A stretch of DNA of 64,000 nucleotides from Limnohabitans sp. (GCF_023910625.1 NZ_JAAVVW010000002.1:294024-358023); one strand, 5' to 3'; positions 1 through 64,000 are shown, counted from the first letter of the stretch. Numbers and translations: made by a program. The notes: generated by a model not told the origin, from the letters alone.

Positions 1-1
1 A

Positions 2-259
2 CCCGGCTTTGAAGCGCCTGGCGTGGTCGTCAGCTACACCACCGACCCCGACATCCAAAGCAGCAAAAAGTTCTTGGCCGAAGGCCTGCAGACTGCTGCG
101 GGCGTGCCGCTGCAATGCGACGAGCCAGCCGACTTCCGCACCTTCCGCATGGGCTTGTTCGGCCTGGAAAAATGGCACGACGTGCAGCGCACCTTGCAAC
201 AGCTGCGCACAGCGCTGGACGCCGTGGCACCGGCCGAAGCCGAAAAGCTGGCAGCCTGA
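2..259 (+). CDS. 3' end of a PLP-dependent (class V-like) aminotransferase, 5'-truncated by the window edge
   Basis: The open frame runs from the window edge. The C-terminal sequence ...FRTFRMGLFGLEKWHDV... resembles the FRIGHMG-type tail of class V aminotransferases. Only about 85 aa are visible. Confidence 0.4.
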   Translation, partial: PGFEAPGVVVSYTTDPDIQSSKKFLAEGLQTAAGVPLQCDEPADFRTFRMGLFGLEKWHDVQRTLQQLRTALDAVAPAEAEKLAA

Positions 260-322
260 CCGATCCTCCAAATGACAAAGGCCGGACCCTGTGGGTCCGG
301 CCTTTGTCATGGCGCAATCAAC

Positions 323-1306
323 TCACAAAGTGATGATGGTGCAACCCGTGGTCTTGCGGGCTTCCAGGGCGATGTGGGCGTCCTGAATTTGCGCCAAGGG
401 GAAGGTCTGGTCGATGTGGATCTTCACTTTGCCGCTGGTCACCGCTTCGAACAAATCATCGGCCATTTCCTGCGTATTTTCACGGGTGGTGATGTGGCTG
501 AACAAGGTCTGGCGCGTCACATAGATCGAACCCTTGGGGCCCAAGATGCCAGGGGCAAACGGGGCCACAGGGCCTGAGGCATTGCCAAAACTGGCCATCA
601 AACCAAATGGTGCCAAGCAGTCGAGCGACTTGTCCCAGGTGTCTTTGCCCACCGAGTCGTACACCACTTTGACGCCTTTGCCACCGGTGATCTCTTTGAC
701 CTTGGCCTGGAAATCTTCGGTGGAGTAGTTGATGCAAAACTCGGCGCCATTGGCCAGGGCCAAAGTGCACTTGGCATCGCTGCCGGCGGTGCCGATCAGG
801 CGCAAACCCAGCGCCTTGGCCCACTGGCAAGCAATCAGGCCCACGCCACCCGCCGCAGCGTGGAACAGCACAAAGTCACCGGCCTTCAGGCCCCCCTGGG
901 GCTGCGTGCGCTTGAGCAGGTACTGCGCCGTCAAACCCTTGAGCATCATGGCCGCGCCAGTTTCGAAAGAGATCGCATCGGGCAGCTTGCACACGCACTT
1001 GGCGGGCATCACGCGCACTTCGCAGTAGCTGCCGGGCGGTTGGCTGGCGTACGCTGCGCGGTCACCCACCTTCAGGTGCGTCACGCCCTCGCCCACGGCT
1101 TCGACCACGCCCGAGGCTTCCATGCCCAACTTGAGCGGCATGGGCAGCGCATACAGGCCGCTGCGCTGGTACACGTCAATGAAATTCAGGCCGATGGCCT
1201 TGTGGCCGATGCGGATCTCGCCGGGGCCAGGTTCGCCGACCGTCACGTCAACGAGCTTCATGACTTCGGGACCACCGTTCTGGTCAATCTGGACTGCAAG
1301 GCTCAT
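323..1306 (-). CDS. qor: NADPH:quinone oxidoreductase (zinc-type alcohol dehydrogenase superfamily)
   Basis: MSLAVQIDQNGGPEVMKLVDVTVGEPGPGEIRIGHKAIGLNFIDVYQRSGLY is the classic Qor N-terminus. AAGGVG is the Rossmann motif. Start placed at the internal Met (1306) rather than the ORF-track start at 1330. Confidence 0.85.
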   Translation of the reverse strand: MSLAVQIDQNGGPEVMKLVDVTVGEPGPGEIRIGHKAIGLNFIDVYQRSGLYALPMPLKLGMEASGVVEAVGEGVTHLKVGDRAAYASQPPGSYCEVRVMPAKCVCKLPDAISFETGAAMMLKGLTAQYLLKRTQPQGGLKAGDFVLFHAAAGGVGLIACQWAKALGLRLIGTAGSDAKCTLALANGAEFCINYSTEDFQAKVKEITGGKGVKVVYDSVGKDTWDKSLDCLAPFGLMASFGNASGPVAPFAPGILGPKGSIYVTRQTLFSHITTRENTQEMADDLFEAVTSGKVKIHIDQTFPLAQIQDAHIALEARKTTGCTIITL

Positions 1307-1411
1307 GGCATTTCTCCTGTGAATGGTCAAATCAAATCATGCCTGACTGTGCCACGAATTTCATGCCGGAGTCCGGGGTGGGGACAGCCGGGCGACAGCG
1401 GGTCAAGCTGA

Positions 1412-2329
1412 ATGTCGCTACAGTGCCTCATGTCACAAAAACTCTCACCCGTCACTGCCCTGCTGCTGACAGTGCCCCCTTTGCTGTGGGCTGGCAATGC
1501 CGTAGTGGGCCGTCTGGTCGGCGACTTGGTGCCGCCCATCACGCTCAACTTTTTACGTTGGGCTGTGGCCCTGTTCATCTTGCTGCCCTTGGCGTCGTGG
1601 GTTCTGCGGCGCAGCAGCGGAATGTGGCAGCACTGGCGGCGTTTTGCCCTGCTCAGTTTGCTGGGCGTGGGTTGTTACAACGCGCTGCAATACTTGGCGC
1701 TGCAAACCTCCACCCCGCTGAATGTGACCCTGGTGGCCGCCAGTGGTCCGGTGTGGATGCTGGGCATTGGGGCGCTGTTTTTTCAGGCGCCGGTGCGGCG
1801 CGCCCAGGTGTATGGGGCGGTGCTCTCGATTTTTGGCGTGCTGGTGGTGTTGTCGCGGGGCGACTGGGCGCAGCTCATGGCGGTGCGTTTGGTGGTGGGC
1901 GATTTGTTCATCTTGCTGGCCACGGCATGCTGGTCCTGGTACAGCTGGATGCTGACGCGCCGCGATGAGCCCGAAGCCATCCGCAACGACTGGGCGGCCT
2001 TTTTGCTCGCGCAGGTGGTGTTCGGTCTGGCCTGGTCGGGCTTGTTTGCCGGCATGGAATGGGGCCTGACCGATGCGCACATCACCTGGGGCTGGCCCCT
2101 GATTTCTGCGCTGGCCTTTGTGGCCGTGGGCCCGGCCGTGCTGGCCTACCGCTGTTGGGGCCTGGGCGTTCAGCAGGCAGGCCCGGCAGTCGCGGGCTTT
2201 TTTGCCAACCTCACCCCACTCTTTGCGGCCATTTTCTCAGCCGCCTTTTTAGGCGAGTTGCCCCAGCTGTTCCACGGGCTGGCGTTTGCGCTGATCATTG
2301 GCGGCATTTGGGTGTCTTCAAGAAAATAA
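1412..2329 (+). CDS. EamA/DMT-family transporter
   Basis: 305 aa, about 10 hydrophobic segments, with a duplicated EamA-like architecture (…LLWAGNAVVGR…, …GELPQLFHGLAFALIIGGIWV…). Confidence 0.8.
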   Translation: MSLQCLMSQKLSPVTALLLTVPPLLWAGNAVVGRLVGDLVPPITLNFLRWAVALFILLPLASWVLRRSSGMWQHWRRFALLSLLGVGCYNALQYLALQTSTPLNVTLVAASGPVWMLGIGALFFQAPVRRAQVYGAVLSIFGVLVVLSRGDWAQLMAVRLVVGDLFILLATACWSWYSWMLTRRDEPEAIRNDWAAFLLAQVVFGLAWSGLFAGMEWGLTDAHITWGWPLISALAFVAVGPAVLAYRCWGLGVQQAGPAVAGFFANLTPLFAAIFSAAFLGELPQLFHGLAFALIIGGIWVSSRK

Positions 2330-2422
2330 GCCGCGAAGGTTTTGCCGGGTTGCAGCAGAAATTTTCAAATTGATTCACAGGCTGGGCTTGGGCGGCAATT
2401 AGGTTGAAGACGCTTTTGCAGT

Positions 2423-4066
2423 GATCCTATTTCCGGCAGTTGACATTGCGTAAACCGGCTGCAAGCTAGACTAGATGCCAATTTCAATGGATTTATTGGA
2501 GTCACCAAATGGGTGAAGCAAAAAGGCGTCAACTTGCTGTCCAAACGCAGGCACTGGAGGCCATGGTCGTGGATACGCCGGGTGGGCGAATTCATGTGAA
2601 GTGGACCATGGGGCCAGCGCCACACCGAATGCACAGTTGACCTTCTTCTCCGAGTTCTTGGCCACCACGGGTGTGTACAGCTCCTGGGTCGATAGCTGCC
2701 CATTGACCTACACAAGCCCCAATGCACCCAGCAAACAGGATATCTTGGGCACATGGCTGCTGGCGATACTGGCAGGGCACAACCGCTACGCCCACATCAC
2801 CGGGCTGCGCGGCGACGCGGTGAGCCCGCAGATTCTGGGGATGAAGAAAATCATCAGCGAAGACGCGCTGCGACGCGCGCTGTCGCGTATGAGCGCCGAG
2901 CAAAGCCAGGCCTGGCTTGCCCCCCAGCTCATGGGTAGTGTGCAAGCGGCACTGAGCACCCCTTGGATCCTGGATATCGACACCACCATCAAGCCGATGT
3001 TCGGAAAACAAAGCGGAGCTGAGGTCAGCTACAACCCACACAAACCCGGGCGCCCGAGCCACGCACTGCACACATACTGGGTTGGCAACCTGCGCTTGGT
3101 GCTGGACGTCGTTGTCTGCCCCGGCAAAGAGCACAGCGCAGCCAAAGCGCGGCCTGGTCTGATCGGCGTACTGGAAAAGCTCACGCCCCAGCAGCGTCCG
3201 ACCTTGGTCCGAGGCGACTGCGGCTTTGGCAACGAACCCTTTATCACCGAGCTGGAGGAGCGAGCCCAGCCCTACCTGTTCAAGCTGCGTCAAACTGTGG
3301 GTGTCAAGAAATTATTGGCACGCCAATTCGCGCGTGATGACTGGAGCACACCCGGCCCCAGCGAGCAAGGCTGGAGCGCAGTCGAAGATACCCTCAAACT
3401 CTCGGGCTGGGACAAATCACGTCGGGTAGTGATCTTGCGGCGTGCCGTCAAAGCCGATTTGGCGCTGAGTCGAAAGACCAAGAACGAGCCGGGCGAGCAG
3501 ATTGAGTTGCTGATGCCGGACAAGGATGTTCAGGCGTGGGAATACGCGGTGTTGGTGACAAACAGCGCCTACGCATTGGACGCGTTCGGTCAACTCTATC
3601 GGGACCGGGCTGACTGCGAGAACGGATTTGACGAGCTCAAAAATCAGTGGGGATGGGGTGGCTTCACGACCCAGGACATTGAGCGCTGCCAGACCAGTGC
3701 TCGCGCTGTAGCGCTGGTGTACAACTGGTGGTCTTGGTATTGCCGGGCGGCCAAGCCGGGTGCACGCATGGAAGCCATCACCAGCCGAGCGTTATTGCTT
3801 GCCAGTGTGGGGCGCGCTGTCAAACATGCGGGACAGACAACGCTGTATCTGACACCGATGCATGCTGCCAAGGACAAGTTGCTCGCGCTCATCGCCAACA
3901 TTCGTGCGGCTTTAAGTCATGTCAGGGATGTTGCGGAGCAGTTGCCTTTTGCGGATCGATGGCAGACATTTCTGGACTACGTGGTGGCCAAAATCACGCG
4001 CCCACTGCCACCTTGGCTACCGTCAGCCCAACTTACAGCGGCAGGGTAACTGCCGGATTTAGGATT
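2423..4066 (+). mobile_element. Insertion sequence (~1.64 kb) of IS4/IS1380 type
   Basis: Imperfect terminal inverted repeats bracket a single DDE transposase ORF: GATCCTATTTCCGGCAGTT (2423-2441) versus AACTGCCGGATTTAGGATT (4048-4066), 16/19 matching. Confidence 0.7.
2601..4049 (+). CDS. DDE transposase (IS4/IS1380-type, YREK motif)
   Basis: YRDRADCENGFDELK fits Y-x2-R-x3-E-x6-K. VRGDCGFG is a DDE-like Asp region. 482 aa from a GTG start. A 43-aa ORF in the +1 frame (2509-2640) may be the displaced N-terminus. Confidence 0.8.
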   Translation: MDHGASATPNAQLTFFSEFLATTGVYSSWVDSCPLTYTSPNAPSKQDILGTWLLAILAGHNRYAHITGLRGDAVSPQILGMKKIISEDALRRALSRMSAEQSQAWLAPQLMGSVQAALSTPWILDIDTTIKPMFGKQSGAEVSYNPHKPGRPSHALHTYWVGNLRLVLDVVVCPGKEHSAAKARPGLIGVLEKLTPQQRPTLVRGDCGFGNEPFITELEERAQPYLFKLRQTVGVKKLLARQFARDDWSTPGPSEQGWSAVEDTLKLSGWDKSRRVVILRRAVKADLALSRKTKNEPGEQIELLMPDKDVQAWEYAVLVTNSAYALDAFGQLYRDRADCENGFDELKNQWGWGGFTTQDIERCQTSARAVALVYNWWSWYCRAAKPGARMEAITSRALLLASVGRAVKHAGQTTLYLTPMHAAKDKLLALIANIRAALSHVRDVAEQLPFADRWQTFLDYVVAKITRPLPPWLPSAQLTAAG

Positions 4067-4351
4067 AAAGGTACACAACCGTGGCCCAAATCACCAAAAG
4101 TGCGTTGCTTGATTCGCATCCTCAGAAATGCACTGGCACACAACAACATCGTGGCGTTTGGGGACAACGTCAATGAGATTAAGAAATTGGGGTTCTTTTC
4201 AGAGAAAAAAACGAAGACTGGCAACAACTGCACAACAAAGGACGGCTACCTGGTTTTGGTCATTGATACGACGGCGTTTCAGACCTTTTTAAAGGCATGG
4301 TTCGATGTGATCGCGCCGCAAACCGATTCCGCGAACGACGAACAGCCATGA
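4067..4351 (+). pseudogene. 3' fragment of a HEPN-like (R-x4-H) gene truncated by the IS
   Basis: The frame continues out of the IS right end: ...VRCLIRILRNALAHNNIVAFGDNVNEIKKLGFF...TDSANDEQP*. The RNALAH motif is present. The stretch is AT-rich. No 5' half is found on the other side of the IS. Confidence 0.4.
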
Positions 4352-4407
4352 GCTTGTTTTTCACCACAGCGCCACCGCACACCTTGCTGTCCGCAGCGGC
4401 ACCCAGT

Positions 4408-4689
4408 TCAGCGCTTCAAATCCCTGTAGAAATTCTCATGTGGCCCCAAGGCTTCCAAATAGATCAGGCGCACGGCGTCTTCCCGGGTGTAGCCCAGCAG
4501 GTACAGCTGGCCTTGGCTGCGAAACTTGTGTACCCACAGCTGGGCCAAGTCGCCTTTTTTGCGCTCACCCACGTCGGGGTTGTCAGCCACCGTCGCCACA
4601 GCGGCATCGGTATCTGCAATCAAACTGGCCTTGGTCAGTTTTTTGTACACACGGGCAAAGCGCCGCGTTTGCTGCACCTGCCAGCTCAT
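4408..4689 (-). CDS. RelE/ParE-family type II toxin
   Basis: 93 aa. ...NPDVGERKKGDLAQLWVHKFRSQGQLYLLGYTREDAVRLIYLEALGPHENFYRDLKR is the typical ParE/RelE fold signature. 4-nt ATGA overlap with the upstream antitoxin gene. Confidence 0.8.
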   Translation of the reverse strand: MSWQVQQTRRFARVYKKLTKASLIADTDAAVATVADNPDVGERKKGDLAQLWVHKFRSQGQLYLLGYTREDAVRLIYLEALGPHENFYRDLKR

Positions 4690-4925
4690 GCTTGCAAGTT
4701 GCCCTGGCTGCGGGCCACAAAAGGTGCGCTGCCCTCTCGCGGCTCAGCCAGGCTCATCAGGCTCTCGGCGATGAAAGACGCCGGCAAATCGGGGTTGTCC
4801 AAGGCAGCACGCCCCACTTTGGCCCAGAACTCGACCTGCCCCTGCACGGTGCGAAATTCCGCTTTGGCAGCCACACGGGCCGCGCCAACCAAAGACTCAT
4901 CAATGCGCATGGAAACGGTGGACAT
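4686..4925 (-). CDS. ParD-like antitoxin
   Basis: MSTVSMRIDESLVGAARVAAKAEFRTVQGQVEFWAKVGRAAL matches the ParD_like pattern (M..V.l.deLv..A...A....RS...QiE.WA.lGr). Translationally coupled to the toxin. Start taken at the internal Met. Confidence 0.75.
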   Translation of the reverse strand: MSTVSMRIDESLVGAARVAAKAEFRTVQGQVEFWAKVGRAALDNPDLPASFIAESLMSLAEPREGSAPFVARSQGNLQA

Positions 4926-5037
4926 GGGAGGCCTTTCATGAAAAACCACAATTGTAGTCAAGCACAACTGTCGCCGCATTCGTCAGCACACCAACACCCC
5001 TTCAACACCCTGCGCAACAGCCACCCAAGCCATCCAC

Positions 5038-7995
5038 ATGACTGACTCAGACAAGCAACTGGCCCTGGCCGCAGGCCTGACCGCCAAAACTAACCAACTC
5101 TGTCAGGGCCTTGAATCGGGCGCAGCAGACATTTTGGAACTGGTCACACCCACCACCGCCGATTTGCTGGCTTGGTGGTTTGGCGAAGACATGGTGATGG
5201 CCCGAGGCAACCTGAACTTTCACGTCGGACAAAAGCAGGCCATTTTGAACGCCATCGTGGCGCACGAGGTGCTGGGCTCAGGCCTTGACCGCTGGACACT
5301 GCTGGACCTGTACCGCGCCGCCGCGCCCGATGCGCTGCTGACGGGCACACGACTCAATGAAGTGTCTGCCGACAAGCATGGGCACCCGAAATACTGCCTG
5401 AAGATGGCCACGGGCACGGGCAAGACCTGGGTGCTGCAAGCGCTGATGATCTGGCAGCTTCTGAACAAAACCGCCGCACTGGCCGAAGGCATTGACGACC
5501 CCAGGTTTACGCGCCAATTCATGGTGGTGGCACCGGGTCTGATCGTTTATGAACGCCTGCTCGATGCGTTTTGCGGCAAGCTTGTTCCGGGTGGAAACGG
5601 CTCGCGCAACTTCTCCAGCTCCGACATGGCCAAGTTTGCCGACCTGTTCATCCCCGAGGCGCACCGCGAATCGGTGTTTGCCTTTGTGCGTGGCAACGTG
5701 TGCAGCAAAAACGAGATCGGCCTTAAAGCCACAGGCAACGGCTTGATCGCCATCACCAACTGGCATCTGTTGGCAGAAGGCGATGTGGCTGAGGACATTG
5801 AAGAAGTCGAAACGCTTGGCGCACCCATGGACCCGCAAGATGTGGTGGCCCAAGTGCTGCCGCTCACACCTGGCCGCGCCACAGGCAACAGCCTGGATGT
5901 ATTGGACCGCCGATATGTACGCGGTAATGTACTGGAGTTTTTGGCGCAGTTGCCCGAGCTGATGGTGTTCAACGACGAGGCCCACCACATCCACGAGTTC
6001 AAACGCGAAGGCGAAACGACCGAGGTGGAATGGCAGAAAAGCCTGAGCCGCATCGCCCAAAGCAAGGGCCGCCGCTTTGTGCAGGTGGACTTTTCGGCCA
6101 CACCTTACAACGATGTGGGCTCGGGCAAGAACAAGCGCAAGGTGTACTTTCCGCACATCGTGACCGACTTTGACCTGAAAAGCGCCATGCGTGCCGGGCT
6201 GGTCAAGTCGTTGGTGCTGGACCGCCGCAAGGAGATCGGCGCACTGCCGCTGGAGTTCAAGGCCGAGCGGGACGAATCGGGTAACCCAGCGCTGAGTGAA
6301 GGCCAGCGCGTCATGCTGCGGGCGGGCCTTGCCAAACTGCGCAAGCTGGAAAAAGACTTTGCCACCATCGATCCGCACCGCCACCCCAAGATGCTGGTGG
6401 TTTGCGAAGACACCACCGTGTCGCCGCTTGTGGCCGAATTTTTACGCGACCAGGAAGGCTTGAACGACGACGAGGTGATGACCATCGACTCGGGGAAGAA
6501 AGCCGAGCTGGGACCCAAGGATTGGGAGCCTGTGCGCGAGCGCCTATTCAGCGTGGACCACCACGCCACACCGCGTGTGATCGTGAGCGTGCTCATGCTG
6601 CGCGAAGGCTTTGACGTGAACAACATCTGCGTCATCGTGCCGCTGCGCTCCAGCCAGGCTCAAATTCTGCTGGAGCAAACCATTGGGCGTGGCTTGCGCA
6701 TGATGTGGCGCGACGCAGAATACAACGACATCAAACGCGAGAACCGCGAACTGATCGAGGCCAGCAAAGAACCGGGCAGCTTGTTGGATGTGTTGTCCAT
6801 CGTGGAGCACCCCGCGTTTCAGTCGTTTTATGACGAGCTGATCAACGAAGGCCTGGCGGGCACGACAGGTGATGACGATGGCGACGACACATCGGCCACG
6901 GGTGACGTGATCGCAGCCGAACTGCGCGAAGACTTTCAAGCCTTTGATTTCGGCATCCCGTTCATCTTGCAAGAAGCCGACGAACTGTGTGATCACAACC
7001 AGATCGATGTGACCACCCTGCCCGCCTTCACGGCCATGACGGCGGACCAGCTCAAGGGCATGCTGGGCAAAGGCGACACCTTTGTCTCGCAAGACCTGCA
7101 AAGCGCCACGCTGTTTGGCGACTACAGAGTGGACGGTGCGGTGATGAACGTGAGCGGGTACAACGATTACCTGTCGCGCCTCACACGGCGCATCAGTCAG
7201 GCGCTGAGCGAACCGCTGCCCAAGGGCAACAAGATCGCCACACACTTGGCCAAGCCCTATTTGCAAGTGAACACCGCCGAGCTGACGGGATGGATTGACG
7301 ACTACGTCTGGACGCAATTGTTTGCGGGCACTTTCAACCCACTGGAAGATGAAAACTGGCGCTTGCTGTTGTTGCAGCCCGTGGTGGACCACATCACCAA
7401 GGTGTTTGCGGTGGGCCTGCTCGAATCAGAAGAAAAGCACACCACCGGCCAGACCGAAGTGCATCTGCGATTTTTGAGCGAAGTGCTCAAGCTGATGGTG
7501 CGCGAAAGTGCATCGCTGGAAGTGTCCAAATGCATCTACACCCGGCTGGGCTGGCCCAGCCGCAGCGGCGGGCTGGAACGCGCCTTCATCCACTGGGCAC
7601 AAGCCGACACGCAAGTGCTGGCCTTTTGCAAGATCAGCGAAAACCGCCACACCTTTGCCCGCCTGCGCTACGTGAAAGACGACGGCCTGCCCGCCTTCTA
7701 CTCACCCGATTTTTTGGTGCGCACCGCAGGCGCGGTGTACCTGGTCGAAACCAAAGGCCAAGAACAAACCATCCACCCCAATGTGCAACGCAAACTGAAA
7801 GTGGCGCTGGCTTGGTGTGAACGCATCAACAACCTGAGCGAGGTGCAACGCGGTGGGCCGCCTTGGCATTACGTGCTGCTGGGGGAGGCTGTTGTGTATG
7901 AATGGCAGGGTAAAGGTGCGCGGCTTGCGGAGCTGTTGGACTATGCGCGGCTGCGGCCATTGGGTGAGGCTTCGTTGCAACAGCGATTAATTTAA
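5038..7995 (+). CDS. Type III restriction Res-like SF2 helicase-nuclease (DEAH), with no adjacent Mod
   Basis: 985 aa. Walker A is KMATGTGKT, motif II is FNDEAHH, motif VI is QTIGRGLRM. The C-terminal PD-(D/E)xK-like region is FYSPDFLVRTAGAVYLVETKG. Size and architecture match type III Res subunits. Confidence 0.8.
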   Translation: MTDSDKQLALAAGLTAKTNQLCQGLESGAADILELVTPTTADLLAWWFGEDMVMARGNLNFHVGQKQAILNAIVAHEVLGSGLDRWTLLDLYRAAAPDALLTGTRLNEVSADKHGHPKYCLKMATGTGKTWVLQALMIWQLLNKTAALAEGIDDPRFTRQFMVVAPGLIVYERLLDAFCGKLVPGGNGSRNFSSSDMAKFADLFIPEAHRESVFAFVRGNVCSKNEIGLKATGNGLIAITNWHLLAEGDVAEDIEEVETLGAPMDPQDVVAQVLPLTPGRATGNSLDVLDRRYVRGNVLEFLAQLPELMVFNDEAHHIHEFKREGETTEVEWQKSLSRIAQSKGRRFVQVDFSATPYNDVGSGKNKRKVYFPHIVTDFDLKSAMRAGLVKSLVLDRRKEIGALPLEFKAERDESGNPALSEGQRVMLRAGLAKLRKLEKDFATIDPHRHPKMLVVCEDTTVSPLVAEFLRDQEGLNDDEVMTIDSGKKAELGPKDWEPVRERLFSVDHHATPRVIVSVLMLREGFDVNNICVIVPLRSSQAQILLEQTIGRGLRMMWRDAEYNDIKRENRELIEASKEPGSLLDVLSIVEHPAFQSFYDELINEGLAGTTGDDDGDDTSATGDVIAAELREDFQAFDFGIPFILQEADELCDHNQIDVTTLPAFTAMTADQLKGMLGKGDTFVSQDLQSATLFGDYRVDGAVMNVSGYNDYLSRLTRRISQALSEPLPKGNKIATHLAKPYLQVNTAELTGWIDDYVWTQLFAGTFNPLEDENWRLLLLQPVVDHITKVFAVGLLESEEKHTTGQTEVHLRFLSEVLKLMVRESASLEVSKCIYTRLGWPSRSGGLERAFIHWAQADTQVLAFCKISENRHTFARLRYVKDDGLPAFYSPDFLVRTAGAVYLVETKGQEQTIHPNVQRKLKVALAWCERINNLSEVQRGGPPWHYVLLGEAVVYEWQGKGARLAELLDYARLRPLGEASLQQRLI

Positions 7996-8178
7996 GGGGA
8001 CAGCTTAGTGGATGGTTCAGGCCAACAAGACGAAAGTCAGCTATGCCACGGTTGCTGTCACTGTACTAGGTCGAGCGGCTGACAGTTCCTGGTCCAAAAG
8101 CAGACGCCGCTTCACGCACGCAGCGGCGCGGCTCCTAACCGGATAATTTGGTCACTTCCTGCTTTAGAGTATTGCTTC

Positions 8179-9123
8179 ATGCCCAGAGTTCTGCTTTCGC
8201 GAAGAGGTGTAGTTAAGCATCTCGCCTCCATCAATGTCACTCACGATGGCTCGCTCCGACTTAGCCTTGTCAGGGAAGGTTCGAGCGAGATGAGATGGTT
8301 GTTTTCGTCCCGCAGACCTGCGCTTGAAGAAGTGGAAAGGACAGCTCGAAAGACCAAGGAGATCTCGATACATACGAGTGGGCGAGTCAACTATCACTTC
8401 GACCAGGCCGCGCCGCGCTTTATCCCGCCTCTGATGGACTTGGTCGAGTCGGTCACAGTCGTTGGCTACCGAATCCCTGCCTTTGACTTGCTCGACTCAG
8501 TGCAGGACGATCGGCAGGGTGACGTAGCTGTTGAAATCCCCGAAAGTTGCACAGGCGTGATGCAGTTTCACTTCCTCATACTTCCGGCTGTTGTTCCTAC
8601 CTTACACGGCGAGGTAACCAGGTTCGGTGTTGAGGGACTGTTTGCTCTCGCTTGCGTGAACACTGCTGACGATCTGCAGCCCCTGCCGCCTGGCGTTCCC
8701 GAACGCGCGTTCGTAACGCTCCGTCCTAATGATGGCTTCGCCGAGCAGGCGATCTCAGAGCCGAATGCGTTCCTGCGCTTCAGAAAATCGATGTTCGCCA
8801 ACAATGTCCGGGCCGCTGCCGATTCAGCCGGCACCCCCATTCCAGAGGGCCTGATCGAGGCGGCTATTGCTGAAGGGCCAGGGCTGTATCCGCCCAACGG
8901 CGAGGGTATATGGACTGTCGTTACCGCAGCTGAGATGCGTAACCCACCTGCTCTAAACGTTCATTTCGAGGAAGAAGGGTTGAAGGCCGAGGTTGTAGAC
9001 CTTCGCCCCGGTGATACACGGCTCGCAACTGTCCGTGTTCGGTTCCGAGTACGAGACAGCAGCGGGCGCCACATCAAAGGGGTTGTGCCAATACGGCGCA
9101 TCGAACTGGACGCAGAACTCTGA
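8179..9123 (+). CDS. Hypothetical protein (314 aa), co-oriented downstream of the Res-like gene
   Basis: Long ORF in a lower-GC stretch. I recognise no motif. Protein-like composition. Confidence 0.5.
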   Translation: MPRVLLSRRGVVKHLASINVTHDGSLRLSLVREGSSEMRWLFSSRRPALEEVERTARKTKEISIHTSGRVNYHFDQAAPRFIPPLMDLVESVTVVGYRIPAFDLLDSVQDDRQGDVAVEIPESCTGVMQFHFLILPAVVPTLHGEVTRFGVEGLFALACVNTADDLQPLPPGVPERAFVTLRPNDGFAEQAISEPNAFLRFRKSMFANNVRAAADSAGTPIPEGLIEAAIAEGPGLYPPNGEGIWTVVTAAEMRNPPALNVHFEEEGLKAEVVDLRPGDTRLATVRVRFRVRDSSGRHIKGVVPIRRIELDAEL

Positions 9124-9210
9124 ACTCCTGTCCACTTGGTGCTTGAATGCCTGCTTACGGGCCGACAGCGACATTGCGGCGGCGCGTCTTCAATGACCGC
9201 AACCAGCCTA

Positions 9211-10719
9211 TATGCTCATGTGACAACTATGTGCAGATGGTTTTCCTGTGATGGCTCTCAGGCCCGCAGGATGCGGGTCACGGTTGGGTGGCCAACTGAA
9301 TATCTGGACATATAGATTCGGCCCATTGAAGTCTTGAATTCCAGGTGATTGACCCCATGTTCAGATCATGGAAAAAGAAGACGCAAGATACCAAACACTG
9401 GAGCAACTGCACGAGCGGCGCAAGCAAGTCATTCGGTTGCACAAGAAGGGCATCAAGGTGATGCAAATTGTGGCGATGACTGGACTGAGTCATCCGACAG
9501 TGCGATCAACGATTGATCTGTTCGAGGCCGGCGGTTGGGCAAACGTGCGGCCTACTCCTCGCGGACGGATTAAAGGCGACGGACGCGTGCTCAGCTCAGC
9601 CCAAGAAGATGCCATCCAGCGCATGATCATCGACAAACGACCTGAGCAGTTGAAGATGGACTTCAGCCTTTGGAGTCGAGCTGCGGTGGGGCAACTCATT
9701 GAGCAAGAATTTGGCATCAAGCTGCAGGTGCGCAGCATTGGCAAGTACCTCGCGCGCTGGGGTTTTACGCCGCAAAAGCCGATCAAACGCGCCTACGAAC
9801 AAAGCCCGGCTGCTGTGCAGGCCTGGCTTGAGGGTGAATACCCCGCCATAGAGCAGCGCGCCAGAGCTGAAGGGGGCGAAATTCACTGGGGTGATGAGAC
9901 CGCACTGGTCAACACTGATGTGCGCGGCAGGAGCTATGCCCCTGCAGGCAAAACACCCGTGACCATGGCGGTGGGTGGCACGCGCCAAAAGCTGTCGATG
10001 ATTGCCACGGTGACCAATCAGGGCAAGACAAGGTGGATGATCATTGATGAGGCATTTGATGCAGAAAAGCTGATTGAGTTTTTGCAGGCCTTGATCAAAG
10101 ATGCGAGCAAAAAGGTCTTCCTGATCCTGGACAACTTGCGCGTGCACCACAGCAAACTGGTCAAGGCGTGGGTAGCTGAGCGCAAAGAACAGATCGAGCT
10201 TTTTTACCTGCCCAGCTACAGCCCGCAACTGAACCCAGAAGAGCGGCTGAACGCGGACTTGAAGCAGGAGATGGGCAAGCGCGTTCCAGTGCGAACCAAA
10301 GCCAAATTACGCGAAGCTGCCAACGAACATATGTTGATGTTGGAGAAAACACCCGAGCGGGTTATTGACTACTTCCAGGACCGTCGGGTTCGATATGCTG
10401 CTTAAACTTCAAAGGGCCGGAGCAATAGTTATTCCGTAGAGTTTCACTGGTGATCCCACTTCAGGAGATCACCATGGGAATCACTCAACTGAACCACCCA
10501 CCGCTACGTCGAGGCTGATCTTGCGATGACAGAGCGGGCCCTTGCGAGGCTGGAGGAACCCAATACCAATATGAGCCGATACAAAGCTCCCGACTCGCTT
10601 ATGCAATTCCTTCAGACACTGTAACTATGCGCAGATTTCGCTGGCCCCGCAGTCTCACCGACAGAGGGGCCAGTGTCATTCACAAAACAACATCTGCGCA
10701 TAGTTGTCACCTGAGCATA
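9211..10719 (+). mobile_element. IS630-family element with about 300 bp of extra 3' sequence
   Basis: Terminal IRs are TATGCTCATGTGACAACTATGTGCAGATG (9211-9239) and CATCTGCGCATAGTTGTCACCTGAGCATA (10691-10719), 27/29 matching. TA lies immediately left of the element (9209-9210). An extra partial IR copy sits at about 10621-10637. Confidence 0.75.
9368..10405 (+). CDS. IS630-family DDE transposase
   Basis: 345 aa. N-terminal HTH (MQIVAMTGLSHPTVRSTI). Catalytic region ...IHWGDETAL..., ...FLILDNLRVHHS..., ...LPSYSPQLNPEERLNADLK... is typical of IS630/Tc1. Confidence 0.9.
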   Translation: MEKEDARYQTLEQLHERRKQVIRLHKKGIKVMQIVAMTGLSHPTVRSTIDLFEAGGWANVRPTPRGRIKGDGRVLSSAQEDAIQRMIIDKRPEQLKMDFSLWSRAAVGQLIEQEFGIKLQVRSIGKYLARWGFTPQKPIKRAYEQSPAAVQAWLEGEYPAIEQRARAEGGEIHWGDETALVNTDVRGRSYAPAGKTPVTMAVGGTRQKLSMIATVTNQGKTRWMIIDEAFDAEKLIEFLQALIKDASKKVFLILDNLRVHHSKLVKAWVAERKEQIELFYLPSYSPQLNPEERLNADLKQEMGKRVPVRTKAKLREAANEHMLMLEKTPERVIDYFQDRRVRYAA

Positions 10720-10721
10720 GA

Positions 10722-10751
10722 GGCTGTTATGTAGATCTCTACATAACAGCC
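10722..10751. repeat. Perfect 30-bp palindrome immediately outside the IS630 right end
   Basis: GGCTGTTATGTAGA-TC-TCTACATAACAGCC. 14-bp arms with a central GATC. Confidence 0.8.
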
Positions 10752-10872
10752 TAAAGAAGCCCCTCGCCCCTCTAACTCAACTCAACTCTTCGTGATCCTG
10801 CAACACAGCGATAAAGCCGCTGCAATCGCCGGTCAGCCATTGCAGCACTTCAACGCATCACACTGAACGGAA

Positions 10873-11673
10873 TCAGAACGTCCCAGCGTAAGACCCACCA
10901 TCGGCCAACACGTTTTGGCCCGTCATGTACGCCGCTTGCTGGCTGCACAAGAAGGCACAGATCGCACCGAACTCTTGCGGGTTGCCATAGCGGCCTGCGG
11001 GGATTTGCGCTTGCTGAATCACACGCAACTCTTCCACCGTTTTGCCTTGCTTTTGCGCCATGGCGGGCAGCGTGGCGCGGATGCGGTCGGTGTCGAATTT
11101 GCCGGGCAGCAGGTTGTTGATGGTCACGCCTTTGGCGGCAATGCCGCTGCGCGAAGCCCCCGCCACAAAACCCGTGAGGCCGCTGCGTGCGCCGTTCGAC
11201 AAGCCCAGCACGTCGATGGGGGCCTTCACGGCGCTGCTGGTGATGTTGATGATGCGGCCAAAGCCGCGAGAGGCCATGCGGTCCACGGTGGCTTTGATGA
11301 GCTCGATGGGTGTGAGCATGTTGCCGTCGATGGCCTTGAGCCAGGCCTCACGGTTCCAGTCGCGGAAGTCGCCAGGTGGCGGGCCACCGGCGTTGGTGAC
11401 GACAATGTCGTAATCTTTGCCGGGGCCGCCAGCGACGTTCCAGATGGCTTCGCGTCCGGCTTCGGTGGTGATGTCCACCGCGACCGCGATCAACTGGACT
11501 TTGCCGCCGGTCTCGGCACGCAAGTCATCCACGGCTTTGTTCAGCACTTCAGCACCGCGAGCCACCATGACCACGTTAACGCCCTCCAGCGCCAAGGCCC
11601 GCGCACAGCCCCAGCCCAAGCCTTTGCTGGCGCCACCCACCAAAGCCCACTTGCCTGCAATGCCCAAGTCCAT
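10873..11673 (-). CDS. SDR-family oxidoreductase (3-oxoacyl-ACP reductase-like)
   Basis: GGASKGLG is the glycine-rich NAD(P) motif and NAGG is also present. C-terminal ...YMTGQNVLADGGSY. Start at MDLGIAGKWALV. Confidence 0.85.
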   Translation of the reverse strand: MDLGIAGKWALVGGASKGLGWGCARALALEGVNVVMVARGAEVLNKAVDDLRAETGGKVQLIAVAVDITTEAGREAIWNVAGGPGKDYDIVVTNAGGPPPGDFRDWNREAWLKAIDGNMLTPIELIKATVDRMASRGFGRIINITSSAVKAPIDVLGLSNGARSGLTGFVAGASRSGIAAKGVTINNLLPGKFDTDRIRATLPAMAQKQGKTVEELRVIQQAQIPAGRYGNPQEFGAICAFLCSQQAAYMTGQNVLADGGSYAGTF

Positions 11674-11674
11674 G

Positions 11675-12613
11675 TCAATCTCCAGAAGTTGATGTGGTGC
11701 GACCCGCTGGCCGCGTGACCCAAAACACACCGCTCAAGACCAGCACGGTCCCGGCGATGATCCATAGGTTGAAAGCTTCGTCCAAAATCCAAACGCCCAT
11801 CAGCAGCGTGGCCATGGGGCCGATCATGCCGATTTGCGCCGTCAGCCCGGGGCCGATGCGCTCAATGGCTATCATCACCAGCAAGACCGGCAAAACGGTG
11901 CAGGCCGTGGCATTCAGCAACGACAGCCACAGCACCGCCTCGGGCACCTGCACGGCCGCCATGGGCCGCAGCAATCCAAACTGCACGATGCAAAAAAAAC
12001 AAGCCACACTGGTGGCCAGCCCCGCCAGCCGCAAGGCGCCTAGGCGCTGCACCAATTGGCCGCTGTAGGTCAGGTACACCGCATAGGTGACCGCGCTTAA
12101 AAAGACCAGCAATGCCCCAAAAGCCGCGTGCGGCCCCGCCAGCCCGACCTCGTTCCCAAACACCAGCAACACGCCCGAATAGCTGATGGCCATGGCCACC
12201 CCCTGGCGCTGCGTGATGCGCTTGTTGAACAGCAACCAACCGAGCACCAGCACGATCGTGGGGTTGAGGTAAAGGATCAGCCTCTCCAGCGAGGCGCTGA
12301 TGAATTCCAGCCCCCAAAAATCCAGAAAGCTCGACAGGTAATAACCGCAAAAGCCCAGGCCCACCACGCCCAGCCAGTCTCTTTGGGTAAGCCGCGCCTT
12401 GCCACGCCCAGCCCACCAGGCCATCAGCACAAAAAAGGGCAAGGCAAACACCATGCGCAGCATGAGCAGCGTGACCACATCAACGCCATGGCGGTAAGCC
12501 AGCTTGACGATGATGGCCTTGCCACTGAATGCGATCGAGCCCGCCGCTGCCAGCATCAAGCCGGTGCTCAGGGCCGATGCCGGTGCAGTGGCAGCGCGGG
12601 CGTGGTCCATCAA
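11675..12613 (-). CDS. EamA/DMT-family transporter
   Basis: 312 aa, polytopic, with two EamA-like halves. Confidence 0.8.
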   Translation of the reverse strand: MMDHARAATAPASALSTGLMLAAAGSIAFSGKAIIVKLAYRHGVDVVTLLMLRMVFALPFFVLMAWWAGRGKARLTQRDWLGVVGLGFCGYYLSSFLDFWGLEFISASLERLILYLNPTIVLVLGWLLFNKRITQRQGVAMAISYSGVLLVFGNEVGLAGPHAAFGALLVFLSAVTYAVYLTYSGQLVQRLGALRLAGLATSVACFFCIVQFGLLRPMAAVQVPEAVLWLSLLNATACTVLPVLLVMIAIERIGPGLTAQIGMIGPMATLLMGVWILDEAFNLWIIAGTVLVLSGVFWVTRPAGRTTSTSGD

Positions 12614-14232
12614 AAGCCCACGGCCTGGCCGTCGCGGCGCGGGTCGCTGGCAGCCTGGTAACCCTGTACCGCCGGATCACCCATGCGCCAAATGAACTGG
12701 CCTGCGCCAAAGTCTTGGTACGAGTCGTTGATGATGTCCAGCTGATGGCCGCGTGCAATCAGCGCTTGCACGGTCTGGCCATTCATCGCGGCTTCGACGT
12801 TGATGTTCAGGCCCGTGTTGAAGCGCCAACGCGGTGCATCGCACGCCGCTTGCGGGTTCTGGCCGTAGTCGAGCATGCGCACCAGTGTTTGCATGTGGCC
12901 CTGCGGTTGCATGTTGCCGCCCATCACGCCGTAGCTCATCACAGGCTGGCCGTCTTTGGTGAGGAAAGCCGGGATGATGGTCTGGAACGGCCGCTTGCCC
13001 GGCAACACCAGGTTGGCGGGGTTGGGGCCCTGCAGGTCGGTGCTGAAACCGTGGCCCCGGTTTTGCAGGCTGATGCCGTACGTGGGCTCAACCACACCCG
13101 AGCCAAAACCCATGTAGTTGCTCTGGATGAAGCTGATCATCATGCCGTTTTCATCGGCGGCCGTCAGGTAAATCGTGCCGCCCTTGACCGGGTTACCCGC
13201 CTTGAAGTCCTGCGCCTTTTTCATGTCGATCAGCTTGGCGCGGCTGGCCAGATAGGCGGGGTCCAGCATCTGCTCGGGCGGCAGCTCCATGAAGCGCGGG
13301 TCAGCCACATAGCGGTACAGGTCGGCAAAGGCCAGCTTCATGGCTTCGATCTGCAGGTGCTGCGAATCGGCGCTGTCCACCTTGTGGCTGGCCAGGTCAA
13401 AGTTGGACAGGATACCCAGCGCGATCAAAGCGGCGATGCCCTGCCCGTTGGGCGGGATCTCGTGCAAGGTGTAGCCCCGGTAGTCTTGCGCCATGGGCTT
13501 GACCCACTCGGGCTTGAAGTCGGCCAGGTCTTTGGCGGTGATGCTGCCGCCGTTGTCCTTGGCGAACTTTTCAATCGCTTGGGCAATCTCGCCGCCATAC
13601 AGCGCTTGGCCTTTGGTGGCGGCAATGGCCCTGAGACCACGCGCTGCGTTTTTGAACTGGAACAACTCGCCCACCTGCGGCGCACGGCCCCATGGCAAAA
13701 AGCTTTGCGCAAAGCCCGGCTGCGACTGCAGCTCGGGCGTGGCGGCTGCCCATTTTTGCTGCACCACCACCGGAATCAAAAAACCCCGCTCGGCCACCTC
13801 AATCGCAGGCTCCAGCAAATCGGCAAAGGGCAGTTTGCCAAAACGCTCGCTCAAGGCCACCCAGCCCGCGACCGCGCCGGGCACGCTGACCGAATCAAAG
13901 CCGCGCTTGGGCGGTGTTTTGGCTTCGACGCCGTACTTGCGGTGGAAGTATTCGGGCGTCCAGGTGGCGGGCGCAGGGCCAGAAGAATTGAGGCCGTGCA
14001 GTTCTTTGCCGTCCCACAAAATCGCAAACGCGTCCGAGCCGAGGCCACAACTGACGGGCTCGGTCAAGGTAATGACGGCTGCAGCAGCGATGGCGGCATC
14101 GACCGCATTGCCGCCCTTGAGCATCATGCGCAAACCCGCTTGTGCGGCCAGCGGGTGCGAGGTGGACACCACATTGCGCGCAAACAGCGGTAATCGGGTG
14201 CTGGCATAGGGGAACTGGTAATCGAAACTCAT
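12610..14232 (-). CDS. ggt: Gamma-glutamyltransferase family protein
   Basis: ...STSHPLAAQAGLRMMLKGGNAVDAAIAAAAVITLTEP...GGTIYLTAAD...VMGGNMQPQGH... are GGT signatures. Start at MSFDYQ (14232). Confidence 0.85.
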   Translation of the reverse strand: MSFDYQFPYASTRLPLFARNVVSTSHPLAAQAGLRMMLKGGNAVDAAIAAAAVITLTEPVSCGLGSDAFAILWDGKELHGLNSSGPAPATWTPEYFHRKYGVEAKTPPKRGFDSVSVPGAVAGWVALSERFGKLPFADLLEPAIEVAERGFLIPVVVQQKWAAATPELQSQPGFAQSFLPWGRAPQVGELFQFKNAARGLRAIAATKGQALYGGEIAQAIEKFAKDNGGSITAKDLADFKPEWVKPMAQDYRGYTLHEIPPNGQGIAALIALGILSNFDLASHKVDSADSQHLQIEAMKLAFADLYRYVADPRFMELPPEQMLDPAYLASRAKLIDMKKAQDFKAGNPVKGGTIYLTAADENGMMISFIQSNYMGFGSGVVEPTYGISLQNRGHGFSTDLQGPNPANLVLPGKRPFQTIIPAFLTKDGQPVMSYGVMGGNMQPQGHMQTLVRMLDYGQNPQAACDAPRWRFNTGLNINVEAAMNGQTVQALIARGHQLDIINDSYQDFGAGQFIWRMGDPAVQGYQAASDPRRDGQAVGF

Positions 14233-14233
14233 G

Positions 14234-15208
14234 TCAATCCAGGGTGATCTTGCGCTCGGTGATGATCTTTTTCCATTTGGCCGATTCACTGGCCAGCATG
14301 GTGGTGAACTGGGCGGGTGTGCCGCCTACCGGCTCGATGCCAAAGCGCTGGAGCTTGTCCATCACCTCTGGGTCTTGCAGCGCCTGGTTGGCGGCGGTAT
14401 TGACGCGGCTGACCACTTCAGGTGGCAAGCCTTTGGGGCCAAACAAACCAAACCAGGTGTTGGACTCATAGCCCGGTAACACATCGGCAATGGCGGGCAC
14501 GCCAGGGGCCAGGGGCGTGGCTTTGAGCGAGGTCACACCCAAGGCACGCAAGCGGCCTTCGCGCACATGCGGCATACCGGTGGGCAAGCTGTCAAACAAA
14601 ACATCCACTTTGCCGGTGATCAGGTCAGGAATGGCCAGTGCCGTGCCTTTGTAGGGGATGTGCACCACAAACACATCGGCCTGGGCCTTGAACAGCTCGG
14701 CCGACAACTGCACGATGGTGCCGTTGCCGCTCGATGCGTAATTCAAACGGCCGGGGTTCTTCTTGGCGTGGTCGATCCACTCCTTAACGGTTTTGGCGGG
14801 TGAGTTGTTGGGCACCAGCATGATGCTGGGGGCGTTGCCCAAATGACCAATCGGCGTGAAGTCGCGCACCGCGTCGTAAGGCATGCGCGGGTTCAGGTTG
14901 GGGCCAATCGAGTGCGTGCTGGAGGTGGACAGCAGCAGCGTGTAGCCGTCGGGCGAGGCCTTGGCGGCCAAGTCTGCGCCCAAGGTACCGCCTGCCCCGG
15001 GGCGGTTTTCCACGATCAGGGCCACGCCCAATTTTTCACCCAGCTTTTGCGACACGGTACGGGCGAACAAATCGGTCGCGCCACCGGCCGGAAAAGGCAC
15101 GATCAGACGCACGGGCTTGTTCGGGTAGCTTTGCGCTTGCGTCCAACCCGCCAAAAGCAAGCCGAGCGTTGCAGCGCACACCGTGCGCAAGAGGTTTCTT
15201 TTGTTCAT
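14234..15208 (-). CDS. Bug/TctC-family tripartite tricarboxylate transporter substrate-binding protein
   Basis: Signal peptide followed by YPNKPVRLIVPFPAGGATDLFAR, the hallmark of the Bug family. Confidence 0.9.
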   Translation of the reverse strand: MNKRNLLRTVCAATLGLLLAGWTQAQSYPNKPVRLIVPFPAGGATDLFARTVSQKLGEKLGVALIVENRPGAGGTLGADLAAKASPDGYTLLLSTSSTHSIGPNLNPRMPYDAVRDFTPIGHLGNAPSIMLVPNNSPAKTVKEWIDHAKKNPGRLNYASSGNGTIVQLSAELFKAQADVFVVHIPYKGTALAIPDLITGKVDVLFDSLPTGMPHVREGRLRALGVTSLKATPLAPGVPAIADVLPGYESNTWFGLFGPKGLPPEVVSRVNTAANQALQDPEVMDKLQRFGIEPVGGTPAQFTTMLASESAKWKKIITERKITLD

Positions 15209-15392
15209 GGTGATGTCCTGTCCAAGATCTGCTCAGCCGAATTTGCCAAGTTAAAGACGGTTACATTTTCGCAGAGCAAGACCTGGCCTGTTGCACACAA
15301 GTGACAAGCCCATGAAAGCTGTCAGATGTTGGAACTGCACCAATGACAACGGCCTCCGAAGAGGCCGTTGTGAAGGTCAGGTCAAAGGACGA

Positions 15393-16904
15393 TCAGTCTT
15401 CGACAAAAGCCTGTTCGCGTTTGGACTTGATCGATGGCAAAGCCACGATGATCAAGAGCAGCAAGGCGACAGCCAACAAGGTGGCCGACAAAGGACGTGT
15501 CACGAAGACACTCCAGTCACCGCGCGACAAGAGCATGGCGCGCCGCAGGTTTTCTTCCATCATCGGACCCAGGATCAGGCCCAACAGCAAGGGTGCTGGC
15601 TCCATGCCGAGTTTGATGAAGGTATAACCCACTACACCGAAACCTGCCACCATCCAGATGTCGAAGGTGTTGTTGTTGGTGGAATACACGCCGATCGCGC
15701 AGAACAACACGATGGCAGGAAACAGCCAGCGGTAAGGGACAGACAAAAGCTTGATCCAGATACCGATCAAAGGCAGGTTCAAGATGATCAACATCGCGTT
15801 ACCCAGCCACATCGAAGCAATCAGACCCCAGAACAACTCGGGGTTGCTGGTCATGACCTGAGGGCCGGGCTGGATGTTGTGGATCGTCATCGCGCCCACC
15901 ATCAAGGCCATCACGGCATTGGGCGGGATGCCCAGTGTCAACAGGGGAATGAAGGAAGTTTGCGACGCCGCATTGTTGGCCGATTCAGGGGCGGCTACGC
16001 CTCGGATGTTGCCCTGACCGAAGGGAACCTCGCCAGCGTTGAGCTTGGTTTTCTTCTCAATCGTGTAAGCGGCAAACGCAGACAACAAGGCACCACCGCC
16101 AGGCAAGATACCCAAGGTAGAACCCAGGAAAGTACCGCGCAGCACAGCAGGAACCATGTTCTTGAAGTCTTGTGCGGTGGGCATCAATCCGGTCACTTTG
16201 GCGGTAAAGACTTCGCGTTGCTCTGCTGGTTTGGCCAGATTGGAGATGATTTCGCCATAACCAAACACACCCATGGCGATGACAATGAAGCCAATGCCAT
16301 CGGTCAGCTCAGGAATATCAAAACTGTAGCGGGCCACACCCGAATTCACGTCGGTGCCGATGAGACCAATCAGCAGACCCAAGATGATCATGCCAACGGC
16401 CTTGATCAACGAGCCGGAAGCCAAAACAACGGCACCGATCAGGCCCAAAACCATCAGGGAGAAATACTCGGCAGGGCCAAACTTGAAAGCGACTTCGGTC
16501 AAAGGCGCAGCAAAGGCAGCCAAGATCAAGGTGCCCACACATCCAGCAAAGAAGGAACCCAAGCCAGCAGCCGCCAAAGCAGGGCCAGCGCGACCTTTGC
16601 GGGCCATCTGGTAACCATCGATCATGGTCACCACCGACGAGGCTTCCCCCGGGAGGTTCACCAAAATGGCGGTGGTCGAGCCGCCGTATTGCGCGCCGTA
16701 ATAGATACCGGCCAACATGATCAAAGCGGCGATCGGTGGCAAGGCATACGTGGCAGGCAAAAGCATGGCGATGGTGGCCACAGGCCCCACGCCGGGCAAA
16801 ACGCCAATCAAAGTACCCAGCAAACAGCCAATCAACGCATACATCAGGTTTTGAAAGGTGAAAGCCACCCCAAAACCAAGGGCCAGGTTGTCAAACAGTT
16901 CCAT
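15393..16904 (-). CDS. tctA: Tripartite tricarboxylate transporter permease, large subunit
   Basis: 503 aa polytopic protein. GVLPGVGP and GILPGGG are TctA motifs. Confidence 0.9.
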   Translation of the reverse strand: MELFDNLALGFGVAFTFQNLMYALIGCLLGTLIGVLPGVGPVATIAMLLPATYALPPIAALIMLAGIYYGAQYGGSTTAILVNLPGEASSVVTMIDGYQMARKGRAGPALAAAGLGSFFAGCVGTLILAAFAAPLTEVAFKFGPAEYFSLMVLGLIGAVVLASGSLIKAVGMIILGLLIGLIGTDVNSGVARYSFDIPELTDGIGFIVIAMGVFGYGEIISNLAKPAEQREVFTAKVTGLMPTAQDFKNMVPAVLRGTFLGSTLGILPGGGALLSAFAAYTIEKKTKLNAGEVPFGQGNIRGVAAPESANNAASQTSFIPLLTLGIPPNAVMALMVGAMTIHNIQPGPQVMTSNPELFWGLIASMWLGNAMLIILNLPLIGIWIKLLSVPYRWLFPAIVLFCAIGVYSTNNNTFDIWMVAGFGVVGYTFIKLGMEPAPLLLGLILGPMMEENLRRAMLLSRGDWSVFVTRPLSATLLAVALLLLIIVALPSIKSKREQAFVED

Positions 16905-16917
16905 GAATTATTTCTCC

Positions 16918-17403
16918 TCAACCTGTGATGAACGATGGCCAAACCGGGAACTGCAAATTGAGCAGCAAGACAAATGCGCAGTAACTGCCGATCGATAAAA
17001 TCGTGGCCAAAATCAAAACCTCTTTGAGTTTAAAAATGTCACCAGCGCGGCTGACCACCAAGGTGGTGCCAAAAATGGCAGCGATCAGGCCCATGGCCGG
17101 AATACCGAACTTGGGCAGACCACTGAGCAAAATACCAAAAATCAAGTTGCCCGCAATGATGAAGAACAATGGCTTCCAGGCCCATTTGCCGATTTTGTCG
17201 CCATCGGCAGTTTTGACAACGACCGCTTTGAACATGGTGTACAGGCCAATCACGCACAAGAGGGCACCCAAGAGCAATGGGAAATAACCCGGGCCCATGC
17301 GGGCCGCTGTGCCCAGGTTGTAACCCATAGCTCCTATGGCAAAGGCGCCACCCACCACTGCATAGAGCAGGCCCGCGAAAAAGTCTTTTTGACTTTGGAT
17401 CAT
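16918..17403 (-). CDS. tctB: Tripartite tricarboxylate transporter small subunit (TctB family)
   Basis: About 160 aa with 4 TM segments, directly upstream of tctA. Start at MIQSQKDFFAG. Confidence 0.75.
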   Translation of the reverse strand: MIQSQKDFFAGLLYAVVGGAFAIGAMGYNLGTAARMGPGYFPLLLGALLCVIGLYTMFKAVVVKTADGDKIGKWAWKPLFFIIAGNLIFGILLSGLPKFGIPAMGLIAAIFGTTLVVSRAGDIFKLKEVLILATILSIGSYCAFVLLLNLQFPVWPSFITG

Positions 17404-17498
17404 GAAAAAAATCTCCTCTGATTTGAGTTGCGGCAATTCTGCGTGAATCATAGGGGTTCACGGATGTGGGTAACACCTATGCTCACGGAATGAAGAAA

Positions 17499-18312
17499 TC
17501 ATGGTTTACCCTGATCTACACCTTGCATGGTGAGTGTCTGACCCAAAGGCATTGACTTGACCAGCGGTTTAAAAACCTTGAGCCATTTCAAAGCGGGCAG
17601 GCCCCAATTTTTCTCAACGGCATGGGCCGCTTGCAGCAAGGCATCGCTTGAAGGTCGGCTGGCGGTGCGCTGCGCCAGCACGATGGCGTTGCCCTCTCGT
17701 GTGGGCTTGAATACCCACACCGCATCTTCACCAAAGGCGGCGCATATCTTTTCCACACTCTCGGCATAACTCGATGAGCGGCCAAACAGGTTGACCGTCA
17801 TGCAGCCTTGCGGGGTCAGCAGTTCGCGACAGTGGCGGTAAAAATCGGGCGTGTCCAGCACCGGGGCGGCCGCCTCTTCGTCGTACAAATCGACCTGCAG
17901 TGCATCCACGGTGCCGCGCCATTCGTCCTTCTGAATTTCGAGCGATGCATCGGCCAGCACCACGCGCAAGCGCTCATCATCAGGCGGCAGGCGAAACCAA
18001 CCCCGGCAAGCGTGCAACACGCCCGGGTTCAGCTCCACGGCGGTGCAGGCCATCTTGAGTTTTTTGTGACAAAACTTGGTGATGGTGCCCGCGCCCAGCC
18101 CCAACTGCATGGCGTGTGCCCCCTTGACTTCGACCGGCGGCAAAAACAAGCAACCACGCGAACATGCGCTGCACATATTCCAGCTCGATGTCGTAGGGCC
18201 GGTCGAGAAACATGGAACCCTGAATCCACTGGGTGCCCAAATGCAGGTAACGGATCTCGCCGTCTTCGGAAAAATTAACTTCGGGCGGTTTGATGGGTTT
18301 TTTTCGGGTCAT
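17499..18312 (-). pseudogene. Spermidine synthase-like methyltransferase, split by a frameshift
   Basis: The N-terminal part (MTRKKPIKPPEVNFSEDGEIRYLHLGTQWIQGSMFLDRPYDIELEYVQRMFAWLL) and the remainder (...LPPVEVKGAHAMQLGLGAGTITKF...VELNPGV...) lie in different frames. They meet at an A5/T5 run near 18142-18146. The total span of 814 nt is not a multiple of 3. Confidence 0.6.
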
Positions 18313-18584
18313 GGGGCGTGATGTTACAGAGCGGCGATTGAGCAGCGGGCGATGCGGCCCAGAAAAAACCATCGCTCGCCAATACACACATGGCGCCCAT
18401 TGCACTCACAACCACATGGCATCCCAATATAAGCACAACCCACAGCGCTGCGACGGGTGCGTCGGGCGCAGGGCTAGCCAGCGGCAAGTCAAAATCGTCG
18501 CCTCAGCCATTTACCAACTGATGCGCTGATCAACCTCAAGTCTGACCCATAGACAATCAGCAGCACCAACGCCGCCAAGCCTTT

Positions 18585-20024
18585 TCATAGTTCCTGCTCC
18601 AGACGATAGCGGTTGATCAGGCGATAAATATCGGTTCGGTTGCGCCCGCATAATTTTGCGGCATCATTGATCCGCCAACCGCTCACCTGCAAAGCCAGTA
18701 GCAGTGCCTCGCGTGTCAGCAGGTCCCGCACGAGCGTCAAACCAAGCTGGTCAGCCCAATCCAGCCGCGCCTGCTGCACAACATCAAGTGTGATGACGTG
18801 CCCCCCGCAAATGGATGTGCAGCGTCTAACAAAATTTTTAAGTTCGCGAACGTTACCTGCCCAGGCCATATTGCTCATTTCTTTCAAGCCAGCGCCACTG
18901 AAGGCAACCGTCAATCCTGTTGCGTTGCAGACACTTTGCGCCGCAAAATACTGTGCGAGCAATGCAATGTCAGATCGTCTTTCTTTCAGTGCCGGTAACT
19001 TCAGCCGGGCACCTGCGATGCGGTAATAAAGGTCCTGCCGGAAAAGCCCGTTGGCGCACATGAGTTCCAGGTTCTTGTGGGTGGCACAGACCAGCTGGAA
19101 GCTCACGCGCTTGGCAGAACCTCCGCCCAAGGCCCGAAGCTCACCGGTGTCTAGCACCCGTAGCAGCTTGGCCTGCGTCTGCAGTGACATCTCGCCGACC
19201 TCATCAAGAAACAGCACACCACCGTCGGCCTGCTGAATCAACCCGGCACTAGCCTTGGTAGCACCTGTGAAGGCACCCTGCGCGTAGCCAAAGAGTTCTG
19301 ACTCTATCAATGCCTCGGGCATGGCCGCACAGTTCAGACTGACCAGGGGCCGGTCAGTTTTCGATTTGCAGATAATGCCAGCCACCAACTCCTTGCCAGC
19401 ACCAGTAGGCCCGGTGACCAGAATACTGGTTAGCGTTTGGGCCAGCTTGCGGGCTTGCGAAACAAGGCGAACAACACTGGGGTTCGTGGTGACGAGATCG
19501 TCTTCCTTTACACACCCCACCACAAGTGCTTCGTTGTGCGTGGCATGCAATATCCGGGCTATGGTGTGGGCTTGATGGGCAGAATCATCCGAGCCGCGCA
19601 ACGCCTGGTCTGCGCCCAATTGACTCAGGCGCATCAGCCCGGCTACGGAATCAAATTCTGCAAAACCGAAAATCGGAACTGTGGGCGTCAGCCCCCGCAG
19701 GACAAAGCCAACGGGAACGGCCAGCGGGGGGTATGTCAAATGCACATCAGCAACCCAGGCACGGCAAACTGGCGATGCGTTTAACAGTTGCGCCAGACTG
19801 ACCATATCAGGCACAGCGCGCGCCGTTATATTTTTGCGCGCCAAAGCCACGACCAGAGATGCGGCTTTTTGTGCGTCCTGCACCACGACCCACACGATCG
19901 GAACCTGATGGTCCCCGGCCATGGAAACGGATGCTGCAACGGCAAGGCCGGAGGCCACTGAAGCAGCTTGCACATCCAAATCTCTCAATGTTGTATCCAC
20001 AGGAGATGCAGTCTGTGCGGGCAT
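18585..20024 (-). CDS. Sigma-54-dependent transcriptional activator (bEBP) with an atypical receiver-like N-domain
   Basis: Walker A is VTGPTGAGKE. The GAFTGA loop is GYAQGAFTGATK. Also LFLDEVGEM, an R-finger region, and a C-terminal HTH (AAKLCGRNRTDIYRLI). Confidence 0.9.
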   Translation of the reverse strand: MPAQTASPVDTTLRDLDVQAASVASGLAVAASVSMAGDHQVPIVWVVVQDAQKAASLVVALARKNITARAVPDMVSLAQLLNASPVCRAWVADVHLTYPPLAVPVGFVLRGLTPTVPIFGFAEFDSVAGLMRLSQLGADQALRGSDDSAHQAHTIARILHATHNEALVVGCVKEDDLVTTNPSVVRLVSQARKLAQTLTSILVTGPTGAGKELVAGIICKSKTDRPLVSLNCAAMPEALIESELFGYAQGAFTGATKASAGLIQQADGGVLFLDEVGEMSLQTQAKLLRVLDTGELRALGGGSAKRVSFQLVCATHKNLELMCANGLFRQDLYYRIAGARLKLPALKERRSDIALLAQYFAAQSVCNATGLTVAFSGAGLKEMSNMAWAGNVRELKNFVRRCTSICGGHVITLDVVQQARLDWADQLGLTLVRDLLTREALLLALQVSGWRINDAAKLCGRNRTDIYRLINRYRLEQEL

Positions 20025-20044
20025 ATGCAGGTACGAATAGTCTG

Positions 20045-21358
20045 TTAGACGTGCGACATCAGCTCGAACGCTTTCTCAGGCGGCATCAGTCGGTAAAGAG
20101 AGCTCATGTGTATATCCGCAATGGCAGCAGCGACGCGATAATCATTTGCGCACTGTCGTAAAGTCATTCGCAAGTAGTTGTCAATTGGATCTGCGCGCAC
20201 CCGACTCAAGTCAACGAGCTGCTGAATGGAGTCAGATCTACCCCCATCCATCAGATCTTCAAGATGTAGCTGCTCAATCCGCCCGTAGTCAGCAAGTGCC
20301 GCAGCACTGCGCACGACTGATCGCAGTTGCCGTACATTGCCTGGCCAATCCCCGCTCGCCAACATCGCCAGGCAACCATCTTCAAACATGACATTGCGGT
20401 CTGTATCGTCTCCATTTAATTCTCTTGCAAATTTTCGCGCCAGGGCGGCGATGTCGGTCAGACGCTCGCGCAGCGGCGGAACACGCAGTTCTTTGACAGA
20501 AAGGCGGTACAGCAAGTCCTCCCTGAATTGCCCGGCCGCCACCAGCGCTGACAAATCCTGATTGGTCGTGGACAAGATTCTGATGTCCACTTTTACCGTG
20601 GCGCCTGAACCGACAGGTCGTACCTCACGCTCCTGAATGACGCGCAGCATTTTTGCCTGTAGCGACAGCGGTAAGGCCGCCACCTCGTCCAGCAACAAAA
20701 TACCCCCCTCAGCCTCGCGTATGAGCCCGAGTTTTTCCCGGGTGGCACCGGTGAATGCGTTTTTCGCATGACCAAAAAGCTCTGCATCAGCAAGGTCTAA
20801 AGGCAGTGCCGGGCAGTTGAGTACCACCATCGGCTTGTTTGCACGGCGACTGATTTTATGTATCAGCGACGCACAAAGCTCTTTGCCACTTCCAGAAGGT
20901 CCTGAAATCAGCACGTCGCTATCACCCAGAGCCAGCAGATCTATCGATGAGGCCAGCGCATTGGTCCGCGCGCTGTGAGCGCATAGCGTTTGCCGACTGA
21001 CCGTAGCGGTCTTTGTGACAGGTTTGAGTGTGCGTTCAATGGTCTGATGCGACGCGTCGTGAGCAATCAGATTGCTGACGCCCGCCTGGATGAGTTGCAT
21101 GCTGGTCTCAGGCTTATCGTCGGACAACCAGACGAATATGGGTGTTGCAGGAACCACACGACGTATCGATGCAATGTCAGCCAGTATGGGGCCTGCCGAG
21201 TCCGCCAACACCACCATCGGCACACTTTTCGAATCGAGCAATGAGAGCCAGCTGGTTGTCTTTGGGCAGTCATAAACAGACCAGCCCGTTTGCTCCGCAA
21301 GCGCTTGAATAACAAACAGCTGCTTGAGCGTCAAATTTTTGTGGAAAACAACTGTCAT
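20045..21358 (-). CDS. Sigma-54-dependent transcriptional activator (second, tandem bEBP)
   Basis: ISGPSGSGKE. GHAKNAFTGATR is a GAFTGA variant (NAFTGA). LLLDEVAAL. Receiver-like N-terminal domain. The ATG at 21358 is preferred over the TTG at 21373. Confidence 0.85.
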   Translation of the reverse strand: MTVVFHKNLTLKQLFVIQALAEQTGWSVYDCPKTTSWLSLLDSKSVPMVVLADSAGPILADIASIRRVVPATPIFVWLSDDKPETSMQLIQAGVSNLIAHDASHQTIERTLKPVTKTATVSRQTLCAHSARTNALASSIDLLALGDSDVLISGPSGSGKELCASLIHKISRRANKPMVVLNCPALPLDLADAELFGHAKNAFTGATREKLGLIREAEGGILLLDEVAALPLSLQAKMLRVIQEREVRPVGSGATVKVDIRILSTTNQDLSALVAAGQFREDLLYRLSVKELRVPPLRERLTDIAALARKFARELNGDDTDRNVMFEDGCLAMLASGDWPGNVRQLRSVVRSAAALADYGRIEQLHLEDLMDGGRSDSIQQLVDLSRVRADPIDNYLRMTLRQCANDYRVAAAIADIHMSSLYRLMPPEKAFELMSHV

Positions 21359-21389
21359 CGCGTTAGATGCCAAATATACGCAGAGTTAC

Positions 21390-21716
21390 ACGCGTCTACC
21401 ATTGACCATGCCGCAGCAATACCGCCAGCGCTGGCAGGTCGAGTTGTTTTTCAAATGGATCAAGCAGCACCTGCGCATCAAGACGTTTTATGGCACCAAC
21501 GAGAACGCGGTCAAGACGAAAATCTGGATCGCGGTCTGCACATACGTGCTGATCGCTATTGCCAAGAAACGCTTGCATCTGCCCAACAGTCTTCATGAAA
21601 TCCTACAAATCCTGAGCTTGACCATGTTTGAAACAACCCCAATAAATCAACTACCTACACCAACCGAGCCTGACAAACATTCGGAATTTGAGCCTCAACA
21701 GCTCTCTCTCCTCTGA
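21390..21716 (+). pseudogene. 3' remnant of an IS4-family transposase gene
   Basis: Only the C-terminal ~105 aa are present: ...QQYRQRWQVELFFKWIKQHLRIKTFYGTNENAVKTKIWIAVCTYVLIAI... This carries the YREK motif. No upstream catalytic region exists, and the left edge abuts the bEBP start. Confidence 0.75.
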
Positions 21717-21926
21717 AAAACGTTGGGACACTACTGGCTTTTTTTGAAATCTTAAGTAACAAATCTTAGCAATATTCATGCCTTAATCCGTTCCGCAACC
21801 TGCATGGATGCTGGATTGATGGGGCTTCTAGGGGCGACTATTTGGTGAAGTGTCGAAACCCGCCCCCAATCTTGTATGCCCCTTTGTTTTATATTGTAAG
21901 TACGCTTACCTTATCTGCGCAACCAG

Positions 21927-21950
21927 TTGAATCGCCCCGGGGCGATTCAA
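21927..21950 (-). terminator. Perfect 24-bp palindrome directly after the sctT stop (possible terminator, no U-tract)
   Basis: TTGAATCGCCCC/GGGGCGATTCAA, located 2 nt downstream of the sctT stop codon (21952-21954). Confidence 0.45.
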
Positions 21951-21951
21951 T

Positions 21952-22767
21952 TCAACGCGTCAACACCGGCAACAAATTTGCCAACCGGGGCATGAGTTGC
22001 ACCAGACGTTCGGCCATAAACGCAAGCGCCACGAGCAGAAGCCACCAAGACAACGCAAGCTTGATCGGTACAGAGACATCTTGGATGGAAACCTGTGGTG
22101 CGGCTTTGTTGATCACCCCCAGTGCCAGGTCTACCAGTAACATAACCAGAAGAATGGGGGCCGCAAACAGCATGGACAGCACGAACAGGCTTTTGACCTC
22201 GTAATACACGAGATTCAAAAACGATTGACTCATAAGCGGCAGTGCGTGTTGTGCGGGCCATGCCTTGAAGGAGACCGACAAGGTTTCGACAAACAGCATG
22301 AGGCCGCCGCTGCTTAAAAACAGCATGATGAACACCTGTTGCAAAAACGTGCTGGTCACACTGACCTGGTTGCCTGAAAACGGATCCGTAGACTGGGTAA
22401 AGGTCAACTGGTTTTGAAAGTCAATCAACTCACCCGCCTGGGACAAGGTGTGAAACGGCAGCGCCCATAAAAACCCGATGCCCATGCCGATCAGGATTTC
22501 TTTCATGACAAAGAATGGCCAGAGGCCACTACCAGCCAAGCCGCTAAAGCCGGGCGCACTGGACGCGTTAAAGCCGGCATAGGCAAAGAAGACCGCCAGA
22601 GGAAATGCAAACGCGAGCCTTGCTGTGGCTGGCATGACTTCCTTAAAAAACAGCGGCAACATCCACAAGGCAGCAGCGGTACGCGGGAAAGTCGCGAACA
22701 CGGCACTGAACCACGAGATACCCAGCCCAGGCAGGTCAAGCAGGTTCAGGCTGGCCGCTGTCGTCAT
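21952..22767 (-). CDS. sctT: T3SS export apparatus protein SctT (YscT/HrcT/EscT family)
   Basis: 271 aa polytopic protein in the conserved R-S-T order. ATGA overlap with sctS. Confidence 0.85.
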   Translation of the reverse strand: MTTAASLNLLDLPGLGISWFSAVFATFPRTAAALWMLPLFFKEVMPATARLAFAFPLAVFFAYAGFNASSAPGFSGLAGSGLWPFFVMKEILIGMGIGFLWALPFHTLSQAGELIDFQNQLTFTQSTDPFSGNQVSVTSTFLQQVFIMLFLSSGGLMLFVETLSVSFKAWPAQHALPLMSQSFLNLVYYEVKSLFVLSMLFAAPILLVMLLVDLALGVINKAAPQVSIQDVSVPIKLALSWWLLLVALAFMAERLVQLMPRLANLLPVLTR

Positions 22768-23036
22768 TTGCGCCTGGGTTTGAGCATCTGGGCAAACATT
22801 TCGTCGCCAAAGTGGCGCACCTGCCCCCCAATCCATTCAGATGACAGCGCCAGCACAATCGAGACAACAACCAGTTTGATGGCAAAGCTGGCGCTGCTGT
22901 CTTGCAACTGGGTCACTGCCTGAAACAGCGCCCAAACCAAACCCACGACAGTAGCCGCCACAATGACAGGGGCCAGCACCATAAGGGCGACCACCAGCAT
23001 GCGCTGGGACAAAACGATGACTTCACCTGTCAGCAT
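22764..23036 (-). CDS. sctS: T3SS export apparatus protein SctS
   Basis: 90 aa with a two-TM hairpin. ...ALFQAVTQLQDSSASFAIKLV... is typical of SctS/FliQ. Confidence 0.9.
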   Translation of the reverse strand: MLTGEVIVLSQRMLVVALMVLAPVIVAATVVGLVWALFQAVTQLQDSSASFAIKLVVVSIVLALSSEWIGGQVRHFGDEMFAQMLKPRRK

Positions 23037-23082
23037 GGCAAGTCCTTTGCAAAATTGACGATCAATACAGGTCGCGCCATGA

Positions 23083-23727
23083 CTATCGGTATGACAACAC
23101 CATCACCTGAAAAAGTTTGGTCCAACCGTCCAGCACCACAAAAAGCAGCAGCTTGAACGGCAACGAAATAATGGTGGGCGACAACATTTGCATGCCCAGC
23201 GTCATGATGACGGTGGCCACAATGATGTCAATCAGGATGAAGGGCAAAAACAGCAAAAAGCCGATTTCAAAGGCCGAGGTCAACTCGCTCAAGGTAAAGG
23301 CGGGCGCAAGAATCACCAGATCATCGGGCTTGATGTCGGCAGCCACTTCGGGCGGCATGATCTCTTTGGCTGTTTGTAAAAAAAACTGCCGCTCCTTCTC
23401 GCCGCTGTGCTTGGCCAAAAACTTGCGCAGAGGCTCGCGCGCCGACTGTGCCAGCCCAAGCATCTGGGTGGTGCTGCCCAGTTGCATGCCACCGCGGAGA
23501 TGGTCCTGCTTGCCCAGAGCCTCATAGCCTACCGGATACATCACGAAAAAAGTCAAGATGATCGCGATACCGCTGGTGACCGTAGGCGGTGGCACGTTTT
23601 GCAGCCCGAGCGCATTGCGCAACAGCGACGTGACGATGATGATCTTGGTATACGACGTGACCATGACTGCCAGCAAAGGCACCATGGACATCGCCGAAAA
23701 CACCAATAAAAGGTAAAGAGGATCCAT
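23083..23727 (-). CDS. sctR: T3SS export apparatus protein SctR
   Basis: TSYTKIIIVTSLLRNALGLQNVPPPTVTSGIAIILTFFVMYPV is a near-consensus SctR/FliP motif. Confidence 0.95.
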   Translation of the reverse strand: MDPLYLLLVFSAMSMVPLLAVMVTSYTKIIIVTSLLRNALGLQNVPPPTVTSGIAIILTFFVMYPVGYEALGKQDHLRGGMQLGSTTQMLGLAQSAREPLRKFLAKHSGEKERQFFLQTAKEIMPPEVAADIKPDDLVILAPAFTLSELTSAFEIGFLLFLPFILIDIIVATVIMTLGMQMLSPTIISLPFKLLLFVVLDGWTKLFQVMVLSYR

Positions 23728-23736
23728 TGATGAGGC

Positions 23737-24906
23737 CTAGCCGCGCAGCAGCCTGCTGTGTACGCTGGTGACCAACACCCCCAAAACACCGCCAATGTCT
23801 GTGAGCTCGCCAGTCGCAACCTCAGCGCCATTGACCAGCAGGCGCACGCCAAGGGGGTCAATCGGCCTGTTCAGGTCAATGGTGTAACCGGGTTTGAGTT
23901 CAAGCAGTGCATCAAGCGCTATGTCTGCTGTGCCTACCTCGAACATCACCTTCAAAGCCAAGCCAGCCAGCGCAGACCCATGCTGGTCTTCCTGGCTAGG
24001 GTTGGTGTCAATGTCCTCGGTGGCAGGGGCTTGACTGCCATTTTGTAGCGATGCATCGTCAGACTCAGGTGATGGGAAATTCATGGCGTGTGCCGTTTCA
24101 TGGTTAGATGTTTTGAGGCCGTTCCCCGAACCGCTCTGGCCACCGACACTTGCCAGTGCGGGCACTACAAGCAAGCGTGATGCCTGTTCCTGATCCATAT
24201 CAACCCAGACACTCCAGTTGATGTGCTTTGAACAAACCCGAAGCCTGCGCAGCCAGCCTTTGTCTGTGCCGAAGTTATGGCGCAGCCTTACCCAGCTGCC
24301 AGGTTGTAGCTGTTTAAGCTCAAGTGCAGTGAGCTCAGTCCAGCCGCATTGCAGCGAAAGTTCAAGCGGCAGGCCGCCAAGGCACAACTCACCTGATGGC
24401 GCGACTCTGCACCGATAGCTGTGCAGCCAGTCGTAGGGCATGCGCAACTGGCAGCGCACAGGCGCATTCATGTGCTCAGAGCGCCACTCAAGCTCGGCAG
24501 ACACCATCGATGCCGCGCTATGCGGCATGTCTACCGCCATACTTTGCGACAGGGCACTGCGGCTGCCCAGCCCAGCTTTGACAACGTCAAGGGCAAAGCC
24601 AAAGGACTCCTCCAAAAGATCCAACAGCCCTGTGCAATACGCCTCAACCGCCTGGATGCGGTCAATCTCAGGCATGTGGCCTATCGGGCCCTTCAAAAGG
24701 GTGCCCAGTGTGGCGGGGCTGTCAAGAAGCAGCCAGGCGGTACGCGCATCACCCACTATTTCCAGCCAGGCGCGCTCAGCAAATGGCGTGTTCTTTTTGA
24801 CCCAGGTCAGCGCAGCATCGCCCGCCACCACGGGGGCAGACCCATACAAGCGGTTCAAACCCAAAGCATCGGGCTTTTCAAGTCGGGGGAGTTTGACAGG
24901 GTGCAT
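23737..24906 (-). CDS. sctQ: T3SS cytoplasmic sorting platform/C-ring protein SctQ
   Basis: 389 aa. The C-terminal SpoA-like domain is ...LKVMFEVGTADIALDALLELKPGYTIDLNRPIDPLGVRLLVNGAEVATGELTDIGGVLGVLV. Located upstream of sctR. Confidence 0.85.
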   Translation of the reverse strand: MHPVKLPRLEKPDALGLNRLYGSAPVVAGDAALTWVKKNTPFAERAWLEIVGDARTAWLLLDSPATLGTLLKGPIGHMPEIDRIQAVEAYCTGLLDLLEESFGFALDVVKAGLGSRSALSQSMAVDMPHSAASMVSAELEWRSEHMNAPVRCQLRMPYDWLHSYRCRVAPSGELCLGGLPLELSLQCGWTELTALELKQLQPGSWVRLRHNFGTDKGWLRRLRVCSKHINWSVWVDMDQEQASRLLVVPALASVGGQSGSGNGLKTSNHETAHAMNFPSPESDDASLQNGSQAPATEDIDTNPSQEDQHGSALAGLALKVMFEVGTADIALDALLELKPGYTIDLNRPIDPLGVRLLVNGAEVATGELTDIGGVLGVLVTSVHSRLLRG

Positions 24907-24947
24907 CTGGGTTGCCGAAAGTTGGTGCTTTACACAAGTAGCGCCGG

Positions 24948-25436
24948 CTAGTTTGCAGCGCTACTTCGGGCCAGCGGGTTTTGCCATAGTTCGACAGCCT
25001 CTTCTTCAGCCCGCGTATCGGCTTTGGTCGATATTTCGGCCAGCTTGCGCTTGTAGATCAATTCAATACGCTCACGCTCGCGCCTGGCTTTGAGGAAGCC
25101 TGCGCGCACCTCGTCGGCACGCAACTTGGCCTCCAGCAGCTTGTACTCGGCATCCAGAATCCGGGTTTCACAGATCAGGTCTGCCCTTTCAGAAAATTTG
25201 CGCTCGGCCTGAAATTGCGTGACCTGCTGCGACTCCACCAGTCCCGCATTGGTCAGCGCTGAAAACTGCCGGATCATGGCTGCCAGATGTTGCCGGCCGG
25301 CTTCTTGCTCGCGCCGGTGGCCTGCGTGCTCTTCACGCGCTTCACCGACCTCGCGCAGCGTGATGTCAAGCATCGTTTTTGCCCGCTGCTCACGCTGTTG
25401 GCGCAAACGCAGCAGCTTGAAAAGGCGATCAATCAT
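24948..25436 (-). CDS. sctO: Coiled-coil stalk protein SctO-like (YscO/FliJ analog)
   Basis: 162 aa, highly charged and helical. The N-terminus MIDRLFKLLRLRQQREQRAKTML resembles YscO. Located between sctL and sctQ. Confidence 0.6.
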   Translation of the reverse strand: MIDRLFKLLRLRQQREQRAKTMLDITLREVGEAREEHAGHRREQEAGRQHLAAMIRQFSALTNAGLVESQQVTQFQAERKFSERADLICETRILDAEYKLLEAKLRADEVRAGFLKARRERERIELIYKRKLAEISTKADTRAEEEAVELWQNPLARSSAAN

Positions 25437-26148
25437 CAGAAAAGTCCCCCGTCGCCTGGTCGTCGTCCCCACAAGTCGGTTCGTCGCTTACCCCGGCGTC
25501 GTGAAAGTTGGCGTCCATTTCAAATATCTTCTCAAGGTAAGACAGCTGCGTTCTCAAGCGCCCGTCAATCAGCCCGTCGCTGGTCTGCAAGATCACATCA
25601 CCATCGTCAAGCTCCAGGCTTTCTTTGACAATCAGCCGGACCCGGTTAAGCGACCCGTCCTGCGCAGCACGCTGGCGTGTGCGAAAGTCTTCAAGTGCAT
25701 TGCGCAACATGGGCGCAGTTGCAGGGGACACCATAAAAACCAGCGGTGCGTCTTGCCAGAACTGCTGGACCAGTCGAATGGCGCGTTGCTCCAGCGCAGC
25801 GCCGGGCCCAGCGTCATGCAGCATTTTTTCTACACATGCCACAGCGGCCCACGCCACCTTCTGGCGCAATCGCTGTGCAGTCTGTGCAACATCATGATGA
25901 AAATCAAGCGTCAGGCGCGTCAGTTCAGCATGGGCCAGTTGTTCACCACGCTGCACTGCCGCCTCTACCTGTCGCTCGCATTCATGCTGCGCCTGTAGTC
26001 GCATCTCATTGCACTGGACGCGTGTTTTTTCAAGCAAATCTGAACATTCATGCAACGTGCCCAGTTGATCCGGGCTTAGCACATTGTTGGCGGCCACCAG
26101 CCGCACATTGCGGTCAGACCACAAAAGCATGGTGACGTCCCTCGCCAT
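25429..26148 (-). CDS. sctL: T3SS stator protein SctL (YscL/HrpE/FliH family)
   Basis: 239 aa. Central charged helix, then a C-terminal FliH/SctL-like block RLIVKESLELDDGDVILQTSDGLIDGRLRTQLSYLEKIF. Confidence 0.7.
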   Translation of the reverse strand: MARDVTMLLWSDRNVRLVAANNVLSPDQLGTLHECSDLLEKTRVQCNEMRLQAQHECERQVEAAVQRGEQLAHAELTRLTLDFHHDVAQTAQRLRQKVAWAAVACVEKMLHDAGPGAALEQRAIRLVQQFWQDAPLVFMVSPATAPMLRNALEDFRTRQRAAQDGSLNRVRLIVKESLELDDGDVILQTSDGLIDGRLRTQLSYLEKIFEMDANFHDAGVSDEPTCGDDDQATGDFSDD

Positions 26149-26172
26149 AAAAAGGTGCTACGCCGCTGTGCG

Positions 26173-27204
26173 TCATACAGCTGCAATCAATTGACGCGCC
26201 CGCGCCTGAAACTCAGAAGGTACCGGCTGTCCAGGCTGGGTTTGTGCAAAAACGGCCGTGGCAAAACGCGCGTCCTTCACCACCCGAATGTCTTCAGCCC
26301 TGGCCGCCGTCAACAGCTTTTCACCACTCACGCCAGACGCATGAATCAGCACCAGCGGCTCTGGGTTGAACTCTGGGTTGTCGTACAGCCCCAGGACCGA
26401 ACCCGCACCGTCCAGCACCATCACCTGACAAAACCCAAGGTTGCGGTACATGCGCTCAAGCGGGTCATCGCCCTGCGCCTCTTTGCGAGCCTCTTGGACC
26501 TCCTTGCTGGGACTGTCGTCTTTTTGCTCACGTTTAAGTTCGGTTTTGCTCATGTACTGCTCTTGGTACCAAATACGGCGCTGAATCATGTAGTCGATGA
26601 TGGCCAGCACAATCAGGCACAGGGCACTCCATAGAAAAGTTTGCGCCATCACATTCACCGCTACTTGCAGCCCAGCCCCAATGCTGCCCTTGGGCAGCCC
26701 CAACACGTCCGGCGCAAATGACTTCACGACAAAAAACAAGCACAGCCCAATCGATGCCATTTTGGCGATGGACATGAGGATCTGCGTCAGCGAGCGTTTT
26801 GAGAAAAGCCGCTTGAAGCCTTCAGCCGGGTGAATGCGCTCCAGCTTGGGCATGGCCGCCGCGATAGCCAGCAGCGGCCCCACCTGCAAAAAGTCAAACG
26901 CCATAGACGCGGCTGCAACCAGCAGCAGCATAGGCAACAGCAGTGAGACGCCTAGCTGCACCGTGTATAGGCCCAACTGAAGATAGGCGTCTTTTTGCCC
27001 CCTGCCGATGGCGCCTATGACGCCATTGAGCAAGGCCCCAACGTCTTCTGCGATGACCCGAAACTGAAAGAACAGATAGATGCCGATCGCCAGAAAAGCA
27101 ACCGTTTTACTGACATCGACACTGCGCCCCACATTACCCTCTTCGCGAGACTTTCTAAGTTTTCGCGCAGTGGGCTTTTCGGTCTTTTCTTCTGAAGAGC
27201 TCAT
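26173..27204 (-). CDS. sctU: T3SS export switch protein SctU (YscU/HrcU/FlhB family), lacking NPTH
   Basis: MSSSEEKTEKPTARKLRKSREEGNVGRS is the canonical N-terminus. 4 TM segments. The C-domain aligns to YscU, but the NPTH position reads DGAG (…CQVMVLDGAGSVLGLY…). Confidence 0.9.
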   Translation of the reverse strand: MSSSEEKTEKPTARKLRKSREEGNVGRSVDVSKTVAFLAIGIYLFFQFRVIAEDVGALLNGVIGAIGRGQKDAYLQLGLYTVQLGVSLLLPMLLLVAAASMAFDFLQVGPLLAIAAAMPKLERIHPAEGFKRLFSKRSLTQILMSIAKMASIGLCLFFVVKSFAPDVLGLPKGSIGAGLQVAVNVMAQTFLWSALCLIVLAIIDYMIQRRIWYQEQYMSKTELKREQKDDSPSKEVQEARKEAQGDDPLERMYRNLGFCQVMVLDGAGSVLGLYDNPEFNPEPLVLIHASGVSGEKLLTAARAEDIRVVKDARFATAVFAQTQPGQPVPSEFQARARQLIAAV

Positions 27205-27397
27205 GGTGTGGGCAGGGTCTGTACATCAAAGGGTGGGCTCAATTCAGTTCAAACCCCTGCACAGTGCATCTGCAGAACGTCATGTTCAAAACCGACGCCC
27301 CAAAGGATTTTTCGCACCCCTCAGCACCTGGTAAGTTGATTGTTGACCTTATGCGCTTGTGATTGGGCTTTGCAAGATGTCACACCACACCGGTGCC

Positions 27398-27742
27398 TCA
27401 TGGCTCTTGCGTTTTCTTTTTCTCTTCGTTTTTATTCACCTTGGGTTCAGGTGCGAACAAGTTAAGCAAAGAAGCTATCGAGGTAGGCCCCACCCCACCA
27501 AAAATGCCCGCAAGAAAAGAGAAGACTTTTTCAAAAGATAGCCCATTTGAGGCTCCGCCCGCGTCAGTTTTCTTGACAGTTCCGGCTACAGTTCCGTTTA
27601 GCGTATTGACTCCAGGCGAGATACTTGAAGTTTCAGTAACGTTTAGTGGCGATTTTTCCCACGTGGGCGTGGACTCTGGAACGTTATTAGGGAAGATACG
27701 TGATCCCGGGTTGACGCCGACTCCGCTTACACCGTTTGTCAT
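27398..27742 (-). CDS. Small Cys-free Gly/Ser/Asn/Thr-rich protein (candidate T3SS substrate)
   Basis: 114 aa from MTNGVSGVGVNPGS.... No Cys. C-terminal hydrophobic Gly-rich tail GLSFEKVFSFLAGIFGGVGPT. AT-rich region, so the ORF call is uncertain. Confidence 0.4.
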   Translation of the reverse strand: MTNGVSGVGVNPGSRIFPNNVPESTPTWEKSPLNVTETSSISPGVNTLNGTVAGTVKKTDAGGASNGLSFEKVFSFLAGIFGGVGPTSIASLLNLFAPEPKVNKNEEKKKTQEP

Positions 27743-27846
27743 TGCTGTTCTCCTTTTGATTAAGTTGATTTCATTGTTCAATACACCGTCTTCACTGGAC
27801 CTCAAAGGTCAAGGCTATTGCGTCGGCTCGATGACGTCTCAATTTG

Positions 27847-27903
27847 CGTTCGCCCTGAGCCTGTCAAAGCCAGTGCAAGCCTTCGACAGGCTCAGAGCGA
27901 ACG
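27847..27903. repeat. REP-like imperfect hairpin (19-bp arms, 19-nt loop)
   Basis: CGTTCGCCCTGAGCCTGTC ... GACAGGCTCAGAGCGAACG, 18/19 pairing. It translates to the spurious LSLSK...FDRLRANG peptide typical of REP-type repeats in high-GC proteobacteria. Confidence 0.6.
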
Positions 27904-28032
27904 GTTCATACATCACTGAGCCGAACCAATAAGTTTTGCCCCTCATGTCCTCGACCCTTATGTCTAGTGCTGAGTGGGTATAAAAGGCCTCGTCTGATGG
28001 ACAAGTTTTTGACCATGTCATACCACCGTGCC

Positions 28033-28368
28033 CTAGGAGGGGTTTTGCTGGGGGGCGGGTTCTTTGCTGGGCGGGATCAAACCAGGCACCCCACACCATT
28101 TAAGAAATTTCAGAACCCCTTGGCCAAGGGGATTGTTGGGGTTGTATTCAAATCCAAAAGCCTTGCACGCTTCAATAAGACACTCGAGGAGAGCTGTCGG
28201 GTTGTTCGCCTTGGCTTCAGTGTTGGAAGCCGGTGTTTCAGACTGGCGCCCTGTTTGCTGAGTTTGCTGAGTTTGCGCAATGACCGGGGGTGTGACGCTC
28301 GGAAATGGATTGTTGGAGACTATCCGGCTAGTGTTGTTGCTAACCCAGCCGCCGATGTTATTTGGCAT
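28033..28368 (-). CDS. Small hypothetical protein (candidate T3SS substrate)
   Basis: About 112 aa from MPNNIGGWVSNNTSRIVSNNPFPSVTPPVIAQTQQTQQT. The N-terminus is polar, Ser/Asn/Thr/Gln-rich and has no acidic residues. Confidence 0.4.
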   Translation of the reverse strand: MPNNIGGWVSNNTSRIVSNNPFPSVTPPVIAQTQQTQQTGRQSETPASNTEAKANNPTALLECLIEACKAFGFEYNPNNPLGQGVLKFLKWCGVPGLIPPSKEPAPQQNPS

Positions 28369-28393
28369 ACAAAAGTCCTTTCGTTGTGTTGTG

Positions 28394-28861
28394 TCAACCG
28401 AACAAGCCGCCAAAAACCTTGCCAATCGTTCCAAGAATTCCTCCGCCGCCAGATGGTTTGCCTGCGTTTGTATTGGTCTGCGCTGCAGTCACGTCCAGCT
28501 GCGCCCGGGATGCTTTGGCATTGGCGATAGCGGTATCCAGGCTTTTGATCGCCTTCCAGCTGACGATTTGTGCGGGGCCAATGTCGGAATCGCAAAATCG
28601 GATGAATTTGCTTGCGATTTCTGCGTAGATGTCTTGGGCATTGGCTTGCTTCTCGGCTTTATTGGCCGCAATCACATCATTCTGTGCGGCTTTGGCTATG
28701 TCGACTTTTTTCTGGACTTCCGGTCCGTTGCCGCCACCGCTGCCGCCTTTGCTGCCAAAAAGGCCGGAGACAAGGCCAATAGCGGGCCCTATGAGTGGCG
28801 CTAAGGCAATCCCCGCAAACAAAAAATGGGGAAGATCCAGATCGGGCATCAACAACATCAC
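28394..28861 (-). CDS. Hypothetical membrane-anchored Gly-rich protein
   Basis: 155 aa. N-terminal TM (FLFAGIALAPLIGPAIGLVSGLFG), GGSGGGNG linker, Ala/Lys/Gln-rich helix, and C-terminal GGGGILGTIGKVFGGLFG. Start ambiguous (GTG 28861, ATG 28858 or ATG 28849). Confidence 0.45.
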   Translation of the reverse strand: MMLLMPDLDLPHFLFAGIALAPLIGPAIGLVSGLFGSKGGSGGGNGPEVQKKVDIAKAAQNDVIAANKAEKQANAQDIYAEIASKFIRFCDSDIGPAQIVSWKAIKSLDTAIANAKASRAQLDVTAAQTNTNAGKPSGGGGILGTIGKVFGGLFG

Positions 28862-29009
28862 TGACCCCGATCAAAAAAAACATCTTGAGCAGACATCGCC
28901 AAGCCGCGCACCCGTCCGCACACCCAGCTCAGATTGATCTGACTTTGGTAAATCATCGGCTGCAACATATACCCCGCCTCACAGTTATGCCTGACTCGCC
29001 CGGCCTAGG

Positions 29010-30128
29010 CTATGCATACTCGCTTAGCACACCATCGATTGGCACACCATCACCTGAGGGATCTGGTGCCACCTGAGACCCAGATTCAACATTTGATTCC
29101 GTCTGGCTTGCGGCCACTGGTTTTTGCAGAGCGGCAAGAAGGCGCTCGGCCAATTCCTTGGCAGCCGGATTATTCTTGCCCTTGTGGACAAAGCCGGTGA
29201 ATAACGCAAGAGCGTGAGTATCCTGAACTTCAGATACCGGCCGCGCATACAACGTCGCCACATCCTGGACAACTTGATCTAATGCGGGGTTATTCTGGAA
29301 CTCTCGCAACTTCTTCATGTTCTCGTAGCCGCCGTTGCCAGACAGGCCATCCACGTATCGTGAACTCAGATCCGCCAGGGATGTACCCAGATCCTTTTCG
29401 GCCGCCTTCAGCTCTAACCCGGCATTTTCGAAGGCTTCTTCAGCGGCATTCACCTTGTCAGGCTTCGCCGTTGTTAACGCAACTCCTGCCAGCTCACTTT
29501 GCAGTTTCTTATCCTGCACGTTGGCCATTTTCGAACCGATCGTTTGCACGTCTACAGCCACCTGTGGATCGACGGCGGCAGGTGTGTTACTCAGTGCGTC
29601 AGTCGCTTGCGTGCCTGTGACGCTGTTTGTCTCTGCGGTTTGTGTTGGTTCGGGCTTGACAGGTGGTGTTCCGGCTGTAGTTGGGGCTTTAACCTGAATC
29701 TTGTCGTAGCCCACGCCAAGAAAAGTAGCCGCAGTTTGCATCCTGCCGCTCTCACCCGCACCGATAAACTTGAGCTGATTGCCGATTGTCATTAGCCGCT
29801 CAATCTCATTAAAGATGGTTTTTTTTTGGTCTTGCGGGATGAGGGGGTCATTGAACTGGTCTTTTTTATAGTCGAGCAAGGCTTTCAACTTTAAGTACTG
29901 ACCGTCCCGCACCGGTCGGTCATTGCTAGTGCCAAACTTGACAAGTTCATCAGTAAGCTGTTTTTTTTCGCCCTGCGTGAGCTGCGCCCCGACCTTGAGA
30001 TTCGTAAGGACTTTTGAATTCGGCAAAGGTGGAGCATACGAAACGTTAAATCGATTGACATTGCCACCTCCACTGCCCGATATGCTGCTATTGCGTTCCT
30101 GCTTGATTGGTTGTAATCCAAAAAACAT
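29010..30128 (-). CDS. 372-aa Cys-free, Trp-free hypothetical protein (candidate secreted T3SS protein)
   Basis: AAGGA-type RBS. N-terminus Ser/Gly/Asn-rich (NSSISGSGGGNVN). Central Thr/Pro-rich linker (APTTAGTPPVKPEPTQTAETN). Helical C-half. Divergent from sctV. Confidence 0.55.
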   Translation of the reverse strand: MFFGLQPIKQERNSSISGSGGGNVNRFNVSYAPPLPNSKVLTNLKVGAQLTQGEKKQLTDELVKFGTSNDRPVRDGQYLKLKALLDYKKDQFNDPLIPQDQKKTIFNEIERLMTIGNQLKFIGAGESGRMQTAATFLGVGYDKIQVKAPTTAGTPPVKPEPTQTAETNSVTGTQATDALSNTPAAVDPQVAVDVQTIGSKMANVQDKKLQSELAGVALTTAKPDKVNAAEEAFENAGLELKAAEKDLGTSLADLSSRYVDGLSGNGGYENMKKLREFQNNPALDQVVQDVATLYARPVSEVQDTHALALFTGFVHKGKNNPAAKELAERLLAALQKPVAASQTESNVESGSQVAPDPSGDGVPIDGVLSEYA

Positions 30129-30714
30129 AAGTCAGTCCTTTCTTGTGCCTGCCGAAATAGCCCATGCGCTGCAGATTGTTGATGCAGTGCAAAAGTCAGG
30201 CCAGCTTTAAGGTGCCACGCACCGCTGGTCAAACTTCGCAAGATTTGGACCGGGGCGGATGACCTCTTACAGACTTGTCAGTTCCACATGGGCTGGTGCT
30301 GGGCTTGGCCTTGGCGATTCCTTCATTTTTGTCGGTTTCATTTTTCTTCACACGGCTCAACGCCTGTGCATGGCGCTTTGATTTTGTCGCAGGTTAAAGA
30401 ATTCAATGGCGGCCTGTTTGGCATATTGCCTGTGCGAGTTCTGTCTGTATTGAAGGAATAACAAATCGCCATCGCAAACCGGCAATCTGGTGCATCGCCT
30501 TGTGTGTGACCGCAAAGCCTGAGTTACGGCGTAGCAAATTTGCACAACGCGCGTAAACGAAAGTCTGCAAAACAAGAATGGCCCGCCATTGAGGTCTGTG
30601 CGCCTGACGCCGACTCGCCTTGCACAAACGGTCAACACTTTGAGCAATCAGGTCTTCGCCGGGCAATTGTCTTTTTGTGGGGCGTTTGGCGATACCAGGT
30701 GACAGGGCTGTTCG

Positions 30715-30729
30715 TGGCACACAAGTTGC
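30715..30729 (+). promoter_or_regulatory. Sigma-54 (-24/-12) promoter upstream of sctV
   Basis: TGGCAC-ACAAG-TTGC is an exact match to TGGCAC-N5-TTGC with GG-N10-GC spacing. It ends 45 nt upstream of the sctV ATG (30775). Confidence 0.75.
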
Positions 30730-30774
30730 GCTACGAATGCCACAACATGGCAAAAAACGCTCTTTGATTTCGGT

Positions 30775-32856
30775 ATGAACGCAAAAATAAGCAAAATCTT
30801 TCTGGCAGCAGGCAAGCAGGCCGACATGGCTTTTGCAGTGCTTACCCTCGCGATGGTAGGGTTGCTGGTGGTGCCATTGCCGCCTTGGCTGCTTGACATA
30901 TTGCTGGCTGTCAGCATGGTGATGGGTGTGGGCATGCTGATGTACGCGCTTTACGCGCACTCGCCAGTCATGTTGTCGGCGTTTCCGTCGGTTTTGTTGC
31001 TGTCCACCATGTTTCGTATTGCCTTGAATGTGGCCACTACCCGGCAGATTCTTTTAGCGGGCGACGCTGGCCACATCATTGAGGCCTTTGGCAGATTTGT
31101 GGTGGGCGGTAACCTGGTGGTGGGCCTGGTCGTGTTCATCATCATTGCGCTGGTGCAGCTGATTGTGGTGTCCAAAGGTGCCGAGCGTGTGGCCGAGGTG
31201 AGTGCGCGCTTTGCACTTGACGGCCTGCCCGGCAGGCAGATGAGTATTGATGCCGATGTGCGTGCGGGCTCCATGACCAGTGGCCAGGCGCAGTACGCGC
31301 GGCGCATGCTGCTGGCCGAAAGCGCCATGTTTGGCTCCATGGATGGTGCCATGAAGTTTGTCAAGGGCGACGTGATTGCCGGCATGATCATTGTGGTGAT
31401 CAATTTATTGGGTGGTATTGCCGTTGGCGTGATTTACGCAGGCATGTCCGCCGGTGCGGCTGTTGATCATTACTCTGTGCTGGCTATCGGCGATGGCTTG
31501 GTGTCACAAATACCGGGGCTTTTTGCGGCGCTGGCTGCGGGTATTTTGGTGACGCGCTCGTCCAACAGTACCGCCCCCAATCTGGGGTGGGAGATCCTTC
31601 AGCAGTTGCGTATGCAGCCCAAGGCACTGCTTGTAACTGGCGCCATTGCCACGGTCGTAGGCCTGGTGCCTGGGCTGCCAACCCTGGTCTTTATATGTCT
31701 TGGCCTTCCGCTTCTGGCCATGGGCGCATGGCTTCACAAGACCGAGCTGTCGGGCAAAGGCGGCTGGGCGGGCTTGACCACTGAAAACGCGCTGCGCGAA
31801 GGGCAGCCGTCAAAAAGGACTTTGCTGATCGATGAGCAGTCGTATGAGTTTTGTATTGTCTGCCTTGAAATACATGACGATCTCGTACTCGACTTGTCCC
31901 CTGATGTCATTGACGAAGAGCTTACCCGTTTGCGCGGGGAGCTCAAAACAAGCTTGGGTCTGCCCTACCCAGGCTTGCTGGTCAGGCAAACCGGGCAGCT
32001 TGAGCCGGGCCAATACCAGGTCACCGTGCTGGGCAACGTCTGCGCCAAGGCGGCTGCACCCAAAGGCTCCTGCTACTTCGACGGACCGGTAGCAACAATG
32101 ACCGAGCTTGGCCTTACGCCAACGGCCAACGGCCTCAACGTGACGACGGGTTGTTGGTTGTCTGCTGAAGACGCAGCGGCGGCACGTGCTGTAAAGCACA
32201 CCTTGCTTGAGCGTGAGAACGGGCTGATTCGCGTCGTCGGTGACGTGATCCACAAGCATGCCCATGTGCTGTTTGGCATTCAGGAAATGCAGCTTGTCCT
32301 GGGCCAGCATGAGGGCACCTACCCTGACCTTTGCCGGGAGGCGGTCAACACGGTGCCGCTGACGCGGATGACCAAAATCCTCAAAAGCCTGCTGCGCGAG
32401 GGTGTGTCCATCAGAGACATGCGAACCATTCTGGATGCCCTGGTATATGGTGCGCAAGAGCCGGGCGACGATTTAACTCTTGGCGAACTGGTTCGCAAGG
32501 CACTGACCTTGCAAATATGCAAAACGCTGGTCACCCCCAACAATGTTTTGCGGGCCGTCATGCTGGACCCGCTGCTTGAAGGGCAGTTTCGCGAGAGTCT
32601 GCAGCAAACGCCGCTTGGCCCGGCGCTACAGCTGCCGCCGTCTGCCGCACAGCAGTTTCAACAGGGCGTAACTCAAGCCATTGAACGCGTGGTGTCCAAG
32701 GGCTCAACCGCTCATATCAGTGTGGTAACTGCGCCTGACCTGCGTTTGCACGTAAGACGACTTCTTGAGCCCAGCCTGCCGCATATTGCCGTGCTGGCCA
32801 CAGACGAAATTGCACCTGGCGTGCGGCTTCAGTCGCTGGGTATGCTGCGCGGCTGA
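30775..32856 (+). CDS. sctV: T3SS export gate protein SctV (YscV/HrcV/InvA family)
   Basis: 693 aa. N-terminal TM domain with ...FGRFVVGGNLVVGLVVFIIIALVQLIVVSKGAERVAEVSARFALDGLPGRQMSIDAD..., near-consensus FHIPEP. Cytoplasmic C-domain present. Confidence 0.95.
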   Translation: MNAKISKIFLAAGKQADMAFAVLTLAMVGLLVVPLPPWLLDILLAVSMVMGVGMLMYALYAHSPVMLSAFPSVLLLSTMFRIALNVATTRQILLAGDAGHIIEAFGRFVVGGNLVVGLVVFIIIALVQLIVVSKGAERVAEVSARFALDGLPGRQMSIDADVRAGSMTSGQAQYARRMLLAESAMFGSMDGAMKFVKGDVIAGMIIVVINLLGGIAVGVIYAGMSAGAAVDHYSVLAIGDGLVSQIPGLFAALAAGILVTRSSNSTAPNLGWEILQQLRMQPKALLVTGAIATVVGLVPGLPTLVFICLGLPLLAMGAWLHKTELSGKGGWAGLTTENALREGQPSKRTLLIDEQSYEFCIVCLEIHDDLVLDLSPDVIDEELTRLRGELKTSLGLPYPGLLVRQTGQLEPGQYQVTVLGNVCAKAAAPKGSCYFDGPVATMTELGLTPTANGLNVTTGCWLSAEDAAAARAVKHTLLERENGLIRVVGDVIHKHAHVLFGIQEMQLVLGQHEGTYPDLCREAVNTVPLTRMTKILKSLLREGVSIRDMRTILDALVYGAQEPGDDLTLGELVRKALTLQICKTLVTPNNVLRAVMLDPLLEGQFRESLQQTPLGPALQLPPSAAQQFQQGVTQAIERVVSKGSTAHISVVTAPDLRLHVRRLLEPSLPHIAVLATDEIAPGVRLQSLGMLRG

Positions 32857-32896
32857 CCCGGCCTTGAAAAATCACATACAAACTGGTAGCCCCGAA

Positions 32897-35008
32897 ATGC
32901 GTCTTCTCTTAGCCACTCAAACTGGGCATACAGCGCTGATTGCTGCGATTGCCACACTTGCCTTAGGCAATGGGTACACCTTTGCGCAGGTGCTTAACCC
33001 GCCTGTGCAGCAAACGCCGCCGTTGCCCTCGGGCACAGCGCCAACGCCAACGCCAACGGCCCGTGCTGCAAAGACGCCCGCGCGCGAGCTTTTGCTTCAA
33101 ACCAGGCTTGGCGCAGACAAGCGCGTGGCTATCGACTCACGTGACAGCACGATTACCCAGGTATTGACCGACCTGATGGGCGATGCGGGCTTGCCGGTCA
33201 TCGTCGATGAATCGATCAAAGGCACGGTAAGCGGCCGGTTTGAAGGCACCCGGCAGCGCGTGCTGGACGACATCTGCAGGCAGCAGGCCCTGAGCTGGTA
33301 CTTTGATGGTGCGGCGCTGTACGTTACCCGTTTGAGCGCCATTGCCACCCGTATGGTCTGGATGGAAACCGAAGCCATCAACCGCTTGAGCACATTGGCG
33401 ACAGACCTTGGGCTGCTGGACGGCAGATACGTTTACAGGCCCGTGCCAACAGAGCGTTACGCCCTCATGACGGGGCCACCCCGCTACCTGCAGCGCATGC
33501 TTGACCTGGCCAAAACCGTTGGGGCACAGCCCAAGCCTGAGAGCCAGTCCATGCAGACAAAGGTTTTCAGGCTCAGGTATGCGTCCGCAGCCGACACCGT
33601 ACTCACCACGACTGGCGGACCCACCCGGGTAGAGGGGGTAGCCACTGTGGTAGGTCGCCTGGCGGGTGTTCCCATCAATGACATAAACAAGTCAGCAAGC
33701 CGGGCAGACGCCACACAGCCAGGGCGCATGGCGGGAAAACTTGGCAAAGATGCCGGCCCAGGTACAGAGCAGCTTCGGCTGGGCCTGGATAGCCTGCAAC
33801 TACCTGACCTGGACGGCGAGGATGGATCGATCCCCATGATGCCCTTGCCGATGATCGGATTGGGCAACGGGCCGTTGCCAGCCCGCACATCAGGCGCTGC
33901 CGCGAGGACAGACGCTGCCGCGAGAGCAGATGCCCAAGCGGCTGCGGAGCTGCGCGCCAACACCGGCGCACAAGCAGCTTCTGCCCGGCCTGGAGATTCC
34001 ATCGTCACAGCCGAGCCACGGCTCAATGCCGTGATCGTCAGGGCAGACCGCAGCCGCATGCCCATGTTTGAGGAGCTGATTGAGCAACTGGATGTGCCCT
34101 CGAAAATGGTGGAAATCGAAGTCGAGATTTTTGATATTGACTCGACCCGCTTGCAGGAGTTGGGCGTAGACCTGCGACTGACCGCACGCAAGATAGACAT
34201 GACTGCTGCGGGCAACACGGCGGCTACGGGCGGGGGGCTGGTGGTTTCCGCCGTGCTGGGTGGCGCAAACCTGCTATTGCAGACGCGCCTACGCGCACTC
34301 GAACAATCAGGGGAGGCCACCATTGTTTCGCGACCCCGTATTTTGACCATGGACAACGTCAAAGCGACCTTGTCCAATACCAGCGAGTTTTTTGTCAAGC
34401 TGGCAGGTGAGCGGACGACCAACCTGTTCAACGTCAACTACGGCCTACAGATGGCGGTACAACCCACAGTGCTAGGCAACCCGGACAACCCCAGCGTTCA
34501 GCTGGCCGTTCAGATCAGCGATGGCGGGGCGCTGGCCCAGCAGGTAGACAGCCTGCCCAGCGTGACACGCAACGGACTTACCACTCAGGGCATTGTTCGA
34601 TCTGGCGACAGCCTGATGATTGGGGGCTATGCAATAGAGCGAGCCTCGTCCAGCCTCAATCGTGTCCCATTTTTGTCAGACGTACCCGTTGTGGGCAGGC
34701 TCTTTAACTCCCGCACGCAGACGAACAGCCGGCGCGAACGCGTATTTTTGATCACGCCCAGGGTCATTGAGGTTGGCGCAAGCGTTTTGCCAGAAACGAC
34801 CAAAGCGTTTCCTCAGACTGGCATGCCGAATCCACCCAGCCTCTTTCCAAGCCTGAGTTTTGGCGCTGAAGCCGCGCCATCAATCAAGCTTGACACGTCC
34901 ATGACCCGCTCGCTGCGCTTGAGCGATATCGTCAATGAAGGCGCTAATCGGGGGGGCGCCTCATCAGGTAAAGCTGGGGCCAGACCGGCACCCAATTCAC
35001 CACCGTGA
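32897..35008 (+). CDS. sctC: T3SS outer-membrane secretin SctC
   Basis: Signal peptide MRLLLATQTGHTALIAAIATLALG. Secretin domain ...IVSRPRILTMDNVKATLSNTSEFFVKL... and ...VPFLSDVPVVGRLFNSRTQTNSRRERVFLITPRVI. Contains an Ala/Arg-rich low-complexity insert. Confidence 0.9.
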   Translation: MRLLLATQTGHTALIAAIATLALGNGYTFAQVLNPPVQQTPPLPSGTAPTPTPTARAAKTPARELLLQTRLGADKRVAIDSRDSTITQVLTDLMGDAGLPVIVDESIKGTVSGRFEGTRQRVLDDICRQQALSWYFDGAALYVTRLSAIATRMVWMETEAINRLSTLATDLGLLDGRYVYRPVPTERYALMTGPPRYLQRMLDLAKTVGAQPKPESQSMQTKVFRLRYASAADTVLTTTGGPTRVEGVATVVGRLAGVPINDINKSASRADATQPGRMAGKLGKDAGPGTEQLRLGLDSLQLPDLDGEDGSIPMMPLPMIGLGNGPLPARTSGAAARTDAAARADAQAAAELRANTGAQAASARPGDSIVTAEPRLNAVIVRADRSRMPMFEELIEQLDVPSKMVEIEVEIFDIDSTRLQELGVDLRLTARKIDMTAAGNTAATGGGLVVSAVLGGANLLLQTRLRALEQSGEATIVSRPRILTMDNVKATLSNTSEFFVKLAGERTTNLFNVNYGLQMAVQPTVLGNPDNPSVQLAVQISDGGALAQQVDSLPSVTRNGLTTQGIVRSGDSLMIGGYAIERASSSLNRVPFLSDVPVVGRLFNSRTQTNSRRERVFLITPRVIEVGASVLPETTKAFPQTGMPNPPSLFPSLSFGAEAAPSIKLDTSMTRSLRLSDIVNEGANRGGASSGKAGARPAPNSPP

Positions 35009-36261
35009 GCAACACCAACGTCACGCCGCCAGACCAGTCGCAGGAGCGTGCGCTTTGCGTGGTCAGAGTTCTATCGGGGCAACAAGCCGGTGCGCATGAA
35101 CCTCTGAGCCGGGGTGACAGGCTGGTCGTCGGCGGAGACCTGAGCGACGACCTGATCCTGGCGGGCGTGAAGAACGCACGCCTGCTGATACGTGTTGACC
35201 AAGAAGGCCGCTGTTTGCTCACGGCGTTACGGCCTGGCGTTACCTGCCAGGGGCAAACATGTGCGGAGGGCCATCACCTGGAGCCAGCCCTGCCCGCCTT
35301 GCTGGACTTGGACGGCATCACCCTAGGTGTTGGCCCTGAGCAGACCGACTGGCAAAACCTGCGCGCCACCTACCAGCAAGAATCAGCGAGCACGGCATCT
35401 GTGGCACCAGCACCGCAGCCTGCACCTTTGGGTATTTCAGCCACCACCATTGCGCAGGTCATGGCCATAGGCCTGCTTGCGACAGCTTTTTCCGCTGGCC
35501 TTTACTACACGCATCAAAAGGACGAATTCTCAAAAAATGAACAACTTCTGCTTGGCGAAAAAACCCGTGCCGACATCAACACCGCCTGGGCCAAGCAGGC
35601 AGGCAACGCATCACCGCTGGAGTGGAAAGCACTGGGCCCCGGCTGGGAGGTAAAGGCGATGGTGGCCTCTGGCACACAAGAAGCCCAGCTCAAAAAGTTA
35701 CTCGAGTCTTTGGGCAATGCAGTGTCGTACAAAATCTGCAATCGCCAGCAAATGGAACGTGCCTTGGCCGCTGCGCTGGCAGGCGTCAAACCCATACACC
35801 CGACCCGAGAGATAAAGATCAACTCTCAGCAATCAGACAAAACAACAAGCCTCAACATCCCTTGGGAGCTCTTCCCAAAAGTAAAGCCCGCCCTGCTGCG
35901 CCTGTCTGTCACTGACTGCGCATCAGCGGAGCTGGCCATTGAGCTGCGGGGCATGTGGTTCGCAGCCACAAGACAGCCAGCGGTTTTTAACAGTCGTCTT
36001 GTCGATTTAAATCGCAGGCTTGCCGCCCCCGATTTAAGCGACAACCACTTTGTTTTTTTACTCGCGGGAGCCAATGCAGTCAGGCAAATACGACTGGACG
36101 CCCCAGCGTCTGTGCTGGTTGGCCCGGTAGGGTTTAACAGAAGGCTTGGGCAGGGCGCAACCCTTGCAGCCCCCGAGGGGGGGGCAAAAATCATTGACAT
36201 CACGAGTGAAGGTGTCTACCTGCAATACGGCCCCTGGATTCGCCTGGAGGCGGGTGTATGA
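35005..36261 (+). CDS. sctD: T3SS inner-membrane ring protein SctD (YscD/HrpQ/EscD family)
   Basis: GTGA overlap with the sctC stop. N-terminal FHA-like segment (VVRVLSGQQAGAHEPLSRGDRLVVGGDLSDDLIL). Single TM (IAQVMAIGLLATAFSAGLYY), then a periplasmic domain. Confidence 0.75.
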   Translation: MSNTNVTPPDQSQERALCVVRVLSGQQAGAHEPLSRGDRLVVGGDLSDDLILAGVKNARLLIRVDQEGRCLLTALRPGVTCQGQTCAEGHHLEPALPALLDLDGITLGVGPEQTDWQNLRATYQQESASTASVAPAPQPAPLGISATTIAQVMAIGLLATAFSAGLYYTHQKDEFSKNEQLLLGEKTRADINTAWAKQAGNASPLEWKALGPGWEVKAMVASGTQEAQLKKLLESLGNAVSYKICNRQQMERALAAALAGVKPIHPTREIKINSQQSDKTTSLNIPWELFPKVKPALLRLSVTDCASAELAIELRGMWFAATRQPAVFNSRLVDLNRRLAAPDLSDNHFVFLLAGANAVRQIRLDAPASVLVGPVGFNRRLGQGATLAAPEGGAKIIDITSEGVYLQYGPWIRLEAGV

Positions 36262-36298
36262 AGCCGCACAAAAAGACAACGAAAACCCTCAGCCAAGC

Positions 36299-36314
36299 TG
36301 GCACGCTTCATGCT
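36299..36314 (+). promoter_or_regulatory. Sigma-54 (-24/-12) promoter upstream of the GDPH-motif protein gene
   Basis: TGGCACG-CTTC-ATGCT with GG-N10-GC spacing, about 93 nt upstream of the ATG at 36407. Confidence 0.7.
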
Positions 36315-36406
36315 GTTTGGATGCTGCCCAAGCTGATTACCCGATGAATGAAACGGTGCCAGCAAGGCAAAGGTTAAGCGCAATCAAACATTTTCTGGAG
36401 TGACCT

Positions 36407-37318
36407 ATGAGCAATGTAAAACTTGAAACACTGAGCGCTGGCAAGAAGACGCTAAGCTCGGGCGGCGTTGATTTTGAGGTGACAGCTTTCAGCGCAAGCG
36501 AGGTGGAAGCCGTGTCTGCCAGAACCGGAAACTACATGTACGCCAGGGCCGCAGATCGGGTTTTTGCCATGGCAAAAGACCTCAACAACAACGGGAAACT
36601 CGACTCGGGAGACTCCGTTATCTACAGCTTTGGGGATCCCCACTTCAATCAGGTGACGCTGACCGGCAATGAGGGATCAAGTCTTAAGGACATCGTTGCG
36701 TTCTGCGGCTATGCCACTGACTTCGATGTGCAGTCAAACTACATTCTGCACACCAAAGATGCACAGGCGTTGGTTGACACGGAGGTGCTTTCGGAAACCT
36801 ATACCATGAACGACAAAATCACCTGGGAGGTAGCTGGCGAAAATGGTCGCAAGGGTGCCATATCGTTAGATTTCAATGCCGATGGTGGCATCGACCTGGG
36901 CACCGGACAGCTGGTCACCCAACAAAGCCTTGCGGCGGACGCAAGCGGCGACGCAACGGTTGACCTGTTTTACGACCCTGACCGGTCAGGGCTTGTGTTT
37001 ACCAAGGCAGCAGATGGACGCAAGGCAGCTATAGAAGACGGGGCATTCATCAACCGGGCGGGGCAAGAGATAAACAAAAAGCTGGTCTTGGCAGCCAAGG
37101 GGGAGTTCCAAGAGTCACGCGGGGCATATTTTGGGGTTGGAAATCATGAGGGTGCTGTTGTAGAGCCAGCCACAAACGAAAAGGCAAAAAATAAGGTGAA
37201 CATGCAGCTAGAGGTGTCGCAGTTCAACAAAGAAGACCCGGACGAGGATGAGGAGGCGCAAGAAGAAGCCTTCCAATTGAACTTGAGCCTGAGCTCGAAC
37301 AAGTCAAAAGCGACCTAA
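36407..37318 (+). CDS. Candidate T3SS effector with an EF-hand-like loop and a GDPH self-cleavage-type motif
   Basis: 303 aa. DLNNNGKLDSGD (a Dx[DN]x[DN]G-type Ca loop) sits 7 aa before SFGDPHFNQ. Acidic C-tail EDPDEDEEAQEEAF. Preceded by its own sigma-54 promoter. Confidence 0.6.
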   Translation: MSNVKLETLSAGKKTLSSGGVDFEVTAFSASEVEAVSARTGNYMYARAADRVFAMAKDLNNNGKLDSGDSVIYSFGDPHFNQVTLTGNEGSSLKDIVAFCGYATDFDVQSNYILHTKDAQALVDTEVLSETYTMNDKITWEVAGENGRKGAISLDFNADGGIDLGTGQLVTQQSLAADASGDATVDLFYDPDRSGLVFTKAADGRKAAIEDGAFINRAGQEINKKLVLAAKGEFQESRGAYFGVGNHEGAVVEPATNEKAKNKVNMQLEVSQFNKEDPDEDEEAQEEAFQLNLSLSSNKSKAT

Positions 37319-37368
37319 GAACTCAACATCAACCTGAGGCAATTTGACAAATTCACCGCGCGTGAAAT

Positions 37369-37392
37369 AGACCCCCACGTAGACCCCCACGT
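37369..37392 (+). repeat. Two perfect tandem copies of the 12-bp unit TAGACCCCCACG
   Basis: AAATAGACCCCCACG TAGACCCCCACG TCAAATAG, in the intergenic region upstream of the small ORF and needle-like gene. Confidence 0.85.
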
Positions 37393-37421
37393 CAAATAGG
37401 CCAGGTTGCGAACAAGTTTAG

Positions 37422-37667
37422 GTGATGAAAAAGTTTCCCAGTCACGGCATTTTGGAGGTCACCGACATGGAGCGCAGGTTTCGTTCGGACCCGAAGAATG
37501 TCTTAAAGGAAATTTCAAAAAAACTTGGCGAGAAAATAGAGTCTGCACAAAACAGCCCTCAGGACAACCGAGGGCTAAGGCGGATAGATCTGCTTCGTCT
37601 CGCCAACCAAAGAGTCATCGCCTTATCAAAGGCTTTGAAAGCGCCAGTGTCGATTAAAAGACACTAG
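37422..37667 (+). CDS. Small basic hypothetical protein (66-81 aa)
   Basis: ORF with alternative starts (MMKKF... at 37422, MERRF... at 37467). Lys/Arg-rich and helical. No recognisable motif. Confidence 0.3.
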   Translation: MMKKFPSHGILEVTDMERRFRSDPKNVLKEISKKLGEKIESAQNSPQDNRGLRRIDLLRLANQRVIALSKALKAPVSIKRH

Positions 37668-37714
37668 CGCAGTGTTTTCAGTGTGTGTTCAACTCAACTT
37701 CTAAAGGTGTAAAT

Positions 37715-38170
37715 ATGTCTAATACTGCCCAACTATCCGCAACAACCACAGCAAACGGCACGCAACTTTTGACGAATACTGAAAGGGTGAATGGGATAGC
37801 CGTGACTCAGTACGAGTCTGTAACGCAGAACTTGCTAAATGGCGATATCGCAGTCGCAACGACTGTAGCGGCTCGCACCGCAGACGTAGCAATCAAACAA
37901 GCAAAGGATATTACTCTTGCGGCCAAAGCACGGATGGATCCGGTTTGGCAAAAAGACGCAAACGGCAACGATATGAGAGATGCAGCTGGCCAAAAAATAC
38001 CCGTGATGGATATGAAAACCAATAGACAAGTGGTTGAACAGGGCGATTTGACCAACGCCGACATCAATGACATTAACCTGTTGAACAAACAGGCCTCCAT
38101 TGCGATGGCGATGAATCAGTCATTCACTTCCTTGTTGAACAAAATTGAGCGGACGGTTGCTACCCAGTGA
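37715..38170 (+). CDS. Candidate needle/pilus-type filament protein (SctF/EspA-like), 151 aa
   Basis: Cys-free, no TM, polar N-terminus (MSNTAQLSATTTANGTQ). The C-terminal amphipathic helix ...DINLLNKQASIAMAMNQSFTSLLNKIERTVATQ resembles needle and filament C-termini. Located upstream of the chaperone-like ORF and sctI. Confidence 0.45.
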   Translation: MSNTAQLSATTTANGTQLLTNTERVNGIAVTQYESVTQNLLNGDIAVATTVAARTADVAIKQAKDITLAAKARMDPVWQKDANGNDMRDAAGQKIPVMDMKTNRQVVEQGDLTNADINDINLLNKQASIAMAMNQSFTSLLNKIERTVATQ

Positions 38171-38253
38171 TAGAAGATGGCTTTGCGAGAATTGACTTTT
38201 GTTGATTTTTGCAAGGCCGCAGTCTGAAGATCGTCGGCTGACCGGATGCATTT

Positions 38254-38649
38254 ATGCAAGAAGATGAAACCCTGCTGTCGGACTTGGCTTGCCTTTTCGC
38301 CAATATCGGGCAAGGCGGCACCAGTTTAAAAATACTGGAGGGCTTGGCTGAGTTGACGGGCAGCAAGATTTACTTTGCTTACGCAGCGCACGTTAAAAGC
38401 AGGTACTTCAAAGGCACTGCATCGGTTGGATTGAATTATCTTTTTGGCAAACTGGGGGCGCAGGTTTTTTCTGAGTACACCCTGATCATGTTGATGATTC
38501 CTTTGCTTCTGAGGGTGGCGCGGTTCAAGGCCGCGCTGGGTTGCGTAAGGGTGCTGATCAACGCGCGCAATCCAGCGCTCAGGCAAGCGGCACTGGGGCT
38601 CAATGCCTCTATCCGAGAGATGCTTCAGTCGCCCCAAGCAGTCGTCTAA
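38254..38649 (+). CDS. Hypothetical protein, possible T3SS chaperone (assigned by position only)
   Basis: 131 aa helical ORF between the filament-like gene and sctI. No motif recognised. Confidence 0.3.
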   Translation: MQEDETLLSDLACLFANIGQGGTSLKILEGLAELTGSKIYFAYAAHVKSRYFKGTASVGLNYLFGKLGAQVFSEYTLIMLMIPLLLRVARFKAALGCVRVLINARNPALRQAALGLNASIREMLQSPQAVV

Positions 38650-38710
38650 CGGTAAAAAAACGGCTTGTCTCTGCGCTGAAGGGCCAAGAGCAAGTCACTC
38701 GGAGGTATCT

Positions 38711-39103
38711 ATGTTCGATTCAATTGCCGGTGTTGCTGCCGTGGGCAATGCCGCAGGCGCGGCCGGTGCAGCGGCCAGCCCGTCCGCTGATGGTGGCCTG
38801 TCTGCTCTGCGCGGTCAAAGTGTGGATGCGGGACGCCAGGCCGACCTTGCTCGCCAAGTGAAATTGGAGGGCACAGACGAGGTGAGCATGTTGGGCCTCA
38901 ATGGCGCGCCGAGCGCCATGAACCAACCCTTGTTTGCTATCAGCTCCATCATGAACAAGCCAGACGGCCCCAACATGGAGGATATGGTGAATTTGCAACT
39001 GGGCCTGATGAACTACAGCATGTCCATGACCATCATGACCCAATCGCACAAGAAGATCAGCGAGTCCAAATCGGCGCTGATGAATGAAGGCAAGAACGCC
39101 TAG
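38711..39103 (+). CDS. sctI: T3SS inner rod protein SctI-like
   Basis: GGAGG RBS 6 nt upstream. 130 aa. Ala/Gly-rich N-terminus and C-terminal ...EDMVNLQLGLMNYSMSMTIMTQSHKKISESKSALM, like YscI/EscI/PrgJ. Immediately upstream of sctJ. Confidence 0.6.
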   Translation: MFDSIAGVAAVGNAAGAAGAAASPSADGGLSALRGQSVDAGRQADLARQVKLEGTDEVSMLGLNGAPSAMNQPLFAISSIMNKPDGPNMEDMVNLQLGLMNYSMSMTIMTQSHKKISESKSALMNEGKNA

Positions 39104-39124
39104 TGGTTTGACAAGGGCCATCCA

Positions 39125-39913
39125 GTGTCAGCCATGCGCCTTCCTTCGTGTTTTCAATGTGTACTGGCTTGCACAGTTGCATTGCTGCTTGCCGGCTGCT
39201 CCATGCAACTGCACCAGGACCTTTCTGAGCCCGAGGCCAACATGATCATCAGCGCGCTGAAGGTGTCGGGCATTGACGCCAGCAAGCAACCGATGAAAGA
39301 CAAAAAGTGGGCCGTGACGGTGGCTGAGTCTGACTTTGCGCCAGCGGTGTTGATTCTGCGTGACCACAACCTGCCACCAGCACCCTTTAACGGCTTGGGC
39401 CAGGTGTTCAAGCGCGAGGGCATGCTGGCGACACCGACCGAAGAGCGTGCCAGGTTAATGCATGCCGTGTCTGAAGAATTGATGCGAACCATCCGCTCTT
39501 TTGATGGGGTGGTTGATGCACGGGTGCATGTGGTGGTGCCATCAACCGAGGCGCTGATCGACAAGGTGCAGCCGGCGTCTGCATCCGTTCTCGTCAAGAC
39601 GCTGCCGGACTTTGAACTTAAAGACGCCGTGACAGACATCAGGGCGCTGGTGGTGAACGCGGTAGAAGGGCTGGACCCTGGCAGGGTGTCTATCGTGCTG
39701 GTGCCGGTTGATGTGCGCAGGCAACTCAAAATGGCACCGGCCACCAGCGACGCAACCCAACTTTATGCGGCGGGTTTTGCAGGCATGGCATTGACTGCCT
39801 TGCTCATAGGGCTTGCCATGCTGGTACGTAGGCGCAGGCTCAGCGCATTGAACAACCAAGGAAAAGCCGCCACCCAAGCGCCTGATGCTGCGAATGCGGT
39901 GCGGTCAGCTTGA
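39125..39913 (+). CDS. sctJ: T3SS inner-membrane ring lipoprotein SctJ (YscJ/HrcJ/EscJ)
   Basis: Lipobox LLLAGC. ...LHQDLSEPEANMIISALKVSGIDASK...FDGVVDARVHVVVP... is the YscJ/FliF-type signature. C-terminal TM. The start may be the ATG at 39134. Confidence 0.9.
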   Translation: MSAMRLPSCFQCVLACTVALLLAGCSMQLHQDLSEPEANMIISALKVSGIDASKQPMKDKKWAVTVAESDFAPAVLILRDHNLPPAPFNGLGQVFKREGMLATPTEERARLMHAVSEELMRTIRSFDGVVDARVHVVVPSTEALIDKVQPASASVLVKTLPDFELKDAVTDIRALVVNAVEGLDPGRVSIVLVPVDVRRQLKMAPATSDATQLYAAGFAGMALTALLIGLAMLVRRRRLSALNNQGKAATQAPDAANAVRSA

Positions 39914-40581
39914 CCGGCCTGAAAGGCAAAGGCATGACCCATGTAAACTCTGGCGGCGACAGGCTCATGAGCAAGGCATCTGACAATCGCCGCGCAAGGG
40001 CCAAGCGCACACTGCTTCGCCTTGCCATGGGGTGGCAGGCCGACTATGGCCAGCAGGCGGACTCTGAAGCTGTGTCGGCAGACCGACCGGTGAAACTGCT
40101 GGGGCAAAACCGGGCTGAAAGGATTCGCCTCAAGCACCAGGCACTTTCGCTTGAACTGTGTGCATTGGGCCCACCGAGCACTTTTGAGCCCGCGTGGTGG
40201 TGGGAGCCATCAAAGTTTGCAGCATTTACGGACTCTTTGGCCATCACCCTCAGAGCGCCCAGGGTACGAGGTGCCATTCGCCGGTCCAGCGTACTGCAGT
40301 TGGTCAAAGAATTGGGCAACGAGGGCTTTGAAAAAGCCCTGGCCGTGCCGGAGAGTTTTTCTTATCTGGCAGAAACATCCAGACCCGCACCGCCGGATGC
40401 CAAGGTACAACCGGCCTTGCTATTGGCCCTTTCAGCCATTCGTCGGCAAAGCCCTCTGCTGGGCGCGCGTCTGGCCACCCTGCACCTTGGCCCGCACGGG
40501 CCGGGCATGCTGCACGAAATGGTGGACATACGGGCAGCCAACCTGCTCGACACGCTCGCGGCAGAGGCGGCCTTGACCTGA
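39910..40581 (+). CDS. SctK-like sorting-platform protein (assigned mainly by position)
   Basis: About 200-223 aa soluble protein directly after sctJ, as for yscK/hrpD/orgA. No strong motif. Start ambiguous (TTG 39910, ATG 39934 or ATG 39967). Confidence 0.35.
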   Translation: MTGLKGKGMTHVNSGGDRLMSKASDNRRARAKRTLLRLAMGWQADYGQQADSEAVSADRPVKLLGQNRAERIRLKHQALSLELCALGPPSTFEPAWWWEPSKFAAFTDSLAITLRAPRVRGAIRRSSVLQLVKELGNEGFEKALAVPESFSYLAETSRPAPPDAKVQPALLLALSAIRRQSPLLGARLATLHLGPHGPGMLHEMVDIRAANLLDTLAAEAALT

Positions 40582-40635
40582 GGCGCTGGCACACATGCTG
40601 TTGCTCAACCACGACCCTCAACGCCGGAGCCAACC

Positions 40636-42156
40636 ATGAATTCTTTATTTTCGCTTTTGGGCGCTCTGTTGGCGATTGGCATGCTGGGGCTGTTGTTGGG
40701 TAGCGTCATGCCCAAGCTCAAGCACGTGTCGCAATCGCTGGCGGCCATGTGGCACCGTCCGGGCGCACGCCTGATGCTCCTGGTGATGGCCATCGGCCTG
40801 GCCGTCACAGCTTTGGCAAGTGCGCTGCGGGCCAGCGGCGTGACATTACTGGCCATACCAACTCCGCGCCTTTCTGCAGGATTAAGCATACAGGCTGAGG
40901 CTTTCACTTTACCAGTGGTGCTGCTTTATCTTGTGGTGGGGCTGACTGGCTTGTTCGTTCTGCTTTTTGCGCTACGCGCCCTTGCGATCAAAAAGCAGCT
41001 GACCCGAGTCATTGGCGCGTTGTCGCTTGCGCGGGCTGGCAGTGCGGCAGGCACGCCTGAACAGATTGGCAGCAGCTTCAGCTGGCACGTGCTCAAGGGC
41101 CCATGGCAAAACTACAGCGCCACATTGGTCGCAACCACGGCTTCGCCAAAACCAGACACGGTGTGGCGGGCGGCCATACCGTCGGGGTTTTTCTTTTCGA
41201 GAGATGCGCTGATTGACGACTGGCTCATGGACAGCTTTGGCCGTCACCTGCCGGGCATATTGACTGGCCTGGGCATTGTTGGCACCTTCGCAGGCATGCT
41301 GGAGGCCCTGAGCCAGTTTGACCCATCCACAGCAGAGTCAGCTGCACTGGGTTTGAAAGGATTGCTCTCGGGTGTTAGCCATGCGTTTGTTGCGTCAATG
41401 GGTGCTATCAGTTGCGCCATCTTTGTGACCGCGTTGTCGCGTATGGTGATTGCCCATGTCCAAAAAAATGCCGAAAAAATGACTGCCGAGCTTGACCGGC
41501 TGTATCCCGCCGGTGCCGGGGAAAGTCAAATGAGCGACCTATACGCCAATTTGAATGCCTCGCACCTGGCTGGCCGGCCTGATGAAGCGCTGACGCAGCA
41601 GCTGCTGCAACGGCTTGTAGAGCAGATGACCCAAAGCCACCATCAATCATCGCAAGCGCTTGCAGACCTTGAAAGAAAACAGCAATTTTTTGAAGAGCGC
41701 TTGCTTCACTGCATAGAAAACGCGTTTGCCAGCCTTGCTACATTGCCAAACAGCGTATTGCGCAATACGGCGCAGTCCGCAAGCCAGCCCGCCTGGCTCG
41801 GCGAAGGTGTGGACAGGGGCGGGAGTCCAGTGCCCAAAGCTTTGTCGGCGATAGGACGACCCTCAAAGCTGAGCGCTGCCAGAACATCATCTGCTGACAG
41901 TCACAACACGGGTTACAGAACCCTTGAAGACCTGTCGGCAATGGATGAAACCACTGAAACGTCAGACACACAGTCGATGCAGGGGATGGACGACTTTGAC
42001 GATTCGCATCTGCAAGCCGACTTTGAACAGCGTATTGTGTTTTCAATCAACCGCAAGCTGGACCGTGGTTTCGCGCGCATTGAAAGCAAACTTGATAACG
42101 AGTTGCGCAGAACCTTAACACCCGAAGCCATACCCGAAGCCATGGCAGAGGGCTGA
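40636..42156 (+). CDS. MotA/TolQ/ExbB-family proton-channel protein with a long C-terminal tail (ZorA-like architecture)
   Basis: 506 aa. 3 N-terminal TM segments. Channel helices LPGILTGLGIVGTFAGMLEAL and GVSHAFVASMGAISCAIFVTALS. Then about 220 aa of helical/acidic tail (…LVEQMTQSHHQSSQALADLERKQQFFEERL…). Confidence 0.7.
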   Translation: MNSLFSLLGALLAIGMLGLLLGSVMPKLKHVSQSLAAMWHRPGARLMLLVMAIGLAVTALASALRASGVTLLAIPTPRLSAGLSIQAEAFTLPVVLLYLVVGLTGLFVLLFALRALAIKKQLTRVIGALSLARAGSAAGTPEQIGSSFSWHVLKGPWQNYSATLVATTASPKPDTVWRAAIPSGFFFSRDALIDDWLMDSFGRHLPGILTGLGIVGTFAGMLEALSQFDPSTAESAALGLKGLLSGVSHAFVASMGAISCAIFVTALSRMVIAHVQKNAEKMTAELDRLYPAGAGESQMSDLYANLNASHLAGRPDEALTQQLLQRLVEQMTQSHHQSSQALADLERKQQFFEERLLHCIENAFASLATLPNSVLRNTAQSASQPAWLGEGVDRGGSPVPKALSAIGRPSKLSAARTSSADSHNTGYRTLEDLSAMDETTETSDTQSMQGMDDFDDSHLQADFEQRIVFSINRKLDRGFARIESKLDNELRRTLTPEAIPEAMAEG

Positions 42157-42179
42157 AGCGCCGCCACGAGGCAATCACA

Positions 42180-42890
42180 ATGAAAGCACATTTCTCGCAA
42201 CGCCATGCAACCGCTTCAGGAGAAGATAACCCGTTCTGGATTTCTTATTCAGACCTGATGACGGCTGCCATGATCATCTTCATGACCATCATGGCCATCA
42301 CCATGGCGCTGATTGGCAAGACGGCGCCCGCGCTTGCGGGCACTTACAGAACGCTTGCTGGCGCTGATGTGATGCGCGACATTGAGCTGGCATCCAAAAG
42401 ATATCCAGGCATTGCGGTGGACGTCAAGACCGGTGTTATCGACATCGGCGAGTTGGTTCGCTTTGGCAGAGGTCAAGCCGGCGTGAGCGCAGAGGCTGGC
42501 GCTACTTTGCGTGAATTCGTCAAAGAAGTGCTGGCGCAGCGCAATGCAACCACCAAAGCAGGACACATCAAAAACATTGTTGTCGAGGGCTATGCCGACC
42601 AGGATGGCGCCTACCTTTACAACCTGTCTCTTAGTCTGAACAGAAGCCGCAACGTGGTTTGCGCGCTTCTTGATACTTCGGCACAAACTGCGGTACTTGA
42701 CGAGGGCGATAAAAACACCCTGCGCCAACTGCTGATGGTTGGCGGATTTTCTTCAAACAGCCTCAGGGAATCCAAGGAGTCAAGTCGCCGGGTCGAAATG
42801 AAGTTTGTTTTCGCATCGGCCAACGAAGCGCCGTTGCCTGCCCGACCTGCGGCAAACCTCACAGAACTTGGCAGTTGCAACAAGGCCTAG
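42180..42890 (+). CDS. MotB/OmpA-family stator protein (plug/TM with a conserved Asp plus a peptidoglycan-binding domain)
   Basis: NPFWISYSDLMTAAMIIFM parallels E. coli MotB ...YADFMTAMMAFF (Asp32 region). The OmpA-like block is VVEGYADQDGAYLYNLSLSLNRSRNVVCALL. Confidence 0.8.
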   Translation: MKAHFSQRHATASGEDNPFWISYSDLMTAAMIIFMTIMAITMALIGKTAPALAGTYRTLAGADVMRDIELASKRYPGIAVDVKTGVIDIGELVRFGRGQAGVSAEAGATLREFVKEVLAQRNATTKAGHIKNIVVEGYADQDGAYLYNLSLSLNRSRNVVCALLDTSAQTAVLDEGDKNTLRQLLMVGGFSSNSLRESKESSRRVEMKFVFASANEAPLPARPAANLTELGSCNKA

Positions 42891-43008
42891 CGCGGCCAAC
42901 GTCGCCATGCAAGCAGCGCGCAGCCTCACAGCCTCACAGTCATTGAATGGCCCATCGACATGGATGCCGTCATCTACCAAGATGGCCGTTCTGTCTGACC
43001 CAACAGCC

Positions 43009-43584
43009 ATGAGCCGGAGCGAGACAACCAAGCGCAGGGGCGACCACCGACGCGCAGGCTTCAGGGTCGTGATTGGCAGTTTGGCCTTTTGGGCAAGCGC
43101 GTCCGTCAGTCTGGCCCAAAATCTGAACTGCGTCATGAGTGCGGCGCAGCATCATGGCGTGAATCACTGGGTTCTTTCTGGCATTCTCTGGCAAGAAAGC
43201 CGCTGGAAGGCCAATGCGGTGCGCGGCAACAGCAACGGCACAGTGGACTACGGCATCGCGCAAATCAACAGCGTACACCTGCCAGAGCTCAAAACCCACC
43301 GCATCCATGAAGACGATTTGATGGATGCCTGTGTTGGCACCTATGTTGCCGCCTGGCATCTGCGCAAGCAGATCGACAAATACGGCAACAACTGGTTTGC
43401 CGTGGGCGCCTACCACTCTGTGACGCCAGCACTCAACAGGCGGTACGCTCAAAGTGTCTGCAATGTGCTGTCGGGTTGGCAAAAAGGGGGCCGCGTGGCA
43501 ACAAAAGCCATCGACTGTGACAACATCACAACACGGCCACAGGGGGGTACAAAAGGCACCCCAGGACCACGGGCCCCGCCCTGA
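43009..43584 (+). CDS. T3SS-associated lytic transglycosylase (SLT domain; IagB/EtgA/HpaH-like)
   Basis: Signal peptide ...FRVVIGSLAFWASASVSLAQ. Catalytic LSGILWQESRWKANA. DYGIAQINS. AVGAYHS. The start could instead be 42907, 42964 or 42982. Confidence 0.85.
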   Translation: MSRSETTKRRGDHRRAGFRVVIGSLAFWASASVSLAQNLNCVMSAAQHHGVNHWVLSGILWQESRWKANAVRGNSNGTVDYGIAQINSVHLPELKTHRIHEDDLMDACVGTYVAAWHLRKQIDKYGNNWFAVGAYHSVTPALNRRYAQSVCNVLSGWQKGGRVATKAIDCDNITTRPQGGTKGTPGPRAPP

Positions 43585-43963
43585 AGGCGTTCAGGCCTTC
43601 GCCACGCCAAGCGGCTGACCGCCAAACACCGCCGCCCGCAAACGGCTCAATGCCCCATTGCATTTCTAAAGTTGAGCCCACGGACTCAGGACATCGTTAG
43701 TCGCCCCTGAGAAATTCATTTTCACGCCAGCGCCAAACGTGCGCCGATCTTGGTCCATTGGCTATCCATATGGGCGTTTTGAGCATTGGGAATGACCCTG
43801 AAAGCTGGCATTCATGCGGGTTTCAGGGGTTTGTCAGGGTCGACTCCTGATCTCCTTTTAAATCCAGCAGCTTGATCGCGTTCCGGTGGCGCGGGGAAGG
43901 ACGGGGTTCGTAGCCCGCTTACAAAAGAACAGCGCTCAGAAAAGGGAAAACCCTTAGCAAAAG

Positions 43964-43979
43964 TGGCATGGTCTATGCA
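43964..43979 (+). promoter_or_regulatory. Sigma-54 (-24/-12) promoter upstream of the 309-aa candidate effector gene
   Basis: TGGCATG-GTCT-ATGCA with GG-N10-GC spacing, about 115 nt upstream of the ATG at 44094. Confidence 0.6.
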
Positions 43980-44093
43980 TTTATTCTGCCGATGCCAGTC
44001 ATCATTTTTTCAACGAAGTAACACCTTGCACATCGTGTAGTCCATGCTGGAGACTACCTGCGGGGCACTCATTTTTTATGAAAGAGAACCACT

Positions 44094-45023
44094 ATGTCAA
44101 GCGCAATAACTCGTAGCTCTTCAGGGCAAGTTAAGTCGAATAACACGACTTACACGGATCAACTGAAGGATCTGCCAAAAAACACACCAAAAACACCACC
44201 AGACCTCGGTTTGCAACCCTTTTTCGGGGCTAACTGGGGTCACCCTGATTTAAAAAAATATCTTCCCTCCGTTCTAGGAGGAGCCCAAACTATACCGGGT
44301 GGGCCCACGAGCCAGGGGGGATTAGGCGTGGCTGTGTACTTTCCCCAAGCCAACACCGTTTTTGCAACTACTACTGGTAAGCCAATCGGACTAAAAAACT
44401 TAGAAAAATATGCACTGAAACCTGTGATAACCGCTACGCAAGATCCAAAAACCGGCAAGTTTTCGGTACAGATTGGGGCGGGTAATGCACATGAGATTGA
44501 TAAGTCAGGAACCTTTGTTTTTTGGAATGTACGTGTCGCTGGCGATGCTATAAACAACGCGTTAGAACGTTCCAAAACAAACGGATCGAACCCCATCGTC
44601 ATTAGCAATATAAATGCCGGACTTTTAACATCGGCTTTGTGCCCAAAAGATACCAGGAAAAACAACCCGGGCAATGCGACCGCAGGTCTTGCCGTAGGTA
44701 CGGGCTTTAGTGGATTGAAACTCGTTGCCAAAAATGGCAACCTTGAAGTTACCAATTCTAGTGGAATTAGCCTTCCTGTAGCAGCCTTCCAAGCCGGTCT
44801 TACTGCGGCGGCGGCAACGCAGACTTTTGCCAAACTCAGCGGTTGCACGGCTGAACAGAGCGTTAACGAATTCAAGCAGAATTTGCAACAGGCTTTAAAA
44901 GCCGGCCAGGACAACTTGGCAGAATTTGGCAAAGGCGCTGACCAAGTGGCGGGTGGTTTGGCGGGTCTTGTGGGTGCGTTTTTTGCTCCGTTGTTCGATA
45001 ATTGGGGGCCGAGTGGCATATAA
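44094..45023 (+). CDS. Hypothetical protein, candidate T3SS effector or secreted protein
   Basis: 309 aa in a clearly AT-richer segment. The N-terminus MSSAITRSSSGQVKSNNTTYT is polar and free of acidic residues. Gly/Asn/Thr-rich. Hydrophobic Gly-rich C-end GGLAGLVGAFFAPLF. Confidence 0.55.
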   Translation: MSSAITRSSSGQVKSNNTTYTDQLKDLPKNTPKTPPDLGLQPFFGANWGHPDLKKYLPSVLGGAQTIPGGPTSQGGLGVAVYFPQANTVFATTTGKPIGLKNLEKYALKPVITATQDPKTGKFSVQIGAGNAHEIDKSGTFVFWNVRVAGDAINNALERSKTNGSNPIVISNINAGLLTSALCPKDTRKNNPGNATAGLAVGTGFSGLKLVAKNGNLEVTNSSGISLPVAAFQAGLTAAAATQTFAKLSGCTAEQSVNEFKQNLQQALKAGQDNLAEFGKGADQVAGGLAGLVGAFFAPLFDNWGPSGI

Positions 45024-45633
45024 ACCTATCGCTCGCCTGCGTTAAGTCTTGCGCACTTGTAGCGGTCTAGCTTTCATGAATCCGGGCGACGCCCCGGATG
45101 ATGAAACAGGCTTGAGCGGGAGCTCAGACCAGCGATTTCGGTGGGCACCGAGGCACCTTTAGTTTTGACGTTGACACATCAACTGGAAGGCTTGCTATGG
45201 GCATTGCCCCCCAATCTACAGGCGCGTTGTCGGCCTGGGCGCACTGAGAGCCTGGCCCGCAATCGACGGCGTGCCAGCCGGCAGGACAGCTTTGAGGCCT
45301 TGCAGGCCGAAGAGCGCACGCCAGCACATCGCTTTTGTGGACGCGGCTGCGGGCGGGGTTACATTTTTTTGACCGCTTGTCGTGCCATGAAAAGTGAGCG
45401 GTCTTTTCTTATTCTGCGCACAGGGCGAGGGCGGTGGCCGTGTCGGTGTTTCCCGCATCGCTGCGACCCGGTCTCATTGGCAGAAAAGCACCGCCGGGCT
45501 CAAGCGCGGTGACGTGCAGGGCAGCCAGCGATTCTCAGGATGAAGACTTGATGCCGTCGGGCTCCATCTAGACGGCGCTTCGAAGCAAAAAGCAGCGCCA
45601 GCGGGCCAAACCGTGGTGTGTTGGCAAGCAAAC

Positions 45634-45677
45634 CGCCACATCAGCGCCACATCAGCGCCACATCAGCGCCACATAAG
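45634..45677. repeat. 11-bp tandem repeat (CGCCACATCAG) x3 plus one degenerate copy
   Basis: cgccacatcag cgccacatcag cgccacatcag cgccacataag, read directly from the sequence in an apparently non-coding stretch. Confidence 0.9.
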
Positions 45678-46175
45678 ACTCTTGTTTTGACGACGTTATG
45701 CGACGTATCCCTCAACCGTTCAGGCGCGTCCGGTTAAACCTAGAAAAAGCAGTTGGATGCGCCCGAGTGTGCCGCGCCCGGCGTGTCCAGCAAGGCGAGA
45801 CAACGAAGCGGGCTACTGCCCGCGAGGCGGAGCAACGCAGCTTGGCGCGTTGGGAGTGGTGCAATCGGGCGCATAGCGCCGTCACAACTGCTTAGCGCTG
45901 CCTGCCTCTTTCGATGTGGCGGCATCGGGCGGCAAGGCGCATGAGATCGGGGTTTTCTCGATAGTCCTTGCCTGCGCGTCGTGCCCATCGAGCGCGACGG
46001 TCTGGCGTTTGGGCAGGTCCGCTGGGGCGCTGGGGCGCTGGCAGCCAGCCCAGGTCGTGTGCGATGGCGGCACACAAGCCGTTGATGCTTTTGCCGCCCA
46101 AAATTCAACCCTCGCCCCGTTGACACAAAGTTCGGGACAGGCTCTGTGCCAGTCTTTTTCAATACGCCCGTACGC

Positions 46176-47537
46176 TTAAGAAACCTGGGCCAAATCCCGC
46201 AAATCATTCACCGTGGTTTCAAACTCCGCCCGCTCGTCAACTTCCTGCTTCAGAAAGACTTTGAGCTCAGGGTTGATGGCCACCGCCATGTCGGCGTTGG
46301 CATCTTCACCCTGGCGGTATTCGCCGACTTGAATCAGGATTTCCAGATCCTGAAACTTCGCCCACAGTTCCCGCGCGCGAACCGAGGCCCGGCGATGCGA
46401 GTCGTCAACCAAGCGCGACATCACGCGGCTGGTACTGGCCAGTATGTCAATCGCCGGGTAATGGCCGGCTTCGGCCAGTTTGCGTGATAGAACAATATGC
46501 CCGTCCAGCAGCGAGCGCACTTCTTCTGAAACAGGGTCCATGCCGTCATCGGTTTCTTCCAGCACCGTGTAAAAGCCGGTGATGGCCCCTTCACTGGACT
46601 GCCCGGCCCTTTCAAGAAGCCGGGGCAACTGTGAAAAGACTGAAGGCGGAAAGCCCCGGCGCGTTGGCGGCTCACCGGCAGACAAGCCCACCTCACGCAG
46701 CGCCCGCGCGTAGCGCGTGACTGAATCCATCAGTAGCAAAACCGACAAGCCCTGATCGCGAAAGTATTCGGCAATGCTCGTGGCCACCTGCGCTGCGCGA
46801 ATGCGTTCCATGGCGGGCCGGTCTGATGTGGCCACCACCACGACTGAACGCTGCAATGCCTCTGGCCCCAAGGAGTGCTCAAGAAACTCGCTTACTTCCC
46901 GACCGCGCTCACCAATCAGCGCAATCACATTGATCTGCGCGCTGGAGTTGGTGGCCAGCATGCTCAGTAGGGTGCTTTTACCGCAGCCGGCAGGCGCAAA
47001 AATACCCACCCGCTGGCCCTCACCACAGGTCAAAAAGCCATCAATACAACGCACCCCCAGGTGCAGCGGCGTGTCAACCGGCTTTCGCGACAGCGGCGGC
47101 GGAGCGTCCTGCTCAACCGACACATGTGCATAACCCGTCACTTCTTCCGCATCACCATCCAGGTAGTGACTACCCAACCCATTAAGCACCCGGCCCAGCA
47201 AAAAATCACCCACAAACACCCCGGGCCGACGCCCAGTGTTGACCACTTCGGTGTTGGTGGCAATGCCTTCCGTCTGCCCCATCAGCGCCAGCAGCACATG
47301 CTTGTTGGCAAAGCCGATGACCTCACCCGCCAGCACTTTGCCGTTGATCAGGCGCAGTTCACACAAGTCACCCACTCGCGCCACCAGACCACTGACCTTG
47401 ACCAGCGTGCCGACCGCTTCAATCACGCGACCACGCCGTACAAATGGGTCAAAGGTGTCAACGGCAACGGCCAACTGATCACTGATCTGCGATTCAAGGT
47501 CGCTCAGCTGTGATTGGGTTTCGGTTGGGGTGGTCAT
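46176..47537 (-). CDS. sctN: T3SS ATPase SctN (YscN/HrcN/EscN/FliI family)
   Basis: 453 aa. Walker A is GIFAPAGCGKSTLL and Walker B is VLLLMDSVTRYARALREVGLSAGEPPTRRGFPPSVFSQLPRLLERAG. Typical of F1/T3SS ATPases. Confidence 0.95.
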   Translation of the reverse strand: MTTPTETQSQLSDLESQISDQLAVAVDTFDPFVRRGRVIEAVGTLVKVSGLVARVGDLCELRLINGKVLAGEVIGFANKHVLLALMGQTEGIATNTEVVNTGRRPGVFVGDFLLGRVLNGLGSHYLDGDAEEVTGYAHVSVEQDAPPPLSRKPVDTPLHLGVRCIDGFLTCGEGQRVGIFAPAGCGKSTLLSMLATNSSAQINVIALIGERGREVSEFLEHSLGPEALQRSVVVVATSDRPAMERIRAAQVATSIAEYFRDQGLSVLLLMDSVTRYARALREVGLSAGEPPTRRGFPPSVFSQLPRLLERAGQSSEGAITGFYTVLEETDDGMDPVSEEVRSLLDGHIVLSRKLAEAGHYPAIDILASTSRVMSRLVDDSHRRASVRARELWAKFQDLEILIQVGEYRQGEDANADMAVAINPELKVFLKQEVDERAEFETTVNDLRDLAQVS

Positions 47538-47651
47538 CTGAACAAAACGATTGCCTCTCTAAAAGGAAGTCAATCAAATCAATCAAGAATATTTTTAAAC
47601 GGCTTCATATCAATTTTGCAGAATATCTTTATAGACCTTTACAACAATTTT

Positions 47652-48497
47652 TCATGTCTCCAAAAAGACAGGGCGCTGTGCGGCCAACTTGGGCAGCACG
47701 CGGCCAGCATTGGCGCTGGTCGCTGCCGCCAGATCGGTGAGCGGCAGGCCCCGCAAATCGGCCAGCACCTGGGCGATGCGGGGCAGCTCGGCCGGACTGT
47801 TGCGCCCCTGTGTTGCGCCCAGCGCCCGCTGCTGGGCGGTTTGGTAGAGCCACTGCGGCGGGATGTCGGGTGCATCGGTTTCTAGCACGATGGCGCTCAA
47901 GGGCAACTCACGGGCCAGCCGGCGCAGTTGCAAAGACCGTTCATAGGTGAGCGTGCCGCCAAAGCCGAGCGCAAAGCCCATGTCCACAAAAGCCTGCGCC
48001 TGCTGGGCACTGCCATTGAAAGCGTGGGCAATGCCCGAGACCACCGGGCACTGGCGCAAGCCTTTGAGCAAAAGATCAGCCGATCGGCGCACATGCAAGA
48101 CCACGGGCAGGCCGTGCTTTTGGGCCAGTTTGAGTTGCGCGGTGTAGAAAAACCATTGGCGCTCGCGCATCTTGGGCGTGCACAGTTCGGGCACAAAAAA
48201 GTCCAGCCCGATTTCGCCCACCGCCACCAACCTCGGGTCGCCTGCGCGTTCGTACAAGGCTTGGTCCAGCGCCAGCAAGTCAGCCTCTTGGGCCTGCGGC
48301 ACATACAGCGGGTGAATGCCCAAAGCGTAAGCGTCGCCATGCCGCTCGGCCAGTTTCGCCACCTCGGCCCAGTGGGGGGCGTGCACCGCCGGGATCACGC
48401 AGCGCGCCACGCCGGCTTGGCGTGCTGCTTGGCGCACCGCGTCGCGGTCGGCGTCAAACTCGGCCGCGTCCAGGTGGCAGTGCGTGTCGATCCACAT
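47652..48497 (-). CDS. tatD: TatD-family metal-dependent hydrolase
   Basis: MWIDTHCHLDAAEFDADRD... is the HxH motif. About 281 aa. Confidence 0.85.
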   Translation of the reverse strand: MWIDTHCHLDAAEFDADRDAVRQAARQAGVARCVIPAVHAPHWAEVAKLAERHGDAYALGIHPLYVPQAQEADLLALDQALYERAGDPRLVAVGEIGLDFFVPELCTPKMRERQWFFYTAQLKLAQKHGLPVVLHVRRSADLLLKGLRQCPVVSGIAHAFNGSAQQAQAFVDMGFALGFGGTLTYERSLQLRRLARELPLSAIVLETDAPDIPPQWLYQTAQQRALGATQGRNSPAELPRIAQVLADLRGLPLTDLAAATSANAGRVLPKLAAQRPVFLET

Positions 48498-48511
48498 GCC
48501 GCTGTACTGGA

Positions 48512-49210
48512 TCAAACAGGCGCTTGCAACACGCCCTTGACCAAATGCAATTGCCGGTCGCAACGCGCCGCCAAGGCGGGGTCGTGCGTGACCACCACAA
48601 AGGCGGTGCCGCGTTCGCGGGCCAGTTGCAGCATCAGCGCAAACACGCCGTCGGCGGTTTCGCGGTCCAGGTTGCCGGTGGGCTCGTCGGCCAACACACA
48701 GGCCGGGTCGTTCACCAAAGCGCGGGCCAGGGCCACACGCTGGCGCTCGCCGCCCGACAACTCTGCAGGCCGGTGGTGCAGGCGCTCACCCAGACCCACG
48801 CGTTGCAACCAGCCCGTGCCCACAACGGCAGATTCGACGCGGTCCTGCCTGCGAATCCACAGCGGCATGGCCACGTTGTCCAGCGCGCTGAACTCGGGCA
48901 GCAAGTGGTGGAACTGGTAGACAAAGCCCAGGTAGCGGTTGCGCCACTGGCCTTGCCCGGCCGCGCTCAGGGCCGACAGCAATTGGCCTTTGAGCTGCAC
49001 CGAGCCTTGGGTTGGGGCGTCCAGCCCGCCCAGCAAATGCAGCAAGGTGCTCTTGCCCGAGCCCGAAGCGCCCACGATGGCCAAGGTTTCTCCAGCATGA
49101 ACCTGCAGGTCCACGCCTTGCAAAACGGTGACATCCAGACGGCCTTCGGTGAAACGCTTGGTCAGGCCCTGGGCCTGCAGCACAGTGCCCACGTTTTGCG
49201 TGTTATTCAT
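48512..49210 (-). CDS. lolD: Lipoprotein-releasing ABC transporter ATP-binding protein
   Basis: [18 protein letters not shown] is Walker [16 protein letters not shown] is the signature, and [11 protein letters not shown] is Walker B. 8-nt overlap with the upstream lolC/E-type permease gene. Confidence 0.85.
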
Positions 49211-50471
49211 AGCGCAGTGCCTCCGCCGGGTTGACCTGGCTGGCGCGCCAGCTGGGGTAGAGCGTGGCCACAAAAGCCAGCACCAGAGAGATGATGGCCA
49301 CCGGCCAGATGTCGCTGGCCAGCGGCTCGCTGGGCATGCGGCTGATCAGGTAAATGTCGCGCGGCAAAAAGCTGGCGTTGAAAAGCGTCTCCAGCGCGGG
49401 CACGATCACGTCGATGTTGAAAGCCACCAGAAGGCCTAGCGCCAAGCCACTCATGGTGCCGATCACGCCCACCGTGGCGCCCTGCACCACAAAAATGCCC
49501 ATGATGCTGCGCGGGCTGGCCCCCAGCGTGCGCAAGATCGCGATGTCGGCGCGCTTGTCGGTCACCGTCATCACCAAGGTGCTGACCAAATTGAAAGCAG
49601 CCACCGCCACGATCAGGGTGAGGATGATGAACATCATGCGTTTTTCCACCTGCACGGCAGCAAACCAGGTTCGGTTTTGCTGCGTCCAGTCGCGCACAAA
49701 AAACTGCGGCCCTAAATCCAGCTGCAGGTCACGCGCCACCTCCCGCGCCAGGTGCAAATCGCGCAACTTCAGGCGCACACCGCTGGGGCCATCCAGTCGG
49801 AACATGCGGGCCGCGTCCTCAACGTGCATCAGCGCCAACGCCGAGTCGTATTCGTAATGCCCCGAAGAAAACGTGCCCACCACGCCCATTTGCTTCATGC
49901 GCGGCAATACGCCCGCAGGCGTGACCTGGCCAGACGGTGACACCAAAGTCACGGGGTCGCCACTTTGCAAACCCAGGTTGTTGGCCAGATCGCGGCCCAG
50001 CACCAAGCTGAATTCCCCCGGCAGAAGGCGCTGCAGCACCCCGGCTTGCGTGTCGTTCGATAAATCACTGACCTCAGGCTCCAGCGCCGGGTCAATGCCG
50101 CGCACCAGCACGCCCTTCATGTCCTCGCCCCGCGCCAGCAAAGCCTGCGCGGTGATGAAGGGGGCCGCGCCCAGCACCTGCGGGTTGGCCTTCAGGCGGG
50201 CCAACAAGGCAGGCAAATCGGCCACAGCCGCGCCATCGGCGGCGTACACCTCGATGTGCGAGACCACGCCCAACATGCGGTCGCGCACCTCTTTTTGAAA
50301 GCCGTTCATCACGCTCAGCACGATGATGAGCGCGGCCACGCCCAGGCCAATGCCCATCATGGACACCCCGGAAATGAAGGAAATGAAGCCGTTTCGCCGG
50401 GTGGCGCGGCCTGCACGCGTGTAGCGCCAGCCCAGCGCCAGCTCATAAGGGATGTTTTTGAAAAAAGACAT
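49203..50471 (-). CDS. Lipoprotein-releasing system permease (LolC/LolE family)
   Basis: 422 aa. MacB-like FtsX architecture. N-terminus [38 protein letters not shown]. Confidence 0.85.
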
Positions 50472-50521
50472 AGGGGTGTATTGTGCCGTGCAGCCCTTGG
50501 GGCCTGCGACAATCGTCCCCC

Positions 50522-51472
50522 ATGCACCTGATCATTCCCTATGCGGCCAGCCATGCCCTGAACGGCCCCGAGGTTTGGGCTGGCTTGCAACTGCCACAAC
50601 TGCAGACCTTGCTCGGCCTGATGCTGCGCCAGCAAGTGCTGCAAGACCCTGAAACCGCTCTGCTGCACTTGCCGCACGAACGCCTGCACGCCCAGGCTCT
50701 GGGATGGCCCCCTGCGGCCACCGCCCTGCCCTGGGCCGCTTGGCATCAATCGCAACAAGGCCTCCCCCGCAATGCGCCCCAAGCCTGGATGACGCCCTGC
50801 CACTGGCAAGTCGGCATGGACCAAGTGGTGATGGCCGACCCAGCGCATTTGCACCTGTCGGACGAAGAGTCGCAGTCACTGCTGCAAGCCATGCAACCGT
50901 TTTTGCAAGAAGACGGCTTGCAAGTGACGTGGCACAGCGCTTTGCTGTGGCACGCCCAAGGGGCGATGCTGGCCGATTTGCCCACCCCATCGCTCGACCG
51001 GGTGATCGGCCAAAACGTCAAAGACTGGCTGCCCGACCACCCCGCTGCCCGACCGCTGCAACGCCTGCAAAGCGAGATGCAGATGCTGCTGTACAACCAC
51101 CCGGTGAACGACGCCCGCGATACGCGCAAGCAATACACCGTCAACGCCTTTTGGCTGCACGGCGCGGGCACACTGCCCATCAGTGGCCCGGTGTCTGCAC
51201 CGCCCTCAGTGACCGTTTCAACCACCTTGCGATCGGCCGCCTTGCACGGCCAAGTGCAGGCCTGGCAACAAGCTTGGCAGCAACTCGATGCCACGGCCGT
51301 GGCCGACTTGCTGCAGCACGTCAAAACCACCGGCCAAGGCACGCTCAGCCTGTGCAGCGAACACACGGCCCACACCTACACCGCCGCGCCTGCGGCTTGG
51401 CACCAGCGGATCACCCGCCTGTTTAAAAAAACCTCCCCTGCAGCGGCACTCCAAGCCCTGATTGCCTCCTGA
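50522..51472 (+). CDS. Conserved hypothetical protein (between lolC and recJ)
   Basis: About 316 aa from MHLIIPYAASH.... High-GC codon usage consistent with the core genome. No motif assigned. Confidence 0.6.
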   Translation: MHLIIPYAASHALNGPEVWAGLQLPQLQTLLGLMLRQQVLQDPETALLHLPHERLHAQALGWPPAATALPWAAWHQSQQGLPRNAPQAWMTPCHWQVGMDQVVMADPAHLHLSDEESQSLLQAMQPFLQEDGLQVTWHSALLWHAQGAMLADLPTPSLDRVIGQNVKDWLPDHPAARPLQRLQSEMQMLLYNHPVNDARDTRKQYTVNAFWLHGAGTLPISGPVSAPPSVTVSTTLRSAALHGQVQAWQQAWQQLDATAVADLLQHVKTTGQGTLSLCSEHTAHTYTAAPAAWHQRITRLFKKTSPAAALQALIAS

Positions 51473-51490
51473 ACTCTCCTTGAAGCCCCC

Positions 51491-53200
51491 ATGAATTTGC
51501 TCACCCGAGATGTGCCCCCCCGCAGCGCCTGGGCGCTGGAACAAGCGGGCATCCACCCGCTGCTGGCCCGCCTGTATGCCGCACGCGGCGTGTTGTCCAA
51601 AGACGAACTCGACGACGCCCTGAACCTGCTGCTGCCCCCGGCCAGCATGCTGGGCACCCAGGAAGCGGCCAAGTTGTTGGCCGATGCCATCGCGCAAAAC
51701 AAGCGCCTGTGCATCGTGGCCGATTACGACTGCGACGGCGCGACCGCCTGCGCCGTGGGCGTGCGCGGCCTGCGCATGCTGGGTGCGCGCAACGTGAGCT
51801 ATCTGGTGCCCGACCGGGTGGTGGACGGCTACGGCCTGACCCCCCCCATTGCCGAGCGTGTGCACGCACAAGGGGCCGATGTGTTGATCACCGTGGACAA
51901 CGGCATCGCCAGTGTGGCGGGCGTGCAAGCGGCGCAAGCGCTGGGCCTGCAGGTGCTGGTGACCGACCACCATTTGCCGGGGAGTGAGTTGCCCACGGCC
52001 GAAGTCATCGTCAACCCCAACCAACCCGGCTGCAGCTTCACCAGCAAATCCATCGCCGGTGTGGGCGTGATGTTTTATGTGCTGCTGGCCCTGCGCGCCG
52101 AGTTGCGCCAACGCGGCGTGTTTGACGCCAGCACCCAGCCGAGATTGGACGCCCTGCTGCCCTTGGTGGCACTGGGCACCGTGGCCGACGTGGTCAAGCT
52201 CGATGCGAACAACCGCCGCCTGGTGGCGCAAGGCCTGCGCCGCGTGCGAGCGGGTGCATTGCCCCCCGGCATGTCGGCGCTGATGCGAGCGGCCAGCCGC
52301 GAAACGGCCAAGGCCACGACGTTTGACTTTGGCTTTGCCCTGGGGCCACGCATCAACGCCGCTGGCCGCCTGGCCGACATGACGCTGGGCATCGAATGCC
52401 TGTTGACCGACGACGCGGGCCGCGCCGACGAGTTGGCCAAGCAGCTGGATGCGATCAACCGCGAGCGCCGCGTGATCGAGGGCGACATGCGCGAGATGGC
52501 CATGGAAATGGCCGAGTCGTTGTTTGACGAAGGCGATGAACCGCCGCCCGCTATTTGTGTGTTTGATCCGGATTTTCACGAAGGCGTGGTCGGCATCGTG
52601 GCCTCGCGCATCAAGGACAAACTGCACCGCCCCACGTTCGTGTTTGCGGCCAGCAGCGCGCCGGGCAAGGCGCACGAACTCAAAGGTTCAGGCCGCTCGA
52701 TTGCGGGATTCCATTTGCGCGATGCGCTCGACCTGGTGGCCAAGCGCGCCCCGGGCGTGCTGCTGCGCTTTGGCGGGCACGCCATGGCGGCGGGCTGCAC
52801 CATTGCCGAAGAACACCTCGAAGTGTTTGAGGAAACGCTCAATCAGGTGGCCATGGAATCGTTGGACGCCGCCACGCTGCAACGCCGCCTGGAGACCGAC
52901 GGCCCGCTGCCTGCCGAATACCGCCGGGTGGATTTGGTGGACATGCTGCACCACGAGGTCTGGGGCCAGGGCTTTGCGCCGCCCGTGTTTTGTGAAGAGA
53001 TCGAGATCGTGTCGCAGCGCCTGGTGGGCGAAAAACACCTGTCGCTCAAGATGAAACACCAAGGCCAGCCGGTGGACGGCATCTGGTTTGGCCGCACCGA
53101 GCCGCTGCCTGCGCGGGTGAAGCTGGCTTATCGGCTGGACGCCGACGAGTGGCAGGGGCAAAAGCGGGTGCGGTTTTTGGTGGAAGGCGCGGAGATTTGA
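51491..53200 (+). CDS. recJ: Single-stranded-DNA-specific exonuclease RecJ
   Basis: 569 aa. DHH motifs (IVADYDCDGATA, ITVDNG, VTDHH) and the DHHA1 region (GGHAMAAG). Confidence 0.95.
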   Translation: MNLLTRDVPPRSAWALEQAGIHPLLARLYAARGVLSKDELDDALNLLLPPASMLGTQEAAKLLADAIAQNKRLCIVADYDCDGATACAVGVRGLRMLGARNVSYLVPDRVVDGYGLTPPIAERVHAQGADVLITVDNGIASVAGVQAAQALGLQVLVTDHHLPGSELPTAEVIVNPNQPGCSFTSKSIAGVGVMFYVLLALRAELRQRGVFDASTQPRLDALLPLVALGTVADVVKLDANNRRLVAQGLRRVRAGALPPGMSALMRAASRETAKATTFDFGFALGPRINAAGRLADMTLGIECLLTDDAGRADELAKQLDAINRERRVIEGDMREMAMEMAESLFDEGDEPPPAICVFDPDFHEGVVGIVASRIKDKLHRPTFVFAASSAPGKAHELKGSGRSIAGFHLRDALDLVAKRAPGVLLRFGGHAMAAGCTIAEEHLEVFEETLNQVAMESLDAATLQRRLETDGPLPAEYRRVDLVDMLHHEVWGQGFAPPVFCEEIEIVSQRLVGEKHLSLKMKHQGQPVDGIWFGRTEPLPARVKLAYRLDADEWQGQKRVRFLVEGAEI

Positions 53201-53203
53201 CCC

Positions 53204-53722
53204 TCAATGCTTGGTGGCGACCTTGGCCTGCAAGGCGTTGAGCACCGGAGTCGATACCAAACCCGACACATCACCGCCGAGCTTGGCGATTTCGCGCACC
53301 AAGGTGCTGCTGATGTGCTGCACATGGGCGCTGGTGTGCAGAAACACCGTGTCGATTTCCGGGGCCAAATGGCGGTTCATGCCCGACATTTGGGTTTCAT
53401 AGTCGTAGTCGGTCACCGAGCGCAGACCGCGCACGATCACTTGGGCGTTTTGCGAACGTACAAACTCGACGATCAGGCCATCAAACGGCAGCGCCTTCAC
53501 GTTCGGGCAATCGGCCAGCGCGGCCTGCGTCAAGGCCACGCGCTCGTCCAGGCTGAACACGGTTTTTTTGTGGTGCGCCACAGCCACGGCAATGATGACC
53601 TGGTCAAACATTTGGGCAGCACGGCGGATCGCGTCTTCATGGCCCAGCGTGAGCGGGTCAAAGGTGCCCGAATAAACAGCTGTGACAACAGCGGTCACAG
53701 GGGTGTTGGCAGATCGGCTCAT
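53204..53722 (-). CDS. coaD: Phosphopantetheine adenylyltransferase
   Basis: AVYSGTFDPLTLGHEDAIRRAA is the (T/H)xGH motif, and ...ISSTLVREI... is present. About 170 aa. Confidence 0.95.
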   Translation of the reverse strand: MSRSANTPVTAVVTAVYSGTFDPLTLGHEDAIRRAAQMFDQVIIAVAVAHHKKTVFSLDERVALTQAALADCPNVKALPFDGLIVEFVRSQNAQVIVRGLRSVTDYDYETQMSGMNRHLAPEIDTVFLHTSAHVQHISSTLVREIAKLGGDVSGLVSTPVLNALQAKVATKH

Positions 53723-54417
53723 GGCGTGTCTCCTTCAAAAGGGATGGCAATAGAGGTGGGTACAGATTCAGGGCTGACCCGTTGCAACAAGTGCGCATGC
53801 ACTGCGCCCGCCTTCAGGTGGCGCTCGCATTGCAAGCCCAAAGCACCCAGCGCCTCGGCAGGCCAGGCCACAGGCGCTTCCAGGTAAATCCAGCCCCCCA
53901 CAGGCACGGCCCGGGCGGCGGCTTTCAAAGCGGGCTCAAACCAGGGGCCATCAAAAGGCGGGTCGATGAAGACCAGGTCCACACTGCCCGCAGGCACACG
54001 GCCCAACGTGCTCACGGCGTCGCCGCGCTGCACACTGACCATGCTGGCTTTCAGGCGGGTGGCGTTGTCTTGTATATCGCGCACCAGCACGGCGTCTTGC
54101 TCGACCATCAGCACATGGGCCGCGCCACGCGATGCAGCCTCCAGGCCCAGCACGCCCGTGCCCGCAAACGCGTCCACGCAGCGCCAACCGCTCAGGTCCT
54201 GGCCCAGCCAATTGAACAAGGTCTCGCGCACCCGGTCGGGTGTGGGGCGCAAGCCCGGTTTATCGATCACCTTCAGGCGGGTGCGTCGCCACTGCCCGCC
54301 GATGATGCGGATCTCATGCGACGACGGGCCTTTGGGTACCGGGTTCTTCGGTTTTTTGGCGGCAGCGTGACGGGCTGCGCCGCTCAGTGGTGGACGTTTT
54401 GGGGGGACTGATGGCAT
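53719..54417 (-). CDS. rsmD: 16S rRNA (guanine966-N2)-methyltransferase RsmD
   Basis: IRIIGGQWRRTRL...RPTPDRVRETLFNWL...DAFAGTGVLGLEAASRGA...FIDPPF are RsmD signatures. Start uncertain (54417 or 54477). Confidence 0.85.
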   Translation of the reverse strand: MPSVPPKRPPLSGAARHAAAKKPKNPVPKGPSSHEIRIIGGQWRRTRLKVIDKPGLRPTPDRVRETLFNWLGQDLSGWRCVDAFAGTGVLGLEAASRGAAHVLMVEQDAVLVRDIQDNATRLKASMVSVQRGDAVSTLGRVPAGSVDLVFIDPPFDGPWFEPALKAAARAVPVGGWIYLEAPVAWPAEALGALGLQCERHLKAGAVHAHLLQRVSPESVPTSIAIPFEGDTP

Positions 54418-54463
54418 AGCTTGCGAGTGTAAAGGCCCAAAGCCTTGAAACCCGTCTTGTCTT

Positions 54464-55858
54464 TCAGGGTTGGCCACCCACCACCACAGTGACCATGCTT
54501 TCAGGCTGCAAGACCCGGGACATGGCGCGTTGAATATCGGCGGCGGTCACGCGCTCAATTTGCCGCGTCCAGTTGCTCAGGTAGTCCAGCGGCAGCCGGT
54601 TCCAGGCGATGTTGGCCACGTTGTCCAGCAGCTTGCGGTTGCTGTCGATGCGCAGCGCAAAGCCGCCCACCAGGTTGGACTTGGCCGCTTGCAATTCGGC
54701 CTCGGTCGGGCCCTGGCGCACAAAGTTTTGCACCACCTCTTGGGCCACGGCCACCGCTTGTGTGGCTTGGTCAGGGCGGGTTTGCAGGCCCACCGTGAAA
54801 GCCCCGGCGTGCAGGCCTGGCGCAAAACCGCTGTAAACGCTGTAACTCAGGCCGCGTTTTTCGCGCACCTGCTCGGTCAGGCGCGAGACAAAACCACCAC
54901 CGCCCAAAATGTGGTTGCCCACCAGCAGAGCAAAAAAGTCGGGGTCGGTGCGTTTGTAGCCGGGCTGGCCGATCAGCACATGGGCCTGGGCCGAATCGAA
55001 GGGCAAGTTCAGGTTCTGTGCGGCGGCCAAGGGGGGCACTTCGGGCACAGGCGGCAAGCTGGGGCAGCCTGATTCGCGGGGCCACTGCGCCAGCAGGCGC
55101 TGCACCAAGGCGTCGGCCTGAGCCCGGGTCAAAGCGCCCACCACACTCACCGTGGCGCGGCAAGCGCGCAAAGCCTGGGCGTGAAGGTTTTTCAGGTCTT
55201 GCACGCCGATGCGCGAGAGGGTCTCGGGTGTGGCCCGAAAACCGTAGGGGTGCGCGCCATATACCGCCTGCGCAAAACGGTGCTGCACCACCGTGCCGGG
55301 CTTGGTCAGCGATTCGCGGATGGAGGCACTGATGCGTTCGCGGTCACGCAGCCACATGGCCTCGGGAAAAGCCGGGTGCGCCATTTGTCGTGCGGCCAAA
55401 GCCACCGCTTGGTCCAGCAAGTCCGGGTAGCTCAGGCTGCGCAGGCCAAAGCTCATGCGGTCACCGCCCGCACTGCCCCCAAAGCTGGCGCCCAAGTCAG
55501 CCCAGGCTTCTCCGATCTGGTTTTCGTCCAGGGCTTGGGGGTACGGGCCTTGTCCTTGGGGTTCGGCGCGGGTGCCGTTCGCCATTTGCCCCGCCATGAC
55601 CGAGGCCAGGCCCGCCTGCGCCGCCGGATCGCGGCGGCTGCCTGCGTCGATGTCAATTTGCACATCGACCATGGGAATGGCGTGGCTCTCGACCAGGAAC
55701 ACGCGCGCACCGCTGGGCTGGGTCCAATGTTGAATGGGCAAGGACGCGTGCGCCCAACCCACCGCGCCCCAGCAGGCCAGCACCAAAGCTGAACGGCGCA
55801 AAGCCCGTGCGGTCATGGACAAGGAGGGCATCAAGAACATGGGGGGTGTGACTTTCAT
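54464..55858 (-). CDS. M16-family (pitrilysin-like) zinc peptidase subunit, probably the non-catalytic partner
   Basis: About 465 aa with a signal peptide. Insulinase-fold composition but no HxxEH. Paired with the upstream M16 gene. Confidence 0.75.
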   Translation of the reverse strand: MKVTPPMFLMPSLSMTARALRRSALVLACWGAVGWAHASLPIQHWTQPSGARVFLVESHAIPMVDVQIDIDAGSRRDPAAQAGLASVMAGQMANGTRAEPQGQGPYPQALDENQIGEAWADLGASFGGSAGGDRMSFGLRSLSYPDLLDQAVALAARQMAHPAFPEAMWLRDRERISASIRESLTKPGTVVQHRFAQAVYGAHPYGFRATPETLSRIGVQDLKNLHAQALRACRATVSVVGALTRAQADALVQRLLAQWPRESGCPSLPPVPEVPPLAAAQNLNLPFDSAQAHVLIGQPGYKRTDPDFFALLVGNHILGGGGFVSRLTEQVREKRGLSYSVYSGFAPGLHAGAFTVGLQTRPDQATQAVAVAQEVVQNFVRQGPTEAELQAAKSNLVGGFALRIDSNRKLLDNVANIAWNRLPLDYLSNWTRQIERVTAADIQRAMSRVLQPESMVTVVVGGQP

Positions 55859-55872
55859 GGGATGAGCGCGGT

Positions 55873-57303
55873 TCAATGTCGGGCACCTGGCGCGGCGCGG
55901 CGTGCACGGGGCTGGCCCGACAAAGGCTGAGGCAGCAAGGTGGCCACGGTCAGGTTGTCGTCACCAAAATACTTTTGCGCCACGGCCTGCACCTGAGCGG
56001 GCGTGACTTGCCGCAAGCGGGCGATCAGCTGCGCCCCGTAGTCGGGCGGCAGGCCCAGCGTCCAGGCCACGCCCAGCTCGCGGGCTTGGTTGAAGACCGA
56101 ATCGAGCTTGTAGATTTCGCTGGCCACCCATTGGGTTTTGACGCGCTGCAGCTCGGCGTCGTTCACGCCCTCGGTGGCCACGCGCTGCACTTGTGCGCGC
56201 AAGGCAGCTTCGAGTGCTTGTGGTGTTTGGCCTTTGGCAGGCACGCCTTCGAGATAAAAGAATTGCGGACCCCGGCCCATGAGGCCGTTGTACGCCCCGG
56301 CGCTGTCGGCCAGGCGGTTTTCGCCCTGCGTCAGGGCGCGGTCCAGGCGCGCGCCGCTGTAACCATCGAGCACAGCCGCCAGCACGGTCAAGGCCAGGGC
56401 ATCGTCATGCTCGGGGGAGGCCGCCAGACTAGCCAAGCGCGGCACCTTGAAGGCCAGGGCCACATACGACTGCTCGGCCGGGGCCTTGAACGCCAGGCGG
56501 CGCAGGCCTTGCTGCGCGGGCTCGTCCCGGGGTTTGCGCTCAGGCACCGCGCGGGTTGGGATGCTGCCGTAATACTTGTCGGCCAGCGCCTTGACTTGCA
56601 GCGGGTCCACATCGCCCGCCACCACCACCACCGCGTTGGCCGGGGTGTACCACTTGCGGTAAAAGTCGCGGGCGTCTTGTGGTGTCATGGCCTCCAGATC
56701 GCTCATCCAGCCCACGATGGGGCGGCGGTAGGGCGAAGCCGACAAAGCGGTGGCCGAGAGCATTTCGTGCAACTGGGCACGGGGGTTGTCGTCGGTGCGC
56801 AGGCGCCGCTCTTCTTTCACCACCTCCAACTCTTTGGCAAACTCTGCATCGGGCCACTGGTTGTTGGCAAAACGGTCCGACTCCAGACGCATCACGGCTT
56901 CGAGTTGGTTGGAGGGGATTTGCTGGAAGTAACCGGTGTAGTCCTTGGCGGTGAAAGCGTTTTCTCGCCCGCCCAGTGCCGCCACGCGGCGCGAAAACTC
57001 GCCCGGAGCCAATGTGGGCGTGCCTTTGAACAACATGTGCTCCAACACATGGGCCACGCCGCTGGTGCCATCCACCTCGTCCATGGAACCCACACGCAGC
57101 CACACCATGTGCACCGCGGTGGGGGCACGCCGGTCGGGTTTGACCCACAGAGCCATGCCGTTGGCCAAGGTGAAGGTGTGCACCTGGGCCGCGCTGGCTG
57201 CTGGGGCCTGGCCTGTGGGTTGTGGGGCCTGCGCCGTGGCGCTGAAGCTGCTGACCAGCAGGGCTGATGCCAGCGAAAGTCCCAAGAGAAAGTTCGGTTT
57301 CAT
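55873..57303 (-). CDS. M16-family zinc peptidase (HxxEH)
   Basis: Signal peptide MKPNFLLGLSLASALLVSSFSATAQA. GVAHVLEHMLFKGT is the inverted zinc motif. The 762-aa track ORF is an antisense extension over ftsY. Confidence 0.85.
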   Translation of the reverse strand: MKPNFLLGLSLASALLVSSFSATAQAPQPTGQAPAASAAQVHTFTLANGMALWVKPDRRAPTAVHMVWLRVGSMDEVDGTSGVAHVLEHMLFKGTPTLAPGEFSRRVAALGGRENAFTAKDYTGYFQQIPSNQLEAVMRLESDRFANNQWPDAEFAKELEVVKEERRLRTDDNPRAQLHEMLSATALSASPYRRPIVGWMSDLEAMTPQDARDFYRKWYTPANAVVVVAGDVDPLQVKALADKYYGSIPTRAVPERKPRDEPAQQGLRRLAFKAPAEQSYVALAFKVPRLASLAASPEHDDALALTVLAAVLDGYSGARLDRALTQGENRLADSAGAYNGLMGRGPQFFYLEGVPAKGQTPQALEAALRAQVQRVATEGVNDAELQRVKTQWVASEIYKLDSVFNQARELGVAWTLGLPPDYGAQLIARLRQVTPAQVQAVAQKYFGDDNLTVATLLPQPLSGQPRARRAAPGARH

Positions 57304-57331
57304 AGAATGCATGATCCTTGAAATCCACGAC

Positions 57332-58378
57332 ATGTTCAGTTTCTTCAAAAAAAAATCCCCCCCGGTCGAGGTGCCATCGCCTCCCGCAACGCCTGCGCGC
57401 CCTTTGTCACAACCTGCCGCACCCACGCCGACGCCCGCGCCCACGCCCGCGCAGCCTGAACCCGCGCCCACCCCAGCCGCCCGCCAGGGCTGGATGGATC
57501 GCCTGAAAGCGGGTCTGCGCAAAACCGGCTCCAGCATCACCACCGTCTTCACCGGCACGCGCATCGACGACGAACTGTACGAAGAGCTGGAAACCGCGCT
57601 GCTGGTGGCCGACACCGGTGTCAAGGCCACGGAATATTTGCTGCAAGACCTCAAGCGCCGCGTCAAAGAGGCCAAGGCCACCGAGCCGTCGCAGGTCAAA
57701 ACCTTGCTGGCCGATGCCATCACCGACTTGCTGACGCCCCTGCAAAAGCCCCTGAGCATTGGCGACCATAAGCCCACCGTGATCATGGTGGCGGGCGTGA
57801 ACGGCGCAGGCAAAACCACGTCCATTGGCAAACTGACCAAGCACTTGTCCGACGAGGGCCTGAGCGTGCTGCTGGCTGCGGCCGACACCTTCCGTGCTGC
57901 GGCCAAAGAGCAACTGGCGGTTTGGGCCACCCGCAACACGGTGGAGATCGTCAGCCAACAAGGCGGCGACCCGGCCGCTGTGAGCTTTGACGCGGTGAGC
58001 GCGGGCCGCGCCCGGGGCCGCGATGTGGTGCTGGTCGACACGGCAGGCCGCCTGCCCACCCAAACGCATCTGATGGAAGAGGTCAAAAAGATCAAGCGCG
58101 TGGTGCAAAAGGCCGATGGCACGGCACCGCACGAGGTGCTGCTGGTGATCGACGGCAACACCGGTCAAAACGCGCTGGCCCAGGTGCGCGCCTTTGATGA
58201 CACGCTGGGCCTCACGGGCCTGATCGTGACCAAGCTGGACGGCACCGCCAAAGGCGGCGTGCTGTGCGCCATTGCCCGCGAAAAGCCAATTCCGGTGTAC
58301 TTCATCGGCGTGGGCGAGAAGCTGGAAGACCTGGAAACCTTCAACGCCCGCGAGTTTGCCCAGGCCCTTTTGAGCTGA
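57332..58378 (+). CDS. ftsY: Signal recognition particle receptor FtsY
   Basis: Pro/Ala-rich N-terminus followed by the NG domain: IMVAGVNGAGKTTSIGKL, DTAGRL, TKLDGTAKGG. Confidence 0.95.
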   Translation: MFSFFKKKSPPVEVPSPPATPARPLSQPAAPTPTPAPTPAQPEPAPTPAARQGWMDRLKAGLRKTGSSITTVFTGTRIDDELYEELETALLVADTGVKATEYLLQDLKRRVKEAKATEPSQVKTLLADAITDLLTPLQKPLSIGDHKPTVIMVAGVNGAGKTTSIGKLTKHLSDEGLSVLLAAADTFRAAAKEQLAVWATRNTVEIVSQQGGDPAAVSFDAVSAGRARGRDVVLVDTAGRLPTQTHLMEEVKKIKRVVQKADGTAPHEVLLVIDGNTGQNALAQVRAFDDTLGLTGLIVTKLDGTAKGGVLCAIAREKPIPVYFIGVGEKLEDLETFNAREFAQALLS

Positions 58379-58535
58379 ACACCCCGGTTGGCACCGTGGC
58401 CCAGCGCACAGACGGACCCCAGCTCCCCCTCTTAAAATCAGGGAAAACCCGAGGAACCTCAGACCCCCGAGGCCGTCCTTTAGCACTCCTCACCAGAGAG
58501 TGCTAATATTGGGGTATTCTGAAAGGAGTTCTGGT

Positions 58536-59468
58536 ATGTACGTTCAAACTGGTTCCCCCGCCACAGCCATCGCGCTGAGCAACCCCTGGGCGGTCGTGCC
58601 CTCGCTCGGCCACCTCGACGCCTACATCTCTGCGGTCAACCGCATGCCCATGCTCACCCTCGAGGAAGAGCAAGAGGCCGCCCGCCAACTCAAAGCCAAT
58701 GACGACCTCGAAGCCGCCCGCAAGCTGGTGCTCTCGCACCTGCGTTTGGTGGTGTCGGTGTCGCGCCAATACCTGGGCTACGGCCTGCCGCACGGCGACC
58801 TGATCCAGGAAGGCAATGTGGGCCTGATGAAGGCCGTCAAGCGCTTCGACCCTGATCAAGGCGTGCGCCTGGTCAGCTACGCGCTGCACTGGATCAAGGC
58901 CGAAATCCACGAGTACATCCTGAAAAACTGGCGCATGGTCAAAGTGGCCACCACCAAGGCCCAGCGCAAGCTGTTTTTCAACCTGCGCTCCATGAAGCAA
59001 GGCTACAAAGCCGATGCCGATGAAGGCACCCACCGCGACACCCTGACCCCCGACCAGGTGGATTCGATGGCGCACAGCCTGAACGTCAAGCGCGAAGAAG
59101 TGCGTGAGATGGAAATGCGCATGTCCGGTGGCGATGTGCTGCTGGACCCGGCCCCATCGGACGACGGTGAGCAGGCCTTTGGCCCCATTGCCTACTTGGC
59201 CGATGTGAACCACGAGCCCACCGCGATGATCGAAGCCCATGAGCGCGACGTGATGGCCAGCGACGGACTGGCCACGGCCCTCAATGCCTTGGACGAACGC
59301 AGCCGCCGCATCGTGGAAGAGCGCTGGCTCAAGGTCAACGACAACGGCTCGGGCGGCATGACCCTGCACGACCTGGCTGACGAGTACGGCGTCAGCGCCG
59401 AGCGCATCCGCCAAATCGAAGTGGCAGCCATGAAAAAAATGAAAAAAGCGCTGCTGGAAGTGGCCTGA
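58536..59468 (+). CDS. rpoH: RNA polymerase sigma-32 (heat-shock sigma factor)
   Basis: The RpoH box is ...KVATTKAQRKLFFNLRSMK. Sigma-70 regions 2 and 4 are present (DLIQEGNVGLMKAVKRFD; LHDLADEYGVSAERIRQIE). Confidence 0.95.
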   Translation: MYVQTGSPATAIALSNPWAVVPSLGHLDAYISAVNRMPMLTLEEEQEAARQLKANDDLEAARKLVLSHLRLVVSVSRQYLGYGLPHGDLIQEGNVGLMKAVKRFDPDQGVRLVSYALHWIKAEIHEYILKNWRMVKVATTKAQRKLFFNLRSMKQGYKADADEGTHRDTLTPDQVDSMAHSLNVKREEVREMEMRMSGGDVLLDPAPSDDGEQAFGPIAYLADVNHEPTAMIEAHERDVMASDGLATALNALDERSRRIVEERWLKVNDNGSGGMTLHDLADEYGVSAERIRQIEVAAMKKMKKALLEVA

Positions 59469-59898
59469 GCCTGCAGCAGTCGCCCACATGCGGACTGGCC
59501 ATCGGGTTGCAAGACAGGCTGACCCCGCCACTGCCGACCTTGTGCGAGGGGATGGATACACCCGGGCGAGATGTCCAGACACTTGCCAAAGTTGCTGAAC
59601 GAGGCTTCCCGATGGTTGCTGTCGATGGCTTGATTTTTGCTGATGCCCCACGGAAGGGCCGAGGCGCAAAGTCTCGACCTGAACAGGCGTCAAACGCACC
59701 GATATGCCCTTGAACACTTGGCCATAGGCGGTGTCGGCTTGGATGCGGTGCTTTTTCTCCAGCACCAGAATTTCACCCACCACATGCTCCCCGACATAGG
59801 TCCAGCCTGCCAACTCTGCCTGGCCACCTGCTCCGCACACCCCGCACTTGGTTAAGATGATGCCTTCTCAGTTCCCGCTTTTACTCAAGGACACTTTC

Positions 59899-60894
59899 AT
59901 GCCCCAAAAGACACTGACCCGTCGTGTTGCCCGTCGCCTTGCCCTGACTTGGCTTGCCGGCTTGGCCTCGTCCTTGGCCTGGGCCCAAACTCCGATCGCT
60001 TGGCCAAGCCAGACCGTGCGCATGGTGGTGGGTTTTCCGGCCGGCTCCAGCCCTGACCTGACCGCCCGCGCCTTGGCCGAACCACTGGCCAAAGCCTTGG
60101 GACAGAGCGTCATTGTGGAGAACAAGGTGGGGGCGGGTGGCAACATCGCTGCCGATTTCGTAGCCAAAGCTACCGATGGTCACACCTTGGGCCTGATGAT
60201 CAATGGGAATATGACGATCGCTCGCATCTTGAACCCCAAAGTGCCCTATGACCCGCTGAAGGACCTGGCCCCGATCAGCCTGATCGGTAAAGCCCCTCTG
60301 GTACTCACGGTGCCGACCAACGCCCCCGGCCAATCGGCCGCACAGTGGCTGAGCGAAGCGCAAAAAGCGGGTGACAAACTCAGCTATGCCTCGCCCGGAG
60401 TGGGCACTGTGGCCCATCTGGGAATGGAACTGCTCAAAACCAAAGCCGGGATTTCCCCTGTACACGTGCCTTATCCGGGCAATCCACAGATCATCACCGC
60501 CATGCTGGGTGGCCAGGTGCAAATGGCTTTGCTGCCACCGGCCATGTCTGCAGCTCAAGTCAGCAGCGGCAAGTTGCGCGCCATTGGCAGCTCCAGCAGC
60601 GGGCGCAGTCCTGTCGCCGCTGAAGTACCCAGCCTAACCGAGATCGGTGTGAAGGATTACCAACTGGAGATCTGGAACGCTTTAGCCGCACCCGCTTCTA
60701 TGTCCCCCGCCGTGGCCAGCAAACTGTCCGCTGTTGTCAGTGACATCGTGCGTACCCCAGAGATGCGGGCGCGCTTGTTCCAGCAAGGCTGGCAGGTGGT
60801 CGGCTCCTCCCCGGAAGGCCTGCGTCACCGCATTGAGGCAGACACCAAGGCCTTGGGCGAGATCATTCGAAATCAGAAAATAGAAGTGAACTGA
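59899..60894 (+). CDS. Bug/TctC-family periplasmic substrate-binding protein
   Basis: Tat/Sec-like signal (RRVARRLALTWLAGLASSLAWAQ) followed by WPSQTVRMVVGFPAGSSPDLTAR. Confidence 0.85.
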   Translation: MPQKTLTRRVARRLALTWLAGLASSLAWAQTPIAWPSQTVRMVVGFPAGSSPDLTARALAEPLAKALGQSVIVENKVGAGGNIAADFVAKATDGHTLGLMINGNMTIARILNPKVPYDPLKDLAPISLIGKAPLVLTVPTNAPGQSAAQWLSEAQKAGDKLSYASPGVGTVAHLGMELLKTKAGISPVHVPYPGNPQIITAMLGGQVQMALLPPAMSAAQVSSGKLRAIGSSSSGRSPVAAEVPSLTEIGVKDYQLEIWNALAAPASMSPAVASKLSAVVSDIVRTPEMRARLFQQGWQVVGSSPEGLRHRIEADTKALGEIIRNQKIEVN

Positions 60895-60928
60895 GGCCCA
60901 AACCGCCTTGCGCATGGGGCGGGCGGGC

Positions 60929-61522
60929 TCACTTGCCTGAAAGCAAGATTCTGGCGTCAGCTGCTAGAGCAGCGGCACCACTGGCGTGGCGGTTGTACAG
61001 ACGGATGCGCCCTTGCGGATCAAATGTGAAGCTGCCCGCCGAGTGGTCCATGCTGTAACTGGTGGGGGTTTTGCCATCGACCTTTTTGTAATAGATCTTG
61101 AAGTCCTTGGCTACCTTGGGCAACTGCTCAGGCGCAGGTCGCAACGCGACAAAATCATTGCCGAAATTGGCCACATAGGCCTTGAGCAATTCGGGCGCAT
61201 CACGCTCCGGGTCTATCGTGATGAAAATGCCTTGCAGCTTGCCCCCGTCTTCTCCCATCAATTGCTTGGCCTCTGCAATTTCCTGCAGGGCTGTCGGGCA
61301 AACATCGGGGCATTGTGTAAAACCAAAAAACACCACCACCACTTTGCCTGAAAAATCCTTCAGGGTGCGCACCCGGCCGTCCTGGTCACTCAGCTCCCAG
61401 CCTTGAGCATAATCCGCCCCGGTGATGTCCACTCCCCGAAAAGCCGGCTTGTCCTGACTGCATGCGCTCAGACCCAACAAGGACACCAGGCCCAAAGCTA
61501 ACCAAAAGGAACGGTTTTTCAT
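60929..61522 (-). CDS. SCO1/SenC-family copper chaperone
   Basis: Lipoprotein signal (LLGLSAC). FFGFTQCPDVCPT is the CxxxC motif and ...DHS... supplies the His. Adjacent to heme O / heme A synthase genes. Confidence 0.9.
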   Translation of the reverse strand: MKNRSFWLALGLVSLLGLSACSQDKPAFRGVDITGADYAQGWELSDQDGRVRTLKDFSGKVVVVFFGFTQCPDVCPTALQEIAEAKQLMGEDGGKLQGIFITIDPERDAPELLKAYVANFGNDFVALRPAPEQLPKVAKDFKIYYKKVDGKTPTSYSMDHSAGSFTFDPQGRIRLYNRHASGAAALAADARILLSGK

Positions 61523-61528
61523 GTGTCA

Positions 61529-62425
61529 TCAGAAAAGGTAATGATCCACCAGCAAGGCCGCAAACAAGGCGCTCAGGTGGATCAGTGAAAATCTAAAGGT
61601 CTTGCGCGCCAGTTCGTCAGAGTATTGCCGGTTTAAAGCCCAGGCATAGCCGATGAAGCCAAGGCTCAACACCACGGCCACGCTCAGATACAGCCAGGAG
61701 CTCATCCCGTAGACGAAGGGCATCAGGCACGAGGCCATCAAAACGAAGGTGTAGAGCAAAATCTGCAAGCGGGTGAATGCATTGCCGTGCGTGACAGGCA
61801 ACATGGGCAAACCCGACTTGCGATAGTCCTCGACCCGATACAGCGCCAGGGCCCAGAAATGCGGCGGCGTCCATAAGAAGATGATCAAGAACAGGATCAG
61901 GGCCTCGGGCCCCACCTGGCCCGTCATCGCAGCCCAACCCAGCACCGGGGGCATGGCTCCGCTGGCACCACCAATGACAATGTTTTGGGGCGTGAGCGGT
62001 TTGAGGATGACGGTGTAGACGACGGCGTAACCCACGAAAGTCGCAAAAGTCAGCCACATGGTGAGCGGATTGACCCACACATACAGCACAGCCGAACCCA
62101 CAGCGCACAACGCACCCGAGAACAGCAAAGCTTGCTGGTCACTGAGTTCGCCCTTGGCGGTAGGCCTCCAGGCGGTTCGCTTCATCTTGGCGTCAATGGT
62201 TTTTTCAACCAGGCAATTGAATGCTGCTGCCGCTCCTGCCACCAGCCAAATGCCCACACAGGCCCACAGGCCCAGTGTCAATTGGGCCAGGCTCGGCACA
62301 CCGGGTACCGCCAGCACCATGCCGATCAGGGCACAAAACACGATCAGTTGCACCACACGGGGTTTGGTCAGTGCGTAATACTGTCGCCAGGCAGACGCAG
62401 GCGTTGGAACAATGGCAGCGGTCAT
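61529..62425 (-). CDS. cyoE: Protoheme IX farnesyltransferase (heme O synthase)
   Basis: 298 aa. UbiA-family motifs (...[17 protein letters not shown]...). 4-nt overlap with the upstream heme A synthase gene. Confidence 0.9.
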
Positions 62426-63651
62426 GCGGCAGGCCTTGAATCAGAGGAAAGGGGTGAAGAAGCGCGGGCACTGGAAGGTGTCGCCGATGGGGTCGTGGCA
62501 TCCACCCCCAAGTTGGTACTCAAAAAATCCGAGGAGCGTACTGCACGGCTGATGCACAGTGCCCAAGTCAACACCACCACCATGGCAGCAGCGCCCCCCG
62601 TATGCAACACAGCCGCCAGCAAGGGCCAGCCGAGCACCACATTGCTCAGGCCCGTTAGCAATTGCAAAGCCGACAAAGCCAGCAAGCCTTGTCCTGCGCC
62701 TTGCAGGCCGGGCAGCCGGCGCAAACGCCAGCCCACCACCACCAACACAGCCAACACCAACCATGCGGCACTGCGGTGCACGAAGTGAATGCTGACCAAA
62801 GCGTCAAAGGGCAGCAGTTGACCATCGGGTGTCATGCCCAGCTCACGCCAAACAGCAAAACCTTGCCAGTTCATCGCGGGCAGCCAGTGACCGTGGCAGG
62901 TAGGGAAGTCCGGGCAGGCCAGCACGGCGTAATTGGTGCTGACCCAACCACCCAAACCAATCTGCAACCAGAGCAGAACAAAGGCCAGCCAAAGGCCTCG
63001 GCGCACGCCAGTGGGCACCGATCGCGCAGCGGCCCCCTCGTAGCGCACAGCCTGCGCCATTAAGACCGCCAGCAGACCCACGCCAAACATCAGGTGCAAA
63101 GTCACGATGGCCGGGAACAACTTCATGGTGACCGTCAAGGCGCCAAAAGCACCCTGCAAACACACCCAAGCCAAAGTGAACCAGGGCCAAACCGGGTGCA
63201 GCAAAGGATCGGGCACTTGCCCCACCCGGATTTGCTGGCGTCGCAGCCACCAGGTCATGAGGGCCAGACTGAGAATGAGCACGCCCACACCCGTGGCCAG
63301 GTAGCGGTGCACCATTTCGATCCAAGCTTTGCTATGCGTGACTGGGCCTGTGGGCATGGCAGTCTGGGCGGCCGTGATTTCGACTTTGGCACCAATGGGC
63401 GTCGCGCTGCCGTAGCAGCCGGGCCAATCCGGGCAACCCAGGCCCGAATCGGTCAAGCGCGTGAACGCACCAAACAAAACCAGATCAAAGGTCACAAACA
63501 AGGTGATCAGGGTCAGCGCACGCAAACGTTGACTGGGCGTGGCGCTGCGTTGTTTCCAGAGCCACCAGGCCAAAGGAAAAGCCGCGACCGCCAAGCCCAC
63601 AGTCATCAACTGGAAAACCGGAGCGAGGTTATACAGTTCGACTTCGGTCAT
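62422..63651 (-). CDS. ctaA: Heme A synthase (COX15/CtaA family)
   Basis: Polytopic. ...[21 protein letters not shown]... and the conserved His-containing helices. Start at MTEVELYN (63651). Confidence 0.85.
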
Positions 63652-63655
63652 CGCG

Positions 63656-64000
63656 TCAGCGTCCTGCCTTATCCCAAGACGACGAAGCCTTGAGCAAGCG
63701 CTCCAGATCACGCTTGGCCTTGGAGGCATTGGCCACATCCATGTGGGCGGGCAAGCGCATCATGAAATTTCCCATGGGGTCAATCACATACAAATGGTCC
63801 TGCAAGACATGGCCCTGTGCAGGACTGATCCAGCTGGTCACGGTGGCTTCATCGAGTCGAAACACATGGGCCATGTTCAAGGCGGGCAGCAGGCTCTCAG
63901 CCACGGGGGCCTGGTCGGTCACCAGCCACACACGGTCCAGCCGGTCTTTCTCACGGCCCAGCACTTCGCGCAGTTGACGCTGGAAGTAAAGGTTTTGCTG
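63656..64000 (-). CDS. Hypothetical protein of the cytochrome oxidase assembly cluster, 5' end outside the window
   Basis: The frame stays open to the window edge (…QQNLYFQRQLREVLGREKDRLDRVWLVTDQAPV…LYVIDPMGNFMMRLP…). Confidence 0.5.
   Translation of the reverse strand, partial: QQNLYFQRQLREVLGREKDRLDRVWLVTDQAPVAESLLPALNMAHVFRLDEATVTSWISPAQGHVLQDHLYVIDPMGNFMMRLPAHMDVANASKAKRDLERLLKASSSWDKAGR

Follow-up and report, generated by a model that had tools for sequence, protein, structure and literature searches.

In the 64,000-nucleotide stretch of DNA analysed here (the window), a complete core injectisome gene set (SctC, D, J, L, N, Q, R, S, T, U and V) surrounds two adjacent genes of the same orientation, here called A and B. 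They lie between the sctJ and sctK-position genes on one side and the gene for a T3SS-type lytic transglycosylase (SLT) on the other. The genes and the candidate promoter of this region are, in window coordinates:

18585..21373, minus strand: a pair of sigma-54 enhancer-binding activators where the T3SS cluster ends
36299..36314, plus strand: sigma-54-type promoter-like motif TGGCACGCTTCATGCT, candidate promoter of an orf303...sctJ-K-A-B(-SLT) operon
39125..39913, plus strand: sctJ, inner-membrane ring lipoprotein (TIGR02544, E = 5.5e-55, 186 bits against a 162-bit cut-off)
39910..40581, plus strand: sctK-position gene, placed after sctJ as in the outgroups
40636..42156, plus strand: gene A, open reading frame of 506 aa, putative ZorA-like pentamer subunit
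42180..42890, plus strand: gene B, open reading frame of 236 aa, putative ZorB-like dimer subunit
42982..43584, plus strand: SLT/IagB-like lytic transglycosylase of T3SS type, start uncertain (42982 or 43009)
46176..47537, minus strand: sctN ATPase (TIGR02546, E = 1e-177)

The first-pass annotation of this DNA had called A and B with exactly these coordinates and lengths, and the spacing it gave was borne out, with 54 nt between the upstream gene and A and 23 nt between A and B. A Shine-Dalgarno-like GGAG or GAGG precedes each of the two genes, and no terminator-like site was found in the gap before A or in that between A and B. The protein motifs it quoted are all present, LPGILTGLGIVGTFAGMLEAL (residues 205-225) and GVSHAFVASMGAISCAIFVTAL (246-267) in A and NPFWISYSDLMTAAMIIFM (17-35), GYADQDG (137-143) and YNLSLSLNRSRNV (147-159) in B, and the transglycosylase it placed downstream of B matches Pfam SLT (E = 1.3e-14) and NCBIfam IagB (E = 1e-18). 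Its sctK-like label for the gene upstream of A holds by position, while the profile match to the outgroup sctK-position proteins is weak (hhalign local probability 27%, E = 6.7e-4) and no family or PDB match was found for the product; translation of this gene probably starts at M20 (39967), giving 204 aa. Downstream of B, the SLT gene is followed by a 309-aa open reading frame of no assigned family and by sctN, which is displaced from its usual place after sctK-sctL (the outgroup order is sctJ-K-L-N).

Over residues 86-343, A matches the PADLOC ZorA1 model (PDLC00598, E = 6e-58), and it aligns with EcZorA (PDB 8qyd_A) over residues 87-366 (E = 4e-33). EcZorA likewise provided the best Foldseek matches of A (TMt 0.70-0.81, E ~1e-13, or 2e-13). 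Residues 7-234 of B match positions 8-237 of the 240 in the PADLOC ZorB1 profile (PDLC00611, E = 9.5e-66), and B matches EcZorB (PDB 8qyd_F) at E = 1.6e-34. On these comparisons A and B are homologues of the ZorA and ZorB of type I Zorya, the homology being far beyond chance, even as both score far below the NCBIfam equivalog cut-offs (135.9 versus 750 bits for ZorA1 and 154.9 versus 400 for ZorB1). The description of the pair as MotA/MotB-type and ZorAB-like thus survives in its ZorAB half; the MotA/MotB half does not, as the proteins are related to ZorA and ZorB specifically and are not flagellar. The features within the two genes on which the rest of the argument draws are:

40636..40890, plus strand: clade-specific N-terminal extension of A, residues 1-85 (hydropathy, alignment)
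41101..41127, plus strand: PWQNYSATL in A, at the position of the EcZorA Ca2+ site, E86/E89 (alignment to 8qyd_A)
41248..41436, plus strand: channel helices TM2 (residues 205-225) and TM3 (246-267) of A (alignment to 8qyd_A, model)
41488..42156, plus strand: short clade-specific cytoplasmic tail of A, residues 285-506 (model, profile comparison)
41683..41706, plus strand: tail island 1 of A, QFFEERLL, residues 350-357 (alignment of five tails)
42010..42084, plus strand: tail island 2 of A, LQADFEQRIVFSINRKLDRGFARIE, residues 459-483 (alignment)
42252..42254, plus strand: codon of B Asp25, equivalent to the ion-carrying aspartate Asp26 of EcZorB (alignment)
42618..42656, plus strand: peptidoglycan-binding motif of B (alignment to EcZorB)

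The residues of the ion channel and of the peptidoglycan anchor have been kept. A residues P206, I214, T217 and S254 align with EcZorA P136, I144, T147 and S184, so that the Thr147/Ser184 filter of ZorA is present in A as Thr217 and Ser254, and the residues of the proton path are retained. Both channel helices are modelled at a pLDDT of 80-90 and are 90-100% identical between lineages. B consists of one transmembrane helix and an OmpA-like peptidoglycan-binding domain (Pfam OmpA, 29.1 bits, cut-off 27.2). Its Asp25 corresponds to a residue of EcZorB that is essential for defence (PMC11946911), its Y147, N148, L151 and R155 are the equivalents of EcZorB Y151, N152, L155 and R159 and are invariant in the clade, and the cysteines C161 and C233 (disulfide from alpha3 to the C-terminal loop) are kept as in ZorB. 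By alignment, B is an unmodified ZorB, its channel aspartate present and its peptidoglycan-binding domain of the preformed type.

A departs from canonical ZorA in three ways: N-terminal transmembrane segments, the Ca2+ site and the tail. The N-terminal extension carries two extra hydrophobic, predicted transmembrane segments (residues ~2-24 and ~42-67, where hydropathy peaks at 2.35 and 2.45). It is missing from the long ZorAs in the alignment and kept in the lineages L009, L010 and L007; it is modelled as helices at low confidence and gave nothing above noise against Pfam. At the Ca2+ site, E86 and E89 of EcZorA are replaced by N159 and A162, so the site is lost in A. Among 125 long ZorAs, E occupies the E86 position in 111 and E or D the E89 position in 101, and both residues are needed for Zorya defence (PMC11946911).

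The tail differs even more. Where canonical ZorA has about 500 aa, A has the 222 aa after residue 284, in keeping with the helical and acidic tail of about 220 aa noticed earlier. The model of the tail, at low confidence (pLDDT ~50 or less), is partly helical, with helices at 294-368 (~75 residues) and 452-494 and a low-confidence linker of ~90 residues between them, and an acidic stretch at residues 430-464 (given within the linker as 41923-42009) holds 12 D/E and 0 K/R. No similarity to canonical ZorA tails was detected (hhalign probability 0.3%), nor was any PDB or Pfam match, a partner identified that way, or detectable similarity to any T3SS-binding domain in those databases. P0002 and P0150 are the only matches to the tail among 1.84e9 representative proteins, and the new tail is restricted to this clade among these 1.84 billion. 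Although the two main branches are ~50% identical overall, the tails hold two islands that are 90% conserved between lineages 55% identical overall. QFFEERLL is kept in four of the five aligned tails (window, L009, L010 and L007), the P0150 fragment reading QAFEERLL, and the window and L007 share 90% identity over the block 461-480, against 20-30% in the flanking blocks. Island 2 is a candidate partner-binding helix. The long cytoplasmic tail of ZorA is common to all Zorya types and required for defence, which every truncation of it abolishes, as do mutations of the Ca2+ site (PMC11946911).

In a channel-core tree A falls as sister to a set of long ZorAs, among them that of a verified ZorA-B-C-D system, and its closest long-tailed relative, L016, belongs to a full ZorABCD locus inside a restriction-modification/GmrSD island. 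The short-tailed clade has a long stem branch (0.222 versus a median of 0.065), and the changes in the tail and N-terminus arose on the stem of exactly the T3SS-linked clade. By descent, the pair is a captured type I ZorAB module. Recruitment to the injectisome is supported through genomic context only, so that of the two origins weighed in the first-pass annotation, a motor recruited to an injectisome or a captured ZorAB module, each is partly right, capture by descent and recruitment by context. Energising of the secretin, the needle or peptidoglycan remodelling, which that annotation gave as possible functions, would go beyond what this context supports.

The genomic context is well conserved. 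The order sctJ-K-A-B-SLT, whose conservation in related clusters had been put forward as a check, was found in all six related contexts recovered; the sequences that show it, with A 55-100% identical, are L001-L006, L007, L008, L009, L010, L014/L015, L017 and GCA_041443045.1. The SLT, which is 58% identical to that of the outgroup T3SS cluster L011, follows B in every lineage, placing A-B inside a conserved T3SS block. As the pair is absent from all four outgroup T3SS clusters (L011, L012, L013 and L018, with SctJ 43-53% identical), it is not a core injectisome (Sct) component. The clade is tiny, with two Polaromonas species representatives and a few metagenome lineages, the carriers of A-B being a small group of freshwater Polaromonas. 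Every short-tailed member with flanking sequence recovered is T3SS-linked, and none away from a T3SS was found among the 1.84e9 representative proteins. In the L010/L014/L015 species the A-B-SLT block lies at the margin of the T3SS cluster, with housekeeping genes after it, which gives the pair an operon-end location, one that tolerates hitchhiking insertions. In GC3, A and B resemble the T3SS genes and not the housekeeping genes.

A and B are under purifying selection similar to that on T3SS genes. Omega is 0.12-0.14 in the A core, 0.25 in the tail helix, 0.14-0.28 in the A C-terminus and 0.19 in B; for sctJ it is 0.11-0.16. As in a lineage-specific accessory, the pair combines this selection with the same operon position in all recovered clusters of the lineage. 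For regulation, TGGCACGCTTCATGCT is intergenic and identical in the window, L003, L009, L010 and L014, the counts of sigma-54-like motifs in the window are not above chance, and no conserved motif lies directly upstream of A.

No partners of a Zorya system were found near the pair. Neither ZorC (EH_Signature) nor ZorD (SNF2 helicase-nuclease) was matched among the flanking and large open reading frames of the window, and the open reading frame after SLT and the large ones of the window gave no PADLOC match to ZorE, ZorF or ZorG; SLT itself was identified with Pfam and NCBIfam, not PADLOC, and small open reading frames elsewhere in the window were partly scanned. Given the partners, the tail, the Ca2+ site, the T3SS position and the selection, the pair no longer looks like a Zorya defence system.

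On balance, we think it probable that A-B is a ZorAB motor of type I Zorya descent domesticated as a lineage-specific injectisome accessory in a small Polaromonas group, which suggests that a secretion system took over a defence motor as its accessory. Under this scenario, the two proteins would assemble in the inner membrane as a ZorAB-type complex, presumably A5B2, and their genes would share a transcript with sctJ/K and the lytic transglycosylase that starts at the sigma-54 promoter; the short gaps, the ribosome-binding sites, the gaps free of terminator-like sites and the conserved sigma-54-like motif are indirect hints of such a transcript. The output end of A is new, with the Ca2+ coupling site lost, a short tail with two islands, and two peripheral transmembrane helices added. 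B may attach to peptidoglycan wherever the sacculus comes close enough, such as at a nascent basal body that the transglycosylase has opened, and proton flow through Asp25 would then make the ring of A subunits turn. An injectisome component (the sorting platform, SctD or SctV) could be engaged by the short tail or by the added transmembrane helices, which would couple envelope state or proton-motive force (PMF) to the assembly or activation of secretion. The injectisome export gate is already driven by PMF, so a sensory, regulatory or anchoring role is more likely for A-B than one as power source for export. More tentatively, and with considerable doubt, the pair may be a working injectisome part, the first stator-like 5:2 unit, driven by ions and anchored to peptidoglycan, of a non-flagellar T3SS. 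Its output end would be that of the Zorya phage sensor re-wired by the new tail and the extra transmembrane helices, and it would relay envelope perturbation, or PMF sensed at the cell wall, to the basal body or sorting platform and so control the assembly or firing of secretion.

In so small a clade, common descent instead of selection for linkage could account for part of the conserved synteny, and other explanations need to be considered. The pair might still be anti-phage, as a minimal, non-canonical or re-partnered Zorya riding in a horizontally acquired T3SS island, with an effector encoded elsewhere or with the new tail acting on another partner; in one version it would guard against phages entering via the injectisome. 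Its strongest family matches are to Zorya models throughout, the end that senses and drives, made up of B and the channel of A, is intact, the pair is at the cluster edge in some species, and the T3SS region has a lower GC than its flanks and contains IS elements, as in an island where defence genes often lodge. We consider a defence role unlikely, however, since ZorAB alone is insufficient for defence (PMC8565338), the tail and Ca2+ site needed for it (PMC11946911) are both gone in A, and ZorC/D/E/F/G were not found among the open reading frames tested. Both flanking genes are of T3SS lineage as well, and the position is fixed across a synonymous divergence above 1, as opposed to the rapid turnover typical of defence islands. 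It is quite unlikely, too, that A-B is a ZorAB-like envelope module with a role in neither the T3SS nor phage defence, such as general peptidoglycan anchoring or envelope-stress sensing, co-inherited and co-expressed at the T3SS operon end. Against such a module, all short-tailed members with flanks recovered are T3SS-linked and none was found elsewhere among the 1.84e9 proteins, the tail and N-terminal changes arose on the stem of just that clade, and SLT follows the pair in every lineage. Nevertheless, the purifying selection means that the pair does something, and the operon-end position in some species and a tail without similarity to T3SS-binding domains would fit such a module.

The missing effectors, long tail and Ca2+ site could also mark a decaying, non-functional Zorya remnant without ZorC/D. 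The selection analysis contradicts this and makes it very improbable: no lineage recovered has a broken reading frame, most of A and B has an omega of 0.12-0.25 at a synonymous divergence of up to ~1.6, the catalytic and peptidoglycan-binding residues are invariant, and the tail islands are highly conserved. We give next to no credence to a flagellar-type MotAB stator, retained from flagellar ancestry or borrowed, that rotates the injectisome. The resemblance, a transmembrane aspartate and OmpA-like domain in B and MotA/ExbB-type helices in A, is at the superfamily level only, and family and fold comparisons contradict it. Of the Pfam models proposed as a check in the earlier annotation, OmpA passed, while MotA_ExbB (19.5 against 22.9) and MotB_plug (20.2 against 24) were below their gathering scores. 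Curated MotB-type models were far from their cut-offs (PRK08457 for MotB at 14.9 bits versus 250; MotD at 17.6 versus 283), no curated MotA model was matched, and Foldseek gave MotA/PomA an E of ~0.2 versus ~1e-13 for ZorA. No such pair is present in the outgroup injectisome clusters, and the open reading frames tested in the cluster yielded no flagellar rod or hook gene and no FliG. Non-flagellar T3SSs are without MotAB, FliG or a C-ring rotor and function elsewhere without such a unit (Abby and Rocha, PMC3459982), and Yersinia type III secretion reportedly does not need MotAB (Wilharm 2004).

Domestication as an injectisome accessory, if the functional link is true, would show in nature how a secretion machine can put a defence motor to new use, and would add a new class of injectisome accessory, parallel to SiiAB in the T1SS. 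It would also offer a tractable handle on what ZorAB-type motors sense, as the input end was kept while the output changed. Were A-B a working injectisome part, no earlier case would be documented of an anti-phage motor exapted into a secretion machine. Should the pair only be riding along, selection on a ZorAB clade with a short tail and no effectors still shows that ZorAB modules can have roles outside canonical Zorya. To our knowledge, ZorAB has been described in no role other than that of sensor and motor in Zorya anti-phage defence, and we know of no injectisome thought to carry a stator-type ion motor. In line with the earlier view that the association is undescribed, no report of a ZorAB-injectisome link was found in the literature searched.

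Among known systems, type I Zorya EcZorAB (PDB 8QYD; Hu et al., Nature 2024, PMC11946911) shares its membrane-core families and fold with A/B; ZorB has the same length and architecture as B, and the order A then B with a short gap is that of type I Zorya. However, type I Zorya has ZorC/ZorD, a ~500-aa tail and E86/E89, while A-B has no ZorC/D, an unrelated 222-aa tail and N/A at these positions; A also has two transmembrane segments more than EcZorA at its N-terminus, and A-B is in a T3SS operon whereas canonical Zorya is in a defence island. ExbB/TolQ are the next-best fold matches to A after ZorA (Foldseek E ~1e-2), and ExbBD-TonB, TolQR-TolA and GldLM/PorLM are likewise 5:2 ion-driven motors that energise envelope or secretion processes. 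B, in contrast, carries an OmpA-like peptidoglycan domain and not a periplasmic domain of the ExbD/TolR or GldM type, and the neighbours of A-B are the sctK-position gene and SLT, with no TonB- or TolA-like partner beside it. The likeness to MotAB/PomAB is at the superfamily level, in the pentamer-dimer channel, transmembrane Asp, OmpA-like anchor and T3SS-related machine; MotA has a 4-TM architecture with a torque interface, whereas A has a ZorA/ExbB-like core without the torque-generating cytoplasmic domain. SiiAB of the Salmonella SPI-4 T1SS differs in serving a T1SS, in belonging to another branch of the superfamily and in the disordered periplasmic linker of SiiA, which ZorB-type subunits do not have, and no Sii model or structure was among the profile and PDB matches of A/B. 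Yet SiiAB, a MotAB-like, peptidoglycan-binding proton channel that acts as an auxiliary unit of the T1SS, is, like A-B, a proton-conducting inner-membrane pair of the MotAB superfamily encoded in a secretion operon (Kirchweger et al., bioRxiv 10.1101/641415); it is a precedent for the domestication proposed here and the closest analogue for how A-B may work.

The pair formed by a 506-aa ZorA-like protein (A) and a 236-aa ZorB-like protein (B) is a form of ZorAB in which a short-tailed ZorA with five predicted transmembrane helices stands beside a standard ZorB inside an injectisome (T3SS) operon, effector-less among the ORFs tested. The feature itself is confirmed: both ORFs lie where the first-pass annotation had placed them, the peptides it quoted are found at residues 205-225 and 246-267 of A and at residues 17-35, 137-143 and 147-159 of B, and the gaps it gave (54 nt from the sctK-position gene to A, 23 nt from A to B) are correct. 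GGAG and GAGG stand 6-8 nt 5' of the ATG codons of A and B. The gene after B, called a T3SS-type lytic transglycosylase, was borne out as SLT/IagB-type (hereafter SLT) by Pfam and NCBIfam. The core injectisome set is complete in the window. In window order, the minus strand carries two sigma-54 activators, sctT, sctS, sctR, sctQ, sctL and sctU; the plus strand carries sctV, sctC, sctD, several small unassigned ORFs, a weak sctI-like ORF, sctJ, the 223-aa sctK-position gene, A, B, SLT and a 309-aa ORF (orf309); sctN follows on the minus strand, with the housekeeping genes tatD, lolD and lolCE beyond it.

Features of the window with their coordinates and strand
2601-4049, plus: DDE_Tnp_1 transposase
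5038-7995, plus: type III restriction-like helicase, 985 aa, by PADLOC
9368-10405, plus: IS630-like (DDE_3) transposase, 345 aa
18585-20024 and 20045-21373, minus: two sigma-54 enhancer-binding activators flanking the cluster
21324-21716, plus: transposase fragment between a sigma-54 activator and sctT
25429-26148, minus: sctL
27363-30128, and 36407-39103, plus: ORFs of 303, 81, 161, 131, 130, 189, 187 and 372 aa, no family match, conserved in the cluster
30715-30730, plus: second sigma-54-type motif, 60 nt upstream of sctV
36299-36314, plus: sigma-54-type motif TGGCACGCTTCATGCT between sctD and orf303, upstream of the orf303 operon
40636-42156, plus: A
42180-42890, plus: B
44094-45023, plus: 309-aa ORF, no family match, GC3 unusually low (0.44 against 0.6-0.7 for the cluster)
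46176-47537, minus: sctN

The first-pass annotation had described the pair as MotA/MotB-type and ZorAB-like, and the two halves of that description fared differently. The generic families MotA_ExbB (19.5 bits for A) and MotB_plug (20.2 bits for B) remained under their gathering scores, while OmpA was just over the cut-off for B (29.1 bits) and the Zorya-specific models matched both proteins. PADLOC ZorB1 covered B over its full length (E = 9.5e-66) and PADLOC ZorA1 matched only residues 86-343 of A (E = 6e-58); the NCBIfam models ZorA1 (A, E = 1.6e-39) and ZorB1 (B, E = 2.3e-45) also matched, far under their equivalog cut-offs. Among solved structures the best sequence matches were the E. coli proteins of 8QYD, ZorA for A (E = 4e-33) and ZorB for B (E = 1.6e-34). 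The AlphaFold model of A is confident in the membrane core (residues ~90-300, pLDDT 72-90), and Foldseek ranked E. coli ZorA (EcZorA) first (E = 2e-13, TM-score 0.70-0.81), with ExbB/TolQ at E ~1e-2 and MotA/PomA at ~0.2. B scored 15-18 bits against curated flagellar MotB models with cut-offs of 250-283. Given the Zorya models, 8QYD, the Foldseek ranking and the MotB scores, the pair is ZorAB-type and not a flagellar stator; a flagellar MotAB relic was ruled out by the curated models and the fold ranking. Precomputed annotations of related proteins carry the Pfam family PF28082 'ZorA-like_t1', which was missing from the Pfam-A copy scanned; for that reason the Pfam scan of A returned sub-threshold MotA_ExbB alone.

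Measured against EcZorAB residues defined by experiment (PMC11946911), the ZorB-type anchor and the ion path are intact. B keeps the ion-carrying aspartate (EcZorB Asp26, here Asp25), the peptidoglycan-binding residues (EcZorB Y151, N152, L155 and R159; here Y147, N148, L151 and R155) and the disulfide from alpha3 to the C-terminal loop that stabilizes the domain (C161 and C233), and in length and cysteine pattern it equals ZorB from a verified ZorABCD locus. A keeps the channel and filter residues (EcZorA P136, I144, T147 and S184; here P206, I214, T217 and S254). Its Ca2+ site is lost, EcZorA E86 and E89 being replaced by N159 and A162; E occupies the first position in 111 of 125 long ZorAs, and E or D the second in 101.

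Two parts of A are new, and its output end is altered relative to canonical ZorA. An N-terminal extension of 85 residues, which long ZorAs lack, holds two strongly hydrophobic segments conserved across the clade; judging by the ZorA/ExbB-type topology and the positively charged 25-45 loop, each subunit would thereby gain two peripheral transmembrane helices. Beyond residue 284 the tail has only 222 aa, modelled as a helix of ~75 residues, a low-confidence linker of ~90 residues that starts Pro/Ser/Thr-rich and turns acidic (residues 430-464 contain 12 D/E but no K/R), and a terminal amphipathic helix. Neither the tail (285-506) nor the extension had a meaningful match in PDB or Pfam, and profile-profile comparison of the clade tails with canonical ZorA tails by hhalign detected no similarity (probability 0.3%). 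MAFFT had aligned the last ~40 residues of A with the tips of long ZorAs, and an internal deletion sparing the canonical tip was rejected as an artefact of that alignment on the hhalign result. Two islands in the tail, QFFEERLL (350-357) and LQAxFEQRIVFSINRKLDxGFARIE (459-483), are nearly invariant between lineages ~50-55% identical overall; the block 461-480 is 90% identical between lineages, its flanks 20-30%. Such conservation points to a putative surface for specific binding.

As to the defence partners of Zorya, PADLOC recognised none of ZorC, D, E, F and G in the 309-aa ORF after SLT or the larger ORFs of the window. The sole defence-like match was the type III restriction-like helicase 33 kb away; it was considered as a displaced ZorD and set aside, as PADLOC classes it otherwise and it lies behind IS elements and metabolic genes. 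ZorAB by itself gives no defence (PMC8565338), long ZorA tails are conserved in every Zorya type, and all tail truncations, like mutation of the Ca2+ site, abolish defence (PMC11946911). As ZorAB is insufficient and both the long tail and the Ca2+ site are required, A-B cannot function as canonical Zorya.

The short-tailed clade is rare. A word-indexed search of 5.8 billion proteins with A gave three close clusters comparable to it in length, at 100%, 77% and 54% identity, every remaining match being a long ZorA of 650-854 aa, and the search with B gave the same picture. Among 1,388 matches to A in an exhaustive phmmer search of 1.84 billion representatives, only P0002 and the fragment P0150, a member of the divergent L007 branch, matched beyond the channel core. 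Two genomes in the species-level collection, both Polaromonas MAGs, carry the pair, and the genome and metagenome pattern scans together added no more than three loci. The order sctJ, sctK-position gene, A, B, SLT is the same in every context recovered (L001-L006 and L008; L007, where A is 55% identical; L009, L010, L014, L015, L017 and GCA_041443045.1), so the placement between the sctK-position gene and the transglycosylase, first noticed in this stretch, held in all of them. SctJ identity is 78-100% within this group and at most 53% outside. All four outgroup T3SS clusters (L011, L012, L013 and L018, the last from Piscinibacter gummiphilus) have the classic order sctJ-sctK-sctL-sctN and none has a ZorAB-like gene. 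Because SLT is 58% identical to that of outgroup L011, A-B is bracketed by T3SS-lineage genes.

The nearest long-tailed relative examined, P0008 at locus L016, belongs to a type I Zorya (ZorA, ZorB, ZorC with EH_Signature, ZorD with SNF2 and Mrr) with GmrSD and a type I restriction-modification system next to it. The T3SS-linked proteins form a single clade in a neighbour-joining tree of the channel core; its sister is a group of 13 long ZorAs, that of L016 included, and its stem is long (0.222, the median branch being 0.065).

Nei-Gojobori dN/dS, comparing the window with L010 and L007, gave omega of 0.12-0.14 for the core of A, 0.25 for its tail helix, 0.14-0.28 for the C-terminal helix, 0.4-0.7 for the linker, 0.3-0.7 for the N-terminal extension, 0.19 for B, 0.11-0.16 for sctJ and 0.21 for the sctK-position gene. 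Synonymous divergence is alike for A, B, sctJ and the sctK-position gene (up to ~1.6), consistent with co-inheritance of the four. GC3 is 0.62 for A and 0.60 for B, 0.61-0.74 for T3SS genes and 0.76-0.82 for flanking housekeeping genes. On dN/dS, synonymous divergence and GC3, A-B is not a pseudogenised remnant and does not look recently inserted.

The T3SS order in the window is rearranged compared with the nearest outgroups, where sctJ-K-L-N-O form one operon; sctL and sctN are found at other places, both on the opposite strand, and A-B sits exactly at the breakpoint that follows the sctK-position gene. Firm naming of the 223-aa gene as SctK was dropped, given a profile match that was only local and weak (probability 27%) and no match in Pfam, NCBIfam or PDB; tblastn against the outgroup sctK-position genes found none, and an AlphaFold model from the single sequence, at pLDDT 36.8, was not usable. 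Its mechanical start (39910-40581) and that of sctC (32765-35008) are probably too far upstream: M20 (39967) is the likeliest start of the former, as in L010 and L007, and gene callers on related contigs place the start of sctC ~130 nt further in and that of SLT at 42982 or 43009, not 42805. The 130-aa ORF matched SctI weakly and nothing else (E = 0.058), and current profiles recognise neither the needle nor the translocon or effectors of this T3SS lineage. The stretch after SLT differs among related contigs; the 309-aa ORF, with no tblastn match in L007-L014 or L016, possibly encodes cargo or an effector.

The DDE_Tnp_1 transposase, the transposase fragment, the restriction-like helicase and the lower GC at 20-46 kb than at 48-58 kb mark the T3SS region as a horizontally acquired island. 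A transposase equal to the IS630-like one in length and domain architecture lies between orf309 and sctN in the same-species metagenome contigs L001/L002 (at 14603-15640) and is absent from that site in the window, which suggests an element active in the population. Neither a sigma-70-like promoter nor a terminator-like hairpin was found on the plus strand between the sctK-position gene and A or between A and B, in scans whose counts did not differ from shuffled sequence. The window, L003, L009, L010 and L014 (five loci, three species) share an identical sigma-54-type motif upstream of the orf303 operon, and no such motif is conserved directly upstream of A. As the motif count in the window (10, with 6.9 by chance) is not above expectation, only position and conservation suggest that the injectisome regulon may be directly sigma-54-driven. 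Given the two sigma-54 activators in the cluster, co-transcription of A-B with sctJ and the sctK-position gene is plausible.

Among possible roles, we somewhat favor a domesticated T3SS accessory. Two origins had been offered earlier, a captured ZorAB module and a motor recruited to an injectisome; the first stands, and the second is consistent with the present state. An A5B2 complex would form in the inner membrane, B binding peptidoglycan once the wall is within reach, plausibly at sites of envelope remodelling by the co-encoded transglycosylase and the nascent basal body. Protons passing via Asp25 of B would turn the A ring, and the short tail with its two islands, or the extra helices, may touch an injectisome component. 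As the T3SS export gate is already driven by proton-motive force, an anchoring, sensing or regulatory role is favored over powering export. A caveat is that A-B-SLT is the last cluster block before the housekeeping genes in the L010/L014 species; the clade being small, conserved synteny may partly be plain inheritance.

That A-B is a non-canonical defence system carried along by the island seems unlikely, with no ZorC-G found among the ORFs tested. A functional envelope module with a role in neither T3SS nor defence would also account for the purifying omega values; with the gene order the same in every context recovered, it is somewhat less probable still. The lost long tail and Ca2+ site might suggest a decaying remnant, but dN/dS argues otherwise and makes this very improbable. 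A flagellar stator, despite resemblance at the superfamily level, is scarcely credible, as the curated models and the fold ranking contradict it.

Yersinia type III secretion was reportedly found independent of MotAB by Wilharm and colleagues in 2004. As had been claimed, the association appears undescribed: the full-text collection searched gave no report of a ZorA/ZorB or stator-like pair tied to an injectisome, which is not proof that the wider literature lacks one. Non-flagellar T3SSs have been described as without MotAB (PMC3459982). The SPI-4 T1SS has as an auxiliary subunit SiiAB, a proton channel that is MotAB-like and binds peptidoglycan and whose use of proton-motive force is still unexplained (bioRxiv 10.1101/641415). 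By descent, the closest relative of A-B is the type I ZorAB motor, while by role its closest analogue would be SiiAB.
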